A DNA stretch of 64,000 nucleotides from Eledone cirrhosa (taxonomy: Eukaryota): the NCBI GenBank assembly GCA_964016885.1, contig OZ024743.1:336660001-336724000 (forward strand). Direction: 5' to 3'. Positions 1-64,000 of the stretch are shown here, piece after piece (position 1 is the first letter of the stretch; every line of letters starts with the position of its first letter). The notes beneath the pieces were generated by a model. That model was not told the DNA's origin and did no database searches. It saw nothing but the letters and a program-made list of their open reading frames with translations. A program made the position numbers and the translations under genes.

Positions 1-1437
1 CGCCAAATACATCGAGGCGATCGGCACTACACTAAGAGAATACGAAGCGGTGACAGGAGCAATGATCAACCAGGGACGAGGTGACGAGCAGGGTGGCTTC
101 TCTAACCCAGAAATAGGCGGAGAGGAAGCTATCCCTGAAAGGTCGAGCGGAGGTGGCTAACGCGTACATCGCGTCCGGCATCTACTACCGCCTGACCGTC
201 GTAACTTGTCCTAAGCCCCACTTACTGCGCTGGAGCGTTTGCTCTTTCGCTTTTTGTGGAAGGGACGCGCTCCGATGATCAGGCGGTCCATCTGCTGTCA
301 ACACCCACTACGTGGAGGACTGGACATGCCGTGGCTGGTGATGCGCAGACACGCGCTCAGGCTACAACATCTCCACCTCTTCCTTGACGGTGATCAGGTG
401 TGGTCGCGTTTTGCTAGACGCGTCTTTTCCCAGATCGTCTCCTTGACCGAGCTGCAGTCCTGGGTCAAGCGAAGACCGAGAGGGAGCGCTTGGAGACTGG
501 AATGTCTTCAGGCGCTCACAGTCCTCGACGAATCGGGCAATGTGACCGGTGAAAACTCCACCTTGGCGTTCTATAGAGGATTAGTGGAGGGGAAGAGCGA
601 CGACGTACTTGGAGAAACTCTAGGCGTCGACGAAAATCAACTAGCCAATCTCTTCGGAAGAACTTTCGGGCCGGGGCCTATGGACAATTTCCAGAAATCC
701 CTCGTCTGGCAGTGCTACCGAGGAGCTTTGCCAGTTCGGGATAAACTCTACAGGCATAGAGGTGCCGTCAGCCGAGCATGTCCGAGATGCGCGTAGGGCT
801 TAGATACCGTCCTGCACGCACTCGTCCAGTGCCCGAGCATTGCTGACTTGTGGGCTTATGTCGAACACCTGCTGTCACGTGTAGGACGGATCCAGTTATC
901 AGCTGAGTCCATCGTGAGGATTGCCCCGCCGTCTTCCTTTAGCCGGGAAGGGCAGGCAGTTTTTATCTGTCTGGTGGCCATGGCGAAAGAGATAGTATGG
1001 TGGACACGTTTGAAAGGGTTGAAGACGAGCACTTACCTCTTGGGTGATGCCCTGATTAACTTTTTCAAATTTCATTTGAAAATTAAATCAGGGTAGAAAG
1101 GTAAGTGCTCTCTTCCCAGCATTTTGTTTAAAGATGGGTGAGGTAGGCAAGTATGGCCCGAGTGAATGGGCCTACTCTGAGTATGTGTCTCTAAATTAAA
1201 GGTGGAAAACTGGGAGAGGGCACTTGCTCTGGTGGTCAGCGTCACTGTGGCCTTTTAATGGGCTTTATCCACAAATGTCCCTCGGAAGTTTCCCCCCTAT
1301 TGGGGAATTTTTCATTGTTATTTTTTTGTTACATCCTCTGTTTTTGTTTTTTTTACACGCTGAAATGCCCATTTGTACCGTCCTGTACTGTCCTGAATGT
1401 CTACTTTATGTAAACCCATGTGGTTAATAACGAAAGC
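1..1437 (+). mobile_element. Tx1-like non-LTR retrotransposon copy 0: decayed 3' part (end of RT, C-terminal CCHC region, 3'UTR); 5' part lies outside the window
   Basis: Near-identical to the 3' part of ORF2 in the later copies. Has an ~140 bp deletion at ~74 and premature stops (TAG at ~114 and 794-796). Ends directly in (TTA)n. Confidence 0.92.
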
Positions 1438-1461
1438 ATTATTATTATTATTATTATTATT
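1438..1461. repeat. (TTA)n microsatellite spacer/target
   Basis: Direct reading. Confidence 0.95.
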
Positions 1462-1979
1462 CTTTGAGTCTCAGTCATTGATGTTAGTTAACTGGAAAGT
1501 TTGTTGAAATGAATATCAAGCCACTACCTGCAGCCTCAGATATTCAGGACGTATCGGAGGGTTCTTGCTGTTCCCAGCAAGCATGCCTTTTGAAGCGTTC
1601 CAAAAAGCGTGAAGGGGCCAATTTTCTTTAACCATCTCTGGAAACTTTTTGAGATAGTCCCTAGTGCGCCTATGACAATCGGGATCACTTTGACTCCATG
1701 GCAGTTCCAAATCCTTTTTACCTCCTACTTTAAGTCCTGGTATCGGTTAATTTTCTCCCTCTCCTTCTCTTGCACTCTCGTGTAGAATGGGCAGGCCACA
1801 TCCACAATCAGACACGATCTTTTTTCTTTGTCCACAACCACCAGGTCAGGTCTATTGTGTTCCAGTTTCTTGTCCGTCTGTATCCTAAAATCCCACAGCA
1901 CCTTCACCTGATCGTTTTCTATCACCGACTCTGGCTTATGCACATACCACTTCTCAGAATGTGATAAATTTGTTTACTT
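1462..1979 (-). mobile_element. 5'-truncated R4/Dong-like element (RLE domain end + 3'UTR)
   Basis: ORF 1725..1943 has VLWDFRIQTD..RPDLVVVDK..IVDVACP, matching the C-terminus of the 14086..17478 ORF. (TTA)n on both sides. Confidence 0.92.
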
Positions 1980-2211
1980 ATTATTATTATTATTATTATT
2001 ATTGGCGACCTACGTAGGAAATCGTATTATCGTGAGCTCCGCAAAGGTTTGTTATTTCCGTTTGTTTAAAAATTGCCATTTATGGAAAATTTTATTGTTA
2101 ACTGTTTATAAGCACACATACATTGTTTTCCGAAAAGGACACCCAAAAAGATTGGGGCCTTGTGCCCAAAATTTTAACTTTTATTATTATCCAAAAATTT
2201 CTTTGAAAAAA

Positions 2212-4201
2212 ATGGCTAATTCCCCTCTGCACGAAGCAGCTGAAAGCCTTCCTCACAAAATAACACCTCACACCGACACCACCATTGTAAATGTTACTAC
2301 GTTTACCAACACAAAAAAAAATATAAGCAGTAGCAATATTTTAAATTTGTCTCAGGCAGACATTCATTTCCCGCCATTACCAATGACTGCAGGTGTTAAA
2401 GCCTCCACCACCACCACCACCGCGACAACCACCACCCCCACCACCACCGCGACAACAGAAACAAAAGAAGAAAAAAATAAATTAACTCGTGATGTCGAAA
2501 TGAAATCAAGCAAAATGGACTCTTCCGCACCAAAGACGAATGACGTCACCACAACTGAAATAAAAATTAAGATTAACACAAATAACGATAGCAACAACAA
2601 CAACAATGACATTATAAAACCGACCCTCAGTTTCGCCATCGTAGCAAAACAATTCGAAGCGTTCACGGTAACTCAAGAAGATTTAGAAAATGCCAAACAG
2701 ATGGTAAAGAAAGATGGGTACAGGGCCAGCCTCACCCCCCCCCCCCCACCTAATAAAATGGAGCATCGGCGCCTGTGCACCGTGTCGTATAGAACAATAA
2801 ATGTAAAATCGCGCCGAGTGGAACGGGCATCCGAGTCCCAAATCCAAAAAGCTTTGGGACATGTGTGGGCAAGAAAAACCCACATAAGACGTGGGCAAAA
2901 GTATGGAACCGTGGATGTGTTCTTTGAAACACCAGAGGAGGCTAGAGAACACTCCATGGCCCCATTAAAAAGTGACGACCTCATACTCGTCCCAAGCTAT
3001 TGTGGCCAGAGACTCGTAAAGATCAGGGTGACCCACGTTCCACCGGCCATCGAAATTCCCTGGCTAATAGCGGCTGTCCTCGCCGGCATCGAAGCCAACA
3101 CGAAAATAATAGCAGTAGCAAAAGAAAAGCAGGAAAACTGGTCCGGATCTGGGATGGAGCTCCTGATCCAAGCGGACCAAAAAAGCATTGAGGAGATCCC
3201 AGAGGTAATAGACCTCACTGACGGCAGCCACCTCACGGTAATTGTCGAGGGCAGAAGACCTAGGTGTGTCGTTTGTGGTGAAGGAACCCACCTAAGGGCT
3301 TTCTGCCCTCAGGCTAAAAGGTTGAGGCCACCTCTCCTACCCACCCCAGTGACACAACCATCAACACCACCAGTAGCAGAGATGGCAGCAACAACTGTAG
3401 CAGCAACAACAGAAGCAACTATAACAGCAACAACCCCAGCAACAGTAGCAAAACCAACACCACTACCACCACCAGCAAAACCAACACCACCACCACCCAA
3501 CGCTTCAGAACTAGCACCAGCGCCTACACCATCCACCACACCACAACCAAAACTAACGGCTGTGGAGGATTTTCCACTCGCCGGCCTATCACAACTGGAG
3601 ACAGATTGTGACGACGAGGAGTGGGAAACAATATCCGGAAAAAAAAAAAGAAACCAAAAAAGAAAAAATTCTCTTCCTTCCCCCTCCAAAAACAAAATAC
3701 AGAGGGAAACAAATAAACTAAGAAACAAAAAAGTTAGGACAGATATGCCACCATCCACACCAGCATCACCAACCCCATCAACCCAAACACCAACACCATC
3801 ACCATCATTATCCCCAGCACCACCATCACCTACACCACAAAAGTCACCAAAATGCGAAACAGAAACAAACCCACAACAAACGCAAACAAAACAACCAAAA
3901 CGATACACACTACACAGCATTAAATTTGAACAACAAGCAATTATTACACTACATCCAACACAACACCAGCATCACAGAAAAAGACTACACAACAACCCCA
4001 AAATTCACACCACCTCCACACATACAAATCACTCGCATCACACAGAAAACGTACATGACACTAAAACAAAAATTCCCCAAAGACATCGGAGACTTCCGAC
4101 AAGCACTCTCCAGGAGGATTTATAAGGACATCCTTCCTGAGGAGGCCACAAGCAGTGAAAAGGATGGAAAAGCCGTCCTTCCCCTACGAGAAGTAAGGTA
4201 A
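2212..4201 (+). pseudogene. ORF1 type A (gag-like: putative RRM-like region, CCHC knuckle, Pro/Thr-rich tail), frameshifted at ~3900-3925
   Basis: CVVCGEGTHLRAFC knuckle. ORF 3926..4201 (NKQLLHYIQHNT..) is homologous to the type B ORF1 C-terminus (NKKLMTYIIEHT..). Confidence 0.85.
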
Positions 4202-4235
4202 GTGGTCTTTCCCATCTTTTCCACTCCTTTTCAAC

Positions 4236-7200
4236 ATGACCTCACTCAGTATAGGCAGCATAAATGCGCGTGGCTTGGGGTCGTCATGGAAGCAGGGCCA
4301 CCTGCTCAACGACCTCAGGTCACTAAACATAGATGTAGTGGCCATCAGCGAGACCAGAATCTCCGAAGCACAGGCTTTCGCACCGATCTTCGGCGGCTAC
4401 GATGTGTACGCATCTCCCAGCCGTCCGGGATCGGGGTGAGGAGTTGCTGTGCTTTTTCGGAGAGGTTTGGATCTCGCCATACGGGCCATCTTCCTGAACC
4501 CAGAACGTAAGTTGGTGGTGCTGGACGTGACCAGCGGAGACGGGAAAGCTTTCAGGCTAGTGGCCGTCTATGCCCCGACAGGAGCAGGGCAGGGAGCCTG
4601 ATTTCTTCCGGCGCCTGGAGACCTTTCTTGGAACGTCCCGCTCTTTAGTGTTAGTGGGCGACTGGAACGGGATCTTAGATGCACGCTGGGATTGTGTGGG
4701 ATTAGTGGATAGGGAAGGAGGGTGCAAGAGTCTCACCAACCTGCTCAGACGTTTTGAACTGTCTGACAGGTACCGAATGGATTTCCCGAATGTACCAATG
4801 TGGACTTGGACAAATCGCATAGGGTCATCCAGATCATATCTAGATAGAGTATTTTGTAGGGAAATAGATAGGTCTAGCATAGGCTGTCCACAATTCAAGA
4901 TAGTCAGCTACACGGACCACAAATTCGTGATCTGTGTGCTTGACTTAGATAGGCTTCATAGACAAGGACCCGGCTACTGGAAGCTAAACGCGTCCTTACC
5001 AGCGCACAAGGCCTACAGAGACCGGATTAGCGAACTAGTTAAGCGGGCGTTGACGGGGGCCATCGTCAACAACAAGTGGTGGTTTGCTCTGAAAAGAGCA
5101 ATTAGAATAGAGTCCATTAGGTATAGTAAGACTTTAGCAATAGAGAAAAATAGAGCAGAGGGAGAATTAGTTAGAAAATTAGATGAGGCGCTTAGCAAAG
5201 GCATCGCGACCGACGTACTTGCGGCGAAATTGGCCCTTGACCAATTCTTCAATGCAAAGCACGAAGGCTGCGTTGTCAGAGCTAGGGTGCGTGCTCTCAG
5301 ACACGAGGGGACGAAAGCCGTTCAATGGGCCCGAGTGGCGGAGGCGCGTCGTGGCAACAAAGCCACGATCCGGTCTTTGGTGGACCACGACGGGCGCATG
5401 CTACTCGATCCCGGGCAAATGTGTGAAGCTTTTCAGCGACACTTCGCTCAACTGTTCGGGGGCAGTGGCGGGCCGGATCGAGGGATGGACTTTAGTGTCT
5501 ACCTCGACGGACTGCCGCGGCTTTCGGCCACTGAGGCGGAGTGTTGCGAAAAGCCGATAACAACCGCTGAAGTACGGGATGCAATGACTAGTTGCACAAG
5601 GGGTAAATCGCCTGGTTTGGATGGTCTGCCCTATGAACTTTACGTACAAATGCCAAACTTGTTCGGAGGCCTCTTGGCGGACGTCTACTGCAACTGGCAA
5701 CAGAACGGGAGAATTCCCAGCTCTGTGAGCCGAGGAGCGGTGGCGCTGCTGAGAAAGGATCCGAACAAGGGGGATAACATAGATAATTTTAGGCCCATAA
5801 CTCTGCTAAACACAGAGTTCAAGATTTTGGCCAAGGTGCTAGCAAAGAGGTTGGCGCTTGTCGTTGGTGGTCTGGTGGGAGAGGCACAGACATGCGCCAT
5901 TCCCGACAGATCCATCCACGACAACCTCCACCTCATGCGATACATCGTAGAGAGGGTAGCTAGGGAACCTGGCACGGGTGGGTCTTTGATCAATTTAGAT
6001 CAGTCGAAAGCCTTCGATAGGGTCGACCATCGTTACCTAACGGCAGTCCTGAGGGCGGCTGGCTTTGGGCCCGTCTTCAGAGGCTGGATCGCTGCCATGC
6101 ACAGCGACATCTGCTCTGTAGTGAGAGTGAACGGTCACCTTTCGGAACCGTTCAACATCATGCGCTCGGTCCGCCAAGGATGTCCCCTCTCGTCCCTATT
6201 GTACGTATTGACTCTCGAGCCATTACTGCACAAACTGGAGACGTTGAGGGGGGTCCCGCGCGAACTAGGATGCGGAAGATCCGTGTCAGCATATGCCGAC
6301 GATGTCACCGTAGTGGTGTCGAACGCCAAACACATCGAGGCGATCGGCACTACACTAAGAGAATACGAAGCGGTGACAGGAGCAATGATCAACCAGGAAA
6401 AGTCAGTGGGCCTGCAGCTCGGCACCTGGAGAGGCAGGTCCATGCCGTCCAACAGCGTCGTCGGGCGCTGGACGGACGGACCGGTTAAATTGCTAGGGGT
6501 CTGGTTCGGTCCAGACCTCCAGACGGACAAAAACTGGGACGAGGTGACGAGCAGGGTGGCTTCTCTCACCCAGAAATGGGCCGAGAGGAAGCTATCCCTG
6601 AAAGGTCGAGCGGAGGTGGCGAATGCGTACATCGCATCCGTCATCTACTACCGCCTGACCGTCGTACCTTGTCCTAAGCCCCGCCTGACTGCGCTGGAGC
6701 GTTTGCTCTTTCGCTTCTTGTGGAAGGGACGCGCTCCGATGGTCAGGCGGTCCATCTGCTGTCAACACCCGCTACGTGGAGGGCTGGGCATGCCGTGGCT
6801 GATGATGCGCAGGCACGCGCTCAGGCTACGACATCTCCACCTCTTCCTCGACGGTGATCAGGTGTGGTCGCCGTTTGCTAGACACGTTTTTCCCCAGCTC
6901 GTCTCCTTGGCGGAGCTGCAGTCCTGGGTCAAGCGAAGACCGAGAGGGAGCGCTTGGAGACTGGAATGTCTTCAGGCGCTCACAGCCCTCGACCAATCGG
7001 GCAATGTGATCGGTGGAAACTCCACCTCGGCGTTCTATAGGGGATTAGTGGAGGGGAAGAGCGACGACGTACTTGGAGAAACTCTAGGCGTCGACGAAAA
7101 TCAACTAGCCAATCTCTTCGGAAGGACTTTCGGGCCGGGGCCTATGGACAACTTCCAGAAATCCCTGGCCTGGCAGTGCTACCGAGGAGCTTTGCCAGTT

Positions 7201-7659
7201 CGGGATAAACTCTACAGGCATGGAGGTGCCGTCAGCCGGGCATGTCCGAGATGCGCGCAGGGCGACGAAACCGTCCTGCACGCACTCGTCCAGTGTCCGA
7301 GCATTGCTGACTTGTGGGTTTATGTCGAACACCTGCTGTCACGTGTAGGACGGATCCAGCTATCAGCTGAGTCCATCGTGAGGATTGCCCCGCCCCCTTC
7401 CTTTAGCCTGGAAGGGCAGGCAGTTTTTATCTGTCTGGTGGCCATGGCGAAAGAGATAGTATGGTGGACACGTTTGAAAGGGCTGAAGACGAGCACTTAC
7501 CTCTTCGGTGATGCCCTGATTAACTTTTTCAAATTTCATTTGAAAAGGAAAATCAGGGTAGAGAGGGAAGTGCTCTCTTCCCAGCATTTTGTTGAAAGTT
7601 GGGTGAGAGAAGCAAGTATGGCCCGAATGAATGGGCCTTCTCTGAGTATGTGTCTGTAA
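4236..7659 (+). pseudogene. ORF2 (APE endonuclease + RT + CCHC) with TGA at 4437-4439 and a 4-nt insertion at ~4590
   Basis: Comparison with intact 10277..13696. Motifs INARGL, GDWN, TDH, QGCPLS, YADD. Confidence 0.92.
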
Positions 7660-8143
7660 ATTAAAGGTGGAAAACTGGGAGAGGGCACTTGCCCTGGTGG
7701 TCAGGGCCACTGTGGTCTTTTAATGGGCTTTCTCCACAAATGTCCCTTGGAAGTCTCCCCCCTATTGGGGAATTTTTCTTTGTTATTTTATTTCAACCTC
7801 TGTTTTTTTACACGCAGAAATGCCCATTTGTACCGTCCTGTATTGTCCTGTACTGTCCTTAATGTCTACTTTATGTGAACCCTTGTGGTTAATAAAGAAA
7901 ACATTATTATTATTATTATTATTATTATTGAATGCCATGGTTGACGGAGGCTCGGCTCTGTAAGGTATAGTAATTTTTAACCGTTAAAACAATTGTAAAT
8001 TGTTTAAAACTTGAACCAAATTGTTGATAAAGACACCCTCCTCCTCGTGAGAGGGGTCTTTCTGTCCGTTATTTGGCCCTTCGGGGTTAAATAACCAGTT
8101 ATTGGGGTTTTGTACCCAATATTCATTTTAAACAAAAAACAAC

Positions 8144-10241
8144 ATGGCTACGAAAAAGAAATTTCATACGTCACTCCCACTCATTCCGTCTTCTTCTTCC
8201 TCAATCATCACTACAGCAGAGAGAAGATTGTCTCTCTCCCTCCCTTCTTTAAATGTGTATCTCTCCCTCCCTTCTCTTTCGCAAGTGACGAAAGAAAAGA
8301 AAAGTCTCGTGCAAAGCGTGCAAGGTTTCTCCACGACGACGACGACAGCGACGAAACAGGTGTGCGGGAAATACGAAAACCCAGTTCATTCGTCTGACGT
8401 CAGGAATAATAGCAGTAGCAGCCGTAATAACAACAGCAACAGTGACAATGAAAACAACAGTAGCAGCCGCAACAGCATCACCAGCAGCATAAACAACAAC
8501 AGTATTAGCAGCAGCAACACTAACAACAACCACAGCAACAGCGGCGGAGGCAGTAGTCGTAGTACATGCAGCAACAACAAAAGTACCAGCAGCTCTGACG
8601 ACAACAACAACAGCAGAGAAAAACCAATCTCATTTGCAGGTATTGCGAAAAACTTGGAAACAATCCTCATAACAAATGAGGAATTAGAGGAAGCGAAGAA
8701 GATGGTGACAAAGAACGGACACCGAGCAATCTGCAAGGCAGCGGAAAAATTTTTCGAAACCCAAGAGCACTGTACGGTCACGTACCGTACAGTAAGTACA
8801 AAATCCCGTAGGGTGGAAAGAGCCACAGAGGCCCAAATACAAAAAGCCTTGGGGTCTGTGTGGCAGCGGAAAACGCACATCACCCGAGGCAAAAAATATG
8901 CCACCGTAGACGTACTTTTTGCCACACCCCAGGAGGCAAAGGCCCAATCAGTAGTGACCCTAAGGAGCGAGGAAATGGTGTTGGTGCCCTCCTACTGCGG
9001 GCAAAAAAATTGTGAGGGTCAAACTGACCCACGTCCCCCCCGGAATGACCCCTTCTTGGCTGGCCGCGTCTGTCCTCGTCGGAATCGAGGACAAAACAAC
9101 TGTACTGCAAGTACAGAAAAAAGTAAGAGAAGATTGGGTCGGCTCCTCCATTGAGATGCTAATCCAAACCAACCAGGAGTGCATCGAAGCTATCCCGGAT
9201 GTGATAGACTTCGATAACGGCACTCAACTGCCCATAAGTGTTGAGGGCAAACGCCCGAAATGCTTTCGCTGTGGATCGAAGACTCACCTCAGGGCCTTCT
9301 GCAACGAGAAGACCCTGAGAAAGGAGAAAACCCCCCTCCTTCCGAATCCGGCTCCACGGCTACCAGCAACAGGACAAGCGGCAACCAGGAACGATAGGCC
9401 CGTGGCACCCATACCCACTCCACGGAAATCAAAAACAGCAGCAGCAGTGGAAATACTAACAACAACAACAGCAATACCAAATGCAGCTGCAACAGAGACT
9501 CCAGTGCAAACATCACCAACAACAACAAGTGAAAGAGTGGAGCTGGTACCCCTCCCCGACCTCACAGAATCAGACATGGAGTGTGAGGTGGGAGAGAGAT
9601 GGCAAAAGGTCGTAAGAAGGCACAAACGCAGAAGCAGCGCATCGTCGCCTTTGAAAAGGGAGGAAAGAAATGAGAAAAGGGTAAAGTCTACTGCAAAGAG
9701 ACCCACAGCAGCAACAACACCAACACCATCACCACCCACACTAGCGCCACCATCACCACCGGCGACAACCCCACCGCCAACAACACCTTCAACACCACCA
9801 CCACAAGCACCAACATCGCAAACACAACAACAAAACACACACACCCAGCAACAACGACAAGAAAATAGCAGAACTACACCCCACCCCCAGAAAAACAAAT
9901 GCACGGCAATAAATACACACAACAAGAAACTAATGACTTACATAATTGAACACACAGACATTTCACAACAGGACTACATAATACCAGCACCAATCAAAAC
10001 GCCAACTAACATAAGACTGCTAAAAATAGCACAGAAACAATACACAAATATTAAAACGAAATTCCCCAACGCAGTTGGTGATTTCAGGGACCTAGGAGGA
10101 ACCATCAATCGAAGAGTATACTCAGACATTCTCTTAGAAGAGCCGACGACCAGCCGAAGGGACGATTCAACGGTCCCTTCACCAGACGATCAAGTGAAAA
10201 GGGATGTAAAAACCATCCCTCCTCTACCAAAAGTACGGTAA
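8144..10241 (+). pseudogene. ORF1 type B with +1 frameshift in an A-run at 9003-9009 (A7 vs A6; could be a sequencing error)
   Basis: ORFs 8144..9154 and 9012..10241 together match intact ORF1 17865..19964. CFRCGSKTHLRAFC knuckle. Confidence 0.88.
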
Positions 10242-10276
10242 GTGGTCTTTCCCATCTTTTCCACTCTATTTTAAAC

Positions 10277-13200
10277 ATGACCTCACTCAGAATAGGCAGC
10301 ATAAATGCGCGTGGCTTGGGGTCGTCATGGAAGCAGGGTCACCTGCTCAACGACCTCAGGTCACTAAACATAGATGTAGTGGCCATCAGCGAGACCAGAA
10401 TCTCCGAAGCACGGGCCTTCGCACCGATCTTCGGCGGCTACGATGTGTACGCATCTCCCAGCCGTCCTGGATCCGGTGGAGGAGTTGCTGTACTTTTTCG
10501 GAGAGGTTTGGATCTCGCCATACGGGCCATCTTCCTGGACCCAGAGGGTAAGCTGGTGGTGCTGGACGTGACCAGCGGAGACGGGCAAGCTTTCAGGCTA
10601 GTGGCCGTCTATGCCCCGACAGGAGCAGGGCGGCCTGATTTCTTCCGGCGTCTGGAGACCTTTCTTGGAACGTCGCGCTCTTTAGTGTTAGTGGGCGACT
10701 GGAACGGGATCTTAGATGCACGCTGGGACTGTGTGGGATTAGCGGATAGGGGTGGAGGGTGCAAGAGCCTCACCAACCTGCTCAGGCGTTTTGAACTGTC
10801 TGACAGGTACCGATTGGATTTCCCGAATGTGCCAATGTGGACTTGGACAAACCGCATAGGGTCATCCAGATCATATCTAGATAGAGTATTTTGTAGGGAA
10901 ATAGATAGGTCTAGCATAGGCTGTCCACAATTCAAGATAGTCAGCTACACGGACCACAAATTCGTGATCTGTGTGCTTGACTTAGATAGGCTTCATAGAC
11001 GAGGACCCGGCTACTGGAAGCTAAACGCGTCCTTACCAGCGCGCAAGGCCTACAGAGACCGGATTAGCGAACTAGTTAAGCGGGCGTTGACGGGGGCCAT
11101 CGTCAACAACAAGTGGTGGTTTGCTCTGAAAAGAGCGATTAGAATAGAATCGATTAGGTTTAGTAAGGCTTTAGCAATAGAGAAAAATAGAGCAGAGGGA
11201 GAACTAGTTAGAAAATTAGACGAGGCGCTTAGCAAAGGCATTGCGACCGACGTGCTTGCGGCGAAATTGGCCCTTGACCAATTCTTCAATGCAAAGCACG
11301 AAGGCTGCGTTGTCAGAGCTAGGGTGCGTGCTCTCAGACACGAGGGGACGAAAGCCGTTCAATGGGCCCGAGTGGCGGAGGCGCGTCGTGGCAACAAAGC
11401 CACGATCCGGTCTTTGGTGGACCACGACGGGCGCATGCTACTCGATCCCGGGCAAATGTGTGAAGCTTTTCAGCGACACTTCGCTCAGCTGTTCGGGGGC
11501 AGCGGTGGGCCGGGTAGAGGGATGGACTTTAGTGTCTACCTCGACGGACTGCCGCGGCTCTCGGCCACTGAGGCGAAGTGTTGCGAAAAGCCGATAACAG
11601 CCGCTGAAGTAAGGGAGGCAATGACTGGCTGCACAAGGGGTAAATCGCCTGGTTTGGATGGTCTGCCCTATGAACTTTACGTACAGATGCCAGACTTGTT
11701 CGGAGGCCTCTTGGCGGACGTCTACTGCAACTGGCAACAGAACGGGAGAATTCCCAGTTCTGTGAGCCGAGGAGCGGTGGCACTGCTGAGAAAGGATCCG
11801 AACAAGGGGGATAACATAGAAAATTTCCGGCCCATAACTCTGCTAAACACAGAGTTTAAGATTTTGGCCAAGGTGCTAGCAAAGAGGTTGGCGCTTGTCG
11901 TTGGTGGTCTGGTGGGAGAGGCGCAGACATGCGCCATTCCCGACAGATCCATCCACGACAACCTCCACCTCATGCGATACATCGTAGAGAGGGTAGCTAG
12001 GGAACCTGGCACGGGTGGGTCCTTGATCAATTTAGATCAGTCGAAAGCTTTCGATAGGGTCGACCATCGTTACCTAGCGGCAGTCCTGAGGGCGGCTGGC
12101 TTTGGGCCCGTCTTCAGAGGCTGGATCGCTGCCATGCACAGCGACATCTGCTCTGTGGTGAGAGTGAACGGTCACCTGTCGGAACCGTTCAACATCATGC
12201 GCTCGGTCCGCCAAGGATGTCCCCTCTCGTCCCTCTTGTACGTATTGACTCTCGAGCCATTACTGCACAAACTGGAGACGTTGAGGGGAGTCCCGCGCGA
12301 ACTAGGATGCGGAAGATCCGTGTCAGCATATGCGGACGATGTCACCGTAGTGGTGTCGAACGCCAAACACATCGAGGCGATCGGCACTACACTAAGAGAA
12401 TACGAAGCGGGGACAGGAGCAATGATCAACCAGGAAAAGTCGGTGGGCCTGCAGCTCGGCACCTGGAGAGGCAGGTCCATGCCGTCCAACAGCGTCGTCG
12501 GGCGCTGGACGGACGGACCGGTTAAATTGCTAGGGGTCTGGTTCGGTCCGGACCTCCAGACGGACAAAAACTGGGACGAGGTGACGAGCAGGGTGGCTTC
12601 TCTCACCCAGAAATGGGCGGAGAGAAAGCTATCCCTGAAAGGTCGAGCGGAGGTGGCTAACGCGTACATCGCGTCTGTCATCTGCTACCGCCTAACCGTC
12701 GTACCTTGTCCTAAGCCTCGCCTGACTGCGCTGGAGCGTTTGCTCTTTCGCTTTTTGTGGAAGGGACGTGCTCCGATGGTCAGGCGGTCCATCTGTTGTC
12801 AACACCCGCTACGTGGAGGGCTGGGCATGCCGTGGCTGATGATGCGCAGGCACGCGCTCAGGCTACGACATCTCCACCTCTTCCTCGACGGTGATCAGGT
12901 GTGGTCGCCGTTTGCTAGACGCGTTTTTCCCCAGCTCGTTTCCTTGACGGAGCTGCAGTCCTGGGTCAAGCGAAGACCGAGAGGGAGCGCCTGGAGACTG
13001 GAATGTCTTCAGGCGCTCACAGCCCTCGACCAATCGGGCAATGTGATCGGTGGAAACTCCACCTCGGCGTTCTATAGAGGATTAGTGGAGGGGAAGAGCG
13101 ACGACGTACTTGGGGAAACTCTAGGCGTCGACGAAAATCAACTAGCCAATCTCTTCGGAAGAACTTTCGGGCCGGGGCCTATGGACAACTTCCAGAAATC

Positions 13201-13696
13201 TCTGGCCTGGCAGTGCTACCGAGGAGCCTTGCCAGTTCGGGATAAACTCTACAGGCATGGAGGTGCCGTCAACCGGGCATGTCCGAGATGCGCGCAGGGC
13301 GACGAAACCGTCCTGCACGCACTCGTCCAGTGTCCGAAAATTGCTGACTTGTGGGTTTATGTCGAACACCTGCTGTCGCGTTTAGGACGGATCCAGCTAT
13401 CATCTGAGTCTATCGTGAGGATTGCCCCGCCCTCCTCCTTTAGCCGGGAAGGGCAGGCAGTTTTTATCTGTCTGGTGGCCATGGCGAAAGAGATAGTATG
13501 GTGGACACGTTTGAAAGGGCTGAAGACGAGCACTTACCTCTTCGGTGATGCTCTGATTGACTTTTTCAAATTTCATTTGAAAAGGAAAATCAGAGTAGAG
13601 AAGGAAGTGCTCTCTTCCCAGCATTTTGTTGAAAGATGGGTGAGAGAAGCAAGAATGGCCCGAGTGAATGGGCCGACTCTGAGTATATATCTGTAA
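10277..13696 (+). CDS. ORF2, intact 1139 aa APE endonuclease / reverse transcriptase, L1/Tx1-like
   Basis: APE motifs (INARGL, SET, VYAP, GDWN, LDRVF, TDH), GPGYWKLN, RT motifs (KSPGLDG, FRPITLLN, DQSKAFDRV, QGCPLS, YADD), C-terminal CPRC..H....C. Confidence 0.96.
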   Translation: MTSLRIGSINARGLGSSWKQGHLLNDLRSLNIDVVAISETRISEARAFAPIFGGYDVYASPSRPGSGGGVAVLFRRGLDLAIRAIFLDPEGKLVVLDVTSGDGQAFRLVAVYAPTGAGRPDFFRRLETFLGTSRSLVLVGDWNGILDARWDCVGLADRGGGCKSLTNLLRRFELSDRYRLDFPNVPMWTWTNRIGSSRSYLDRVFCREIDRSSIGCPQFKIVSYTDHKFVICVLDLDRLHRRGPGYWKLNASLPARKAYRDRISELVKRALTGAIVNNKWWFALKRAIRIESIRFSKALAIEKNRAEGELVRKLDEALSKGIATDVLAAKLALDQFFNAKHEGCVVRARVRALRHEGTKAVQWARVAEARRGNKATIRSLVDHDGRMLLDPGQMCEAFQRHFAQLFGGSGGPGRGMDFSVYLDGLPRLSATEAKCCEKPITAAEVREAMTGCTRGKSPGLDGLPYELYVQMPDLFGGLLADVYCNWQQNGRIPSSVSRGAVALLRKDPNKGDNIENFRPITLLNTEFKILAKVLAKRLALVVGGLVGEAQTCAIPDRSIHDNLHLMRYIVERVAREPGTGGSLINLDQSKAFDRVDHRYLAAVLRAAGFGPVFRGWIAAMHSDICSVVRVNGHLSEPFNIMRSVRQGCPLSSLLYVLTLEPLLHKLETLRGVPRELGCGRSVSAYADDVTVVVSNAKHIEAIGTTLREYEAGTGAMINQEKSVGLQLGTWRGRSMPSNSVVGRWTDGPVKLLGVWFGPDLQTDKNWDEVTSRVASLTQKWAERKLSLKGRAEVANAYIASVICYRLTVVPCPKPRLTALERLLFRFLWKGRAPMVRRSICCQHPLRGGLGMPWLMMRRHALRLRHLHLFLDGDQVWSPFARRVFPQLVSLTELQSWVKRRPRGSAWRLECLQALTALDQSGNVIGGNSTSAFYRGLVEGKSDDVLGETLGVDENQLANLFGRTFGPGPMDNFQKSLAWQCYRGALPVRDKLYRHGGAVNRACPRCAQGDETVLHALVQCPKIADLWVYVEHLLSRLGRIQLSSESIVRIAPPSSFSREGQAVFICLVAMAKEIVWWTRLKGLKTSTYLFGDALIDFFKFHLKRKIRVEKEVLSSQHFVERWVREARMARVNGPTLSIYL

Positions 13697-13955
13697 ACTA
13701 AAGGTGGAAAACTGGGAGAGGGCACTTGCCTTGGTGGTCAGGGTCATTGTGGCTTTTTACTGGGCTTTCTCCACAAATGTCCCTCCGAAGTCTCCCCCCT
13801 ATTGGGGAATTTTTCATTGTTATTTTCATTGTTATTTTTGTTACATCCTCTGTTTTTGTTTTTTACACGCAGAAATGCCCATTTGTACCGTCCTGCATTG
13901 TCCTGCACTGTCCTTAATGTCTACTTTATGTAAACCCTTGTGGTTAATAAAGAAA

Positions 13956-13999
<44 letters not shown>

Positions 14000-14010
14000 G
14001 TTATTGTTAT

Positions 14011-17000
14011 TCCTTGAATCTCAGTCATTGATGTTGGTTAACTGGAAAGTCCGTTGGATTGAATATCAAGCCACTACCTGCAGCCTCAGATATTCAGGAC
14101 GTATCGGAGGGTTCTTGCCGTTCCAAGCAAGCATGCCTTTTGAAGCGTTCCAAAAAGCGTGAAGGGGCCAATTTTCTTTAACCATCCCTGGAAACCTTTG
14201 GAGATAGTCCCCAGTGCGCCTATGACAATCGGGATCACTTTGACTTCATGGCAGTTCCAAATCCTTTTCACCTCCCACTTTAGGTCCTGGTATCGGTTAA
14301 TTTTCTCCCTCTCCTTCTCTTGCACTCTCGTGTCAAACGGGCAGGCCACATCCACAATCAGGCACGATCTTTTTTCTTTGTCCACAACCACCAGGTCAGG
14401 TCTATTGTGTTCCAGTTTTTTGTCCGTCTGTATCCTAAAATCCCACAGCACCTTCACCTGACTGTTCTCCATCACCGCCTCTGGCCTATGCTCATACCAT
14501 TTCTCAGAATGTGGTAGATTGTTTACTTTGCACAGGTGCCAGTGGATCACCCTGCCCATCACATCGTGTCTCCAGCCCTTATAGTGGGTCTGGGCTAGGT
14601 GTTTACACTCGGACACAATGTGAGCCACAGTCTCCTCTCTCTCTCCACAGATCCTGCACAGTGGGCTAGCCTCCTCCTTGTAGATATGGTGCTTCAACCA
14701 CTTCGTTTTGAGGGCCTGCTCCTGCGCAGCCATTAGCATTCCTTCTGTAGCCTTTTTGAGGTCTCCTCTTCTCAACCAGTTCCATGTCTGTGGATCTCTA
14801 AATTCAGTTTTCTCAAAGAAGGTACTATGAAGGGATTTTCCCTTAAGGCTGCTCTTCCTCCTTGATGTTATTTCCTCCTTGGATATCCCCTGGCCTACTG
14901 TCCCCTCCTTCAGTACAGCTCTGAGCATTGGCTCCTTACTATAGGTCACGTATTTGTATAGGTTGTTTTTCTCCATCTGAACACAGTCTTCTATGCTGAT
15001 AAGACCTCTTCCACCCTCAGATCTCCTTAGGTAGAGTCTATCGACATCACTCCTCTTGTGGAACATGTTGTAGATAGTCAATAGCTTCCTAGTCTTCCTA
15101 TCCATTTCTTTTTGTTCAGCAACATTCCATCTCAGAATTCCCGCACTGTACCTAATAATAGACACAGCTCGGGAATTTACTGCGCTTATGGCATTTCTGC
15201 TGTTCAGATGTGACTTCAATACGCTCCTTACTCTCCGAATGTATTCAGTTCTTAACAATTCCTTCATTTTTTTGTTCTTTATGCCATCAGCCTCCAGAAC
15301 GCCCAAATACTTGTATCCTTTCTCAGAGTCAATTTCCTTTATCATCTCACCTGTTGGTATCTGGATCCCGTTACTTCTACTCAACCTACCCCTCTTCATC
15401 ACAATGACTCCACATTTACCAATACCAAACTGCATACATATATCACTGCTGAAAATACGGACAGTGTCAACAAGCACATCCAACTCCTTCTCACTTTTCC
15501 CGAAGAGCTTAAGATCGTCCATGAAGAGGAGGTGATTGATGGTAAGCTCTCCCCTTCCCAACTTGTATCCTGCTCTCACTTTTCGCAGCATAATGGTCAA
15601 GGGCATCAGGGCAAGGACAAACAACAGAGGGGACAGGCTATCTCCCTGGAAGATACCTCTCTTGATCTTCACGCTTCCCAAGGATACTCCAGTTGATGTC
15701 AACTCTGTCTCCCAGGACCCCATACTCCTGCCCAGCAACTGTCTGATGTTATCTGCCACCCTGAAGATCTCCAGGCTTTTGGTGATCCAGGAATGAGGCA
15801 CCATGTCAAATGCCTTTCTGTAGTCTATCCATCCCATGGCAAGATCAGTGTGTCTCCTCCTGCAATTCCCCATTACCATCTTATCAATAAGCAACTGGTC
15901 CTTTGTACCACGTGACTTCTTTCGGCATCCTTTCTGTTCGTCCGGCAACAAGTTGTTTGTGTGGAGGTGATGGTAGATTTCCTCAGACATAATGCTCGTC
16001 AACAGTTTCCGCATTACGGGCAGACATGTGATAGGTCTATAGTTGGTAACATCATTACCCTTGATTCGGTCTTTCATTATCAGAACTGTGGTACCTTTTG
16101 TCAACCACTCTGGCACCTCACCCGACACCAAGCAGTCATTGAACATGGCCGTCAGCTTCGGGTGGAGGGATGTTAAATGTTTAATCCAATACCCCTGCAC
16201 ACCATCTGGGCCTGGTGATTTCCAGTTGGTTAGTTTTTTGGCTTGCCCCTTAATAGTTTCAACTGTGATACTCAAATCAGTCTGTTGCTGTGCCTGCTCA
16301 CCGATCTCCCTCTGTACTGTCTCAATCCACCCTGCCTGGGCATTGTGTCTAACATCCTGCTCCCATATTCCTCTCCAGAATGTTTTAGCTTGTTCCGCCC
16401 CAGGGATCAAGTCGTTGCCTCTTTCTTTCCCCTCAAGCTGTCCAAACAGCATCTTCTGGTTGTTGTCGAACATGCGGTTCTGTTTATACTGACTGACTCT
16501 GTTCTCGTATCGCCTGATTTTGGCACTCTTTGCTACAATGCGTTGCTTCAATTCCTCTATGATAATATTTAGCTTTTTACTTCTAGTTTTGTATTTTATT
16601 TCCAGTCTATTTTTAGTGCCTATGTTTTTTAGTGTCCCATTCAGTAGTGACTCAAGCTTTCCTATGTCATTTCTCATTTCCCCGATTTGCCCACTGAGTC
16701 GCTTCTTCCACCACGGCTCTGCTCTTTCTTGTCTGTTGTTTCCTCTCGCTTTTATACCAAGTAGTTTCCTCACCGTACTTGCTGTTGCTTTGAGGATATT
16801 GTTGCACTGGTGAAGACTCCTCGCCTCAAGGTATGGGATGACTTTGTTTACCTTAGCTGTTGTTTCTTTTAACTTTTTCCTGTCTACAAATCTTAGGTTC
16901 ATAGGTCTCCCACTATCATTGTTCAACTCATCTACCACTAAATTTAGGATGTCAACCGAATCTTGTCCTAGCCCGTCAGCATTCATCTCCTCAGTGGCCG

Positions 17001-17611
17001 TATCTCTGTTCCAGGTATTATTTATCTCAGTATTCAGATCATTGTCTGCTTCGGGTGGTTCCTCCGTTCTCAGGACCTCCTCACCTTCATTTCCCGCCGG
17101 CTCGCTTGTCTGGCATACTACACCCGCCATCTCCAAGCCATTCTCTCTGCTCAGTTCCTCCAGTTCCAGCTCGCTTATCCACCCATTAGTTCTTATTACC
17201 CGAGCCTGCCCGGCCAATTTTTGTTCATCTAATTTAAATAAACCAATCTCGTTCCAGATGTTATGCATCCGTCTCCTGTAGCCCCTCTCCTTGGGGTTAC
17301 TTTTCAGGTAGCATTGCATAACAGTTCTATTCAATTCTTTCGTCCAGTTGGTTCTGGCCTCTTTCCTTCTTCTTCTTCCTCCAACATCAGCAGTATTTGG
17401 TTGACAGTCAGGTTCCTGCTGCTGAGCCAGGGGGCACCTGTTGGGTGAGAGTCTGTCACATGACGTTCTAGTCTCCATTTCACCGTTACTCGAACTGTTT
17501 ATGTTCGATATTTAAACACTCTTATCGAGGATTGGCGAATGTATGTTTACATAGCCATCTGTGGATCCGCCATCCCACTTGGCCCTTGTGTGGCATTATC
17601 ACCACGCTGTA

Positions 17612-17613
<2 letters not shown>
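14011..17613 (-). mobile_element. R4/Dong-like RLE non-LTR retrotransposon, full-length
   Basis: Single long ORF with short UTRs. (TAA)n on the sense strand at both ends. Near-identical to 34918-38520. Confidence 0.93.
14086..17478 (-). CDS. Intact 1130 aa RT + restriction-like endonuclease protein
   Basis: N-terminal W...N..VM.CY..S.P..RGYR.RM..IW, RT (KSPGPDG, QGDSLSP, FMDD), CRIC..ET..HI...C, RHD, PD..D..K nuclease motif. Confidence 0.95.
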   Translation of the reverse strand: METRTSCDRLSPNRCPLAQQQEPDCQPNTADVGGRRRRKEARTNWTKELNRTVMQCYLKSNPKERGYRRRMHNIWNEIGLFKLDEQKLAGQARVIRTNGWISELELEELSRENGLEMAGVVCQTSEPAGNEGEEVLRTEEPPEADNDLNTEINNTWNRDTATEEMNADGLGQDSVDILNLVVDELNNDSGRPMNLRFVDRKKLKETTAKVNKVIPYLEARSLHQCNNILKATASTVRKLLGIKARGNNRQERAEPWWKKRLSGQIGEMRNDIGKLESLLNGTLKNIGTKNRLEIKYKTRSKKLNIIIEELKQRIVAKSAKIRRYENRVSQYKQNRMFDNNQKMLFGQLEGKERGNDLIPGAEQAKTFWRGIWEQDVRHNAQAGWIETVQREIGEQAQQQTDLSITVETIKGQAKKLTNWKSPGPDGVQGYWIKHLTSLHPKLTAMFNDCLVSGEVPEWLTKGTTVLIMKDRIKGNDVTNYRPITCLPVMRKLLTSIMSEEIYHHLHTNNLLPDEQKGCRKKSRGTKDQLLIDKMVMGNCRRRHTDLAMGWIDYRKAFDMVPHSWITKSLEIFRVADNIRQLLGRSMGSWETELTSTGVSLGSVKIKRGIFQGDSLSPLLFVLALMPLTIMLRKVRAGYKLGRGELTINHLLFMDDLKLFGKSEKELDVLVDTVRIFSSDICMQFGIGKCGVIVMKRGRLSRSNGIQIPTGEMIKEIDSEKGYKYLGVLEADGIKNKKMKELLRTEYIRRVRSVLKSHLNSRNAISAVNSRAVSIIRYSAGILRWNVAEQKEMDRKTRKLLTIYNMFHKRSDVDRLYLRRSEGGRGLISIEDCVQMEKNNLYKYVTYSKEPMLRAVLKEGTVGQGISKEEITSRRKSSLKGKSLHSTFFEKTEFRDPQTWNWLRRGDLKKATEGMLMAAQEQALKTKWLKHHIYKEEASPLCRICGEREETVAHIVSECKHLAQTHYKGWRHDVMGRVIHWHLCKVNNLPHSEKWYEHRPEAVMENSQVKVLWDFRIQTDKKLEHNRPDLVVVDKEKRSCLIVDVACPFDTRVQEKEREKINRYQDLKWEVKRIWNCHEVKVIPIVIGALGTISKGFQGWLKKIGPFTLFGTLQKACLLGTARTLRYVLNI

Positions 17614-17651
<38 letters not shown>

Positions 17652-17864
17652 GAATGCCATGGTTGACGGAGGCTCGGCTCTGTAAGGTATAGTAATTTTT
17701 AACCGTTAAAACAATTGTAAATTGTTTAAAACTTGAACCAAATTGTTGATAAAGACACCCTCCTCCTCGTGAGAGGGGTCTTTCTGTCCGTTATTTGGCC
17801 CTTCGGGGTTAAATAACCAGTTATTGGGGTTTTGTACCCAAAATTTCATTTTACACAAAAAAAC

Positions 17865-19964
17865 ATGGCTACCAAAAAGAAATTTCATACGTCACTCCCA
17901 CTCATTCCGTCTTCTTCTTCCTCAATCATCACTACAGCAGAGAGAAGATTGTCTCTCTCCCTCCCTTCTTTAAATGTGTCTCTCTCCCTCCCTTCTCTTT
18001 CGCAAGTGACGAAAGAAAAGAAAAGTCTCGTGCAAAGCGTGCAAGGTTTCTCCACGACGACGACGACAGCGACGAAACAGGTGTGCGGGAAATACGAAAA
18101 CCCAGTTCATTCGTCTGACGTCAGGAATAATAGCAGTAGCAGCCGTAATAACAACAGCAACAGTGACAATGAAAACAACAGTAGCAGCCGCAACAGCATC
18201 ACCAGCAGCATAAACAACAACAGCATTAGCAGCAGCAACACCAACAACAACCACAGCAACAGCGGCGGAGGCAGTAGTCGTAGTACCTGCAGCAACAACA
18301 AAAGTACCAGCAGCTCTGACGACAACAACAACAACAGCAGAGAAAAACCAATCTCATTTGCAGGTATTGCGAAAAATTTGGAAACAATCCTCATAACAAA
18401 TGAGGAATTAGAGGAAGCGAAGAAGATGGTGACAAAGAACGGACACCGAGCAATCTGCAAGGCAGCGAAAAATTTTTTCGAAACCCAAGAGCACTGTACG
18501 GTCACGTACCGTACAGTAAGTACAAAATCCCGTAGGGTGGAAAGAGCCACAGAGGCCCAAATACAAAAAGCCTTGGGGTCTGTGTGGCAGCGGAAAACGC
18601 ACATCACCCGAGGCAAAAAATATGCCACCGTAGACGTACTTTTTGCCACACCCCAGGAGGCAAAGGCCCAATCAGTAGTGACCCTAAGGAGCGAGGAAAT
18701 GGTGTTGGTGCCCTCCTACTGTGGGCAAAAAATTGTGAGGGTCAAACTGACCCACGTCCCCCCCGGAATGACCCCTTCTTGGCTGGCCGCGTCTGTCCTC
18801 GTCGGAATCGAGGACAAAACAACTGTACTGCAAGTACAGAAAAAAGTAAGAGAAGATTGGGTCGGCTCCTCCATTGAGATGCTAATCCAAACCAACCAGG
18901 AGTGCATCGAAGCTATCCCGGATGTGATAGACTTCGATAACGGCACTCAACTGCCCATAAGTGTTGAGGGCAAACGCCCGAAATGCTTTCGCTGTGGATC
19001 GAAGACTCACCTCAGGGCCTTCTGCAACGAGAAGACCCTGAGAAAGGAGAAAACCCCCCTCCTTCCGAATCCGGCTCCACGGCTACCAGCAACAGGACAA
19101 GCGGCAACCAGGAACGATAGGCCCGTGGCACCCATACCCACTCCACGGAAATCAAAAACAGCAGCAGCAGTGGAAATACTAACAACAACAACAGCAATAC
19201 CAAATGCAGCTGCAACAGAGACTCCAGTGCAAACATCACCAACAACAACAAGTGAAAGAGTGGAGTTGGTACCCCTCCCCGACCTCACAGAATCAGACAT
19301 GGAGTGTGAGGTGGGAGAGAGATGGCAAAAGGTCGTAAGAAGGCACAAACGCAGAAGCAGCGCATCGTCGCCTTTGAAAAGTGAGGAAAGAAATGAGAAA
19401 AGGGTAAAGTCTACTGCAAAGAGACCCACAGCAGCAACAACACCAACACCATCACCACCCACACTAGCGCCACCATCACCACCGGCGACAACCCCACCGC
19501 CAACAACACCTTCAACACCACCACCACAAGCACCAACATCGCAAACACAACAACAAAACACACACACCCAGCAACAACGACAAGAAAATAGCAGAACCAC
19601 ACCCCACCCCCAGAAAAACAAATGCACGGCAATAAATACACACAACAAGAAACTAATGACTTACATAATTGAACACACAGACATTTCACAACAGGACTAC
19701 ATAATACCAGCACCAATCAAAACGCCAACTAACATAAGACTGCTAAAAATAGCACAGAAACAATACACAAATATTAAAACGAAATTCCCCAACGCAGTTG
19801 GTGATTTCAGGGACCTAGGAGGAACCATCAATCGAAGAGTATACTCAGACATTCTCTTAGAAGAGCCGACGACCAGCCGAAGGGACGATTCAACGGTCCC
19901 TTCACCAGACGATCAAGTGAAAAGGGATGTAAAAACCATCCCTCCTCTACCAAAAGTACGGTAA
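17865..19964 (+). CDS. ORF1 type B, 699 aa gag-like nucleic-acid-binding protein
   Basis: ATG at 17865, Asn/Ser-rich N-terminus, putative RRM-like core, CCHC knuckle, Pro/Thr-rich tail. Confidence 0.9.
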   Translation: MATKKKFHTSLPLIPSSSSSIITTAERRLSLSLPSLNVSLSLPSLSQVTKEKKSLVQSVQGFSTTTTTATKQVCGKYENPVHSSDVRNNSSSSRNNNSNSDNENNSSSRNSITSSINNNSISSSNTNNNHSNSGGGSSRSTCSNNKSTSSSDDNNNNSREKPISFAGIAKNLETILITNEELEEAKKMVTKNGHRAICKAAKNFFETQEHCTVTYRTVSTKSRRVERATEAQIQKALGSVWQRKTHITRGKKYATVDVLFATPQEAKAQSVVTLRSEEMVLVPSYCGQKIVRVKLTHVPPGMTPSWLAASVLVGIEDKTTVLQVQKKVREDWVGSSIEMLIQTNQECIEAIPDVIDFDNGTQLPISVEGKRPKCFRCGSKTHLRAFCNEKTLRKEKTPLLPNPAPRLPATGQAATRNDRPVAPIPTPRKSKTAAAVEILTTTTAIPNAAATETPVQTSPTTTSERVELVPLPDLTESDMECEVGERWQKVVRRHKRRSSASSPLKSEERNEKRVKSTAKRPTAATTPTPSPPTLAPPSPPATTPPPTTPSTPPPQAPTSQTQQQNTHTQQQRQENSRTTPHPQKNKCTAINTHNKKLMTYIIEHTDISQQDYIIPAPIKTPTNIRLLKIAQKQYTNIKTKFPNAVGDFRDLGGTINRRVYSDILLEEPTTSRRDDSTVPSPDDQVKRDVKTIPPLPKVR

Positions 19965-19999
19965 GTGGTCTTTCCCATCTTTTCCACTCTATTTTAAAC

Positions 20000-22900
20000 A
20001 TGACCTCACTCAGAATAGGCAGCATAAATGCGCGTGGCTTGGGGTCGTCATGGAAGCAGGGTCACCTGCTCAACGACCTCAGGTCACTAAACATAGATGT
20101 AGTGGCCATCAGCGAGACCAGAATCTCCGAAGCACGGGCCTTCGCAGCGATCTTCGGCGGCTTCGATGTGTACGCATCTCCCAGCCGTCCTGGATCCGGT
20201 GGAGGAGTTGCTGTGCTTTTTCGGAGAGGTTTGGATCTCGCCATACGGGCCATCTTCCTGGACCCAGAGGGTAAGCTGGTGGTGCTGGACGTGACCAGCG
20301 GAGACGGGCAAGCTTTCAGGCTAGTGGCCGTCTATGCCCCGACAGGAGCAGGGCGGCCTGATTTCTTCCGGCGTCTGGAGACCTTTCTTGGAACGTCCCG
20401 CTCTTTAGTGTTAGTGGGCGACTGGAACGGGATCTTAGATGCACGCTGGGACTGTGTGGGATTAGCGGATAGGGGTGGAGGGTGCAAGAGCCTCACCAAC
20501 CTGCTCAGGCGTTTTGAACTGTCTGACAGGTACCGATTGGATTTCCCGAATGTGCCAATGTGGACTTGGACAAACCGCATAGGGTCATCCAGATCATATC
20601 TAGATAGAGTATTTTGTAGGGAAATAGATAGGTCTAGCATAGGCTGTCCACAATTCAAGATAGTCAGCTACACGGACCACAAATTCGTGATCTGTGTGCT
20701 TGACTTAGATAGGCTTCATAGACGAGGACCCGGCTACTGGAAGCTAAACGCGTCCTTACCAGCGCGCAAGGCCTACAGAGACCGGATTAGCGAACTAGTT
20801 AAGCGGGCGTTGACGGGGGCCATCGTCAACAACAAGTGGTGGTTTGCTCTGAAAAGAGCGATTAGAATAGAATCGATTAGGTTTAGTAAGGCTTTAGCAA
20901 TAGAGAAAAATAGAGCAGAGGGAGAACTAGTTAGAAAATTAGACGAGGCGCTTAGCAAAGGCATTGCGACCGACGTGCTTGCGGCGAAATTGGCCCTTGA
21001 CCAATTCTTCAATGCAAAGCACGAAGGCTGCGTTGTCAGAGCTAGGGTGCGTGCTCTCAGACACGAGGGGACGAAAGCCGTTCAATGGGCCCGAGTGGCG
21101 GAGGCGCGTCGTGGCAACAAAGCCACGATCCGGTCTTTGGTGGACCACGACGGGCGCATGCTACTCGATCCCGGGCAAATGTGTGAAGCTTTTCAGCGAC
21201 ACTCCGCTCAGCTGTTCGGGGGCAGCGGGGGGCCGGGTAGAGGGATGGACTTTAGTGTCTACCTCGACGGACTGCCGCGGCTCTCGGCCACTGAGGCGAA
21301 GTGTTGCGAAAAGCCGATAACAGCCGCTGAAGTACGGGAGGCAATGACTGGCTGCACAAGGGGTAAATCGCCTGGTTTGGATGGTCTGCCCTATGAACTT
21401 TACGTACAGATGCCAGACTTGTTCGGAGGCCTCTTGGCGGACGTCTACTGCAACTGGCAACAGAACGGGAGAATTCCCAGTTCTGTGAGCCGAGGAGCGG
21501 TGGCACTGCTGAGAAAGGATCCGAACAAGGGGGATAACATAGACAATTTCCGGCCCATAACTCTGCTAAACACAGAGTTTAAGATTTTGGCCAAGGTGCT
21601 AGCAAAGAGGTTGGCGCTTGTCGTTGGTGGTCTGGTGGGAGAGGCGCAGACATGCGCCATTCCCGACAGATCCATCCACGACAACCTCCACCTCATGCGA
21701 TACATCGTAGAGAGGGTAGCTAGGGAACCTGGCACGGGTGGGTCCTTGATCAATTTAGATCAGTCGAAAGCTTTCGATAGGGTCGACCATCGTTACCTAG
21801 CGGCAGTCCTGAGGGCGGCTGGCTTTGGGCCCGTCTTCAGAGGCTGGATCGCTGCCATGCACAGCGACATCTGCTCTGTGGTGAGAGTGAACGGTCACCT
21901 GTCGGAACCGTTCAACATCATGCGCTCGGTCCGCCAAGGATGTCCCCTCTCGTCCCTCTTGTACGTATTGACTCTCGAGCCATTACTGCACAAACTGGAG
22001 ACGTTGAGGGGAGTCCCGCGCGAACTAGGATGCGGAAGATCCGTGTCAGCATATGCGGACGATGTCACCGTAGTGGTGTCGAACGCCAAACACATCGAGG
22101 CGATCGGCACTACACTAAGAGAATACGAAGCGGTGACAGGAGCAATGATCAACCAGGAAAAGTCAGTGGGCCTGCAGCTCGGCACCTGGAGAGGCAGGTC
22201 CATGCCGTCCAACAGCGTCGTCGGGCGCTGGACGGACGGACCGGTTAAATTGCTAGGGGTCTGGTTCGGTCCGGACCTCCAGACGGACAAAAACTGGGAC
22301 GAGGTGACGAGCAGGGTGGCTTCTCTCACCCAGAAATGGGCGGAGAGGAAGCTATCCCTGAAAGGTCGAGCGGAGGTGGCTAACGCGTACATCGCGTCTG
22401 TCATCTGCTACCGCCTAACCGTCGTACCTTGTCCTAAGCCTCGCCTGACTGCGCTGGAGCGTTTGCTCTTTCGCTTTTTGTGGAAGGGACGTGCTCCGAT
22501 GGTCAGGCGGTCCATCTGTTGTCAACACCCGCTACGTGGAGGGCTGGGCATGCCGTGGCTGATGATGCGCAGGCACGCGCTCAGGCTACGACATCTCCAC
22601 CTCTTCCTCGACGGTGATCAGGTGTGGTCGCCGTTTGCTAGACGCGTTTTTCCCCAGCTCGTTTCCTTGACGGAGCTGCAGTCCTGGGTCAAGCGAAGAC
22701 CGAGAGGGAGCGCCTGGAGACTGGAATGTCTTCAGGCGCTCACAGCCCTCGACCAATCGGGCAATGTGATCGGTGGAAACTCCACCTCGGCGTTCTATAG
22801 AGGATTAGTGGAGGGGAAGAGCGACGACGTACTTGGGGAAACTCTAGGCGTCGACGAAAATCAACTAGCCAATCTCTTCGGAAGAACTTTCGGACCGGGG

Positions 22901-23419
22901 CCTATGGACAACTTCCAGAAATCTCTGGCCTGGCAGTGCTACCGAGGAGCCTTGCCAGTTCGGGATAAACTCTACAGGCATGGAGGTGCCGTCAGCCGGG
23001 CATGTCCGAGATGCGCGCAGGGCGACGAAACCGTCCTGCACGCACTCGTCCAGTGTCCGAAAATTGCTGACTTGTGGGTTTATGTCGAACACCTGCTGTC
23101 GCGTTTAGGACGGATCCAGCTATCATCTGAGTCTATCGTGAGGATTGCCCCGCCCTCCTCCTTTAGCCGGGAAGGGCAGGCAGTTTTTATCTGTCTGGTG
23201 GCCATGGCGAAAGAGATAGTATGGTGGACACGTTTGAAAGGGCTGAAGACGAGCACTTACCTCTTCGGTGATGCTCTGATTGACTTTTTCAAATTTCATT
23301 TGAAAAGGAAAATCAGAGTAGAGAAGGAAGTGCTCTCTTCCCAGCATTTTGTTGAAAGATGGGTGAGAGAAGCAAGAATGGCCCGAGTGAATGGGCCGAC
23401 TCTGAGTATATATCTGTAA
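20000..23419 (+). CDS. ORF2, intact 1139 aa APE/RT
   Basis: Same motifs as 10277..13696, with only a few residue differences. Confidence 0.96.
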   Translation: MTSLRIGSINARGLGSSWKQGHLLNDLRSLNIDVVAISETRISEARAFAAIFGGFDVYASPSRPGSGGGVAVLFRRGLDLAIRAIFLDPEGKLVVLDVTSGDGQAFRLVAVYAPTGAGRPDFFRRLETFLGTSRSLVLVGDWNGILDARWDCVGLADRGGGCKSLTNLLRRFELSDRYRLDFPNVPMWTWTNRIGSSRSYLDRVFCREIDRSSIGCPQFKIVSYTDHKFVICVLDLDRLHRRGPGYWKLNASLPARKAYRDRISELVKRALTGAIVNNKWWFALKRAIRIESIRFSKALAIEKNRAEGELVRKLDEALSKGIATDVLAAKLALDQFFNAKHEGCVVRARVRALRHEGTKAVQWARVAEARRGNKATIRSLVDHDGRMLLDPGQMCEAFQRHSAQLFGGSGGPGRGMDFSVYLDGLPRLSATEAKCCEKPITAAEVREAMTGCTRGKSPGLDGLPYELYVQMPDLFGGLLADVYCNWQQNGRIPSSVSRGAVALLRKDPNKGDNIDNFRPITLLNTEFKILAKVLAKRLALVVGGLVGEAQTCAIPDRSIHDNLHLMRYIVERVAREPGTGGSLINLDQSKAFDRVDHRYLAAVLRAAGFGPVFRGWIAAMHSDICSVVRVNGHLSEPFNIMRSVRQGCPLSSLLYVLTLEPLLHKLETLRGVPRELGCGRSVSAYADDVTVVVSNAKHIEAIGTTLREYEAVTGAMINQEKSVGLQLGTWRGRSMPSNSVVGRWTDGPVKLLGVWFGPDLQTDKNWDEVTSRVASLTQKWAERKLSLKGRAEVANAYIASVICYRLTVVPCPKPRLTALERLLFRFLWKGRAPMVRRSICCQHPLRGGLGMPWLMMRRHALRLRHLHLFLDGDQVWSPFARRVFPQLVSLTELQSWVKRRPRGSAWRLECLQALTALDQSGNVIGGNSTSAFYRGLVEGKSDDVLGETLGVDENQLANLFGRTFGPGPMDNFQKSLAWQCYRGALPVRDKLYRHGGAVSRACPRCAQGDETVLHALVQCPKIADLWVYVEHLLSRLGRIQLSSESIVRIAPPSSFSREGQAVFICLVAMAKEIVWWTRLKGLKTSTYLFGDALIDFFKFHLKRKIRVEKEVLSSQHFVERWVREARMARVNGPTLSIYL

Positions 23420-23678
23420 ACTAAAGGTGGAAAACTGGGAGAGGGCACTTGCCTTGGTGGTCAGGGTCATTGTGGCTTTTTACTGGGCTTTCTCCACAAA
23501 TGTCCCTCGAAGTCTCCCCCCTATTGGGGAATTTTTCATTGTTATTTTCATTGTTATTTTTGTTACATCCTCTGTTTTTGTTTTTTTACACGCAGAAATG
23601 CCCATTTGTACTGTCCTGCATTGTCCTGCACTGTCCTTAATGTCTACTTTATGTAAACCCTTGTGGTTAATAAAGAAA

Positions 23679-23737
<59 letters not shown>

Positions 23738-23738
<1 letters not shown>

Positions 23739-26660
23739 CTTACATTCCTTCTATTAAACTACAACTATGTTGACAATCTTTAAATAATGTCTTCCTTGTG
23801 AAATTTGTGGTCTTGTTTTGCTTAACTAATGAATATATATATATATATAAATTAATAAAAACAAAGAACAAGTTCCTAATATTAAAAATTCATCATTTTA
23901 CGATCGTTTCTAGGATATATATGTGTGTTGGTATGTATATCATATAGATCTATGTAAAAATTTTATAAACTATCAGAGGAAATATACATACCTTCACATA
24001 TATATGCTGTCTTCAGAAATAATGATATTTGTTTATTGAAAAAAACAACAAAGATTGAATATAATAGGTCTGTTTGGGAACAGGTTTTGAATTGACCAAT
24101 AGAAAAGTAGTAAGAGGTCACTTTGATAGAATAGTAGTAGTAGAAATTTAATTTAGGGGTAGAGAAATGCAGACTTAAGTTTTGAATGGAAATATTACGT
24201 TGAATGAAAAGAATACTTTGGGGATGAAAAGAGGTCAAGCCGGTGGAAGGTACACGAAAATTTGATGCTATTAAAGAATAATGTTAATGTTAAAACCGAA
24301 GGAGAATAACATTTTAGGGTAAAGGTGTTAGTGAGAAATACCAATCTTATTTAAAACACAAGAAATTTAGATCTATAACAAGAAATTAAATTAATTGATA
24401 GGTATACTTATAGGGATAAATTTTAGGGAAAGAGAGCTGTAAGAGGGAAATAAAATTATGAAGTTCTCTGTAGTAAAGTACTAATTATAGGTTAACTAAA
24501 TTAAAAAAATTAATTATAATAATATGTAAAATATAAGTGTAAGGTGTATATTAATTAGGTTTATAATATTTGAAAGTTCTTCTAATTCTATGATTGCAAG
24601 ATATAATTAATTCTTGTCACTTATTTAATAGGATATCCTTAGATTTCATTATTTCGAAAAGTTCCTGGAAGCATAATCTACACTCATATCTGTTATTTTG
24701 ATAAGGGGTGGCCCTTTTGAGCACACTCCAGGTCAGGTTGTAATCGATATTCTTTTTTCTATAATTATTAATTGTTTCAGCCAATGATGTTGTATTAGCT
24801 AATGCGGCATTTTTAAAACTATGTTTGTGGGTATTAAATCTTACTTTAAATTGGTTAGATGTAGCTCCTATATATGCATAAGTTGAGTCCTTAGTGATAA
24901 TTTTACATTTATATACTATGTTATTAATAAGACAGTTTCCCTTTAATGGGCAATTTCTTTTGTTTCTACAGTTACAACCATTCGTGAATATTATATCAGG
25001 GGAGTTAGTCAAATTTGGTGTGGAATTTACTCGACTTGTTATATGTGAAGGAGATGGTGGTTTGTTGCGGTTACTTTAGTATTATGGTTGGTTTGATGTG
25101 TTGGTGGTATATTCGTGGTTTTTTTTACATTTATATGCATTGTATGCACTTATATGTTGTTGTATATTCTTGGTAGTGGAGTAGGAAAATTTGACAGTTG
25201 ATCTATTTAAAATTTGATGGTATTTATGGTTTGGCGGGAAGTTTTTCTCTAGGATAGTAAAAAAAATTTAGGGATATTTATCTTTAATTTGTAGATTAAA
25301 TGGAGCATTATACCAAGTAAGTCGTCTATTACGGTTTCGATGTTGTTTTTTTATATTTATACGATGTATCAGGATGTTTACTAAGAGAATTAGTATTAGT
25401 GAATTTATTAGAGATAGGTTTAGTTAGATTAACTGATTTAGGTGTTTGAGTCTGATTATTAGGAATTTTGTTAGTAATGTTATTAACGTATATTGGAGTA
25501 TTAGGATGAATGGTTTTTTGAAAGTTATTATATTTTATGTGAGAAGAGGTAGAGAAACTAAGTTTTAGGTTTGTATTTTTGGCTGTAGTGTGAGTGGCAT
25601 TTAGGTGTGTGTTTTTCATTTGGTGTTTGTTGGTAATATTGGGTTGTATGTTTGAAGTATTATTGGTGCAAGGTATATAAACTAATTTGTTTTTGTGGCC
25701 GCTTCTAGCTAAAATTTCGTTATAAAAGGGCGCATTTTTATCGAATACATCCTGGTTAGATGAAAGGTTAGAAATTCTGAGTGAGATATTATATGCTAGG
25801 TTTTTAAGGATAGATCTAGGGTGATTGGATTGTGAGTGTATGTAATGTAAGTTTTGGTTAGGTTTATGGTAAGGTTGGTAAGTACCCGTAGATAAGTCTA
25901 AAGTTATATCTAGGAAATTAACTATTTTACTGGTGTTTTCAAATGTAATAGTGAGACTATAATAGTCTTTGAGGAAAGTTCTAAGTTTTTTATTTTTTTC
26001 AATTTCTTATAGGCTAAGGTTAGTGGAAAGAAAAAGACAGTCATCACGATACAAACCACCTTTAAGGTGGGGAAAAGAAGAATGTATGTTAAATAGAAGA
26101 AAGAGGCCCACAAGATCGGTAATTTGGGCAGAATCACTAGAACCCATAGTAATATCGAAGAGATTACTATATGTATTTCTGGTCCAGTATTCCTTCTGAA
26201 ATTCCAGTAGTGTTTGTCTAGCGTGCGTGATAATATTAATGTCATACATAGTTAAGTTTGATCTATTTTTGGCAAATATCAAGGCTTTGTTCAGGAGTAA
26301 GGGTGATATAGAGAGATAATAAGCATCTATATCAAATTGTAGAAATGAAGCAGATGATTTATTTCTAATATTAGTAAACCAGTTAATTACTTGGGATGTC
26401 TTTTCCCAGAGTGTTAAATTAACGTGTTTTCTTAATTGTGGGATGATTCTGTCTAAATTTTTTTTTACTAATGATGCCAATGTCAGATTTGGAAGGGAAT
26501 ATACGTCTTATAGAAGGATTAGAGTTAAAGTTAGATTTGTGATCTTTCAGGTTAAAGTGTGGTTTTTTCAGTGCCAAATGTTCAGTTCTGTCTTATTGAG
26601 TTTATTTACTATGTTGTGTGTTTTGTTGTTGATATTGGTAAGAGCCGCATTATTTGTTTT
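23738..26660 (-). mobile_element. Penelope-like element (RT + GIY-YIG; CxCx5C linker, Naiad-like), decayed and 5'-truncated
   Basis: FLQFDIDAYY and GGLYRDD (26007..26480), ITMGSSDSAQITDLVG in an overlapping frame, CNCRNKRNCPLKGNC and IVY..YIG..RF..H (24617..25012). Hammerhead near the 3' end. Confidence 0.88.
23895..24020 (-). ncRNA. Hammerhead ribozyme motif with long stem II
   Basis: Minus strand: ATTT-CTGAAGA-[ATATATATGTG..GGTATGTATAT / ATATACATACC..CACATATATAT]-GAAAC GATC GT-A-AAAT. Confidence 0.65.
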
Positions 26661-26855
26661 TTATAATTTTTCATGAGTTCTTTATAAATGAACTCATTGT
26701 AATTATCAATATCCATGTGGTACAGATTTCTTGACTCTGTTTTCCTGTGATTTTCATCGAAAACTTTTGAATGCATCTTCTCTTTTCATGATATTTGGAT
26801 TACACTGAGTTCTTCATACGGATTGGACACTACTGTATATTTTGGTAGATTTATC

Positions 26856-28010
<1,155 letters not shown>

Positions 28011-28919
28011 ATGAGAGGGTATGGATTTACCTAATTGGCAGTGGTGTGTGTCATTGCCCGTCCAGTCGGCTAGGGGTGGTCTTTGTGTGGTAGTTACTCT
28101 AGGGGGGGGGGGTCGTAATTGTTAATGTGTGTTGCTAAAGGCATATGTAGATTGTGCAACATTTACGGTGCAACATTCACGGTGACAAACAAACAGAAGT
28201 GCAGGAACGGAGAATTAAGCGAAAGGATTGGTAAATGGTACGAACGAGACAAAATGTCCGCAGTCATCAGCTGACAAAATGAACACAAAATAGTTTCGAC
28301 CGCTTTCGAATGACCTGCTTATCTAATTAAGTTCATATACATTTACAAGATAATTAAACACTTTCCTGAAGTATTATTTAAGGAGGATGAACAAACCGAA
28401 AACAATATAGAACGGAGAGCGGAAGGATGTGTTTTTGTGTATATGGAAAAATAATAACAGGTCAACAAAGAAAACATTGAAGACTATTAAAAACAATACA
28501 GACAAACAAATGGAAATATTAATATATTTTACGATATTCCTAAGAATATATGAATATATCTGTCTTATTTTGTTTAAATGATTAAATTAAACAAACAATA
28601 GTGTATTGTTAACATATCATATTAAAATATAAGTTGTAAGTGTATATTTACAGGACATGCCTTCTATATTTATCTGTTTTATTTTATTTTATTTTATTTT
28701 AAAGTAGTTATATTGAAATAATTGTGGTGAAATGATAAGCTTCAAGTGTTTATATAAATTTCGGAGAAATGAGTGTTTGGGGGATGGTCTTGTTTTACAG
28801 AATAATAATAATGATAATAATAAAATAACCATTAAAAAATAATTAAATAAATAAAATATAAAAATAAATAAAAAATAAAAATAAAAAAAATAAAAATAAA
28901 AATAAATAGAATTAAAAAT

Positions 28920-28951
<32 letters not shown>

Positions 28952-29965
28952 CACACAGTCACGCACACACACTGATACACTCGTGAAAGTGTGCACTCAC
29001 AGAAGCACACATATGCACACACAAACTAAATATCGCTTTCTAATTGAGGCACAGGGCCAGAAAAGTTTGGTGGTGAAGGCAACGTTGATTAAATCATCAC
29101 CATAATAAGTATTAATTAATCTTTCCTATCTTAAAACATTTGTAAAATACACCAACATCTTATTGCTTTCTTAACTTTATCACCAATGTTACTGGGGTCA
29201 TCTCTATCTGACCATCACTGTTTTCACTTCCCTATCATGAAGAACATGACATGTGTCCTATTTTGCTTTACACCCTCCCATTTGTACATACACTCTCACA
29301 CATTTACCTCTCCCTCCAAAATGTCCAGGATTCTCACTTGCCATTCAGAAGAATACCCCCAATCCCTTCACCACTTTATTTTGGTCTCATTAACTTCATC
29401 TTGGTCTTGCATCCACCACAATAAGGCGCCATAACTTAATCAACCCCTCCTATCATAAATATTATTTGTAAAATACACCAATATGGTATTGCTTTTTCAA
29501 CTTTCTCACTTTTATCACCAATGTCACTTAGATTATTTCAATCTGACCATCACAACAAAACCCCAATATCATTCTCATTCCATCTTCACTTCCATAATCA
29601 TCAAAGAATTTTTAAAAAATTTGTTCTTTAAAGTTTATATTTAAAAAAAAATATTTTTTTGTTTATTACAAGCCTTCTTAGTACATACACTCCGTTCTAC
29701 TCCCAGACACCCAAACTGCTTATCTTCTTCTCCATCTACACATATGCATGCATACATCTTTAACACAACACAACAGACAATTTTGAAAATCGTACCGAAT
29801 GAAAGAAAGTTCCCCAAAGAGTTAACGAGGGTTTAACGTTCTCCAAAGAGGTTAACAAAGTCTTAACAGAACTAATATCAATAACGACTAATTTGAATTA
29901 TTAAAGAACATCAACCACCAGTGATGTCATTCTTCCTCTTTCTTTAAAGTTTCCTTACAGTACTT

Positions 29966-30074
<109 letters not shown>

Positions 30075-30165
30075 TATATATATAACGAAGGAGTTGTGGT
30101 AAGGAACCACATGGACCATAACGCACCACAGTACTCAATACTTAGGGTAGTAGAGTGGGTAATAG

Positions 30166-30274
30166 GAAAAAGTATGACCCCGACGACAGAGTTCAAGCCG
30201 TTTCAACGGCTATTTCTGTCCAGAAATAGCCGTTGAAACGGCTTGAGCTCTGCCGTCGGGGGTCATACTTTTTC
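30166..30274. repeat. ~109 bp near-perfect palindrome between (TA)n tracts
   Basis: gaaaaagtatgaccccgacg...tatttctg-tc-cagaaata...cgtcgggggtcatactttttc. Confidence 0.92.
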
Positions 30275-30405
30275 ATATATATATATATATATAATGGAAA
30301 AATTTGAACAGGGACAAAACAGAGAGGCAGTACAACGAATGTTTATTAATTTCACGCTCTGGAGAGTGGGGTGTATGTAATCTGAGTTTTTCGAATATTA
30401 ATAAT

Positions 30406-30496
30406 TGTTTCTACTTTAGGCACAAGGCCAGCAATTACCCAGTGCATTACTGGTACTTTATTTTATCGACCCCGTAAGGATGAAAGGCAAAGTCAA
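30406..30496 (-). mobile_element. 5'-truncated SINE with 14 bp target-site duplication
   Basis: cgaatattaataat at 30392-30405 and 30497-30510. The insert is absent from the second repeat unit and matches the SINE at 58341-58517. Confidence 0.9.
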
Positions 30497-30595
30497 CGAA
30501 TATTAATAATAACACTCGATTCGTTTGCAATTATGCAAACAAGCCTCATTTTTAAAGCCATGTCAGTAGAATGAACTCTTCATTCTTGCTCTTGT

Positions 30596-30677
30596 GTTGG
30601 CATGTAAACAGAACTGCAGACACTAATGTTTCTGGGTATCACCCTTCATCAGTACAGCTCACTGTTCACCTGCCAAC
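30596..30677 (-). ncRNA. Type I hammerhead ribozyme with long stem I
   Basis: Minus strand: GTTGGCA.GTGAACAG.GAGCTGTA-CTGATGA-AGGGT(GAT)ACCCA-GAA-ACA(TTAG)TGT-C-TGCAGTTC.CTGTTTAC.TGCCAAC. Confidence 0.78.
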
Positions 30678-31030
30678 TGTCAGATCTAGTGAAAATATAT
30701 GATATTTTCTAAAATATATTGTGACTGATCGACCTGATTTGCATATTAGCAGACTGGCTGTTCAGTCAGATCTGCCATATTAGCAGATCCACTGATCAGC
30801 CAGATTTGTATATCAGCAGACAGGCCAGTCAGTTTTCTGTATACGAGCGATAAATGGCCGGCTTTGCCACATTCAAATAAAAAAAAATAAGTCCTACATG
30901 GCTGAATACAATAAATGTAATCTGAGATTTTCGAATATTAATAATAATATTCGATTTGTTTGTAATTATGCAAACAAGCCTCATTTTTAAAGCCATGTCA
31001 GTAGAATGAACACTTCATTCTTGCTCTTGT

Positions 31031-31112
31031 GTTGGCATGTAAACAGAACTGCAGACACTAATGTCTCTGGGTATCACCCTTCATCAGTACAGTTCACTGT
31101 TCACCTGCCAAC
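31031..31112 (-). ncRNA. Second hammerhead copy with core GAAA changed to GAGA (probably inactive)
   Basis: Same fold as 30596-30677, but ccagagac instead of ccagaaac. Confidence 0.65.
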
Positions 31113-31419
31113 TGTCAGAGCTAGTGAAAATATATGCTATTTTCTAAAATATACAGATGACTGATCGGCCTGATTTGCATATTAGCAGAGTGGCTGATAA
31201 GTCAGACCGGCCATATTACAAATATAGAATTTTAAAAAAACAGCTTCTTCGACTGAGATCAAATCTTTTTTTTTTTTTCAAAAATATATAATTTCAAATA
31301 GCTGCTTTTGGACTGAAACTTTTTTTGTATTTAATTCGTACGAGTATTTTTTAAAGATTCTAACATAACTTGATTTGGCCCAGTAATCTACTGATATCAA
31401 AATCAGTAGTATATTGAAA

Positions 31420-32048
31420 AATGGAAAAATAGGGTAGGGGGCGTTTCGTGATTTCGAGGTTTCTTGGTGAGGAGGGTGACTTTGGACATCCTGCAGGACT
31501 AAAAACAAAACCTGTCAAAGGGCAAAGGAGCTCTTAAGAGTCAATGGCCATCCAAAATCACCGGGAGAGATGACCCCTTAGCCTTTGTCAAGGCAGAATT
31601 CTAGGAGAAGGAAAACTCTGATATAACACCTGCAACCCTGATGGTATCCAATGATGTTGACTTGTTCTTCTTTTTGGTAAATATCATCTTGGTTAAGAGA
31701 GTGGGACTGGCTTTGTGCAGTGCCTTTGCTCACTATAAAAGCTTCACGGCACAGGCATTGCTTTATATCTGGAGATCTCTCTGCACTTGTCGTCACATGG
31801 TACCATGGGCCCAGCACTGTGTCAATAATTGTCACAAGTGTAGTGTTTGTACCAGAGTTTTCAAGTCACTGGCTGGACTAAAAAGTCACACTCGTTCAGC
31901 GCATCGGTAGGGGTTCTCCTACATGGATATAAAGTAGTGGCCGTACTCGAAAACGAGTTGGCAGCCACCATGTATGTATGTATGTATGTATGTATGTATG
32001 TATGTATGTATGTATGTATGTATGTATGTATGTATGTATGTATGTATG
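31420..32048 (+). mobile_element. Short RTE-like derivative: 5'UTR-like part, C2H2-coding 3' end, terminal stem-loop and (TGTA)n tail
   Basis: HKCSVCTRVFKSLAGLKSHTRSAHR*, then gtggccgt-actcg-aaaa-cgagt-tggcagccac, then (tgta)n. ggagaaggaaaactctga resembles RTE 5'UTRs as I recall them. Confidence 0.6.
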
Positions 32049-32339
32049 TGCGTCTGTGATATATATATATATATACGTATGTATGAATGTGTGTGTATGT
32101 ATGAACCCGTAACTCCTGATGGAATTAAAGGGACGTGATATTAACATACGGCTTCCCTGGGCATCTTAAACCCTGGCGGAGCCAATCCCTCTCCGGGTCT
32201 GAACACATCTGATTTCTCTCATAGAAGGAAAGAGAGGAAGCGAGAAAGAGATATAGAGGAAGAATCTACTTAAGTAGTGCATACTCTTTTATTCTCTTAC
32301 CTGTTATAGCCATCCGGCTGAGGCCATGCTGGGGCACCA

Positions 32340-32482
32340 CCCTTGTACTTTTCTTTATTGATCTCGAAAGGATGAAAGACAAAGTTAACTGCAACGAATT
32401 TTTAACTAAGAGAGCAGAGAGCCAGAACGAATACCGCAAAACCTTCTATTCGACGTTTTAACGACTCTGCCAATTCGTCGCC
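32340..32482 (-). mobile_element. Diverged tRNA-derived SINE
   Basis: Reverse-complement similarity to 58341-58517 (aaaggatgaaagacaaagttaac...ctctgccaattcgtcgcc). Confidence 0.7.
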
Positions 32483-32582
32483 TATACATGCATGTGAAGA
32501 GTAAACTAAAGAGAAGAAAAATGGAACGTATCTCCATTAAAGCAAAGAAACAATTGATTATCATATTTTATTTTATTTTCAG

Positions 32583-32791
32583 GAGAAACTGATGATATGA
32601 CAGATCAGCTAAAGGAAATGATGGATGAATTCAACATTGATCCAAATTTATCAGACAGTATTAATGTTAGCGAAGCAGGTTTGGACCAAGAAAATGCTGA
32701 AGTGGATTCGTATAATCTTAAGCCAATAATTGTCGCTGGGGACATATGGGTGGCTTGTGCCACTTCAGTTTTCCAAAAGTTCCTGAGTTAT
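32583..32791 (+). CDS. Candidate host gene exon, product unknown (ETDDMTDQLKEMMDEFNIDP...FQKFLSY)
   Basis: ttttattttattttcag acceptor, 69 open codons of non-repetitive sequence, gtatgt donor. Confidence 0.5.
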
Positions 32792-33376
32792 GTATGTACT
32801 TATTCTTTCATTTTTCCTGCCTAATAATTATTTCAAATTTACATTGAAATAATTGTAACAGTCAATTACTGTAAATAATAGCTTAGAAAACAGGGTACTA
32901 TACTCCTGAGGCTAGTAGCACAAACAGAGAAACAAAATCAGTATCTCTTGAGGTGCAACTAGCCACCTTTTAATGTTTCTAATCGATTTTTACACCGATT
33001 TTCTAAGCTAGTATTCATAGCGATCGACTGTTGTTGGGTTATTTTCTACGTTTGGAATCTCACACTTTCAGATTTCAACGATGGTGAAGTCTCGGTTACG
33101 CACTTTGTATTTATATAGATATAACTTTATCATATATATACATATATATGGCTTGCCTCAGAACGAATTTCTATAGACTTTTGACTGAGGAATGTTCTAA
33201 CAGCTGACCAATGAGAGAAGAAGGGGCCCTTTGACGCTGAAATTCGTTTGTTTAAATTCATTTGATTCCAGTTCCTCAGTGAAATAACAACCCAACCAGG
33301 AACTGGGCATATCAGAGTATTGACAAAGTTAAACACCTTAACAACATGTGTACTCGTCTCTACCACACTAATTCGG

Positions 33377-33431
33377 ACTGTCTGAAGAGGTCACAGCCAA
33401 AGATGGCTGTCACCGAAATATATATAGCAGT
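33377..33431 (+). ncRNA. Type I hammerhead ribozyme (Penelope-type terminus)
   Basis: ACTGT-CTGAAGA-GGT.ACAGCCA(AAGA)TGGCTGT.ACC-GAA-ATATATAT-A-GCAGT, followed by AATAAA and (TA)n. Confidence 0.82.
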
Positions 33432-33487
33432 AATAAACGAAGCCAAATTTTGAACATTTGACTTATTTATTTTATTTTATTTTATTT

Positions 33488-33565
<78 letters not shown>

Positions 33566-33910
33566 TAAGGACCTGAAGATAGAAATTGGAAAAATGTGCA
33601 AATTGAGAACTAAAACAAAACCACTGGTTGTAGGCGCTCTAGGAATGATACCTAAGGGGTATAATGATTACTTATCGCAAATCCCAGGAAACCCGCGTAT
33701 AGAAGAAATACAAAAGATAGTACTAATGGGAACTGCCCATATACTAAGGAAGATTCTGTCAATATAAGTACATCACAAGTATAAACACCTAAAGAAGCAT
33801 GTGTGTATATGTATGTTCTTTCTTGAACATGGCGGACCTTGTTGTCTCTTGAGGTCACTGGTTGTGCCTTGGTGATAACTCGTATGAACATAAAGCAAGA
33901 TAAATGCAAC

Positions 33911-33911
<1 letters not shown>
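33566..33911 (+). mobile_element. Short 3' fragment of another Dong-like family within (TAA)n
   Basis: KDLKIEIGKM...PLVVGALG...IQKIVLMGTAHILRKILSI*. (TAA)n at 33526-33565 and 33912-33977. Confidence 0.85.
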
Positions 33912-33977
<66 letters not shown>

Positions 33978-34917
33978 GGGAAGAAGACGCACGAGGTGAC
34001 GGAGGTCATGAAATCGCTCCCGTAAGTTTTGAATTTTTAACATATTTAAATCATTTGTGAAATAACAACTCTTAGTACAAATGCTACGTAAAGCACCCGG
34101 CTTGAGCCCCAAAAAATTCGGACCCAAATATATATTGTTATAAGGCTCAAATATTCAAATATTCAACTTTGTATTGTACACTGTATATCCAAAAAAGAAA
34201 ATGGCTATAAATGGAAGAAGAACCCCCCCCCCTCCTCTCCTCTGTCTACACTATATAGAACAGCCAAACTCACCAACACCAGAAACTAGATACACCACCC
34301 ACCCCATCACCTGTGTACACTAAACACAACAGCCAGATAACGGCATTTTCACCACCACCGCTCACTACGGCCATCATTACCACCATTATCCCATCACCGC
34401 CGCCACTACCCCTTCACTCCTTCACTGCTACCACCGCTACAGCACCATCACTACAGTAATACGGTCACATCACAGCCACCACTGCCTCGGTATCGACATC
34501 ACCACCACCACTGTCTCAGTATCGCTACCGCCGCCAGTCTCCCACTTCTTCAAGCTGGCTGCTGCCACCACATTATAGAATCCCTACTGCTAAAAAAGAG
34601 GAAGGCATCAAAATATATAGATAGACTCAAAAGAAAAAAGAAAAAACAAACAACAAAACCAAAGCAGCACAGCAACAACAGCAAAAAACGAGAAAAACAA
34701 ACAGAGAAAAACAAAAACAAAAAAAAACCCCCCAAAACGTAAAGAAAATAAGAATGAAGAGAGAAGCAGGCGGACGGACAGAGAAGAGGGGGGAAAAACT
34801 AAAACTTAAAAAACAAAATCTAAGTCAGACATTCGAACACTACATTACAATGAAACTTATGCTTATTCATTTTTGGGGCCCTTTCTGCCTGTGTGTTTGT
34901 TTGTTTATGTGTGTTCG
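33978..34917 (+). mobile_element. Possible 5'UTR/ORF1 remnant of a third Tx1-like type
   Basis: gacggagg..gctcccgtaag..aatttttaac resembles the type B 5'UTR. A-rich ATGGCT start at 34201, then Pro/Thr-rich and Lys-rich sequence. Confidence 0.4.
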
Positions 34918-37900
34918 TATACAGCGTGGTGATAATTCCACACAAGGGCCAAGTGGAATGGCGGATCCACAGATGGCTATGTAACCATACATTCGCCAAT
35001 CCTCGATAAGAGTGTTTAAATATCGAACATAAACAGTTCGAATAACGGTGAAATGGAGACTAGAACGTCATGTGACAGACTCTCACCCAACAGGTGCCCC
35101 CTGGCTCAGCAGCAGGAACCTGACTGTCAACCAAATACTGCTGATGTTGGAGGAAGGAGAAGAAGGAAAGGGGCCAGAACCAACTGGACGAAAGAATTGA
35201 ATAGAACTGTTATGCAATGTTACCTGAAAAGTAACCCCAAGGAGAGGGGCTACAGGAGACGGATGCATAACATCTGGAACGAGATTGGTTTATTTAAATT
35301 AGATGAACAAAAATTGGCCGGGCAGGCTCGGGTAATAAGAACTAATGGGTGGATAAGCGAGCTGGAACTGGAGGAACTGAGCAGAGAGAATGGCTTGGAG
35401 ATGGCGGGTGTAGTATGCCAGACAAGCGAGCCAGTGGGAAATGAAGGTGAAGAGGTCCTGAGAACGGAGGAACCACCCGAAGCAGACAATGATCTGAATA
35501 CTGAGATAAATAATACCTGGAACAGAGATACGGCCACTGAGGAGATGAATGCTGACGGGCTAGGACAAGATTCGGTTGACATCCTAAATTTAGTGGTAGA
35601 TGAATTGAACAATGATAGTGGGAGACCTATGAACCTAAGATTTGTAGACAGGAAAAAGTTAAAAGAAACAACAGCTAAGGTAAACAAAGTCATCCCATAC
35701 CTTGAGGCGAGGAGCCTTCACCAGTGCAACAATATCCTCAAAGCAACAGCAAATACGGTGAGGAAACTACTTGGTATAAAAGCGAGAGGAAACAACAGAC
35801 AAGAAAGAGCAGAGCCATGGTGGAAGAAGCGACTGAGTGGGCAAATCGGGGAAATGAGAAATGACATAGGAAAGCTTGAGTCACTACTGAATGGGACACT
35901 AAAAAACATAGGCACTAAAAATAGACTGGAAATAAAATACAAAACTAGGAGGAAAAAGCTAAATATTATCATAGAAGAACTGAAGCAACGCATTGTAACA
36001 AAGAGTGCAAAAATCAGGCGATATGAGAACAGAGTCAGTCAGTATATACAGAACAGCATGTTCGAAAACAACCAGAAGATGCTGTTTGGACAGCTTGAGG
36101 GGAAAGAAAGAGGCAACGACTTGATCCCTGGGACGGAGCAAACTAAAACATTCTGGAGAGGAATATGGGAGCAGGATGTTAGACATAATGTCCAGGCAGG
36201 GTGGATTGAGACAGTACAGAGGGAGATCGGTGAGCAGGCACAACAACAGACTGATTTGAGTATCACAGTTGAAACTCTTAAGGGGCAGGCCAAAAATCTA
36301 ACCAACTGGAAATCACCAGGCCCAGATGGTGTGCAGGGGTATTGGATTAAACATTTACCATCCCTCCACCCGAAGCTGACGGCCATGTTCAATGACTGCT
36401 TGGTGTCGGGTGAGGTGCCAGAGTGGTTGACAAAAGGTACCACAGTTCTGATAATGAAAGACCGAATCAAGGGTAATGATGTTACCAACTATAGACCTAT
36501 CACATGTCTGTCCGTAATGTGGAAACTGTTGACGAGCATTGTGTCTGAGGAAATCTACCATCACCTCCACACAAACAACTTGTTACCGGACGAACAGAAA
36601 GGATGCCGAAAGAAGTCACGTGGTACAAAGGACCAGTTACTTATTGATAAGATGGTAATGGGGAATTGCAGGAGGAGACACACTGATCTTGCCATGGGAT
36701 GGATAGACTACAGAAAGGAATTTGACATGGTGCCTCATTCTTGGATCACCAAAAGCCTGGAGATCTTCAGGGTGGCAGATAACATCAGACAGTTGCTGGG
36801 CAGGAGTATGGGGTCCTGGGAGACAGAGTTGACATCAACTGGAGTATCCTTGGGAAGCGTGAAGATCAAGAGAGGTATCTTCCAGGGAGATAGCCTGTCC
36901 CCTCTGTTGTTTGTCCTTGCCCTGATGCCCTTGACCATCATGCTGCGAAAAGTGAGAGCAGGATACAAGTTGGGAAGGGGAGAGCTTACCATCAATCACC
37001 TCCTCTTCATGGACGATCTTAAGCTCTTCGGGAAAAGCGAGAAAGAGTCGGATGTGCTTGTTGACACTGTCCGTATTTTCAGCAGTGATATATGTATGCA
37101 GCTTGGTATTGGTAAATGTGGAGTCATTGTGATGAGGAGGGGTAGGTTGAGCAGAAGTAACGGGATCCAGATACCAACAGGTGAGATGATAAAGGAAATT
37201 GACTCTGAGGAAGGATACAAGTATTTGGGCGTTCTGGAGGCTGATGGCATAAAGAACAAAAAAATGAAGGAATTGTTAAGAACTGAATACATTCGGAGAG
37301 TAAGGAGCGTATTGAAGTCACATCTGAACAGCAGAAATGCCATAAGCGCAGTAAATTCCCGAGCTGTGTCTATTATTAGGTACAGTGCGGGAATTCTGAG
37401 ATGGAATGTTGCTGAACAAAAAGAAATGGATAGGAAGACTAGGAAGCTATTGACTATCTACAACATGTTCCACAAGAGGAGTGATGTCGATAGACTCTAC
37501 CTAAGGAGATGTGAGGGTGGAAGAGGTCTTATCAGCATAGAGGACTGTGTTCAGATGGAGAAAAACAACCTATACAAATACGTGACCTATAGTAAGGAGC
37601 CAATGCTCAAAACTGTACTGAAGGAGGGGACAGTAGGCCAGGGGATGTCCAAGGAGGAAATAACATCAAGGAGGAAGAGCAGCCTTAAGGGAAAATCCCT
37701 TCATAGTACCTTCTTTGAGAAAACTGAATTTAGAGATCCACAGACATGGAACTGGTTGAGAAGAGGAGACCTCAAAAAGGCTACAGAAGGAATGATAATG
37801 GCTGCGCAGGAGCAGGCCCTCAAAACGAAGTGGTTGAAGCACCATATTTACAAGGAGGAGGCTATCCCACTGTGCAGGATCTGTGGAGAGAGAGAGGAGA

Positions 37901-38520
37901 CTGTGGCTCACATTGTGTCCGAGTGTAAACACCTAGCCCAGACCCACTATAAGGGCTGGAGACACGATGTGATGGGCAGGGTGATCCACTGGCACCTGTG
38001 CAAAGTAAACAATTTACCACATTCTGAGAAATGGTATGAGCATAGGCCAGAGGCGGTGATGGAGAACAATCAGGTGAAGGTGCTGTGGGATTTTAGGATA
38101 CAGACGGACAAAAAACTGGAACACAATAGACCTGACCTGGTGGTTGTGGACAAAGAAAAAAGATCGTGTCTGATTGTGGATGTGGCCTGCCCGTTCGACA
38201 CGAGAGTGCAAGAGAAGGAGAGGGAGAAAATTAACCGATACCAGGACCTAAAGTGGGAGGTGAAAAGGATTTGGAACTGCCATGAAGTCAAAGTGATCCC
38301 GATTGTCATAGGCGCACTGGGGACTATCTCCAAAAGTTTCCAGGGATGGTTAAAGAAAATCGGCCCCTTCACGCTTTTTGGAACGCTTCAAAAGGCATGC
38401 TTGCTTGGAACAGCAAGAACCCTCCGATAAGTCCTGAATATCTGAGGCTGCAGGTAGTGGCTTGATATTCAATCCAACGGACTTTCCAGTTAACCAACAT
38501 CAATGACTGAGATTCAAGGA
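34918..38520 (+). mobile_element. R4/Dong-like element, full-length, same family as 14011-17613
   Basis: Near-identical UTRs and ORF. 3' (TAA)n-like tail at 38521-38546. Confidence 0.94.
35053..38430 (+). CDS. 1125 aa RT + RLE protein, stop 5 codons earlier than the sister copy
   Basis: Same motifs. TAC>TAA at 38428-38430 and KAFD>KEFD in the RT. Confidence 0.9.
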   Translation: METRTSCDRLSPNRCPLAQQQEPDCQPNTADVGGRRRRKGARTNWTKELNRTVMQCYLKSNPKERGYRRRMHNIWNEIGLFKLDEQKLAGQARVIRTNGWISELELEELSRENGLEMAGVVCQTSEPVGNEGEEVLRTEEPPEADNDLNTEINNTWNRDTATEEMNADGLGQDSVDILNLVVDELNNDSGRPMNLRFVDRKKLKETTAKVNKVIPYLEARSLHQCNNILKATANTVRKLLGIKARGNNRQERAEPWWKKRLSGQIGEMRNDIGKLESLLNGTLKNIGTKNRLEIKYKTRRKKLNIIIEELKQRIVTKSAKIRRYENRVSQYIQNSMFENNQKMLFGQLEGKERGNDLIPGTEQTKTFWRGIWEQDVRHNVQAGWIETVQREIGEQAQQQTDLSITVETLKGQAKNLTNWKSPGPDGVQGYWIKHLPSLHPKLTAMFNDCLVSGEVPEWLTKGTTVLIMKDRIKGNDVTNYRPITCLSVMWKLLTSIVSEEIYHHLHTNNLLPDEQKGCRKKSRGTKDQLLIDKMVMGNCRRRHTDLAMGWIDYRKEFDMVPHSWITKSLEIFRVADNIRQLLGRSMGSWETELTSTGVSLGSVKIKRGIFQGDSLSPLLFVLALMPLTIMLRKVRAGYKLGRGELTINHLLFMDDLKLFGKSEKESDVLVDTVRIFSSDICMQLGIGKCGVIVMRRGRLSRSNGIQIPTGEMIKEIDSEEGYKYLGVLEADGIKNKKMKELLRTEYIRRVRSVLKSHLNSRNAISAVNSRAVSIIRYSAGILRWNVAEQKEMDRKTRKLLTIYNMFHKRSDVDRLYLRRCEGGRGLISIEDCVQMEKNNLYKYVTYSKEPMLKTVLKEGTVGQGMSKEEITSRRKSSLKGKSLHSTFFEKTEFRDPQTWNWLRRGDLKKATEGMIMAAQEQALKTKWLKHHIYKEEAIPLCRICGEREETVAHIVSECKHLAQTHYKGWRHDVMGRVIHWHLCKVNNLPHSEKWYEHRPEAVMENNQVKVLWDFRIQTDKKLEHNRPDLVVVDKEKRSCLIVDVACPFDTRVQEKEREKINRYQDLKWEVKRIWNCHEVKVIPIVIGALGTISKSFQGWLKKIGPFTLFGTLQKACLLGTARTLR

Positions 38521-38546
38521 ATAACAACAATAATAATAATAATAAT

Positions 38547-41197
38547 ATCCAATGCCAAGTCATTTTATAGAGAAGAAGGGAAGAAATTGAAAACTTCTGG
38601 AGTAAGATTTGGAGTGATGAGAAGACATATAATGCTAATGTAGATTGGATTAGTCGCCTGGAAAAATCCTACACAAATTTAGAAGAACAGGCGTGGGAAG
38701 ACATCTCTGTAGCGGACTTAAGGACAGCACTCAATAAATCTCATAAATGGATATCTCCTGGTAGAGACAGGGTACCAAATTTCTGGCTTTCCTCACTCCC
38801 GTGCACTCAAGCTGTTTAATGGAATTGTGAAAGATCAAAAAAATACACCTGATTGGATAGCAAGTGGCATTACCTACCTTCTACCAAGGAAAAACGAAAC
38901 CAAAGATCCCAAAAACTATCGGCCCATAACCTACTTGTCCACCACTTATAAACTATTAACCTCTATTCTCATGGAAAAAGCATACGTGTTTTTGGAGGAG
39001 AACAATCTTTTCCCCATTGAACAAAAAGGGTGCCGACGAGGTTCATATGGTTGCAAAGATCAACTTTTGATTAATCGTATGATTCTTGAGAACTGTCATA
39101 ATAAACACAGAAATCTCAGTTCTGCATGGATCGATTATAAAAAAGCCTTTGACAGCATACCACGCTCATGGATTCTGAAATCACTGGACATCTTCAAAAT
39201 CTCACCTGTGATCTCAAACTTCCTGAAACACAATATGTCATTATGGAACACAAATCTCCAATTGTCTCATTCCACTGGGGTACTGTGCTCTAGGAATATA
39301 AATATCAACTGTGGTATATTCCAGGGTGACTCACTTTCACCCTTGCTTTTCTGCATAGCTTTAATACCCCTTACATCCGAGCTTAATAGAACAGGGTACG
39401 GTTATAGAATCGACAACAAAAAAATAAGCCACCTATTTTATATGGATGATTTGAAGCTATATTTCAAAGATAATGACGAACTGGAAGACCTTTTGCGGAC
39501 ACTAAAAACGTTTAGCGATGACATCAGGATGGAATTTGGACTTGCCAAGTGTGCAAAAGCCACTTTCAAGAAGAGGAAGCTTGTCAACTCAGACTCAGTT
39601 GAATTGGATGCTGAAACAATCATAAAGGAACTTGAGCAGGTACAAACCTATAAATACTTAGGGATTAATGAGGGCTCTGACATACAGCATGCAAGTATGA
39701 AAGAGAGGATAAGGAAAGAATGTTAGAGGAGAGTACGTGCAGTTCTGAGATCAGAACTAAACGATCGTAACAAGGCGCTAGCCACAAATTCCTTGGCAGT
39801 CCCAGTTGTCACTTATAGCTTCGGTGTGTTGAACTGAAATATGAGTGAAATCAAAAGAATCGACACCAAAGTCCGTAAGCTACTGACCTGTAATAGGATG
39901 CACCACCCAAAAGCAGATGTGGATCATCTTTACCTTCCTAGAACTCAAGGAGGCCATGGCCTGATCTAATTTGAACTTGCTTACAAGACCACCATCATTG
40001 GACTGGCCAAATACCTTGAAACAACTAACGACTGTATGCTGAAAATTGAGAGAAGTAAGAAGCTTCATTCTATCTTGAAGGAGAGCCAAAAATATGCTAC
40101 TGATCTCATGCTTGATACCCAGGCTGGACAGGCTAAAGAAACTGCTGCAACTGATGCTGCTAGGCACATAAAATCACTGGCAAAAGCAAAAGGGCAAGGA
40201 CAATTAGCATCAAACTGGGGGCAGAAACCTCTGCATGGCAAATATGTGGCCCGTAGCAAACAAGCTGATGTTGACCAAAAGCACACCCATCAGTGGCTAC
40301 GTAGTTCAGGGCTAAACGCGGAGAGTGAAGGCTTCATCTTAGCTGCCCAAGATCAAAGCTTATTGACTCGTAATTAAGAGACCAATGTGATGAGAAACGG
40401 AATAAACCAAAAGTGCCGATTCTGCAATGCTGGGGTTGAAACAGTGGATCACTTAGTCTCTGGATGTAAAGTTTTAAGCACCAGTAGAATACAAATATAG
40501 ACATGACAGAGTTGACCAATATCTACACTGGGTAATATGTCGGCATTACAAAATCAAAGCTGAAGACAAGTGGTACAATCATCACCCTGAGGCTGTAACT
40601 GAAGGAGAGAAAGTAACAATTCTCTGGGACTTTCCTGTACATACTGACAGGACCATAAAAGCAAATAGACCTGACATCATTATAAAAGATCAACATAACA
40701 AGGTCTGTTTATTGATAGATATGAGCATCCCATGTGATCACAATATCGCGTTAAAAGAATTTGACAAGCTACGAAAATATAAAGATCTGCTTATTGAAAT
40801 TGAGAAAATGTGGCACCTCAAGGCCGTTACAATACCAGTGATTGTGGGAGGGCTGGGAATGATCAAGAAAGGAACAGAACAATATTTGCGAATGATTCCT
40901 GGTTTACCCTTTCTGCACGAGGTGCAAAACATTGTTTTGACTGGTACTGCACACGTATTGAGAAGAGCACTATCTCTGTAAGATTGATATCCCTCGTTGT
41001 ATTTACATATGCATATGCACATGTGTATATATGTATACGGTTTCTTTTTTTTTAAATTATAATCAATGTCCTGTATTAACTGGCTTACCAATGCACACTG
41101 TGAATTTATTTGCCCTAGGTGTCAGGAAGACACTCGGCATATATCTCTGAAACAATAATGAAAGAAAATAAAAATAACAATATTAATAATAATAATA
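38547..41197 (+). mobile_element. Decayed 5'-truncated Dong/R4-like element of a different family
   Basis: NYRPIT, DYKKAFDS, QGDSLSP, YMDD, LWDF..TD...NRPD, IPVIVGGLG. Many stops. AAT-rich tail. Confidence 0.9.
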
Positions 41198-41366
41198 TTT
41201 ATACTTATATATATAATCTATATACAATTATAAATAAGACAAGGGTAATATTTTGTATTACCCAATTACCAGTAATAAAATTAGCTCGATGTAAAATATC
41301 AGATATATATTACAGAGCAGAAATACAACATAGAAAAGAATCACATTTTTGTTTAAAGCATTTAAT

Positions 41367-41412
41367 TGCTACGATCGTTTCTTCCAGACAAATGTCTGGA
41401 TTCATCGGAGCA
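41367..41412 (-). ncRNA. Degenerate hammerhead motif (CCGATGA core) in a Penelope-like terminus
   Basis: Minus strand: TGCT-CCGATGA-A-TCCAGACA(TT)TGTCTGGA-A-GAAAC GATC GT-AGCA. Confidence 0.55.
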
Positions 41413-41932
41413 TATACAATGTTGAAACAAGTAATTAAATTCCTAATCTTTAGAACATTCATTAAGATACATTATAATTAATAGTGTCAGTAACATTATA
41501 TTGAAGAGCAAGAACAAAGTAATATTACAATGAAAAGATAGTAAAATATTGAAGAGTGCTATAAAGAGAGTATTAAAGTCAATATATCAAGCATATTATA
41601 CAGAGAATGTTAATAATAGCATGCATTAAGGTAAGAGAGGTGCATAGTGATAGCATGCATATATGTGTTATATAAGCATTATATGATGAATTAGTTACGG
41701 GCAAGTAGGTTTATGCAGGAGGTTATATAAAAGGTTTACGTAGAAAATGTTAATATTTATAGTTGTGATGTGTGTAAGTAATAAGTATAGAGTTTTAAAG
41801 TTCAAATAAATATATAAAACAAACATTTAATCCAACGGTATGGATTATATGTCACTTTATCCTTAATGTTCTATAAGGCATTTCTACCTTAATTCGATGT
41901 TTCTGTTGCCGTGCAATAATCAGTGCTTGAAT

Positions 41933-42753
41933 ATTAATTGGTGAAATATATTTCTTTAATGGGATATATACAAGGAAGGTTAATCATACTTAAAGGTATA
42001 AATTTAATTATTACCCAAACTAGCTATGCGTGGTTACACGCGTGTAAAAATTATCTCCTGTGATTATTCATGTATATTTATATGTTAATCAATTTCTAGT
42101 TATTATAAAATGCTCCGATTTATCTTTGAGCTTATTTCCAGGCGATATGGCGCATGCCGTTATGAGATGACACCCACAATTTCGATTTGGATTAAATTCA
42201 TTTAATTTATCTTAATTTTGGATATAGATATATATATACGGCTCCTTAATTGTAGAGCTATTTCTGTTGAAGAGAATTTGACTGCTATTTCTAGTTGTCG
42301 AATACCTATTCACGCCACTGAAACGAAGCTGCTATTATGTGTAGACACAACACGTGGTAGCGGCCAGATGAGGATTTGAACTCGTTGTGTAAGGATGGAT
42401 AGCTGGACATTATTATTCTTCCTTGTTGACAATTCAATAATATCAACTTTCCGTGACTTACCATCTGATTAATTGGTGAAATATATTTCTTTAATGGGAT
42501 ATATACAAGGAAGGTTAATCATACTTAAAGGTATAAATTTAATTATTACCCAAACTAGCTATGCGTGGTTACACGCGTGTAAAAATTATCTCCTGTGATT
42601 ATTCATGTATATTTATATGTTAATCAATTTCTAGTTATTATAAAATGCTCGGATTTATCTTTGAGCTTATTTCCAGGCGATATGACGCATGCCGTTATGA
42701 CATGAAACCCACAATTTCGATTTGGATTAAATTCATTTAATTTATCTTAATTT

Positions 42754-42755
<2 letters not shown>
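41933..42755. repeat. ~288 bp near-identical direct repeats (41933-42220 and 42468-42755) around a ~250 bp spacer
   Basis: attaattggtgaaatatatttc...tttatcttaattttg occurs twice, each followed by TA-rich sequence. Confidence 0.92.
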
Positions 42756-42835
<80 letters not shown>

Positions 42836-43076
42836 AGCAGGACAAGATTACGAAAAAAGCCGTTGGTTCACTAAATTTTTTTTTAATACAGATTGTATTA
42901 AAACCAAATTTTATGGGCTAGCGGTTATTTCAATAGTGGGCTCACATCGGGCTCTAGCCAAAATTACGAAAATATAACCGTTAGACCACTAAATTTGGTT
43001 TAATTTCCGTGAGCGAAAAGATCGAAATAACAGCATTCTATCGTTCTAAACCCTGCTTATATATATGACCGTGCTA

Positions 43077-44411
43077 CTTTCTAACATTGACACAAGGCCA
43101 CCAATTCGACGGCAGGTGAAAGTAGTATATATTGACCACAGTACTTAACTGGTACTTTATTTTATCGACTCCTTAAGGGTAAGAGGCTAAGAAGACCTCC
43201 GCAGGATTTGAACTCAGAACTTAGAAAGTCGTAACTAAATACCGCAAAGCCTTTTGTTCGATACTATAACGATTCTGTCAATCTTCTGCCCTTATATGTT
43301 GCCATGATAATGATTTGTAATGTAAGCACAAGATCAACAATTTGGGGAGAGAGGAAATCCGATTACATAGGCCCCGTAATTGATGGTACTTTTATCAACA
43401 ACGGGAGGATGAAATGCAAAGTTGACCTCTGTGGGTTTTGAACTCAGAATGTAAAAATACTAGAAAAATCTTGCTACGCATTTTGTGCAACGCTCTACCG
43501 ATACTGCCAATCCACTGATCTTATACCTAACCATATTAAGGGTTTCTGATTTAGGCATAAGGCAATCAATTTTGGGGGAGAGGAAAGTCGATTAAATCCA
43601 CCCGAGTGTGGCACTGGTACTTTCTTTTATCCACCCCTAAAGATGAAAGGTAAAGCTAACCTCGGTGGGATTTGAACTCCGAACGTAAAGAGTCGTAACT
43701 CTGTGCCACTTAATAGGGTCTCCGACGCACTTCCGATGCTGTCAATCCAAACCCAGCCATAATAATGAAATGATATTAATTGTTTCTACATTTGGCACAA
43801 GGCCAGCAATTACACAGTACGTTACTGGTACTTTATTTTATCGACCCCGTAACGATGAAAGGCAAAGTTAACCTCGGCGGGATTTGAACTCAGACCATAA
43901 AGGGTCGTAACTCTTTGCTGCAAAGCATGGCGTCAGACCCTCTACCGATACTGCCAATGTTTCTAATATTAATCTATATGTTACTTGATATTTCATTTTG
44001 TTTTGTTATTGGTATCGCTAATTTCTTTCTTCATTTTATTTTCAGTAAACATAAAATTCATCGACAAATATCCATACCTACTGTATAAGGCTACATTTGG
44101 TAGGAGTTATGTTCATGGAATTATAAGTAAGTAATAACAACAACATAGTGGTTTCTGATTTATGCACAAAGCCAACAATTTGGGTAAAGGAAAAGTTGAT
44201 TAAATCGACAGAGTACGTTACTGGTACTTTATTATATCGACTCCGTAAGGATGAAAGACAAAGCTAACCTCGGTGGGATTTGAACTCAGGACGTAAAGGA
44301 ACGTAACTATATGCCGCAAAGCATGTTTTCACACGCTCTTCCGATACTGCCAATCCACCATGATTCATACAATGATAAGGATTTCTAGTATAAGCACAAG
44401 GCCAGTAATTT
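43077..44411 (-). mobile_element. Cluster of five co-oriented tRNA-derived SINEs plus a fragment (~43077-43285, 43313-43514, 43541-43749, 43781-43958, 44150-44357, 44380-44411)
   Basis: Each contains cacaaggcc...ggtacttt...ggatgaaaggcaaag...ggatttgaactc (reverse B box)...ctgccaat (reverse A box). Confidence 0.88.
44046..44126 (+). CDS. Candidate 81 nt host exon (NIKFIDKYPYLLYKATFGRSYVHGII)
   Basis: Long pyrimidine tract with ttttcag acceptor, open frame, gtaagt donor, frame-preserving length. Confidence 0.4.
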
Positions 44412-44828
44412 GATTGTCATTTTCAGATGGCAGTCATTTCTGCAGCTCTTTGTAATGTGTCTGTTTAATGACAGTCATTATTATACTATGCTATATTCTG
44501 TTTAATGACACAGTCATCACTATTTTCTATAGAATATACTATGTTATATTAAATTAAATACATTACAATATGTCTCTGTGTGTCCGTATCATTCGCACGC
44601 CAAAACCTGTAGTTTTCTCCTTTACACGCTTAAATATCAGAGCAAACAGCACGGACACTCTATCTCAAAATTATTTTTGAAAAGCATTTAGAAATGCGCA
44701 ACCGGTAAAAACTTAAAAACTTAAAACCACAACTGAATACGAACCCATACAATCACTAATACTATTTTATTCCTAATTAAACCATTTTTCAACTGTGAAC
44801 AATTTGTCAGCATTTTCTATTCCGTTTA

Positions 44829-44857
<29 letters not shown>

Positions 44858-44863
<6 letters not shown>

Positions 44864-47800
44864 ATATGGGTGAAAAATAAATACAAAATATTAGTGAATA
44901 GACGAACACATCATGGCAAAACGTACAAGTCTCCTTCGACCAAATCGCAACTACAACCGTTGTACACAGTGGAGCTACGAGCTTAACAAAGTATTATATG
45001 AAGCATACAAACAATCTGAACCCCAAAAGTTCGGTTTTATGCAAAGGGTAAAAACTTTATGGAACTCCAAACACCCAGAATTAGACTTTTCTCCAAAGCA
45101 TTTAAATGAACAGGCAAAACGTATCATTAGATGTAAATTGATACATCTAACGGAATTGAGTGATACTACAAATACAGCCCTTGTAGACAATCACCCCACC
45201 TCCACTGACAGACAAAGAGAATGGCCAGCTAAATCTAACAGAAAACAGCTCACCAACAATTTTGCTGAAATCCATCCCACTTCCACTGAAGAACAGCGAT
45301 AATGGTCAGCTAACTCTAGTAGTAATTGTCACCACATCAACAACGAAGCTGAAATTCATGACTCTACTGTACAAGCAGAACACCAAAAACTTGTGGACAC
45401 CTTACAAGTGATATGGGACGATATGTTTCAAGAGATACACAGCCTTAATGTGAGTGACAGACCATACAACACCAGAATCAGTAAAGAACCCACTAAATTG
45501 GAATTGGAAGCGGTGAACGAAATAGCTGACAATTATCTGAAGGCTATACGATCTAAAGGTGGAGAGCCGACATTTGAAACGCTTAACATTTTGTTATATG
45601 TTTCAGCTGTCACATTGCTATCATATAACACACATCTAAAACCACGCAATCAAGATACAAACAAAAAGCCTGAACCAGCGTGGATGCGAAATTTAAAAAG
45701 CAAAATGTTGTCCCTGAGACGAAGTATCTCACACATCGCAGTCGTTATGAAATGCAACATAGAGAGCAACTTCACACGACACCAGGAAGACCTAAAAAAA
45801 AGTTAGAGAGACGATTTGGAGATACAAAATTTAAAACTTTAAACTCCAAATTACACCAGTTGAAACAACAACTCACATGTACAACAGAAAGACTAAAATA
45901 TAAGTCAACAGCACATTAACGACAAGTGCTAACTAGATTGTTTGCCAGAGATCCTAAATCAGTTTCCGGCAGCTTCGGTGGCAAAAGCTCAATCTCTGTA
46001 AATGAGACTCCTTCAAAAGAACAGGTTGAGAGCTACTGGAGATCTGTATGGGAAACGGATGACGGATTCAACAGACAAACTAATTGGCTAAAGGAACGGG
46101 AACAGGACTACTGCCAACATGTCCAGACAAAACAATATGACATAGATGGGTCAATACTGGAAACAGCACTACAGAAAATGTCGAATAGGAAATCACCATG
46201 GCCCAGACCTCATTACAGGATACTGGTTGAAGAATTTCACTTTCTATCGGCAAGATCTCATACGGCTGTTTACAGAAACCATTGAGGGCACACAGGAACT
46301 GCCCAGATGGTTATCAACTGCCACTACTCTCCTCATTCCCCAAAATAGCCAAACCACCCTTTCTAAAAATTACCGCCCAATAGCCTTCCAAAACATCATG
46401 TATAAATTATATACTGGGTGCCTTAACCTGTTCTTACAGGATCACTGTGCTACCAACAACATCATAATACCCGAGCAAGCTGGTGGAAAGAGGGAGGTGT
46501 GGGGTTGCATAGATCACCTACTAACTAATAAAATGATTCAAGAAAAAACAACAAAGAATCGCAGAAACATGACTGTGGTGTGGCTGGACTATCAAAAAGC
46601 ATTTGATAGTGTACCTCATGGGTGGATTGTTAAGGCTTTACAATTAGCCAAAGTCCCACAACCACTGGTAGCTGCTGTTGAACGTCTGACCAAGAACTGG
46701 TACACCAATTTGATCCTTAGATGTGAGAAGGAGCAAGTTAAGACTGATAAGATACATTACCAGACGGGCATCTTTCAGGGTGATAGCTTGTCAGTGCTAC
46801 TCTTCGTTCTCTCACCAAATCCACTATCTTACCTACTCAGGAAACAAGGTGGACAAAGAAGTGAGTCCAGAAGTATCTCCCATCTTTTCTTAGTTGATGA
46901 CCTGAAGTTGTATGGGCCAACTATCAATGACATCAAGAAACAATTGGACCTCATTACACAATTTTCAACAGACATCAAAATGAAATTTGGTGAGTCCAAG
47001 TGTGCATATTTGGCAGTAAAACGTGGAAGAGCTGTGTCCTTCTCTAGAAATCTAGAGATGAACGGCCTGACAATACAACCTCTACAGTCAGGTGACAACT
47101 ACAGATATCTTGGACAGGATGAGAATGTCAGATATGATGGACCCATAAATGAGGAGAGAACCAGAACTGAATACCTCAGAAGAGTAAAGAAAATATGGTC
47201 ATCAGAACTGTCAGCGTACAACAAATACATTGCCCACAATAGTTATGCTGTGCCAATTCTAACGCCAACATTTGGCCTGCTGAACTGGTCATTGCAAGAA
47301 CTAAGTGAGATGGATGTTAGAACTCGCAAACTTCTCAGTGTTACTGGGAACTTTAACATCAATGGTGATGTGGATAGGCTATACTTCTCACGCAAGGAAG
47401 GTGGCCGGGGTCTAAAATCCATATTAACATCATATAAGACCCGGATAGTAACACTGAAGCAACACCTGCAACAGAGGAAAAAGGTTGACAACCATCTTGC
47501 TCAGGTTTATGAGCATCAAAAAAAATATATCATTAGAATAGCGACTGATCTGGAGGAGAGATATGGAATAAAGCCTGATATAAATCTCTCACCCAGAGAA
47601 ATCGGAAGATCCTATTCAATGTTCAAACAAGATGAAAAAATTGACCAATTTACAGAAAAAGTTGTGCATGGATACTTGAGACGTAAAACACAGACCATAG
47701 AGGGGATAAACCACTCAAAAAGCCTGGCATGGAGTTCCGACAAGGGATATCTCTATGCAATACAGGAATAAGAACTCCCTACCAAATATCTGCTGCACAA

Positions 47801-48147
47801 AAGGGGAGGGCCATCAGCTGACAATAAATGTAGGCTATGTAAAACAAAGATCTCGCTACTACCTCCCCATGAGACACGATGGGATAGCTAGAACCATCTG
47901 GAACGCACTTCGGAAAACAAAATTAACAACAAACGGGGAAGAATATATTGAGACAGATGGCACCAAGGAATACTGGTGGAACCTGAAAATAAAAACTGCC
48001 ACCAAATTAAAGCACAACCAGCCTGATATTGTTGTTTGGGACCACACATTAAAAACTCGTTCTGTTGTGGAGATCAGCTGCCCACTTGATGTAAACGTTG
48101 TCAGAAAAATACAGGAGAAGGAGGACATCTACGGACCATTGATGATT
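44858..48147 (+). mobile_element. Decayed R4/Dong-like element of a further family, 3' end lost
   Basis: Dong-like N-terminus (WSYELN..LYEAY..SEP..GFMQRVK.LW), QGDSLS, LVDD, RHD, QPDIVVWD..VEISCP. Multiple stops and frameshifts. Confidence 0.88.
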
Positions 48148-48574
48148 ACGTAGATGAATTTAATTGCCAGCTTTTTACAGCTTTTGATTCGGTCACATAG
48201 ATTAAATATAAACTGAGGTAAAGAGGTCTCAAAATGTTGACCTTTCCTAGCTGCACACTTAATGCTAGCTCCTTCTGAAGCAGTTTCTTGAAAAAGTGGT
48301 ACACTATTAGATATTCTGGCTTGCTATTTTTTCCTATCCAATGCCATGATCTCCCAGCGAGGCTCAATTTGGCACTGTGTTAAGCAATCTTCCAAACAGT
48401 CCTTGAAAAGCAGCTTTGGTTTGTGTTCTGGTCTTGCACCAAGTATTTCCTTGGATTCGATCGACAAGATCCCAGACCTCATTCGCTTACTGAGTGGGGT
48501 GGCCCACGTCAAATCGGACCAAGGAAACAATGTTTCCATTGGTCTTTCCATTACTGATACTACCTACCGGTCAC

Positions 48575-48704
48575 AACTCCTGGCAGAAGGAGCAACATGA
48601 AATAAAGTGTCTTGCTCAAGGATACACACATCACTCGGTCCGAGAATTGAAATTCGCAATCTCACAATTGCGAATTCGATTCTCTAACCACTAAGCCACG
48701 CGCC
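48575..48704 (-). mobile_element. tRNA-derived CORE-type SINE fragment
   Basis: Minus strand: ggcgcgtggcttagtggttag (A box) ... ccttgagcaagacacttt (CORE-like). Confidence 0.7.
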
Positions 48705-49538
48705 TTCACGTATTAATTCCCCATAAATGGTTGCTATTGGATTCTGCTGTCGTCAGCCCGAACAACATGGCCTTCCTACTGGAGTCGATGCTTGTGAATA
48801 TGATCTTCATTACTGAATGCCCCAGCAGTTTATAATATTTTAGCGTATGCTGTGTATGGACTCTAGAAAACCTCGTGAATGAAAACCACGCAGGCAACGT
48901 TGGTGAAACAGTTCGAAGAGTTTAATGTGCCTGCGATAGACAATCTATGTCTCGCAGGTTTATAAGAGAATAGACAGAACACGTGAATTGTATACTACAA
49001 TTGCGACTCATAATTTCCCTCTGACCCTACGACTTGCGAAAGAAACGGTAGCTTTTTTATACGGGAAGCAATTTCATCATCTAATGAGTAGTACTGATTA
49101 ATTATACTTCCTCAATATGGAAACCTATGGACTACTTTGAGTTTTTTACCTTCTACAGAAATAGATGGTTCTATATAAGGAACACAGAACTGGTTCAAAC
49201 ATTATTACAATTTCAATTTTATCGAAAGGCTAACATTTACCCTGAAAGCTTTACATGAAGGAGAACATGAATTTAGCGAATCTGATCACAGTCATCAATG
49301 TTAAGAAGGTCACCAATGCGAGATTGGAGAACTTTCATCTTTTCAGTAAAGTGCCTGATGTGGAAAAGTTTTCCTAATGAGTGATACCTGATGAAGATGC
49401 ATTCATTACACCCCTAAATGTTTCAATGAAAACAACAGAGAAATAGATTGAAAAAAGAGGAATCATGAGATCACATTGCTTAATATCATTTTAAACTTTG
49501 ATTGGCTCTGAAAGGATTCCACCAATACTTAGCCAAGC

Positions 49539-49556
49539 ATCTATCTATCTATCGAT

Positions 49557-49615
<59 letters not shown>

Positions 49616-51598
49616 GAGCGGGTAAAATTCTCGAGATCCATGGACGAGTTCTCTCCAGAGTTCTCTGTCCCTCATCATCGCTGCCATGTCCTGCGTCTCC
49701 AACAGACCAGTGCCAACCTCGGTCTCCCCCTTCTAGTGTGTCCGTTCAGGGGTTCCCACAGAAGCACTGAATCCAGTGTCAACTCTGGATGCCGGTGAGC
49801 ATGTCCAACTAACCCCAGTCTTCTCTGTGCTACTTTTGAGCTGACTTTTCGGAGGCTCCCGTACAGCTCTGAGTTCTTCATCCTTAGTGTATACTGATTA
49901 ATATTCAGAGCCATCCTCAGCATTCTCGTGTAGCACCCACCCACCATCTGAGTGAGATTCTTGGTACGTTTTCAAGTCTCAGACCCGTACAGCAGCACGG
50001 ACTCCACTGTAGCAACGAAGAGACTGATCTTCAGGTTTTTCACGAAGGTCCGACTTCCACACCGGTCTCAAGCTGTGGCACGCCGCCCAGGCTTTGCTCT
50101 TCCTCTCAACCACATCATCTTCCGTATTCCTAATCTTTGCTCCAAAATACAGGAAGTCCTCAACCAATTCTAGCGGCTTCCCGCCTACATTAGGGATCCC
50201 CTCTGGCTTCTCAACATTCTCTACCAGATATTTTCTTTTAGTCTCATTCATTCTCATCCCCACATTTATCGACACAGTCTCAATCTCCTGCATCAAATCC
50301 TCTGCCTCCTTCACTGTATTTGTCACCAAAACTATGTCGTCGGCAAATTCAGCATCTGATATCTTTTTCGCCTTAACTCTCCTGCTCTGAGCCGATGCTA
50401 CAGTAAAGCCAGAGTCCTGGTGTTTCTCCACTGCAAGGCGCATACAATAGTCCACTACGATGATAAAAAGGTAGGGAGCCAATGTATCTCCCTGGAGCAC
50501 TCCAGCCAGTATCTCAAAGAACTCTGCCATCCCATCAGGTGTAATGACTTGGGCTTTGGTGTTGGTGTAGAGCAGTGATATCAGGTCCACTATCTTCTTG
50601 GGGATTCCATAAGCCTGTAAGATCTTCATTAGGCAGAATCAAAGGCCTTCCTAAAGTCAATGAAAACCATGACCACAGGAAGGCACTTCACTCTAGCCCC
50701 CTCTAATATTCTCCTCAGCATCAGGATGTGACTAGTGGTTGATCTTCCCTCTTTGAAGCCGTTCTGGTTGTCCCTGAGCTTTTTCTTCATCTCGGGCTGG
50801 ATCCTGTTAAGAATCATCCTGTTGAGGGTCTTTGCCACAAGTGACGTCAGTGAGATCCCCCTGTAGTTGTTGGTGTTAGAGAGATCTCCCTTCTTTGGCA
50901 CTGGGACGATGTTACTGATCCTCCACTGATTCGGGGCAACTCCTTTCTCCAGTGCCTGGTTACAGAACCCCAGGATGATATCATCAAAATCACACCGCTT
51001 CATCACCTCTGATGCCACTCCATCTTCTCCATGAGCCTTGCCCTCCTTGATCTTTTCTTGGCTCTCTGAAGCTCCTTTCTTGCGAAGGGTCCTATCTTAA
51101 TATCCAGTTCCTCAAACAGCCGCCTGATCTCCCCAGTGTTCTGGGCTGTGGAGGGCGGCTTTCCTAGTAGGGTCCTAAAATGGTCCAGCCATTTCCTCTT
51201 CCTATCCTGGGGCTCTGTTCCCTGGATCTCACTCGAACCCCTTCTCTTCCTCCCTGTGATCTCACTGATGATCATCCAGCTCTCCTTACATCCAGACCTG
51301 TCAACCGCTCTCTCCACACTTCTGATCTTATCTATCAGCGCCTCCTCTCTTGCCTCAGTGTAAGCGGTACAGAGTTCTTCCCTCATTACCTTCATATTCT
51401 CCTTCCTCTCCTCCGTAGGATCAGCATAGAATTGATCCTTGGCAGCTTTCAGGTGTTCTCTGGCTGCACGCACTTTTGGGTCTGCAGAGCTGATGTGCTT
51501 TCTCTTCTTCTCTCTCCTCGGCACCAGAGTCTCACTTGCTTCCGCCACTGAATTGTTGAAGTATCTGTACCTCCTCGTCACACTCTCCTCAGTCCCTC

Positions 51599-51689
<91 letters not shown>

Positions 51690-52275
51690 CACTCTCCACA
51701 CAAAACACTGAACCTGTTCCTCACTTCTATTTGAAAGCTTTCCAGTCATAGATTGCCTTACTCTTTCTTAAGCTCACCCGGACCTCAATCATAACAAGCC
51801 GGTGGTCACTGCCCAGTGTACTGAAATAGTTGTATGGTTCTGCGTTCAGAACACTATTTCGCCAATTTTTCCTCACCAGAATGAAATCAATCTGGGACTT
51901 GAACAGGTGCATATCAGAGATGTAGGTCCACATCTTCCTCGGATTCTTCCTAAATCTTAGGTTGGTTGCCATCAAGTTCGCCTCCAGCAGGGTGCCTCTC
52001 AGTAGACTTCTACTTCGGTTGGTGTTGTTATGGAAGTACCAGCAAGGACCTTCACTGCTATCCTTACTCAAATGTGCATTGAAGTCCCCCAGAACAAGCA
52101 GGATGTTATGAGCTTTTGTGGTGTTGACAGCTCTACACACCTCCTCATGGAACTCCTCCGCATTCACATCACTGTCTCCATCGGTTGAACTATAGGCTAA
52201 GATGACTGTCAGTCTTGGGTTTCCATTGAAGGTCCCCCCTCAACACTCGCAGGGAGACAGGTATGATTTCCCTCC
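49539..52275 (-). mobile_element. Decayed RTE-like LINE (APE + RT) with (AGAT)n 3' tail and internal (GA)n expansion
   Basis: LGDFNAH, SQIDFILV, SDHR (51727..52167); NYRGISL, DFRKAFDS, QGDTLAP, FADD. (ATCT)n at 49539-49614 and (CT)n at 51602-51688. Confidence 0.88.
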
Positions 52276-52484
52276 CCAATAGATTGGTTTTTGAATGTGT
52301 AGTGTTATCATATTGGATCTTGGTTCAAAACTAATTTCATTAAATTTTAGAATTCCTTTGAACTCTCTGAGTCAGCTGCTGTCTGTGTATCATAAGCAAG
52401 TTTTGACCAACAACTCTCTTGCATGTGACACAATTTTCGCCGGGAACCAAACTTAGCTTTTTAAAGACTTTCTTCTAGTTAATG

Positions 52485-52619
<135 letters not shown>

Positions 52620-52799
52620 AACGTTTGAATTTGTAAAGCCAAACAATGCAGGTATGGACATTGAATAAAAATGCAAATGCAAAAGATATTGTTGACAATT
52701 AGTCTTTTACCCTAGATTTATTTAAATGTCCTTAATTTTCGAGATAATATCTCTTCTTCGGAGGGAAGTAAAGCGGTTAAACCAGTGTTCTAAATAGCT

Positions 52800-54030
52800 T
52801 GCCAAGTCATGCTGATAGGAATGTCAGCATGACTTGGAAATCGAAAGCCCCAATAGAGAGGAGGCGCCACAAATGGGTTGTTTAATACCCCGTCGATAGA
52901 ACAACCCTCAACTTCAGGAGCGTGTTGTGCAAGTTCTCCTTTCTTCCTTTTGCTCTCTCCTTTAACCTACAGGCTTATAAACAGAGAAGGCCCAATCACC
53001 CACCTTTCAATAAATTTACTGGGGTGCAGTGCCTCTCTCTCCACTCTGATTCTCCCTCTAAAGTGATTCTTTAAGATTTGTTGTCCGGAGAGAAAGGCAT
53101 CTGTCCTCAGTCCTCTCAATCTGGTTCACCATATAACCTATTTCACCAGAGTCACTGTACAGAGGAGAACCGCCTCTATTTCGTTTTTGAAAGAGGCTGG
53201 CGGTTTGATCCTTACTATGGACTCGGCAGTCAACTGGATTTGTCCCATACGCGAAAACAGTTGTTCTGCATATTTCCACAGGTCGCTTACGCCCGGGCTG
53301 TGTACAATTGCGTGCAAGACGGTTTCAATGTCCTGCTCGCATCTTGGACACGTCCTCTTGGAAGGATCCCTGCCGGGGCGCCCGTGCCTGTAGATCTTAT
53401 CTCGAACGGGTAGAGCTCCTTGGTAGCACTGCCAGGTCAGGGACCTCTGGAAGTTGTAAATAGGTACCGGGCGGAAAATCCTACGGAACAGACTGGTGAG
53501 CTCGTCATCTTCGACGCATAGAGTCTCCCCGAGCACATCGTCGCACTTGTAAAGTACTATCCCTCTATAGAATCTCGAACTGGAGTCTCCACTGGTTGCT
53601 GTGCCCGCTTTATAGGGGACTGTGAGCGCCTGGGCGCATTCAATGTGCCAGGCGCCCATCTTCTTCGGTCTTCGCTTGACCAAGGACTGCAGCTCCGTCA
53701 GCGAGACAAGTTGTGGGAAGACCTGTCTCACAAACGGTGCCCACACTGGTCGGTCGGTGAGGGATACCTGGAGATGTCGTAGCCTCAGCGCACGTTTGCG
53801 CATCATTAGCCACGGCATGCCCATCCCTCCGTTGGAAGGGTCTTGACAGCAGACGGATCTCCTGAACAGTGGAGCCTTCTTCTTCCACAGGAACTGGAAG
53901 AGCATGCGTTCTATCTTGGTGAGGTATTCACGGGGACAAGGCACGACAGTCAAGCGGTAGTAGATGACGGACGCTATGAAAGTGTTCGCCACCTCCGCTC
54001 GACATTTCAAAGACATTTCAAAGACATTTC
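52800..54030 (-). mobile_element. 3' fragment of a diverged Tx1-like family
   Basis: ORF 53138..54016 is homologous to the ORF2 C-terminus (RAEVAN..IASVIYYRLTVVPCP, WQCY.GALPVRDK, CPRC..ETVLHA). (CT)n at its 5' junction. Confidence 0.9.
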
Positions 54031-54039
54031 TCTATCCAT

Positions 54040-54130
<91 letters not shown>

Positions 54131-54414
54131 CCTAGATCACCTCCCTCCCTCTGCCCTCTGGAGCAATAAATAATTCCAACCTTGACTATAAACGCATCGC
54201 TTAAGGTGGTCACTTTAAGAGTAACCAGTATAATAAAACCCCTACCACAACATTTTGATTAAGATATCTACAAACCAGTCTCTCCCATTTCTCCAACCCC
54301 TGCATATCTCTCTCTCTCTCTCTCTCTCCCTTTCCCCTTCTTTTCTCTCTTCTTTTTCTACTCCATCTTCCCCAATAACCTCACTTAAGGGCATTTACAT
54401 TGTACATGTTAACC

Positions 54415-54538
54415 ATTCTGCTCTGACGATACAGTGGTCACAGTATTTGATAATTGAGTTTTGAAAATAGTTATAAATTTGCACATAGCATAACTAGGCT
54501 GTATAACCACCGTGGAAACATGTGTAAGCACACAGAAT
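54415..54538 (+). ncRNA. Hammerhead motif with extended stem II
   Basis: TGCT-CTGACGA-TAC.GTGGT...ACCAC.GTG-GAA-ACATGTGT-A-AGCA, with outer ATTCTG/CAGAAT. Confidence 0.6.
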
Positions 54539-54993
54539 AAATTACCTTTTTATGATGTCTACCTGTTATTATTCATTCTTTATCTACACTCCGGAATACA
54601 GAAGGATCAGGAACTAAGTTTCTTCAACAATTCTTCCATAACTCGTTGAGCAACCTCTCATCGTACGTCAACTCTATCCAGTGTAGTAATTAACCCTTAC
54701 TGCATCCAGGATAATCCCATACCTAATATATATATACACACCCTTAGTAAGATATAAGCATGTAATAGTTTTTTTCTGACCAATCTAATTACGCTATTTT
54801 TAAAAAACCAATGAAGCGTCTAATTTAACTGTCCTTATTATTTATTTATTTATTTATTTGTTTATTTTTATATTTCCCAATATCTTTACATCCTAGGAAA
54901 TTTTGAGATTTTGAATCACATACCCGTTTCAAACTGGTCGCATGCGGTTTTTTTTGCGAGTATGTGACATAACATTCTAAACATCTAATATTG

Positions 54994-55053
54994 TATTTTG
55001 TCTGAAGAAGGTATGCTATGATTTAGCATCCCTGAAATATATATAACGGAATA
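54994..55053 (+). ncRNA. Type I hammerhead ribozyme
   Basis: TATTTTGT-CTGAAGA-AGG.ATGCTA(TGATT)TAGCAT.CCT-GAA-ATATATAT-A-ACGGAATA. Confidence 0.85.
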
Positions 55054-55231
55054 AATAATGATGCCATAGTTATATATATTCCGTTTATTACTATTATTAT
55101 CATAATACTCCAGATTTTAACTGTCGAGTGCTTCGTATCTGTTATGAACATAATTCTGTTGATTACATATCAACAATTCTCTAACTCATTGATTATATAT
55201 ATATATTTATACACACAGACACCCTCCCCCC

Positions 55232-55302
<71 letters not shown>

Positions 55303-55321
55303 ACATAAGGACTCTCAAACC

Positions 55322-56413
55322 ATGAGTGTGAAACCTACCAACATAATCACACATAGTATGGCCACAAAGCCTAACCAAATTAGAGGCAAGAATAATAGTA
55401 AGAACCCTAATGGCGGTAACCTAGCTAAATGTAAACCACGTAAAGACGATACTAGAGTCCCCCACCACAACTCTAAAACAGTAAATGATCACGCCATGAA
55501 TAGAAACCATCCGGGCTTAAGCAAAACGGACAACGCCACTAACGTTAATAACGGAACCCTACAAAATAGTACGCACAGTAGCGAGACTCACCCCACAGAT
55601 AAGAAAAATAGAAGAAGGAAAAACATGTATTTTAACCCACCTTTTAACTCTGAGGTCCTCACTAACCTCCCTAGAGTATTCTTCTCATTATTGGAAAAAA
55701 ACTTCCCACCAGGCAATAGATACCGCAACATAATTAACAAAAACGTAATTAAATTATCCTATTCGACCACACCTAACCTCGCATCACACCTAGCACGTAC
55801 GAACATTAGGAAAACTAAGGAGGGATTCGAAGCAATTAAAATGGCAGTTAACCACCAGCAACCGACTACACTAGAAAATGGGCAACATAATAGCATCAAT
55901 GAGCCATCTAATGATATAGAGGCACCTAGTGATAATGCTAGTAACCAAACTTCGGGAGGTAAGCTAACTAATCGAACCGGCAGTTGCAATTGTAGGCGGA
56001 GTAGTAACTGTCCCCTAAGGGGGGATTGCCTCATGAAAAACATAGTATATGCATGTGACGTAACCACACACAACTCTACCAAAACATATATAGGAGCAAC
56101 GTCCAATACATTTAAAACTAGATTTAACGCGCATATGTACACATTTAGACACGACAGACATAAGAATGCCACCTCACTGGCGGGATACATCTCCTTCTTA
56201 AAAAATAATAGTACCCCATACAAACTTTTTTGGAGGAAGCTTACTAGATCCACGCCATACCGACCGCAGAGCGGAAGTTGTGACCTGTGTTTACTGGAAT
56301 GCCATGCCATAATACACTCTAAACTGAACCTGCTTAACAGGAAATCGGAAATTTTCTCCTCATGCCAACACAAAATCCTGAGTTCCTTCTTCTATTTTAA
56401 ACCTAGCACATAG
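55322..56413 (+). mobile_element. Penelope-like element, 3' coding part (linker + GIY-YIG), uninterrupted 363 aa, 5'-truncated at (TA)n
   Basis: YFNPPFN, KLSYSTTPNL, CNCRRSSNCPLRGDC, IVY..YIG..RF..H, CDLC..E, LLNRKSE...CQH. Confidence 0.92.
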
Positions 56414-56529
56414 ACGTAACATATATCACGCAACCCCCACCTAGACTATAGTTCCCCCCCCCAACCCGTAACCTAGATAGATAGGTACCATAAGGGTGGT
56501 GCAGTCCCCTACAAGGTTGGTGCTCTTGC

Positions 56530-56852
56530 GTGTGTGTGTGTGTGTGTATTCTCCTTTTATCTCTCACACTCACGCACACGCAGACATATGTGTGGGTGTG
56601 CGTGCGTGTGTGCATGCATGCACGCATGTGTGCGTGCATTGTATGTATGTATATTGTGTGTATATGTATGTATATATATGTATGTGTATATATATGTATA
56701 TACATGTGTGTGTGTGTATATGTATATTGTATGCATGCGTATTATATTGTGTGTATGTGTATGTGTGACATGTATGTGAATATATGTATGTATGCGTATG
56801 AGTGTGTATGTGTAAGTGTATAATGTGTGTATGTATGTGTATATGTATGTAT
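56530..56852. repeat. Degenerate (TG/TA)n microsatellite region
   Basis: Direct reading. Confidence 0.9.
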
Positions 56853-57194
56853 ACTCTTCTGTAGAAATTCTCTCTATGTGTGCTGTGTGGCATTAATTCC
56901 TCCTATAATACTCTTCTCTGAGAGGAGCACGATATGCAGAGTAACACATATGTATTGTCGAAGTTGAAACTGAGAACCACCACCCCTCCTGCTGACCTGG
57001 ATGTTTACTGAGGAACAGAACACCATTCTCCGCAATATAAGAGCGAAATGCGCTTGCCGGACTATTGATGACCATAACATCACATTCCAATGTAGTGGCA
57101 AAATACAGTGAATGACATGCACGACCAGAACACCACAGCATGCATATCCAAACAGCACAGATATGATATCAATGGGGGAATCAACTGAAATTTT

Positions 57195-57476
57195 TTGAGT
57201 TGAAATACATGTGGATATGTGTCTGTGTGTATCGAACACACGAACACATAAGGAGGCTCTTGACCTAAATATACCTGTCATGCCTGTCTGAATTCCTAAG
57301 GGAACTGTCGGCCAGTTACTGTCTTGACCGATTGTAGTACCACTAGGTGAATCATTTGAGTTTCTTGGGTTGAAATACATATAGATATGTGTCTGTGTGT
57401 GTCGGACACACGCACACACATAAAAAAGCTGTCATGCCTGCCTGAATTTTCGGTCAGTTGCTGACTTGACCGATTA
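57195..57476. repeat. Diverged tandem duplication (~57195-57333 and ~57365-57476)
   Basis: gttgaaatacat..gatatgtgtctgtgtgt..ctgtcatgcctg.ctgaatt..cttgaccgatt occurs twice. Confidence 0.8.
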
Positions 57477-58340
57477 ACCCCACAATTACTACGTAGCGGT
57501 TCTTGCACGTGACTACTGGACCCGGATGAAACGAAGACGAAGAATTTCCTTGCGTACCGTTTTGTACCACAGATGCGATCTCACCCTGCTTCGTTAATGT
57601 CCTATCGACACCAAAGTTCAACGTTTGGGCGAATAGATTTGAATCCAACCACCAACATAGCTGGATGACCGATAATCACACCAAACCGGAGTACTGTGAT
57701 CCTTGTGACTTCCAAATATACAACCACTGACACTGTTACGAAGACCAGAAAACCATACGCCATATATTGAACCAATTGATTGATTTGTGCGACCAAAATA
57801 ACACCAAACACATATTGAACTAGGAATATTGGATCCTCGGTCAATGTCCGGGTGAGCAAAAATTGATTTCTATCTGCATTGGAATTTACAAACTTGTGCA
57901 TCTGCTGTGGTGTCAAAAACAAACGCACATGACCGCACATATAAACAATGGACCATGCCACGTGGCTTGAACCCGTAAGTGAATCGAAGGTTCTGCAACT
58001 CTGATACACATATTGTTTATTATTTATTATTAAGATGTATAAACTGGACATAACTATTATCATCTTATATTCTCTCAACGAATCACACTTGATCATATTT
58101 CTCTATCCTGTTTTCTCCCCCCATAATTATTATATTTTTATTATTGTTTGAAAAAAATCGGTTTTTTTACATTGTGTTTTCCCCTCCAAATATTCGCTTA
58201 TATTTCCTTATATATTCTCTATATATATTTTTTATCTTTATTATTATTTCCACTTTTATCCTCCTTTATATTTTACCTTATTCTTACCTTTATACTTTAT
58301 TATAGTGTAATCTTCCCCATGCCTTATTATACACTATTAA

Positions 58341-58517
58341 TTGGCAGTATCGGTAGATGGTTGGACGCCATGCTTTCTAGCATAGTTACGTCCCTTTACA
58401 GTCTGAGTTCAAATCCCGCCGAGGTTAACTTTGCCTTTCATCCTTACGGGGTCGATAAAATAAAGTACCAGTAATGTACTGGGTAGTTGCTGGCCTTGTG
58501 CCTAAAGTAGAAACAAT
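58341..58517 (+). mobile_element. tRNA-derived SINE, same family as the 43-44 kb cluster
   Basis: A box tggcagtatcgg, B box gagttcaaatccc, central gcctttcatccttacggggtcgataaaataaagtacc, AT-rich tail. Confidence 0.88.
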
Positions 58518-58851
58518 TAATTATAGATTATTATTATTACTCTTTTTCCATTTCTAATTACCTCATGTACCTTCTCCGCTATATGTATATATGTATCCTA
58601 CGCCCTTTGTGTTTGTGTAGCCTCTGCGCACCCTCTGCACCATACTATCGACGCCACCCCATCTATGGTTCAGCTAACCACCCGACCCCCGGGAATGAAT
58701 ATGACCGCAGCTAGTAAACAAGGACCAACACCCCACCCTCCCGCACCAAAATTAGATTATCGTCCCCTACTTTTGCTCTTTACTCTCTTTACTCTTTGTT
58801 CTTGGGTGTTTGGTTGGTAGAGTCCATAACACCAATCAAACCCCTTTTATA

Positions 58852-58898
58852 GCTCTGATGATTCCTACGGTTACACGTAAGGAAGAAACATTGTTAGC
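58852..58898 (+). ncRNA. Type I hammerhead ribozyme
   Basis: GCT-CTGATGA-TTCCTACG(GTTACA)CGT.AGGAA-GAA-ACATTGT-T-AGC, followed by (TA)n. Confidence 0.75.
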
Positions 58899-59032
58899 CA
58901 ATAACATTTTTTTGATGTTGTAGACGCTCTTGTGTTCTTTTTCATATATACATACATATATACATATATATATATACATACATATATATATATACATTTT
59001 TTTAAATATTTATATATATATATATACGTATG

Positions 59033-59086
<54 letters not shown>

Positions 59087-59140
59087 TATATATATATATT
59101 TTTTTTTTTAAATACTATATATATATATATATATATATAT

Positions 59141-61245
59141 GCAAAAGTTCTATTTAAAGTTGTTGGGATACAACAAGTAAATATTTTTATAACTGATATA
59201 AAGCACTCGACAAGTTTTTGGAGTAGATATACGATATTAATAAATGGAAACTATATTTATAAAACCATATTTATTTCATTATACATATTTCAGGGATACC
59301 ACATTAAATTATGGTATGCCTTCATCAGACAAAATACAATATATAACAGTTTTACAAATAGCTTTGACGTACCCTTTTAAAATACAACCATTACTTTTGG
59401 AGGCTGTCTGGATAGTGATTTGTTTACATTGTTTTAATAAGTCATAGTGTTAAGCACAATTAGAAAAAGACGGAGAGAAAGAAAAAGAAAAAGACGGAGA
59501 GAGAGAAAAGAACAAAGATGGAGAGAGAGAAAGAAAGAGAAAGAAAACCTGGAGAAATATCGGAGAGAGAGAGAAATGTATGGAGAAAAGAAAGAAAGAG
59601 ATAAATAAAGATAGGAGGAAATAAAAAATAAAAAATAAAAAAGATATAAAAAAGAAAGAAAAGGAAGAAATAAGAAAAACAAATGAAAGCAACAGAAAGA
59701 TATCAAGTCATCATACAGAGAGAAAAACTCAAGAGAGAGAAATATTATATAGAGAGAGGGGGGACAATGACAACTTTACGTCATGTCATATTAAGTTGAG
59801 TTAACAATTTATATGAAATGAATAATAAAAATATAAGTATCAATATTCATGAATGGGACATAGATATATAATATGAGAAATTAAACATTGTTCAATAATG
59901 ACTATATGTTTAGTTTAGAAACTTGAGATCAATATACCAAAATCTGAGTTCAAAATGTACCCTTGCTATAGAGATCAGTATTTTATGCAAAGACATACAA
60001 ATATATATGTATATATATATATATACATAGATACGCACGTCCTGAAAATAGAAATTATGTTTACTCAAGCCAACAATATAGCCATACAAAACGTAAATGA
60101 TTTCTCTTAATCACTGCTATACATTCCTTGTGTTATAAAAACTTCACAGTATATATATACAAATATATACGATTAACAATCATGTCCTCATATATACTAT
60201 TATCATTCATGTGTTTAATATTATGCATATCTCCAACATAACTCACAACCACATAGATATTTACACATACATATATACACATACATATGTATAAATAAAT
60301 ATTTGCGTGCGTCGTCACGCATCGCTCATGTATATATACAGACATATATAGACACACAAAAACCTATAAGACTTTTTATGCATGTTAATATACACATATG
60401 CACTTGTATAGAGATAATCAAATATCAATATATTGCTAAAGGATTATAACTTGTAAATATAACCATAACAATATAAATTTAAAATACCAAAGGAATATAT
60501 TTTGGAAATGTAACTATGTCAGTATAGACAAAAGAAATCTAGAAATATCAAAGCATTAAATATCTTTAAAACACTATAGAGTATCTTAAGTTAAAATAAT
60601 ATGTTTTATATATTTAGTATAGAAATTTATCCTACGTATATCTCAATCAAGATATTGAAAGGGTAGACTTATGAAAGTTATGAGAAGCTATTATAATCCA
60701 AACAAATCAATAAAAATAATTTAAAAGATTTAAAAACCCAATGATTCTACAGATAACCTTATATTTAGTATAGAAATTTACCTTACGTATATTTTATTTA
60801 ATACATTGGAAGTATAGACATTTTAGAGTAGTTTATTATATCCTTGTTTATATTTAGGAAGAAAGTTTAAAAAGAAAAAGGTGAAGGAATCTAATGATTT
60901 ATCGACAGGTTCCATATATTAACTAAAATTACTTAATTAATTATACTACATTTTAAATTTATATTTATATTTAAACGTTGAGTTCAATCTATGTCTGCAG
61001 CAACTGAATAAATTGTTCCTTAGATTAAGGGAATTTTTGGACTTTAATATAAAGAATATTTCTTCAATACAAAGACCACAATTCTCTGAAGAGGAATTAA
61101 AAGGAGTAGCTTCTGAAATAATATTCCAATTCATCGAATATTTAATATTATCTCGTTTTAGGTCCCATAGTAGGCTAGATAGCGAAGTTGAAGATCTCTT
61201 GTTTGGATCTGTGAAAGAATTCTTATGATTGTTGAAGCGAAATTA
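59141..61245 (-). mobile_element. Penelope-like 3' fragment (end of GIY-YIG, long 3' region, hammerhead) between (TA)n tracts
   Basis: ORF 60946..61134 has CGLCIEE...LNLRNNLFSCCRH. Hammerhead on the same strand at 59.3 kb. Confidence 0.72.
59272..59336 (-). ncRNA. Type I hammerhead ribozyme, homologous to 54994-55053
   Basis: Minus strand: TATTTTGT-CTGATGA-AGG.ATACCATA(ATTTAA)TGTGGTAT.CCT-GAA-ATATGTAT-A-ATGAAATA. Confidence 0.85.
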
Positions 61246-61254
61246 TGCTTTTGC

Positions 61255-63899
<2,645 letters not shown>

Positions 63900-64000
63900 G
63901 CAGCCCAACCATTCGAATTTATTAGCACAACAATTTGGATCTCGTTAAGTATACTAGGATCGGAATTAAGAGTATTCCGCAGTTCACAGTAATAATAATA

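What the first reader, a model, noticed from the sequence alone, without database searches (positions are those of the whole stretch)
17613..23737. Intact Tx1-like family apparently specific for (TTA)n
Seen: copy B2 has both ORFs intact. All three visible 5' junctions are ATT|G and all four 3' junctions are C|ATT, with no poly(A) tail despite an AATAAA a few bases upstream (AATAAC in copy 0). Inference: a sequence-specific APE endonuclease cutting in fixed register in (TAA)n, with priming on the target. I do not recall a (TTA)n-specific Tx1 family, but cannot verify novelty.
Basis: partly seen in the sequence, partly recalled or inferred. Interest (0 to 1): 0.7.

Follow-up and report, generated by a model that had tools for sequence, protein, structure and literature searches.

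The report
Jumping gene that targets ATT repeats
A young, very abundant jumping gene in what is probably an octopus-type genome sits almost always inside ATT repeats and faces one way, likely because its own cutting enzyme picks that repeat, while a close sister family sits in TATC repeats instead, which would make the pair a simple test of how such genes choose where to land.

Summary
Confirmed and extended. B2 (17652-23680) is a two-ORF APE-RT-zinc-finger non-LTR retrotransposon of the L1 group, probably Tx1 clade (no named reference tree could be built). Genome-wide, 1627 of 1687 exact B heads follow (ATT)4. All of the first 100 of 5920 3' ends begin ATT, and only 5 have A10 within 30 nt. 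Eight 5'-truncated copies show 12-19 bp duplications starting at ATT, with no added tail. Four of the five A-tract copies still sit in ATT repeats, which favours targeting by the protein. A sister family with almost the same 3' end sits in (TATC)n (26 of 28 ends) and differs in the endonuclease hairpin loop. Against a clean model: 10 of 14 truncated copies in an unbiased sample lack upstream ATT. The invariant ATT|G register probably comes from repeat carried on the RNA 5' end, not only from cut register. Microsatellite-specific Tx1 families are known (Kibi, Koshi). I found no ATT-specific one in 8 paper searches; Repbase and Dfam could not be searched. The scan already noted this family and its TATC sister in other windows of this genome. 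New variant of a known kind.

The parts
17613..17651 (+). (ATT)13 upstream target run; lies between the 5' end of reverse-facing Dong-like element C and the B2 head
17652..17864 (+). B2 5' UTR, begins with G; this head has 1687 exact matches in the genome
   Evidence: no Rfam match or unusual fold
17865..19964 (+). ORF1, 699 aa, CX2CX4HX4C zinc knuckle at aa 374-387, low-complexity N- and C-terminal parts; no Pfam hit; 36% identical to ORF1 of copy A
20000..23419 (+). ORF2, 1139 aa: APE endonuclease (motifs SINARG 8, SETR 38, AVYAP 110, GDWN 140, SYLDR 199, YTDHK 224), RT (YADD 685), C-terminal zinc finger (CPRC 1002)
   Evidence: Pfam PF03372, PF00078, PF13966; human L1 ORF2p E=1.6e-51; motif positions
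23420..23680 (+). 3' UTR with AATAAA at 23669-23674, ending GAAATC; no poly(A)
23681..23737 (+). (ATT)19 downstream target run
7930..13957 (+). Copy B1, 99.4% identical to B2, ORF1 frameshifted; ATT runs on both sides
2004..7902 (+). Copy A: ORF2 and 3' part 95.8% identical to B, different 5' UTR and ORF1, frameshift early in ORF2; ATT runs on both sides
1..1437 (+). 3' part of copy 0 (older B-head copy, about 91% identical); its head lies left of the window
14012..17611 (-). Element C: one-ORF RT with a C-terminal restriction-like endonuclease motif, Dong/R4-like by inference; shares the ATT/AAT runs in the opposite orientation
   Evidence: best PDB hits R2 proteins
52860..54020 (-). Fragment of sister family E (about 70% DNA identity to B ORF2), whose genomic copies end in (TATC)n

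Best explanation
B2 is a young full-length copy of an L1-group, likely Tx1-clade, non-LTR retrotransposon whose copies sit almost exclusively in (ATT)n in one orientation, likely because its APE endonuclease nicks the AAT-reading strand at or next to Y|ATTAT. Steps. (1) Shown: both junctions lie in ATT runs genome-wide; truncated copies have 12-19 bp duplications beginning ATT and no added tail. (2) Inferred: the RNA is polyadenylated 0-9 nt past the terminal C, so many transcripts carry a few read-through AUU units. These pair with the nicked AAT 3' end, so reverse transcription starts inside the RNA and skips the poly(A). (3) Inferred: full-length RNA also carries upstream AUU units, so the cDNA end anneals to the other strand and gives the uniform ATT|G junction. 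(4) Shown: each insertion leaves ATT on both sides, and copies of different lineages stack at one site. Inferred: when an old copy lies downstream, the 5' end is resolved by homology with it, giving 30-51 bp duplications.
For: 5' ends: 1627 of 1687 heads follow (ATT)4. Only 3 lack a preceding T, and all 3 are in ATT runs. Only 13 have non-T at -10, and 11 of these have ATT directly before the head or ATT plus one T. For A heads, 29 of 30 follow at least (ATT)4. 3' ends: 100 of the first 100 of 5920 begin ATT, 96 ATTAT and 90 (ATT)3; 5 have A10 within 30 nt. Four of those 5 are followed by ATT repeats, and one is a full-length copy with (ATT)14 upstream. Duplications: 6 of 14 true truncation junctions among the 30 ATTAT-then-break loci show 12-16 bp duplications, plus two more of 16-19 bp. 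All 8 are preceded by C (5) or T (3). A 10-copy array on C1 repeats an imperfect, partly non-repeat spacer of 51, 36 or 30 bp. Its copies fall in several lineages: c4 is 10-11 differences from dispersed copies and 22-39 from its neighbours, and the 3'-most copy is the most diverged. Sister family E has almost the same 3' end but TATC within 16 nt in 26 of 28 ends. Its hairpin loop reads N-H/R-S/R-G-T/Q/I-S-R against N-R/L-I-G-S-S-R in ATT families. All catalytic APE motifs are present. Tx1L endonuclease nicks its own target specifically (PMC1950540 passages). Upstream target sequence on R2 RNA gives uniform 5' junctions (PMC3774820 abstract and passages).
Against: In an unbiased sample of 40 3' ends on C1, 14 copies were 5'-incomplete. 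Only 4 of these have ATT directly upstream; 10 do not. Four of the 10 abut the interior of a reverse-facing Dong-like copy, and none shows a duplication beyond the ATT run. I read these as deletions in nests, which is an inference. Three of the 14 truncation junctions show neither a duplication nor ATT; 5 more were ambiguous or in ATT runs. The ATTAT start was built into the pattern, and the nick position is uncertain within the C-ATTAT microhomology. Loop differences follow kinship, so they do not show cause, and PMC1950540 argues that loop flexibility may matter more than loop sequence in L1. Some A-tracts may be genomic rather than RNA tails (n=5). There is no RNA or biochemical evidence. 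The 5' run is shorter than the 3' run in 19 of 21 young solo B copies (medians 8 and 17 units) but not in older A copies.
Confidence: 0.72

Rival explanations
1. RNA-set targeting: the endonuclease is a loose nicker of AT-rich DNA. The site is chosen because read-through AUU units at the RNA 3' end can prime only on an AAT strand, and AUU at the 5' end completes only in ATT. The target is then inherited through the flanking repeat.
For: Priming microhomology at the 3' junctions examined and near absence of poly(A). No full-length copy with a non-ATT 5' flank was found by the two exception searches. The sister family with a different flank keeps that flank.
Against: Four of the 5 A-tract copies, whose RNA end could not pair with AAT, are still in ATT repeats. 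Copies followed by other repeats (ATT then CTT or ACT runs) exist but are rare, 2 of the first 100. The endonuclease loop differs between sisters. Tx1L endonuclease is specific in vitro.
Confidence: 0.17
2. The ATT runs are element-made tails, as in microsatellite-tailed LINEs, and the upstream runs are tails of earlier copies, so specificity is only apparent.
For: 10 of 14 truncated copies have a long 3' ATT run but no upstream ATT. Many heads follow another copy's 3' end.
Against: Off-target truncated copies end in C plus the duplication with no added repeats. In the C1 array the 3' flank is ATTATT followed by unique target sequence. Many heads follow ATT runs with unrelated sequence upstream. 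No duplication lies beyond the 3' run in the 10 cases.
Confidence: 0.07
3. The clusters come from DNA-level tandem or segmental duplication of one insertion, not from repeated targeting.
For: Identical 51-bp spacers and near-identical neighbours (c2 and c3, 5 differences) in the C1 array. Some duplication probably contributes.
Against: Array copies are polyphyletic and spacers differ in length. Copies lie on many contigs with unrelated flanks.
Confidence: 0.04

Closest known systems
Kibi (TC)n and Koshi (TTC)n of teleosts; crocodilian Tx1 families in (TTCC)n/(TTTC)n (Tx1 clade; PMC4494074 parts 2-3 and passages; PMC3812793 passages)
   Same: APE-type non-LTR elements that insert preferentially in a microsatellite.
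   Different: Target is (ATT)n, an A/T-only trinucleotide, in a probable mollusc. A sister family uses (TATC)n. No tree with these named families could be built, so kinship is not shown.
Xenopus Tx1L (PMC1950540 passages; PDB 2v0r loop graft)
   Same: APE domain; a specific targeting endonuclease is shown in vitro for Tx1L.
   Different: Tx1L targets the Tx1D transposon. Its hairpin loop is two residues longer than the loop here, which matches L1 in length.
Dong (R4 clade; B. mori, A. gambiae, snail DongBg) in (TAA)n (PMC3812793, PMC3774820 passages)
   Same: Same microsatellite. Dong-like element C shares the runs in this window.
   Different: B2 has an N-terminal APE domain and two ORFs and reads ATT on its sense strand; element C has a restriction-like endonuclease motif and reads AAT. 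The review lists Dong among APE-type elements; PMC4640811 places R4 among RLE clades.
Human L1 (PDB 9k6g, 8sxt)
   Same: Best solved-structure match, same EN-RT-zinc finger order, duplications of similar length, pyrimidine-purine step next to the inferred nick.
   Different: L1 primes on poly(A) at TTTT/AA and is promiscuous; here poly(A) is nearly absent and the repeat preference is about 96%.
L1-Tx1 families annotated in Octopus vulgaris (PMC13282606 passages and supplement)
   Same: 13 recently active L1-Tx1 families and 5 Dong-R4 families are listed for an octopus.
   Different: No target preference appears in the passages found or in the supplement searched, and no sequences were compared.

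Membership tests
L1 group of non-LTR retrotransposons | ORF2 with N-terminal APE endonuclease, RT and C-terminal zinc finger | tested here: met
   Pfam; human L1 ORF2p 178 bits against 79 for the best R2 protein
L1 group of non-LTR retrotransposons | Target-site duplication and 5' truncation, as expected from target-primed reverse transcription | tested here: met
   8 truncated copies with 12-19 bp duplications; many truncated copies show none
L1 group of non-LTR retrotransposons | 3' poly(A) tail in genomic copies (typical of L1, recalled; not the clade's formal definition) | tested here: not met
   5 matches with A10 within 30 nt against 5920 3' ends; AATAAA is present
Tx1 clade | RT phylogeny groups with named Tx1 elements (Tx1L, Keno, Kibi, Koshi) | tested here: inconclusive
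   No named Tx1 sequence was available. Named hits: Argonauta 73-74%, turtle and wrasse proteins about 40% in RT (285-309 bits), against 154 bits for human L1 over a similar stretch. The tree has no named Tx1 or L1 anchor. The Atlas names were generic (on homologue P0002).
Tx1 clade | ORF1 with a CCHC zinc knuckle (recalled feature) | tested here: met
   CX2CX4HX4C in B and A ORF1
Tx1 clade | Target sequence preference (common in the clade, PMC4494074) | tested here: met
Kibi / Koshi | Insertion in (TC)n or (TTC)n | tested here: not met
   Target is (ATT)n
Dong / R4 clade | Single ORF with C-terminal restriction-like endonuclease, reading (TAA)n on the sense strand | tested here: not met
   B2 has two ORFs and an APE domain and reads ATT; element C fits instead
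Sequence-specific APE retrotransposons | Endonuclease nicks the target specifically in vitro | not testable with these tools
   Needs purified protein

The most novel reading that the evidence does not exclude
In this octopod Tx1-like radiation, sister families with nearly the same RNA 3' end are locked on different microsatellites mainly because each RNA carries its own target repeat at both ends. The target would then be inherited through the RNA and could be reprogrammed by changing a few terminal nucleotides, with a tolerant endonuclease.
Probability: 0.15. Interest if true: 0.8.

Novelty: new variant of a known kind. Interest (0 to 1): 0.48.

Why it matters
The molecular basis of microsatellite targeting by APE-type retrotransposons is described as not well understood (PMC3812793). 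Here an ATT family and a TATC family are about 67% identical in ORF2, have nearly the same 3' end, and have open-frame ORF2 copies. Endonuclease, loop and RNA-end swaps can therefore separate protein from RNA contributions directly. The family also converges with an unrelated restriction-like-endonuclease element on the same repeat from the opposite strand. With 1687 exact B heads, 35 of 59 sampled full-length B copies open in both frames and 0.75% median divergence, it is probably a recent major mutagen of ATT microsatellites in this genome.

Tried and rejected
RNA evidence: no RNA holder listed; laying contigs of four runs showed only presence and gave nothing on RNA ends. A ribozyme or known RNA at the 5' end: Rfam on window 1-40000 gave only sub-threshold hits in simple repeats, and folding z-scores were -0.61, 0.77 and -0.35. 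Relatives with flanks in metagenomes: 72 loci, mostly distant (best segments mostly 22-35% identity); their flanks were not analysed. Named Tx1 references: none among protein hits or cluster members; the Kojima 2015 supplement was not available and may list targets I could not see; the Tx1L specificity paper PMC85248 is not held. My first guess of a mitochondrial insert at 24.5-26.5 kb was rejected: the frames look like a decayed RT plus GIY-YIG element (read by eye). Pure tandem duplication as the cause of arrays was rejected as a general cause. A search for duplications beyond the 3' ATT run in 17 copies without a head in register found only 6-8 nt words that I took as chance. An exact genome count of A heads was not made. 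No structure prediction was run, because sequence matches already fix the fold.

Full report
Observation. The window's first 24 kb is a stack of retrotransposons separated by ATT runs: copy 0 (1-1437), a 3' fragment of a Dong-like element, copy A (2004-7902), B1 (7930-13957), reverse-facing Dong-like C (14012-17611) and B2 (17652-23680). B2 has an open ORF1 (699 aa, CCHC knuckle) and an open ORF2 (1139 aa) with APE, RT and zinc-finger domains. The best solved-structure match is human L1 ORF2p (E=1.6e-51). B2 has two private ORF2 changes, P50A and F402S, against 40 of 40 other full-length ORF2s, so its own activity is not assured. The host is probably an octopod: the closest named protein is from Argonauta hians, 73-74% in RT. 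I did not try to identify it further.

Genome-wide 5' ends. The B head matches exactly 1687 times, and 1627 of these follow (ATT)4. The background is 43 of 111,400 positions in flanking DNA. Only 3 heads lack a preceding T, and each sits at an ATT run whose last base differs. Thirteen have non-T at -10; 11 of them have ATT (or ATT plus T) directly before the head, and two are diverged relatives ending GTTACT after an ATT run. For family A, 29 of 30 fetched heads follow at least four ATT, and the other follows two.

Genome-wide 3' ends. The 3' pattern matches 5920 times. That count needs a non-G 25 bases downstream, so it is a slight undercount. Of the first 100 listed, 100 begin ATT, 96 ATTAT and 90 (ATT)3. 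In 147 ends ATTAT is followed by a break. Five have A10 within 30 nt. In two of them the A-run starts directly at the terminal C, in two it starts after 6-9 nt, and in one later. Four of the five are followed by ATT repeats, and one is a full-length A copy with (ATT)14 upstream. These rare copies suggest that the RNA is polyadenylated at or just past the C, and that the site is still ATT when the RNA end cannot pair with it. The sample is small and some A-tracts may be genomic.

Target or tail. I examined 30 of the 147 ATTAT-break loci. Eleven ran past the locus edge, 5 were internal deletions and 14 were true truncation junctions. Six of the 14 show 12-16 bp duplications beginning ATTAT with no added repeat. 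Two lie in ATT runs, 3 are ambiguous and 3 show nothing. Two more truncated copies show 16-19 bp duplications, one with a single extra ATT. The base before the duplication is C in 5 and T in 3. ATTAT was part of the search pattern, and the nick could lie anywhere in the C-ATTAT microhomology. Of the 11 long ones, those with a head all had ATT upstream; several 3' breaks were later insertions of very short element ends (output partly cut).

Unbiased sample. I took every second entry among the first 89 listed 3' ends on C1, leaving out 5 fetched earlier (40 loci). All 40 end in ATT runs. In 25 the head was seen, and all 25 follow ATT. One is a chimera with a diverged relative, with its 5' end undetermined. 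Fourteen are 5'-incomplete: 4 have ATT upstream and 10 do not. Four of the 10 abut the interior of a reverse-facing Dong-like copy, one abuts (TTC)n, and none has a duplication beyond the ATT run. This is the main result against a clean model. Deletion within nests is my reading, because 9 of the 10 appear by eye to be followed by another element end and internal deletions are common in the sample, but it is not shown.

Register. Truncated copies join in different registers (ATTA|, ATTAT|, ATT|), whereas at least 96% of full-length heads join as ATT|G, and the two exception searches found no head in non-ATT DNA. A fixed second cut does not easily explain this. For R2, uniform 5' junctions arise when the RNA keeps upstream target sequence that anneals to the target (PMC3774820 abstract and passages). 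I infer the same here. No ribozyme was detected.

Arrays. At C1:441.09-441.14 Mb ten B copies are stacked in an imperfect repeat. The spacers are 50, 51, 51, 51, 51, 36, 51, 51 and 30 bp copies of the upstream flank, the longer ones including non-repeat letters, and all end in GCT(ATT)6|G. The copies fall in several lineages: c4 is 10-11 differences from dispersed copies including B2 but 22-39 from its neighbours, c1 is closest to a copy on C21, and the 3'-most copy is 66 or more differences from any other. So the site was hit several times. Some neighbours (5-17 differences) may be DNA duplicates. A similar long spacer recurs in a four-copy array on C21 and at L175. Among 56 full-length B copies the median pairwise divergence is 0.75%, and 35 of 59 have both ORFs open. 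Both sets are biased towards B2-like copies.

Sister family. The fragment at 52860-54020 (minus strand) is about 70% identical to B ORF2. Of 30 loci found with it, 28 show a 3' end nearly the same as B's; 26 of the 28 have TATC within 16 nt and none has ATTATT within 30 nt. Heads seen in these loci follow TATC-like runs. One copy (L375) aligns to ORF2 in one frame over all 1139 aa at 67% identity. The endonuclease hairpin loop, which contacts the DNA minor groove in L1 (PMC1950540 passages), differs consistently between the two groups. The TATC copies group apart from the ATT copies in an RT tree, apart from one poorly aligned row, so loop and target follow kinship and the link is a lead only.

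Dong-like partner. Element C's best structural matches are R2 proteins, and it has a C-terminal restriction-like motif (read by eye). In 53 of 53 distinct contexts of its 3' end in my loci it faces opposite to ATT. These loci were chosen next to Tx1-like copies, so the sample is biased.

Comparison with what is known. Tx1-clade families in (TC)n, (TTC)n, (TTCC)n and (TTTC)n are described (PMC4494074, parts 2-3 of 5 and passages). (TAA)n is listed only for Dong (PMC3812793 passages). Octopus papers count L1-Tx1 and Dong-R4 families, and the passages found state no targets (PMC13282606 passages and supplement; PMC8967140 passages). Also read as passages: PMC3747384, PMC4640811, PMC3124438. Eight searches found no ATT- or TTA-specific APE element. 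Kojima and Fujiwara 2004 was seen only as cited. The Kojima 2015 figure 3 labels and supplement, Repbase and Dfam were not seen, and any of them could list this target. Tx1 membership stays likely but unproven.

Earlier notes of the scan. Eight notes from other windows of this genome describe the same ATT family and the opposite-strand Dong pattern, and two describe the TATC family. I found the TATC family before looking it up. These notes are not independent support.

Verdict. A real, strongly (ATT)n-associated, young L1/Tx1-type family, most likely endonuclease-targeted with RNA-DNA pairing at both ends. It is a new target for a known habit, and the ATT/TATC sister pair is the most useful part. 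Interest 0.48.

Noticed in passing
window 2004-7902 against 17652-23680: Families A and B share ORF2 and the 3' UTR (95.8% DNA) but have different 5' UTRs and ORF1s (36% aa), with the switch at the end of ORF1; this looks like an ORF1 swap.
   Followed up: partly
window 34918-38547 (+): Second copy (D) of the Dong-like element, 98.1% identical to C, followed by AAT repeats.
   Followed up: partly
window 33880-34050: An (AAT)22 run between the same two flanks that surround the filled site L103, whose 3' run is also 22 units; a possible paralogous empty site.
   Followed up: no
window 24551-26507 (-): Decayed element with RT-like and GIY-YIG-like stretches, probably Penelope-like (read by eye).
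   Followed up: partly
window 49600-52240 (-): Decayed APE-RT element, RTE-like by eye, interrupted by (GA)48 and ending in (AGAT)19.
   Followed up: no
window 46146-47771 (+): RT fragment (Pfam RVT_1) related to the Dong-like element.
   Followed up: no
L102, L105, L179, L187, L189 flanks: A very common short repeat ends in a sequence resembling the Tx1-like 3' end followed by ATT, and truncated pieces of it sit in the same runs; possibly a SINE mobilised by this family.
   Followed up: no
G000:C1:441140800-441142920 (L035): 3'-truncated B copy (first 2.1 kb) followed by the array spacer at an internal ATATT-like word; internal priming or deletion.
   Followed up: partly
L249 (G000:C1:47419870) and window 23738-23830: A truncated B copy has nearly the same downstream flank as B2; either a shared repeat end or a 3' transduction.
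   Followed up: no
L049, L067, L072, L178, L354: Further diverged Tx1-like 3' ends (about 70-78% identical to B) also end in C followed by ATT, so the ATT preference is older than families A and B.
   Followed up: partly
L384: A short (TTAGGG)n stretch lies between two TATC-family copies.
   Followed up: no
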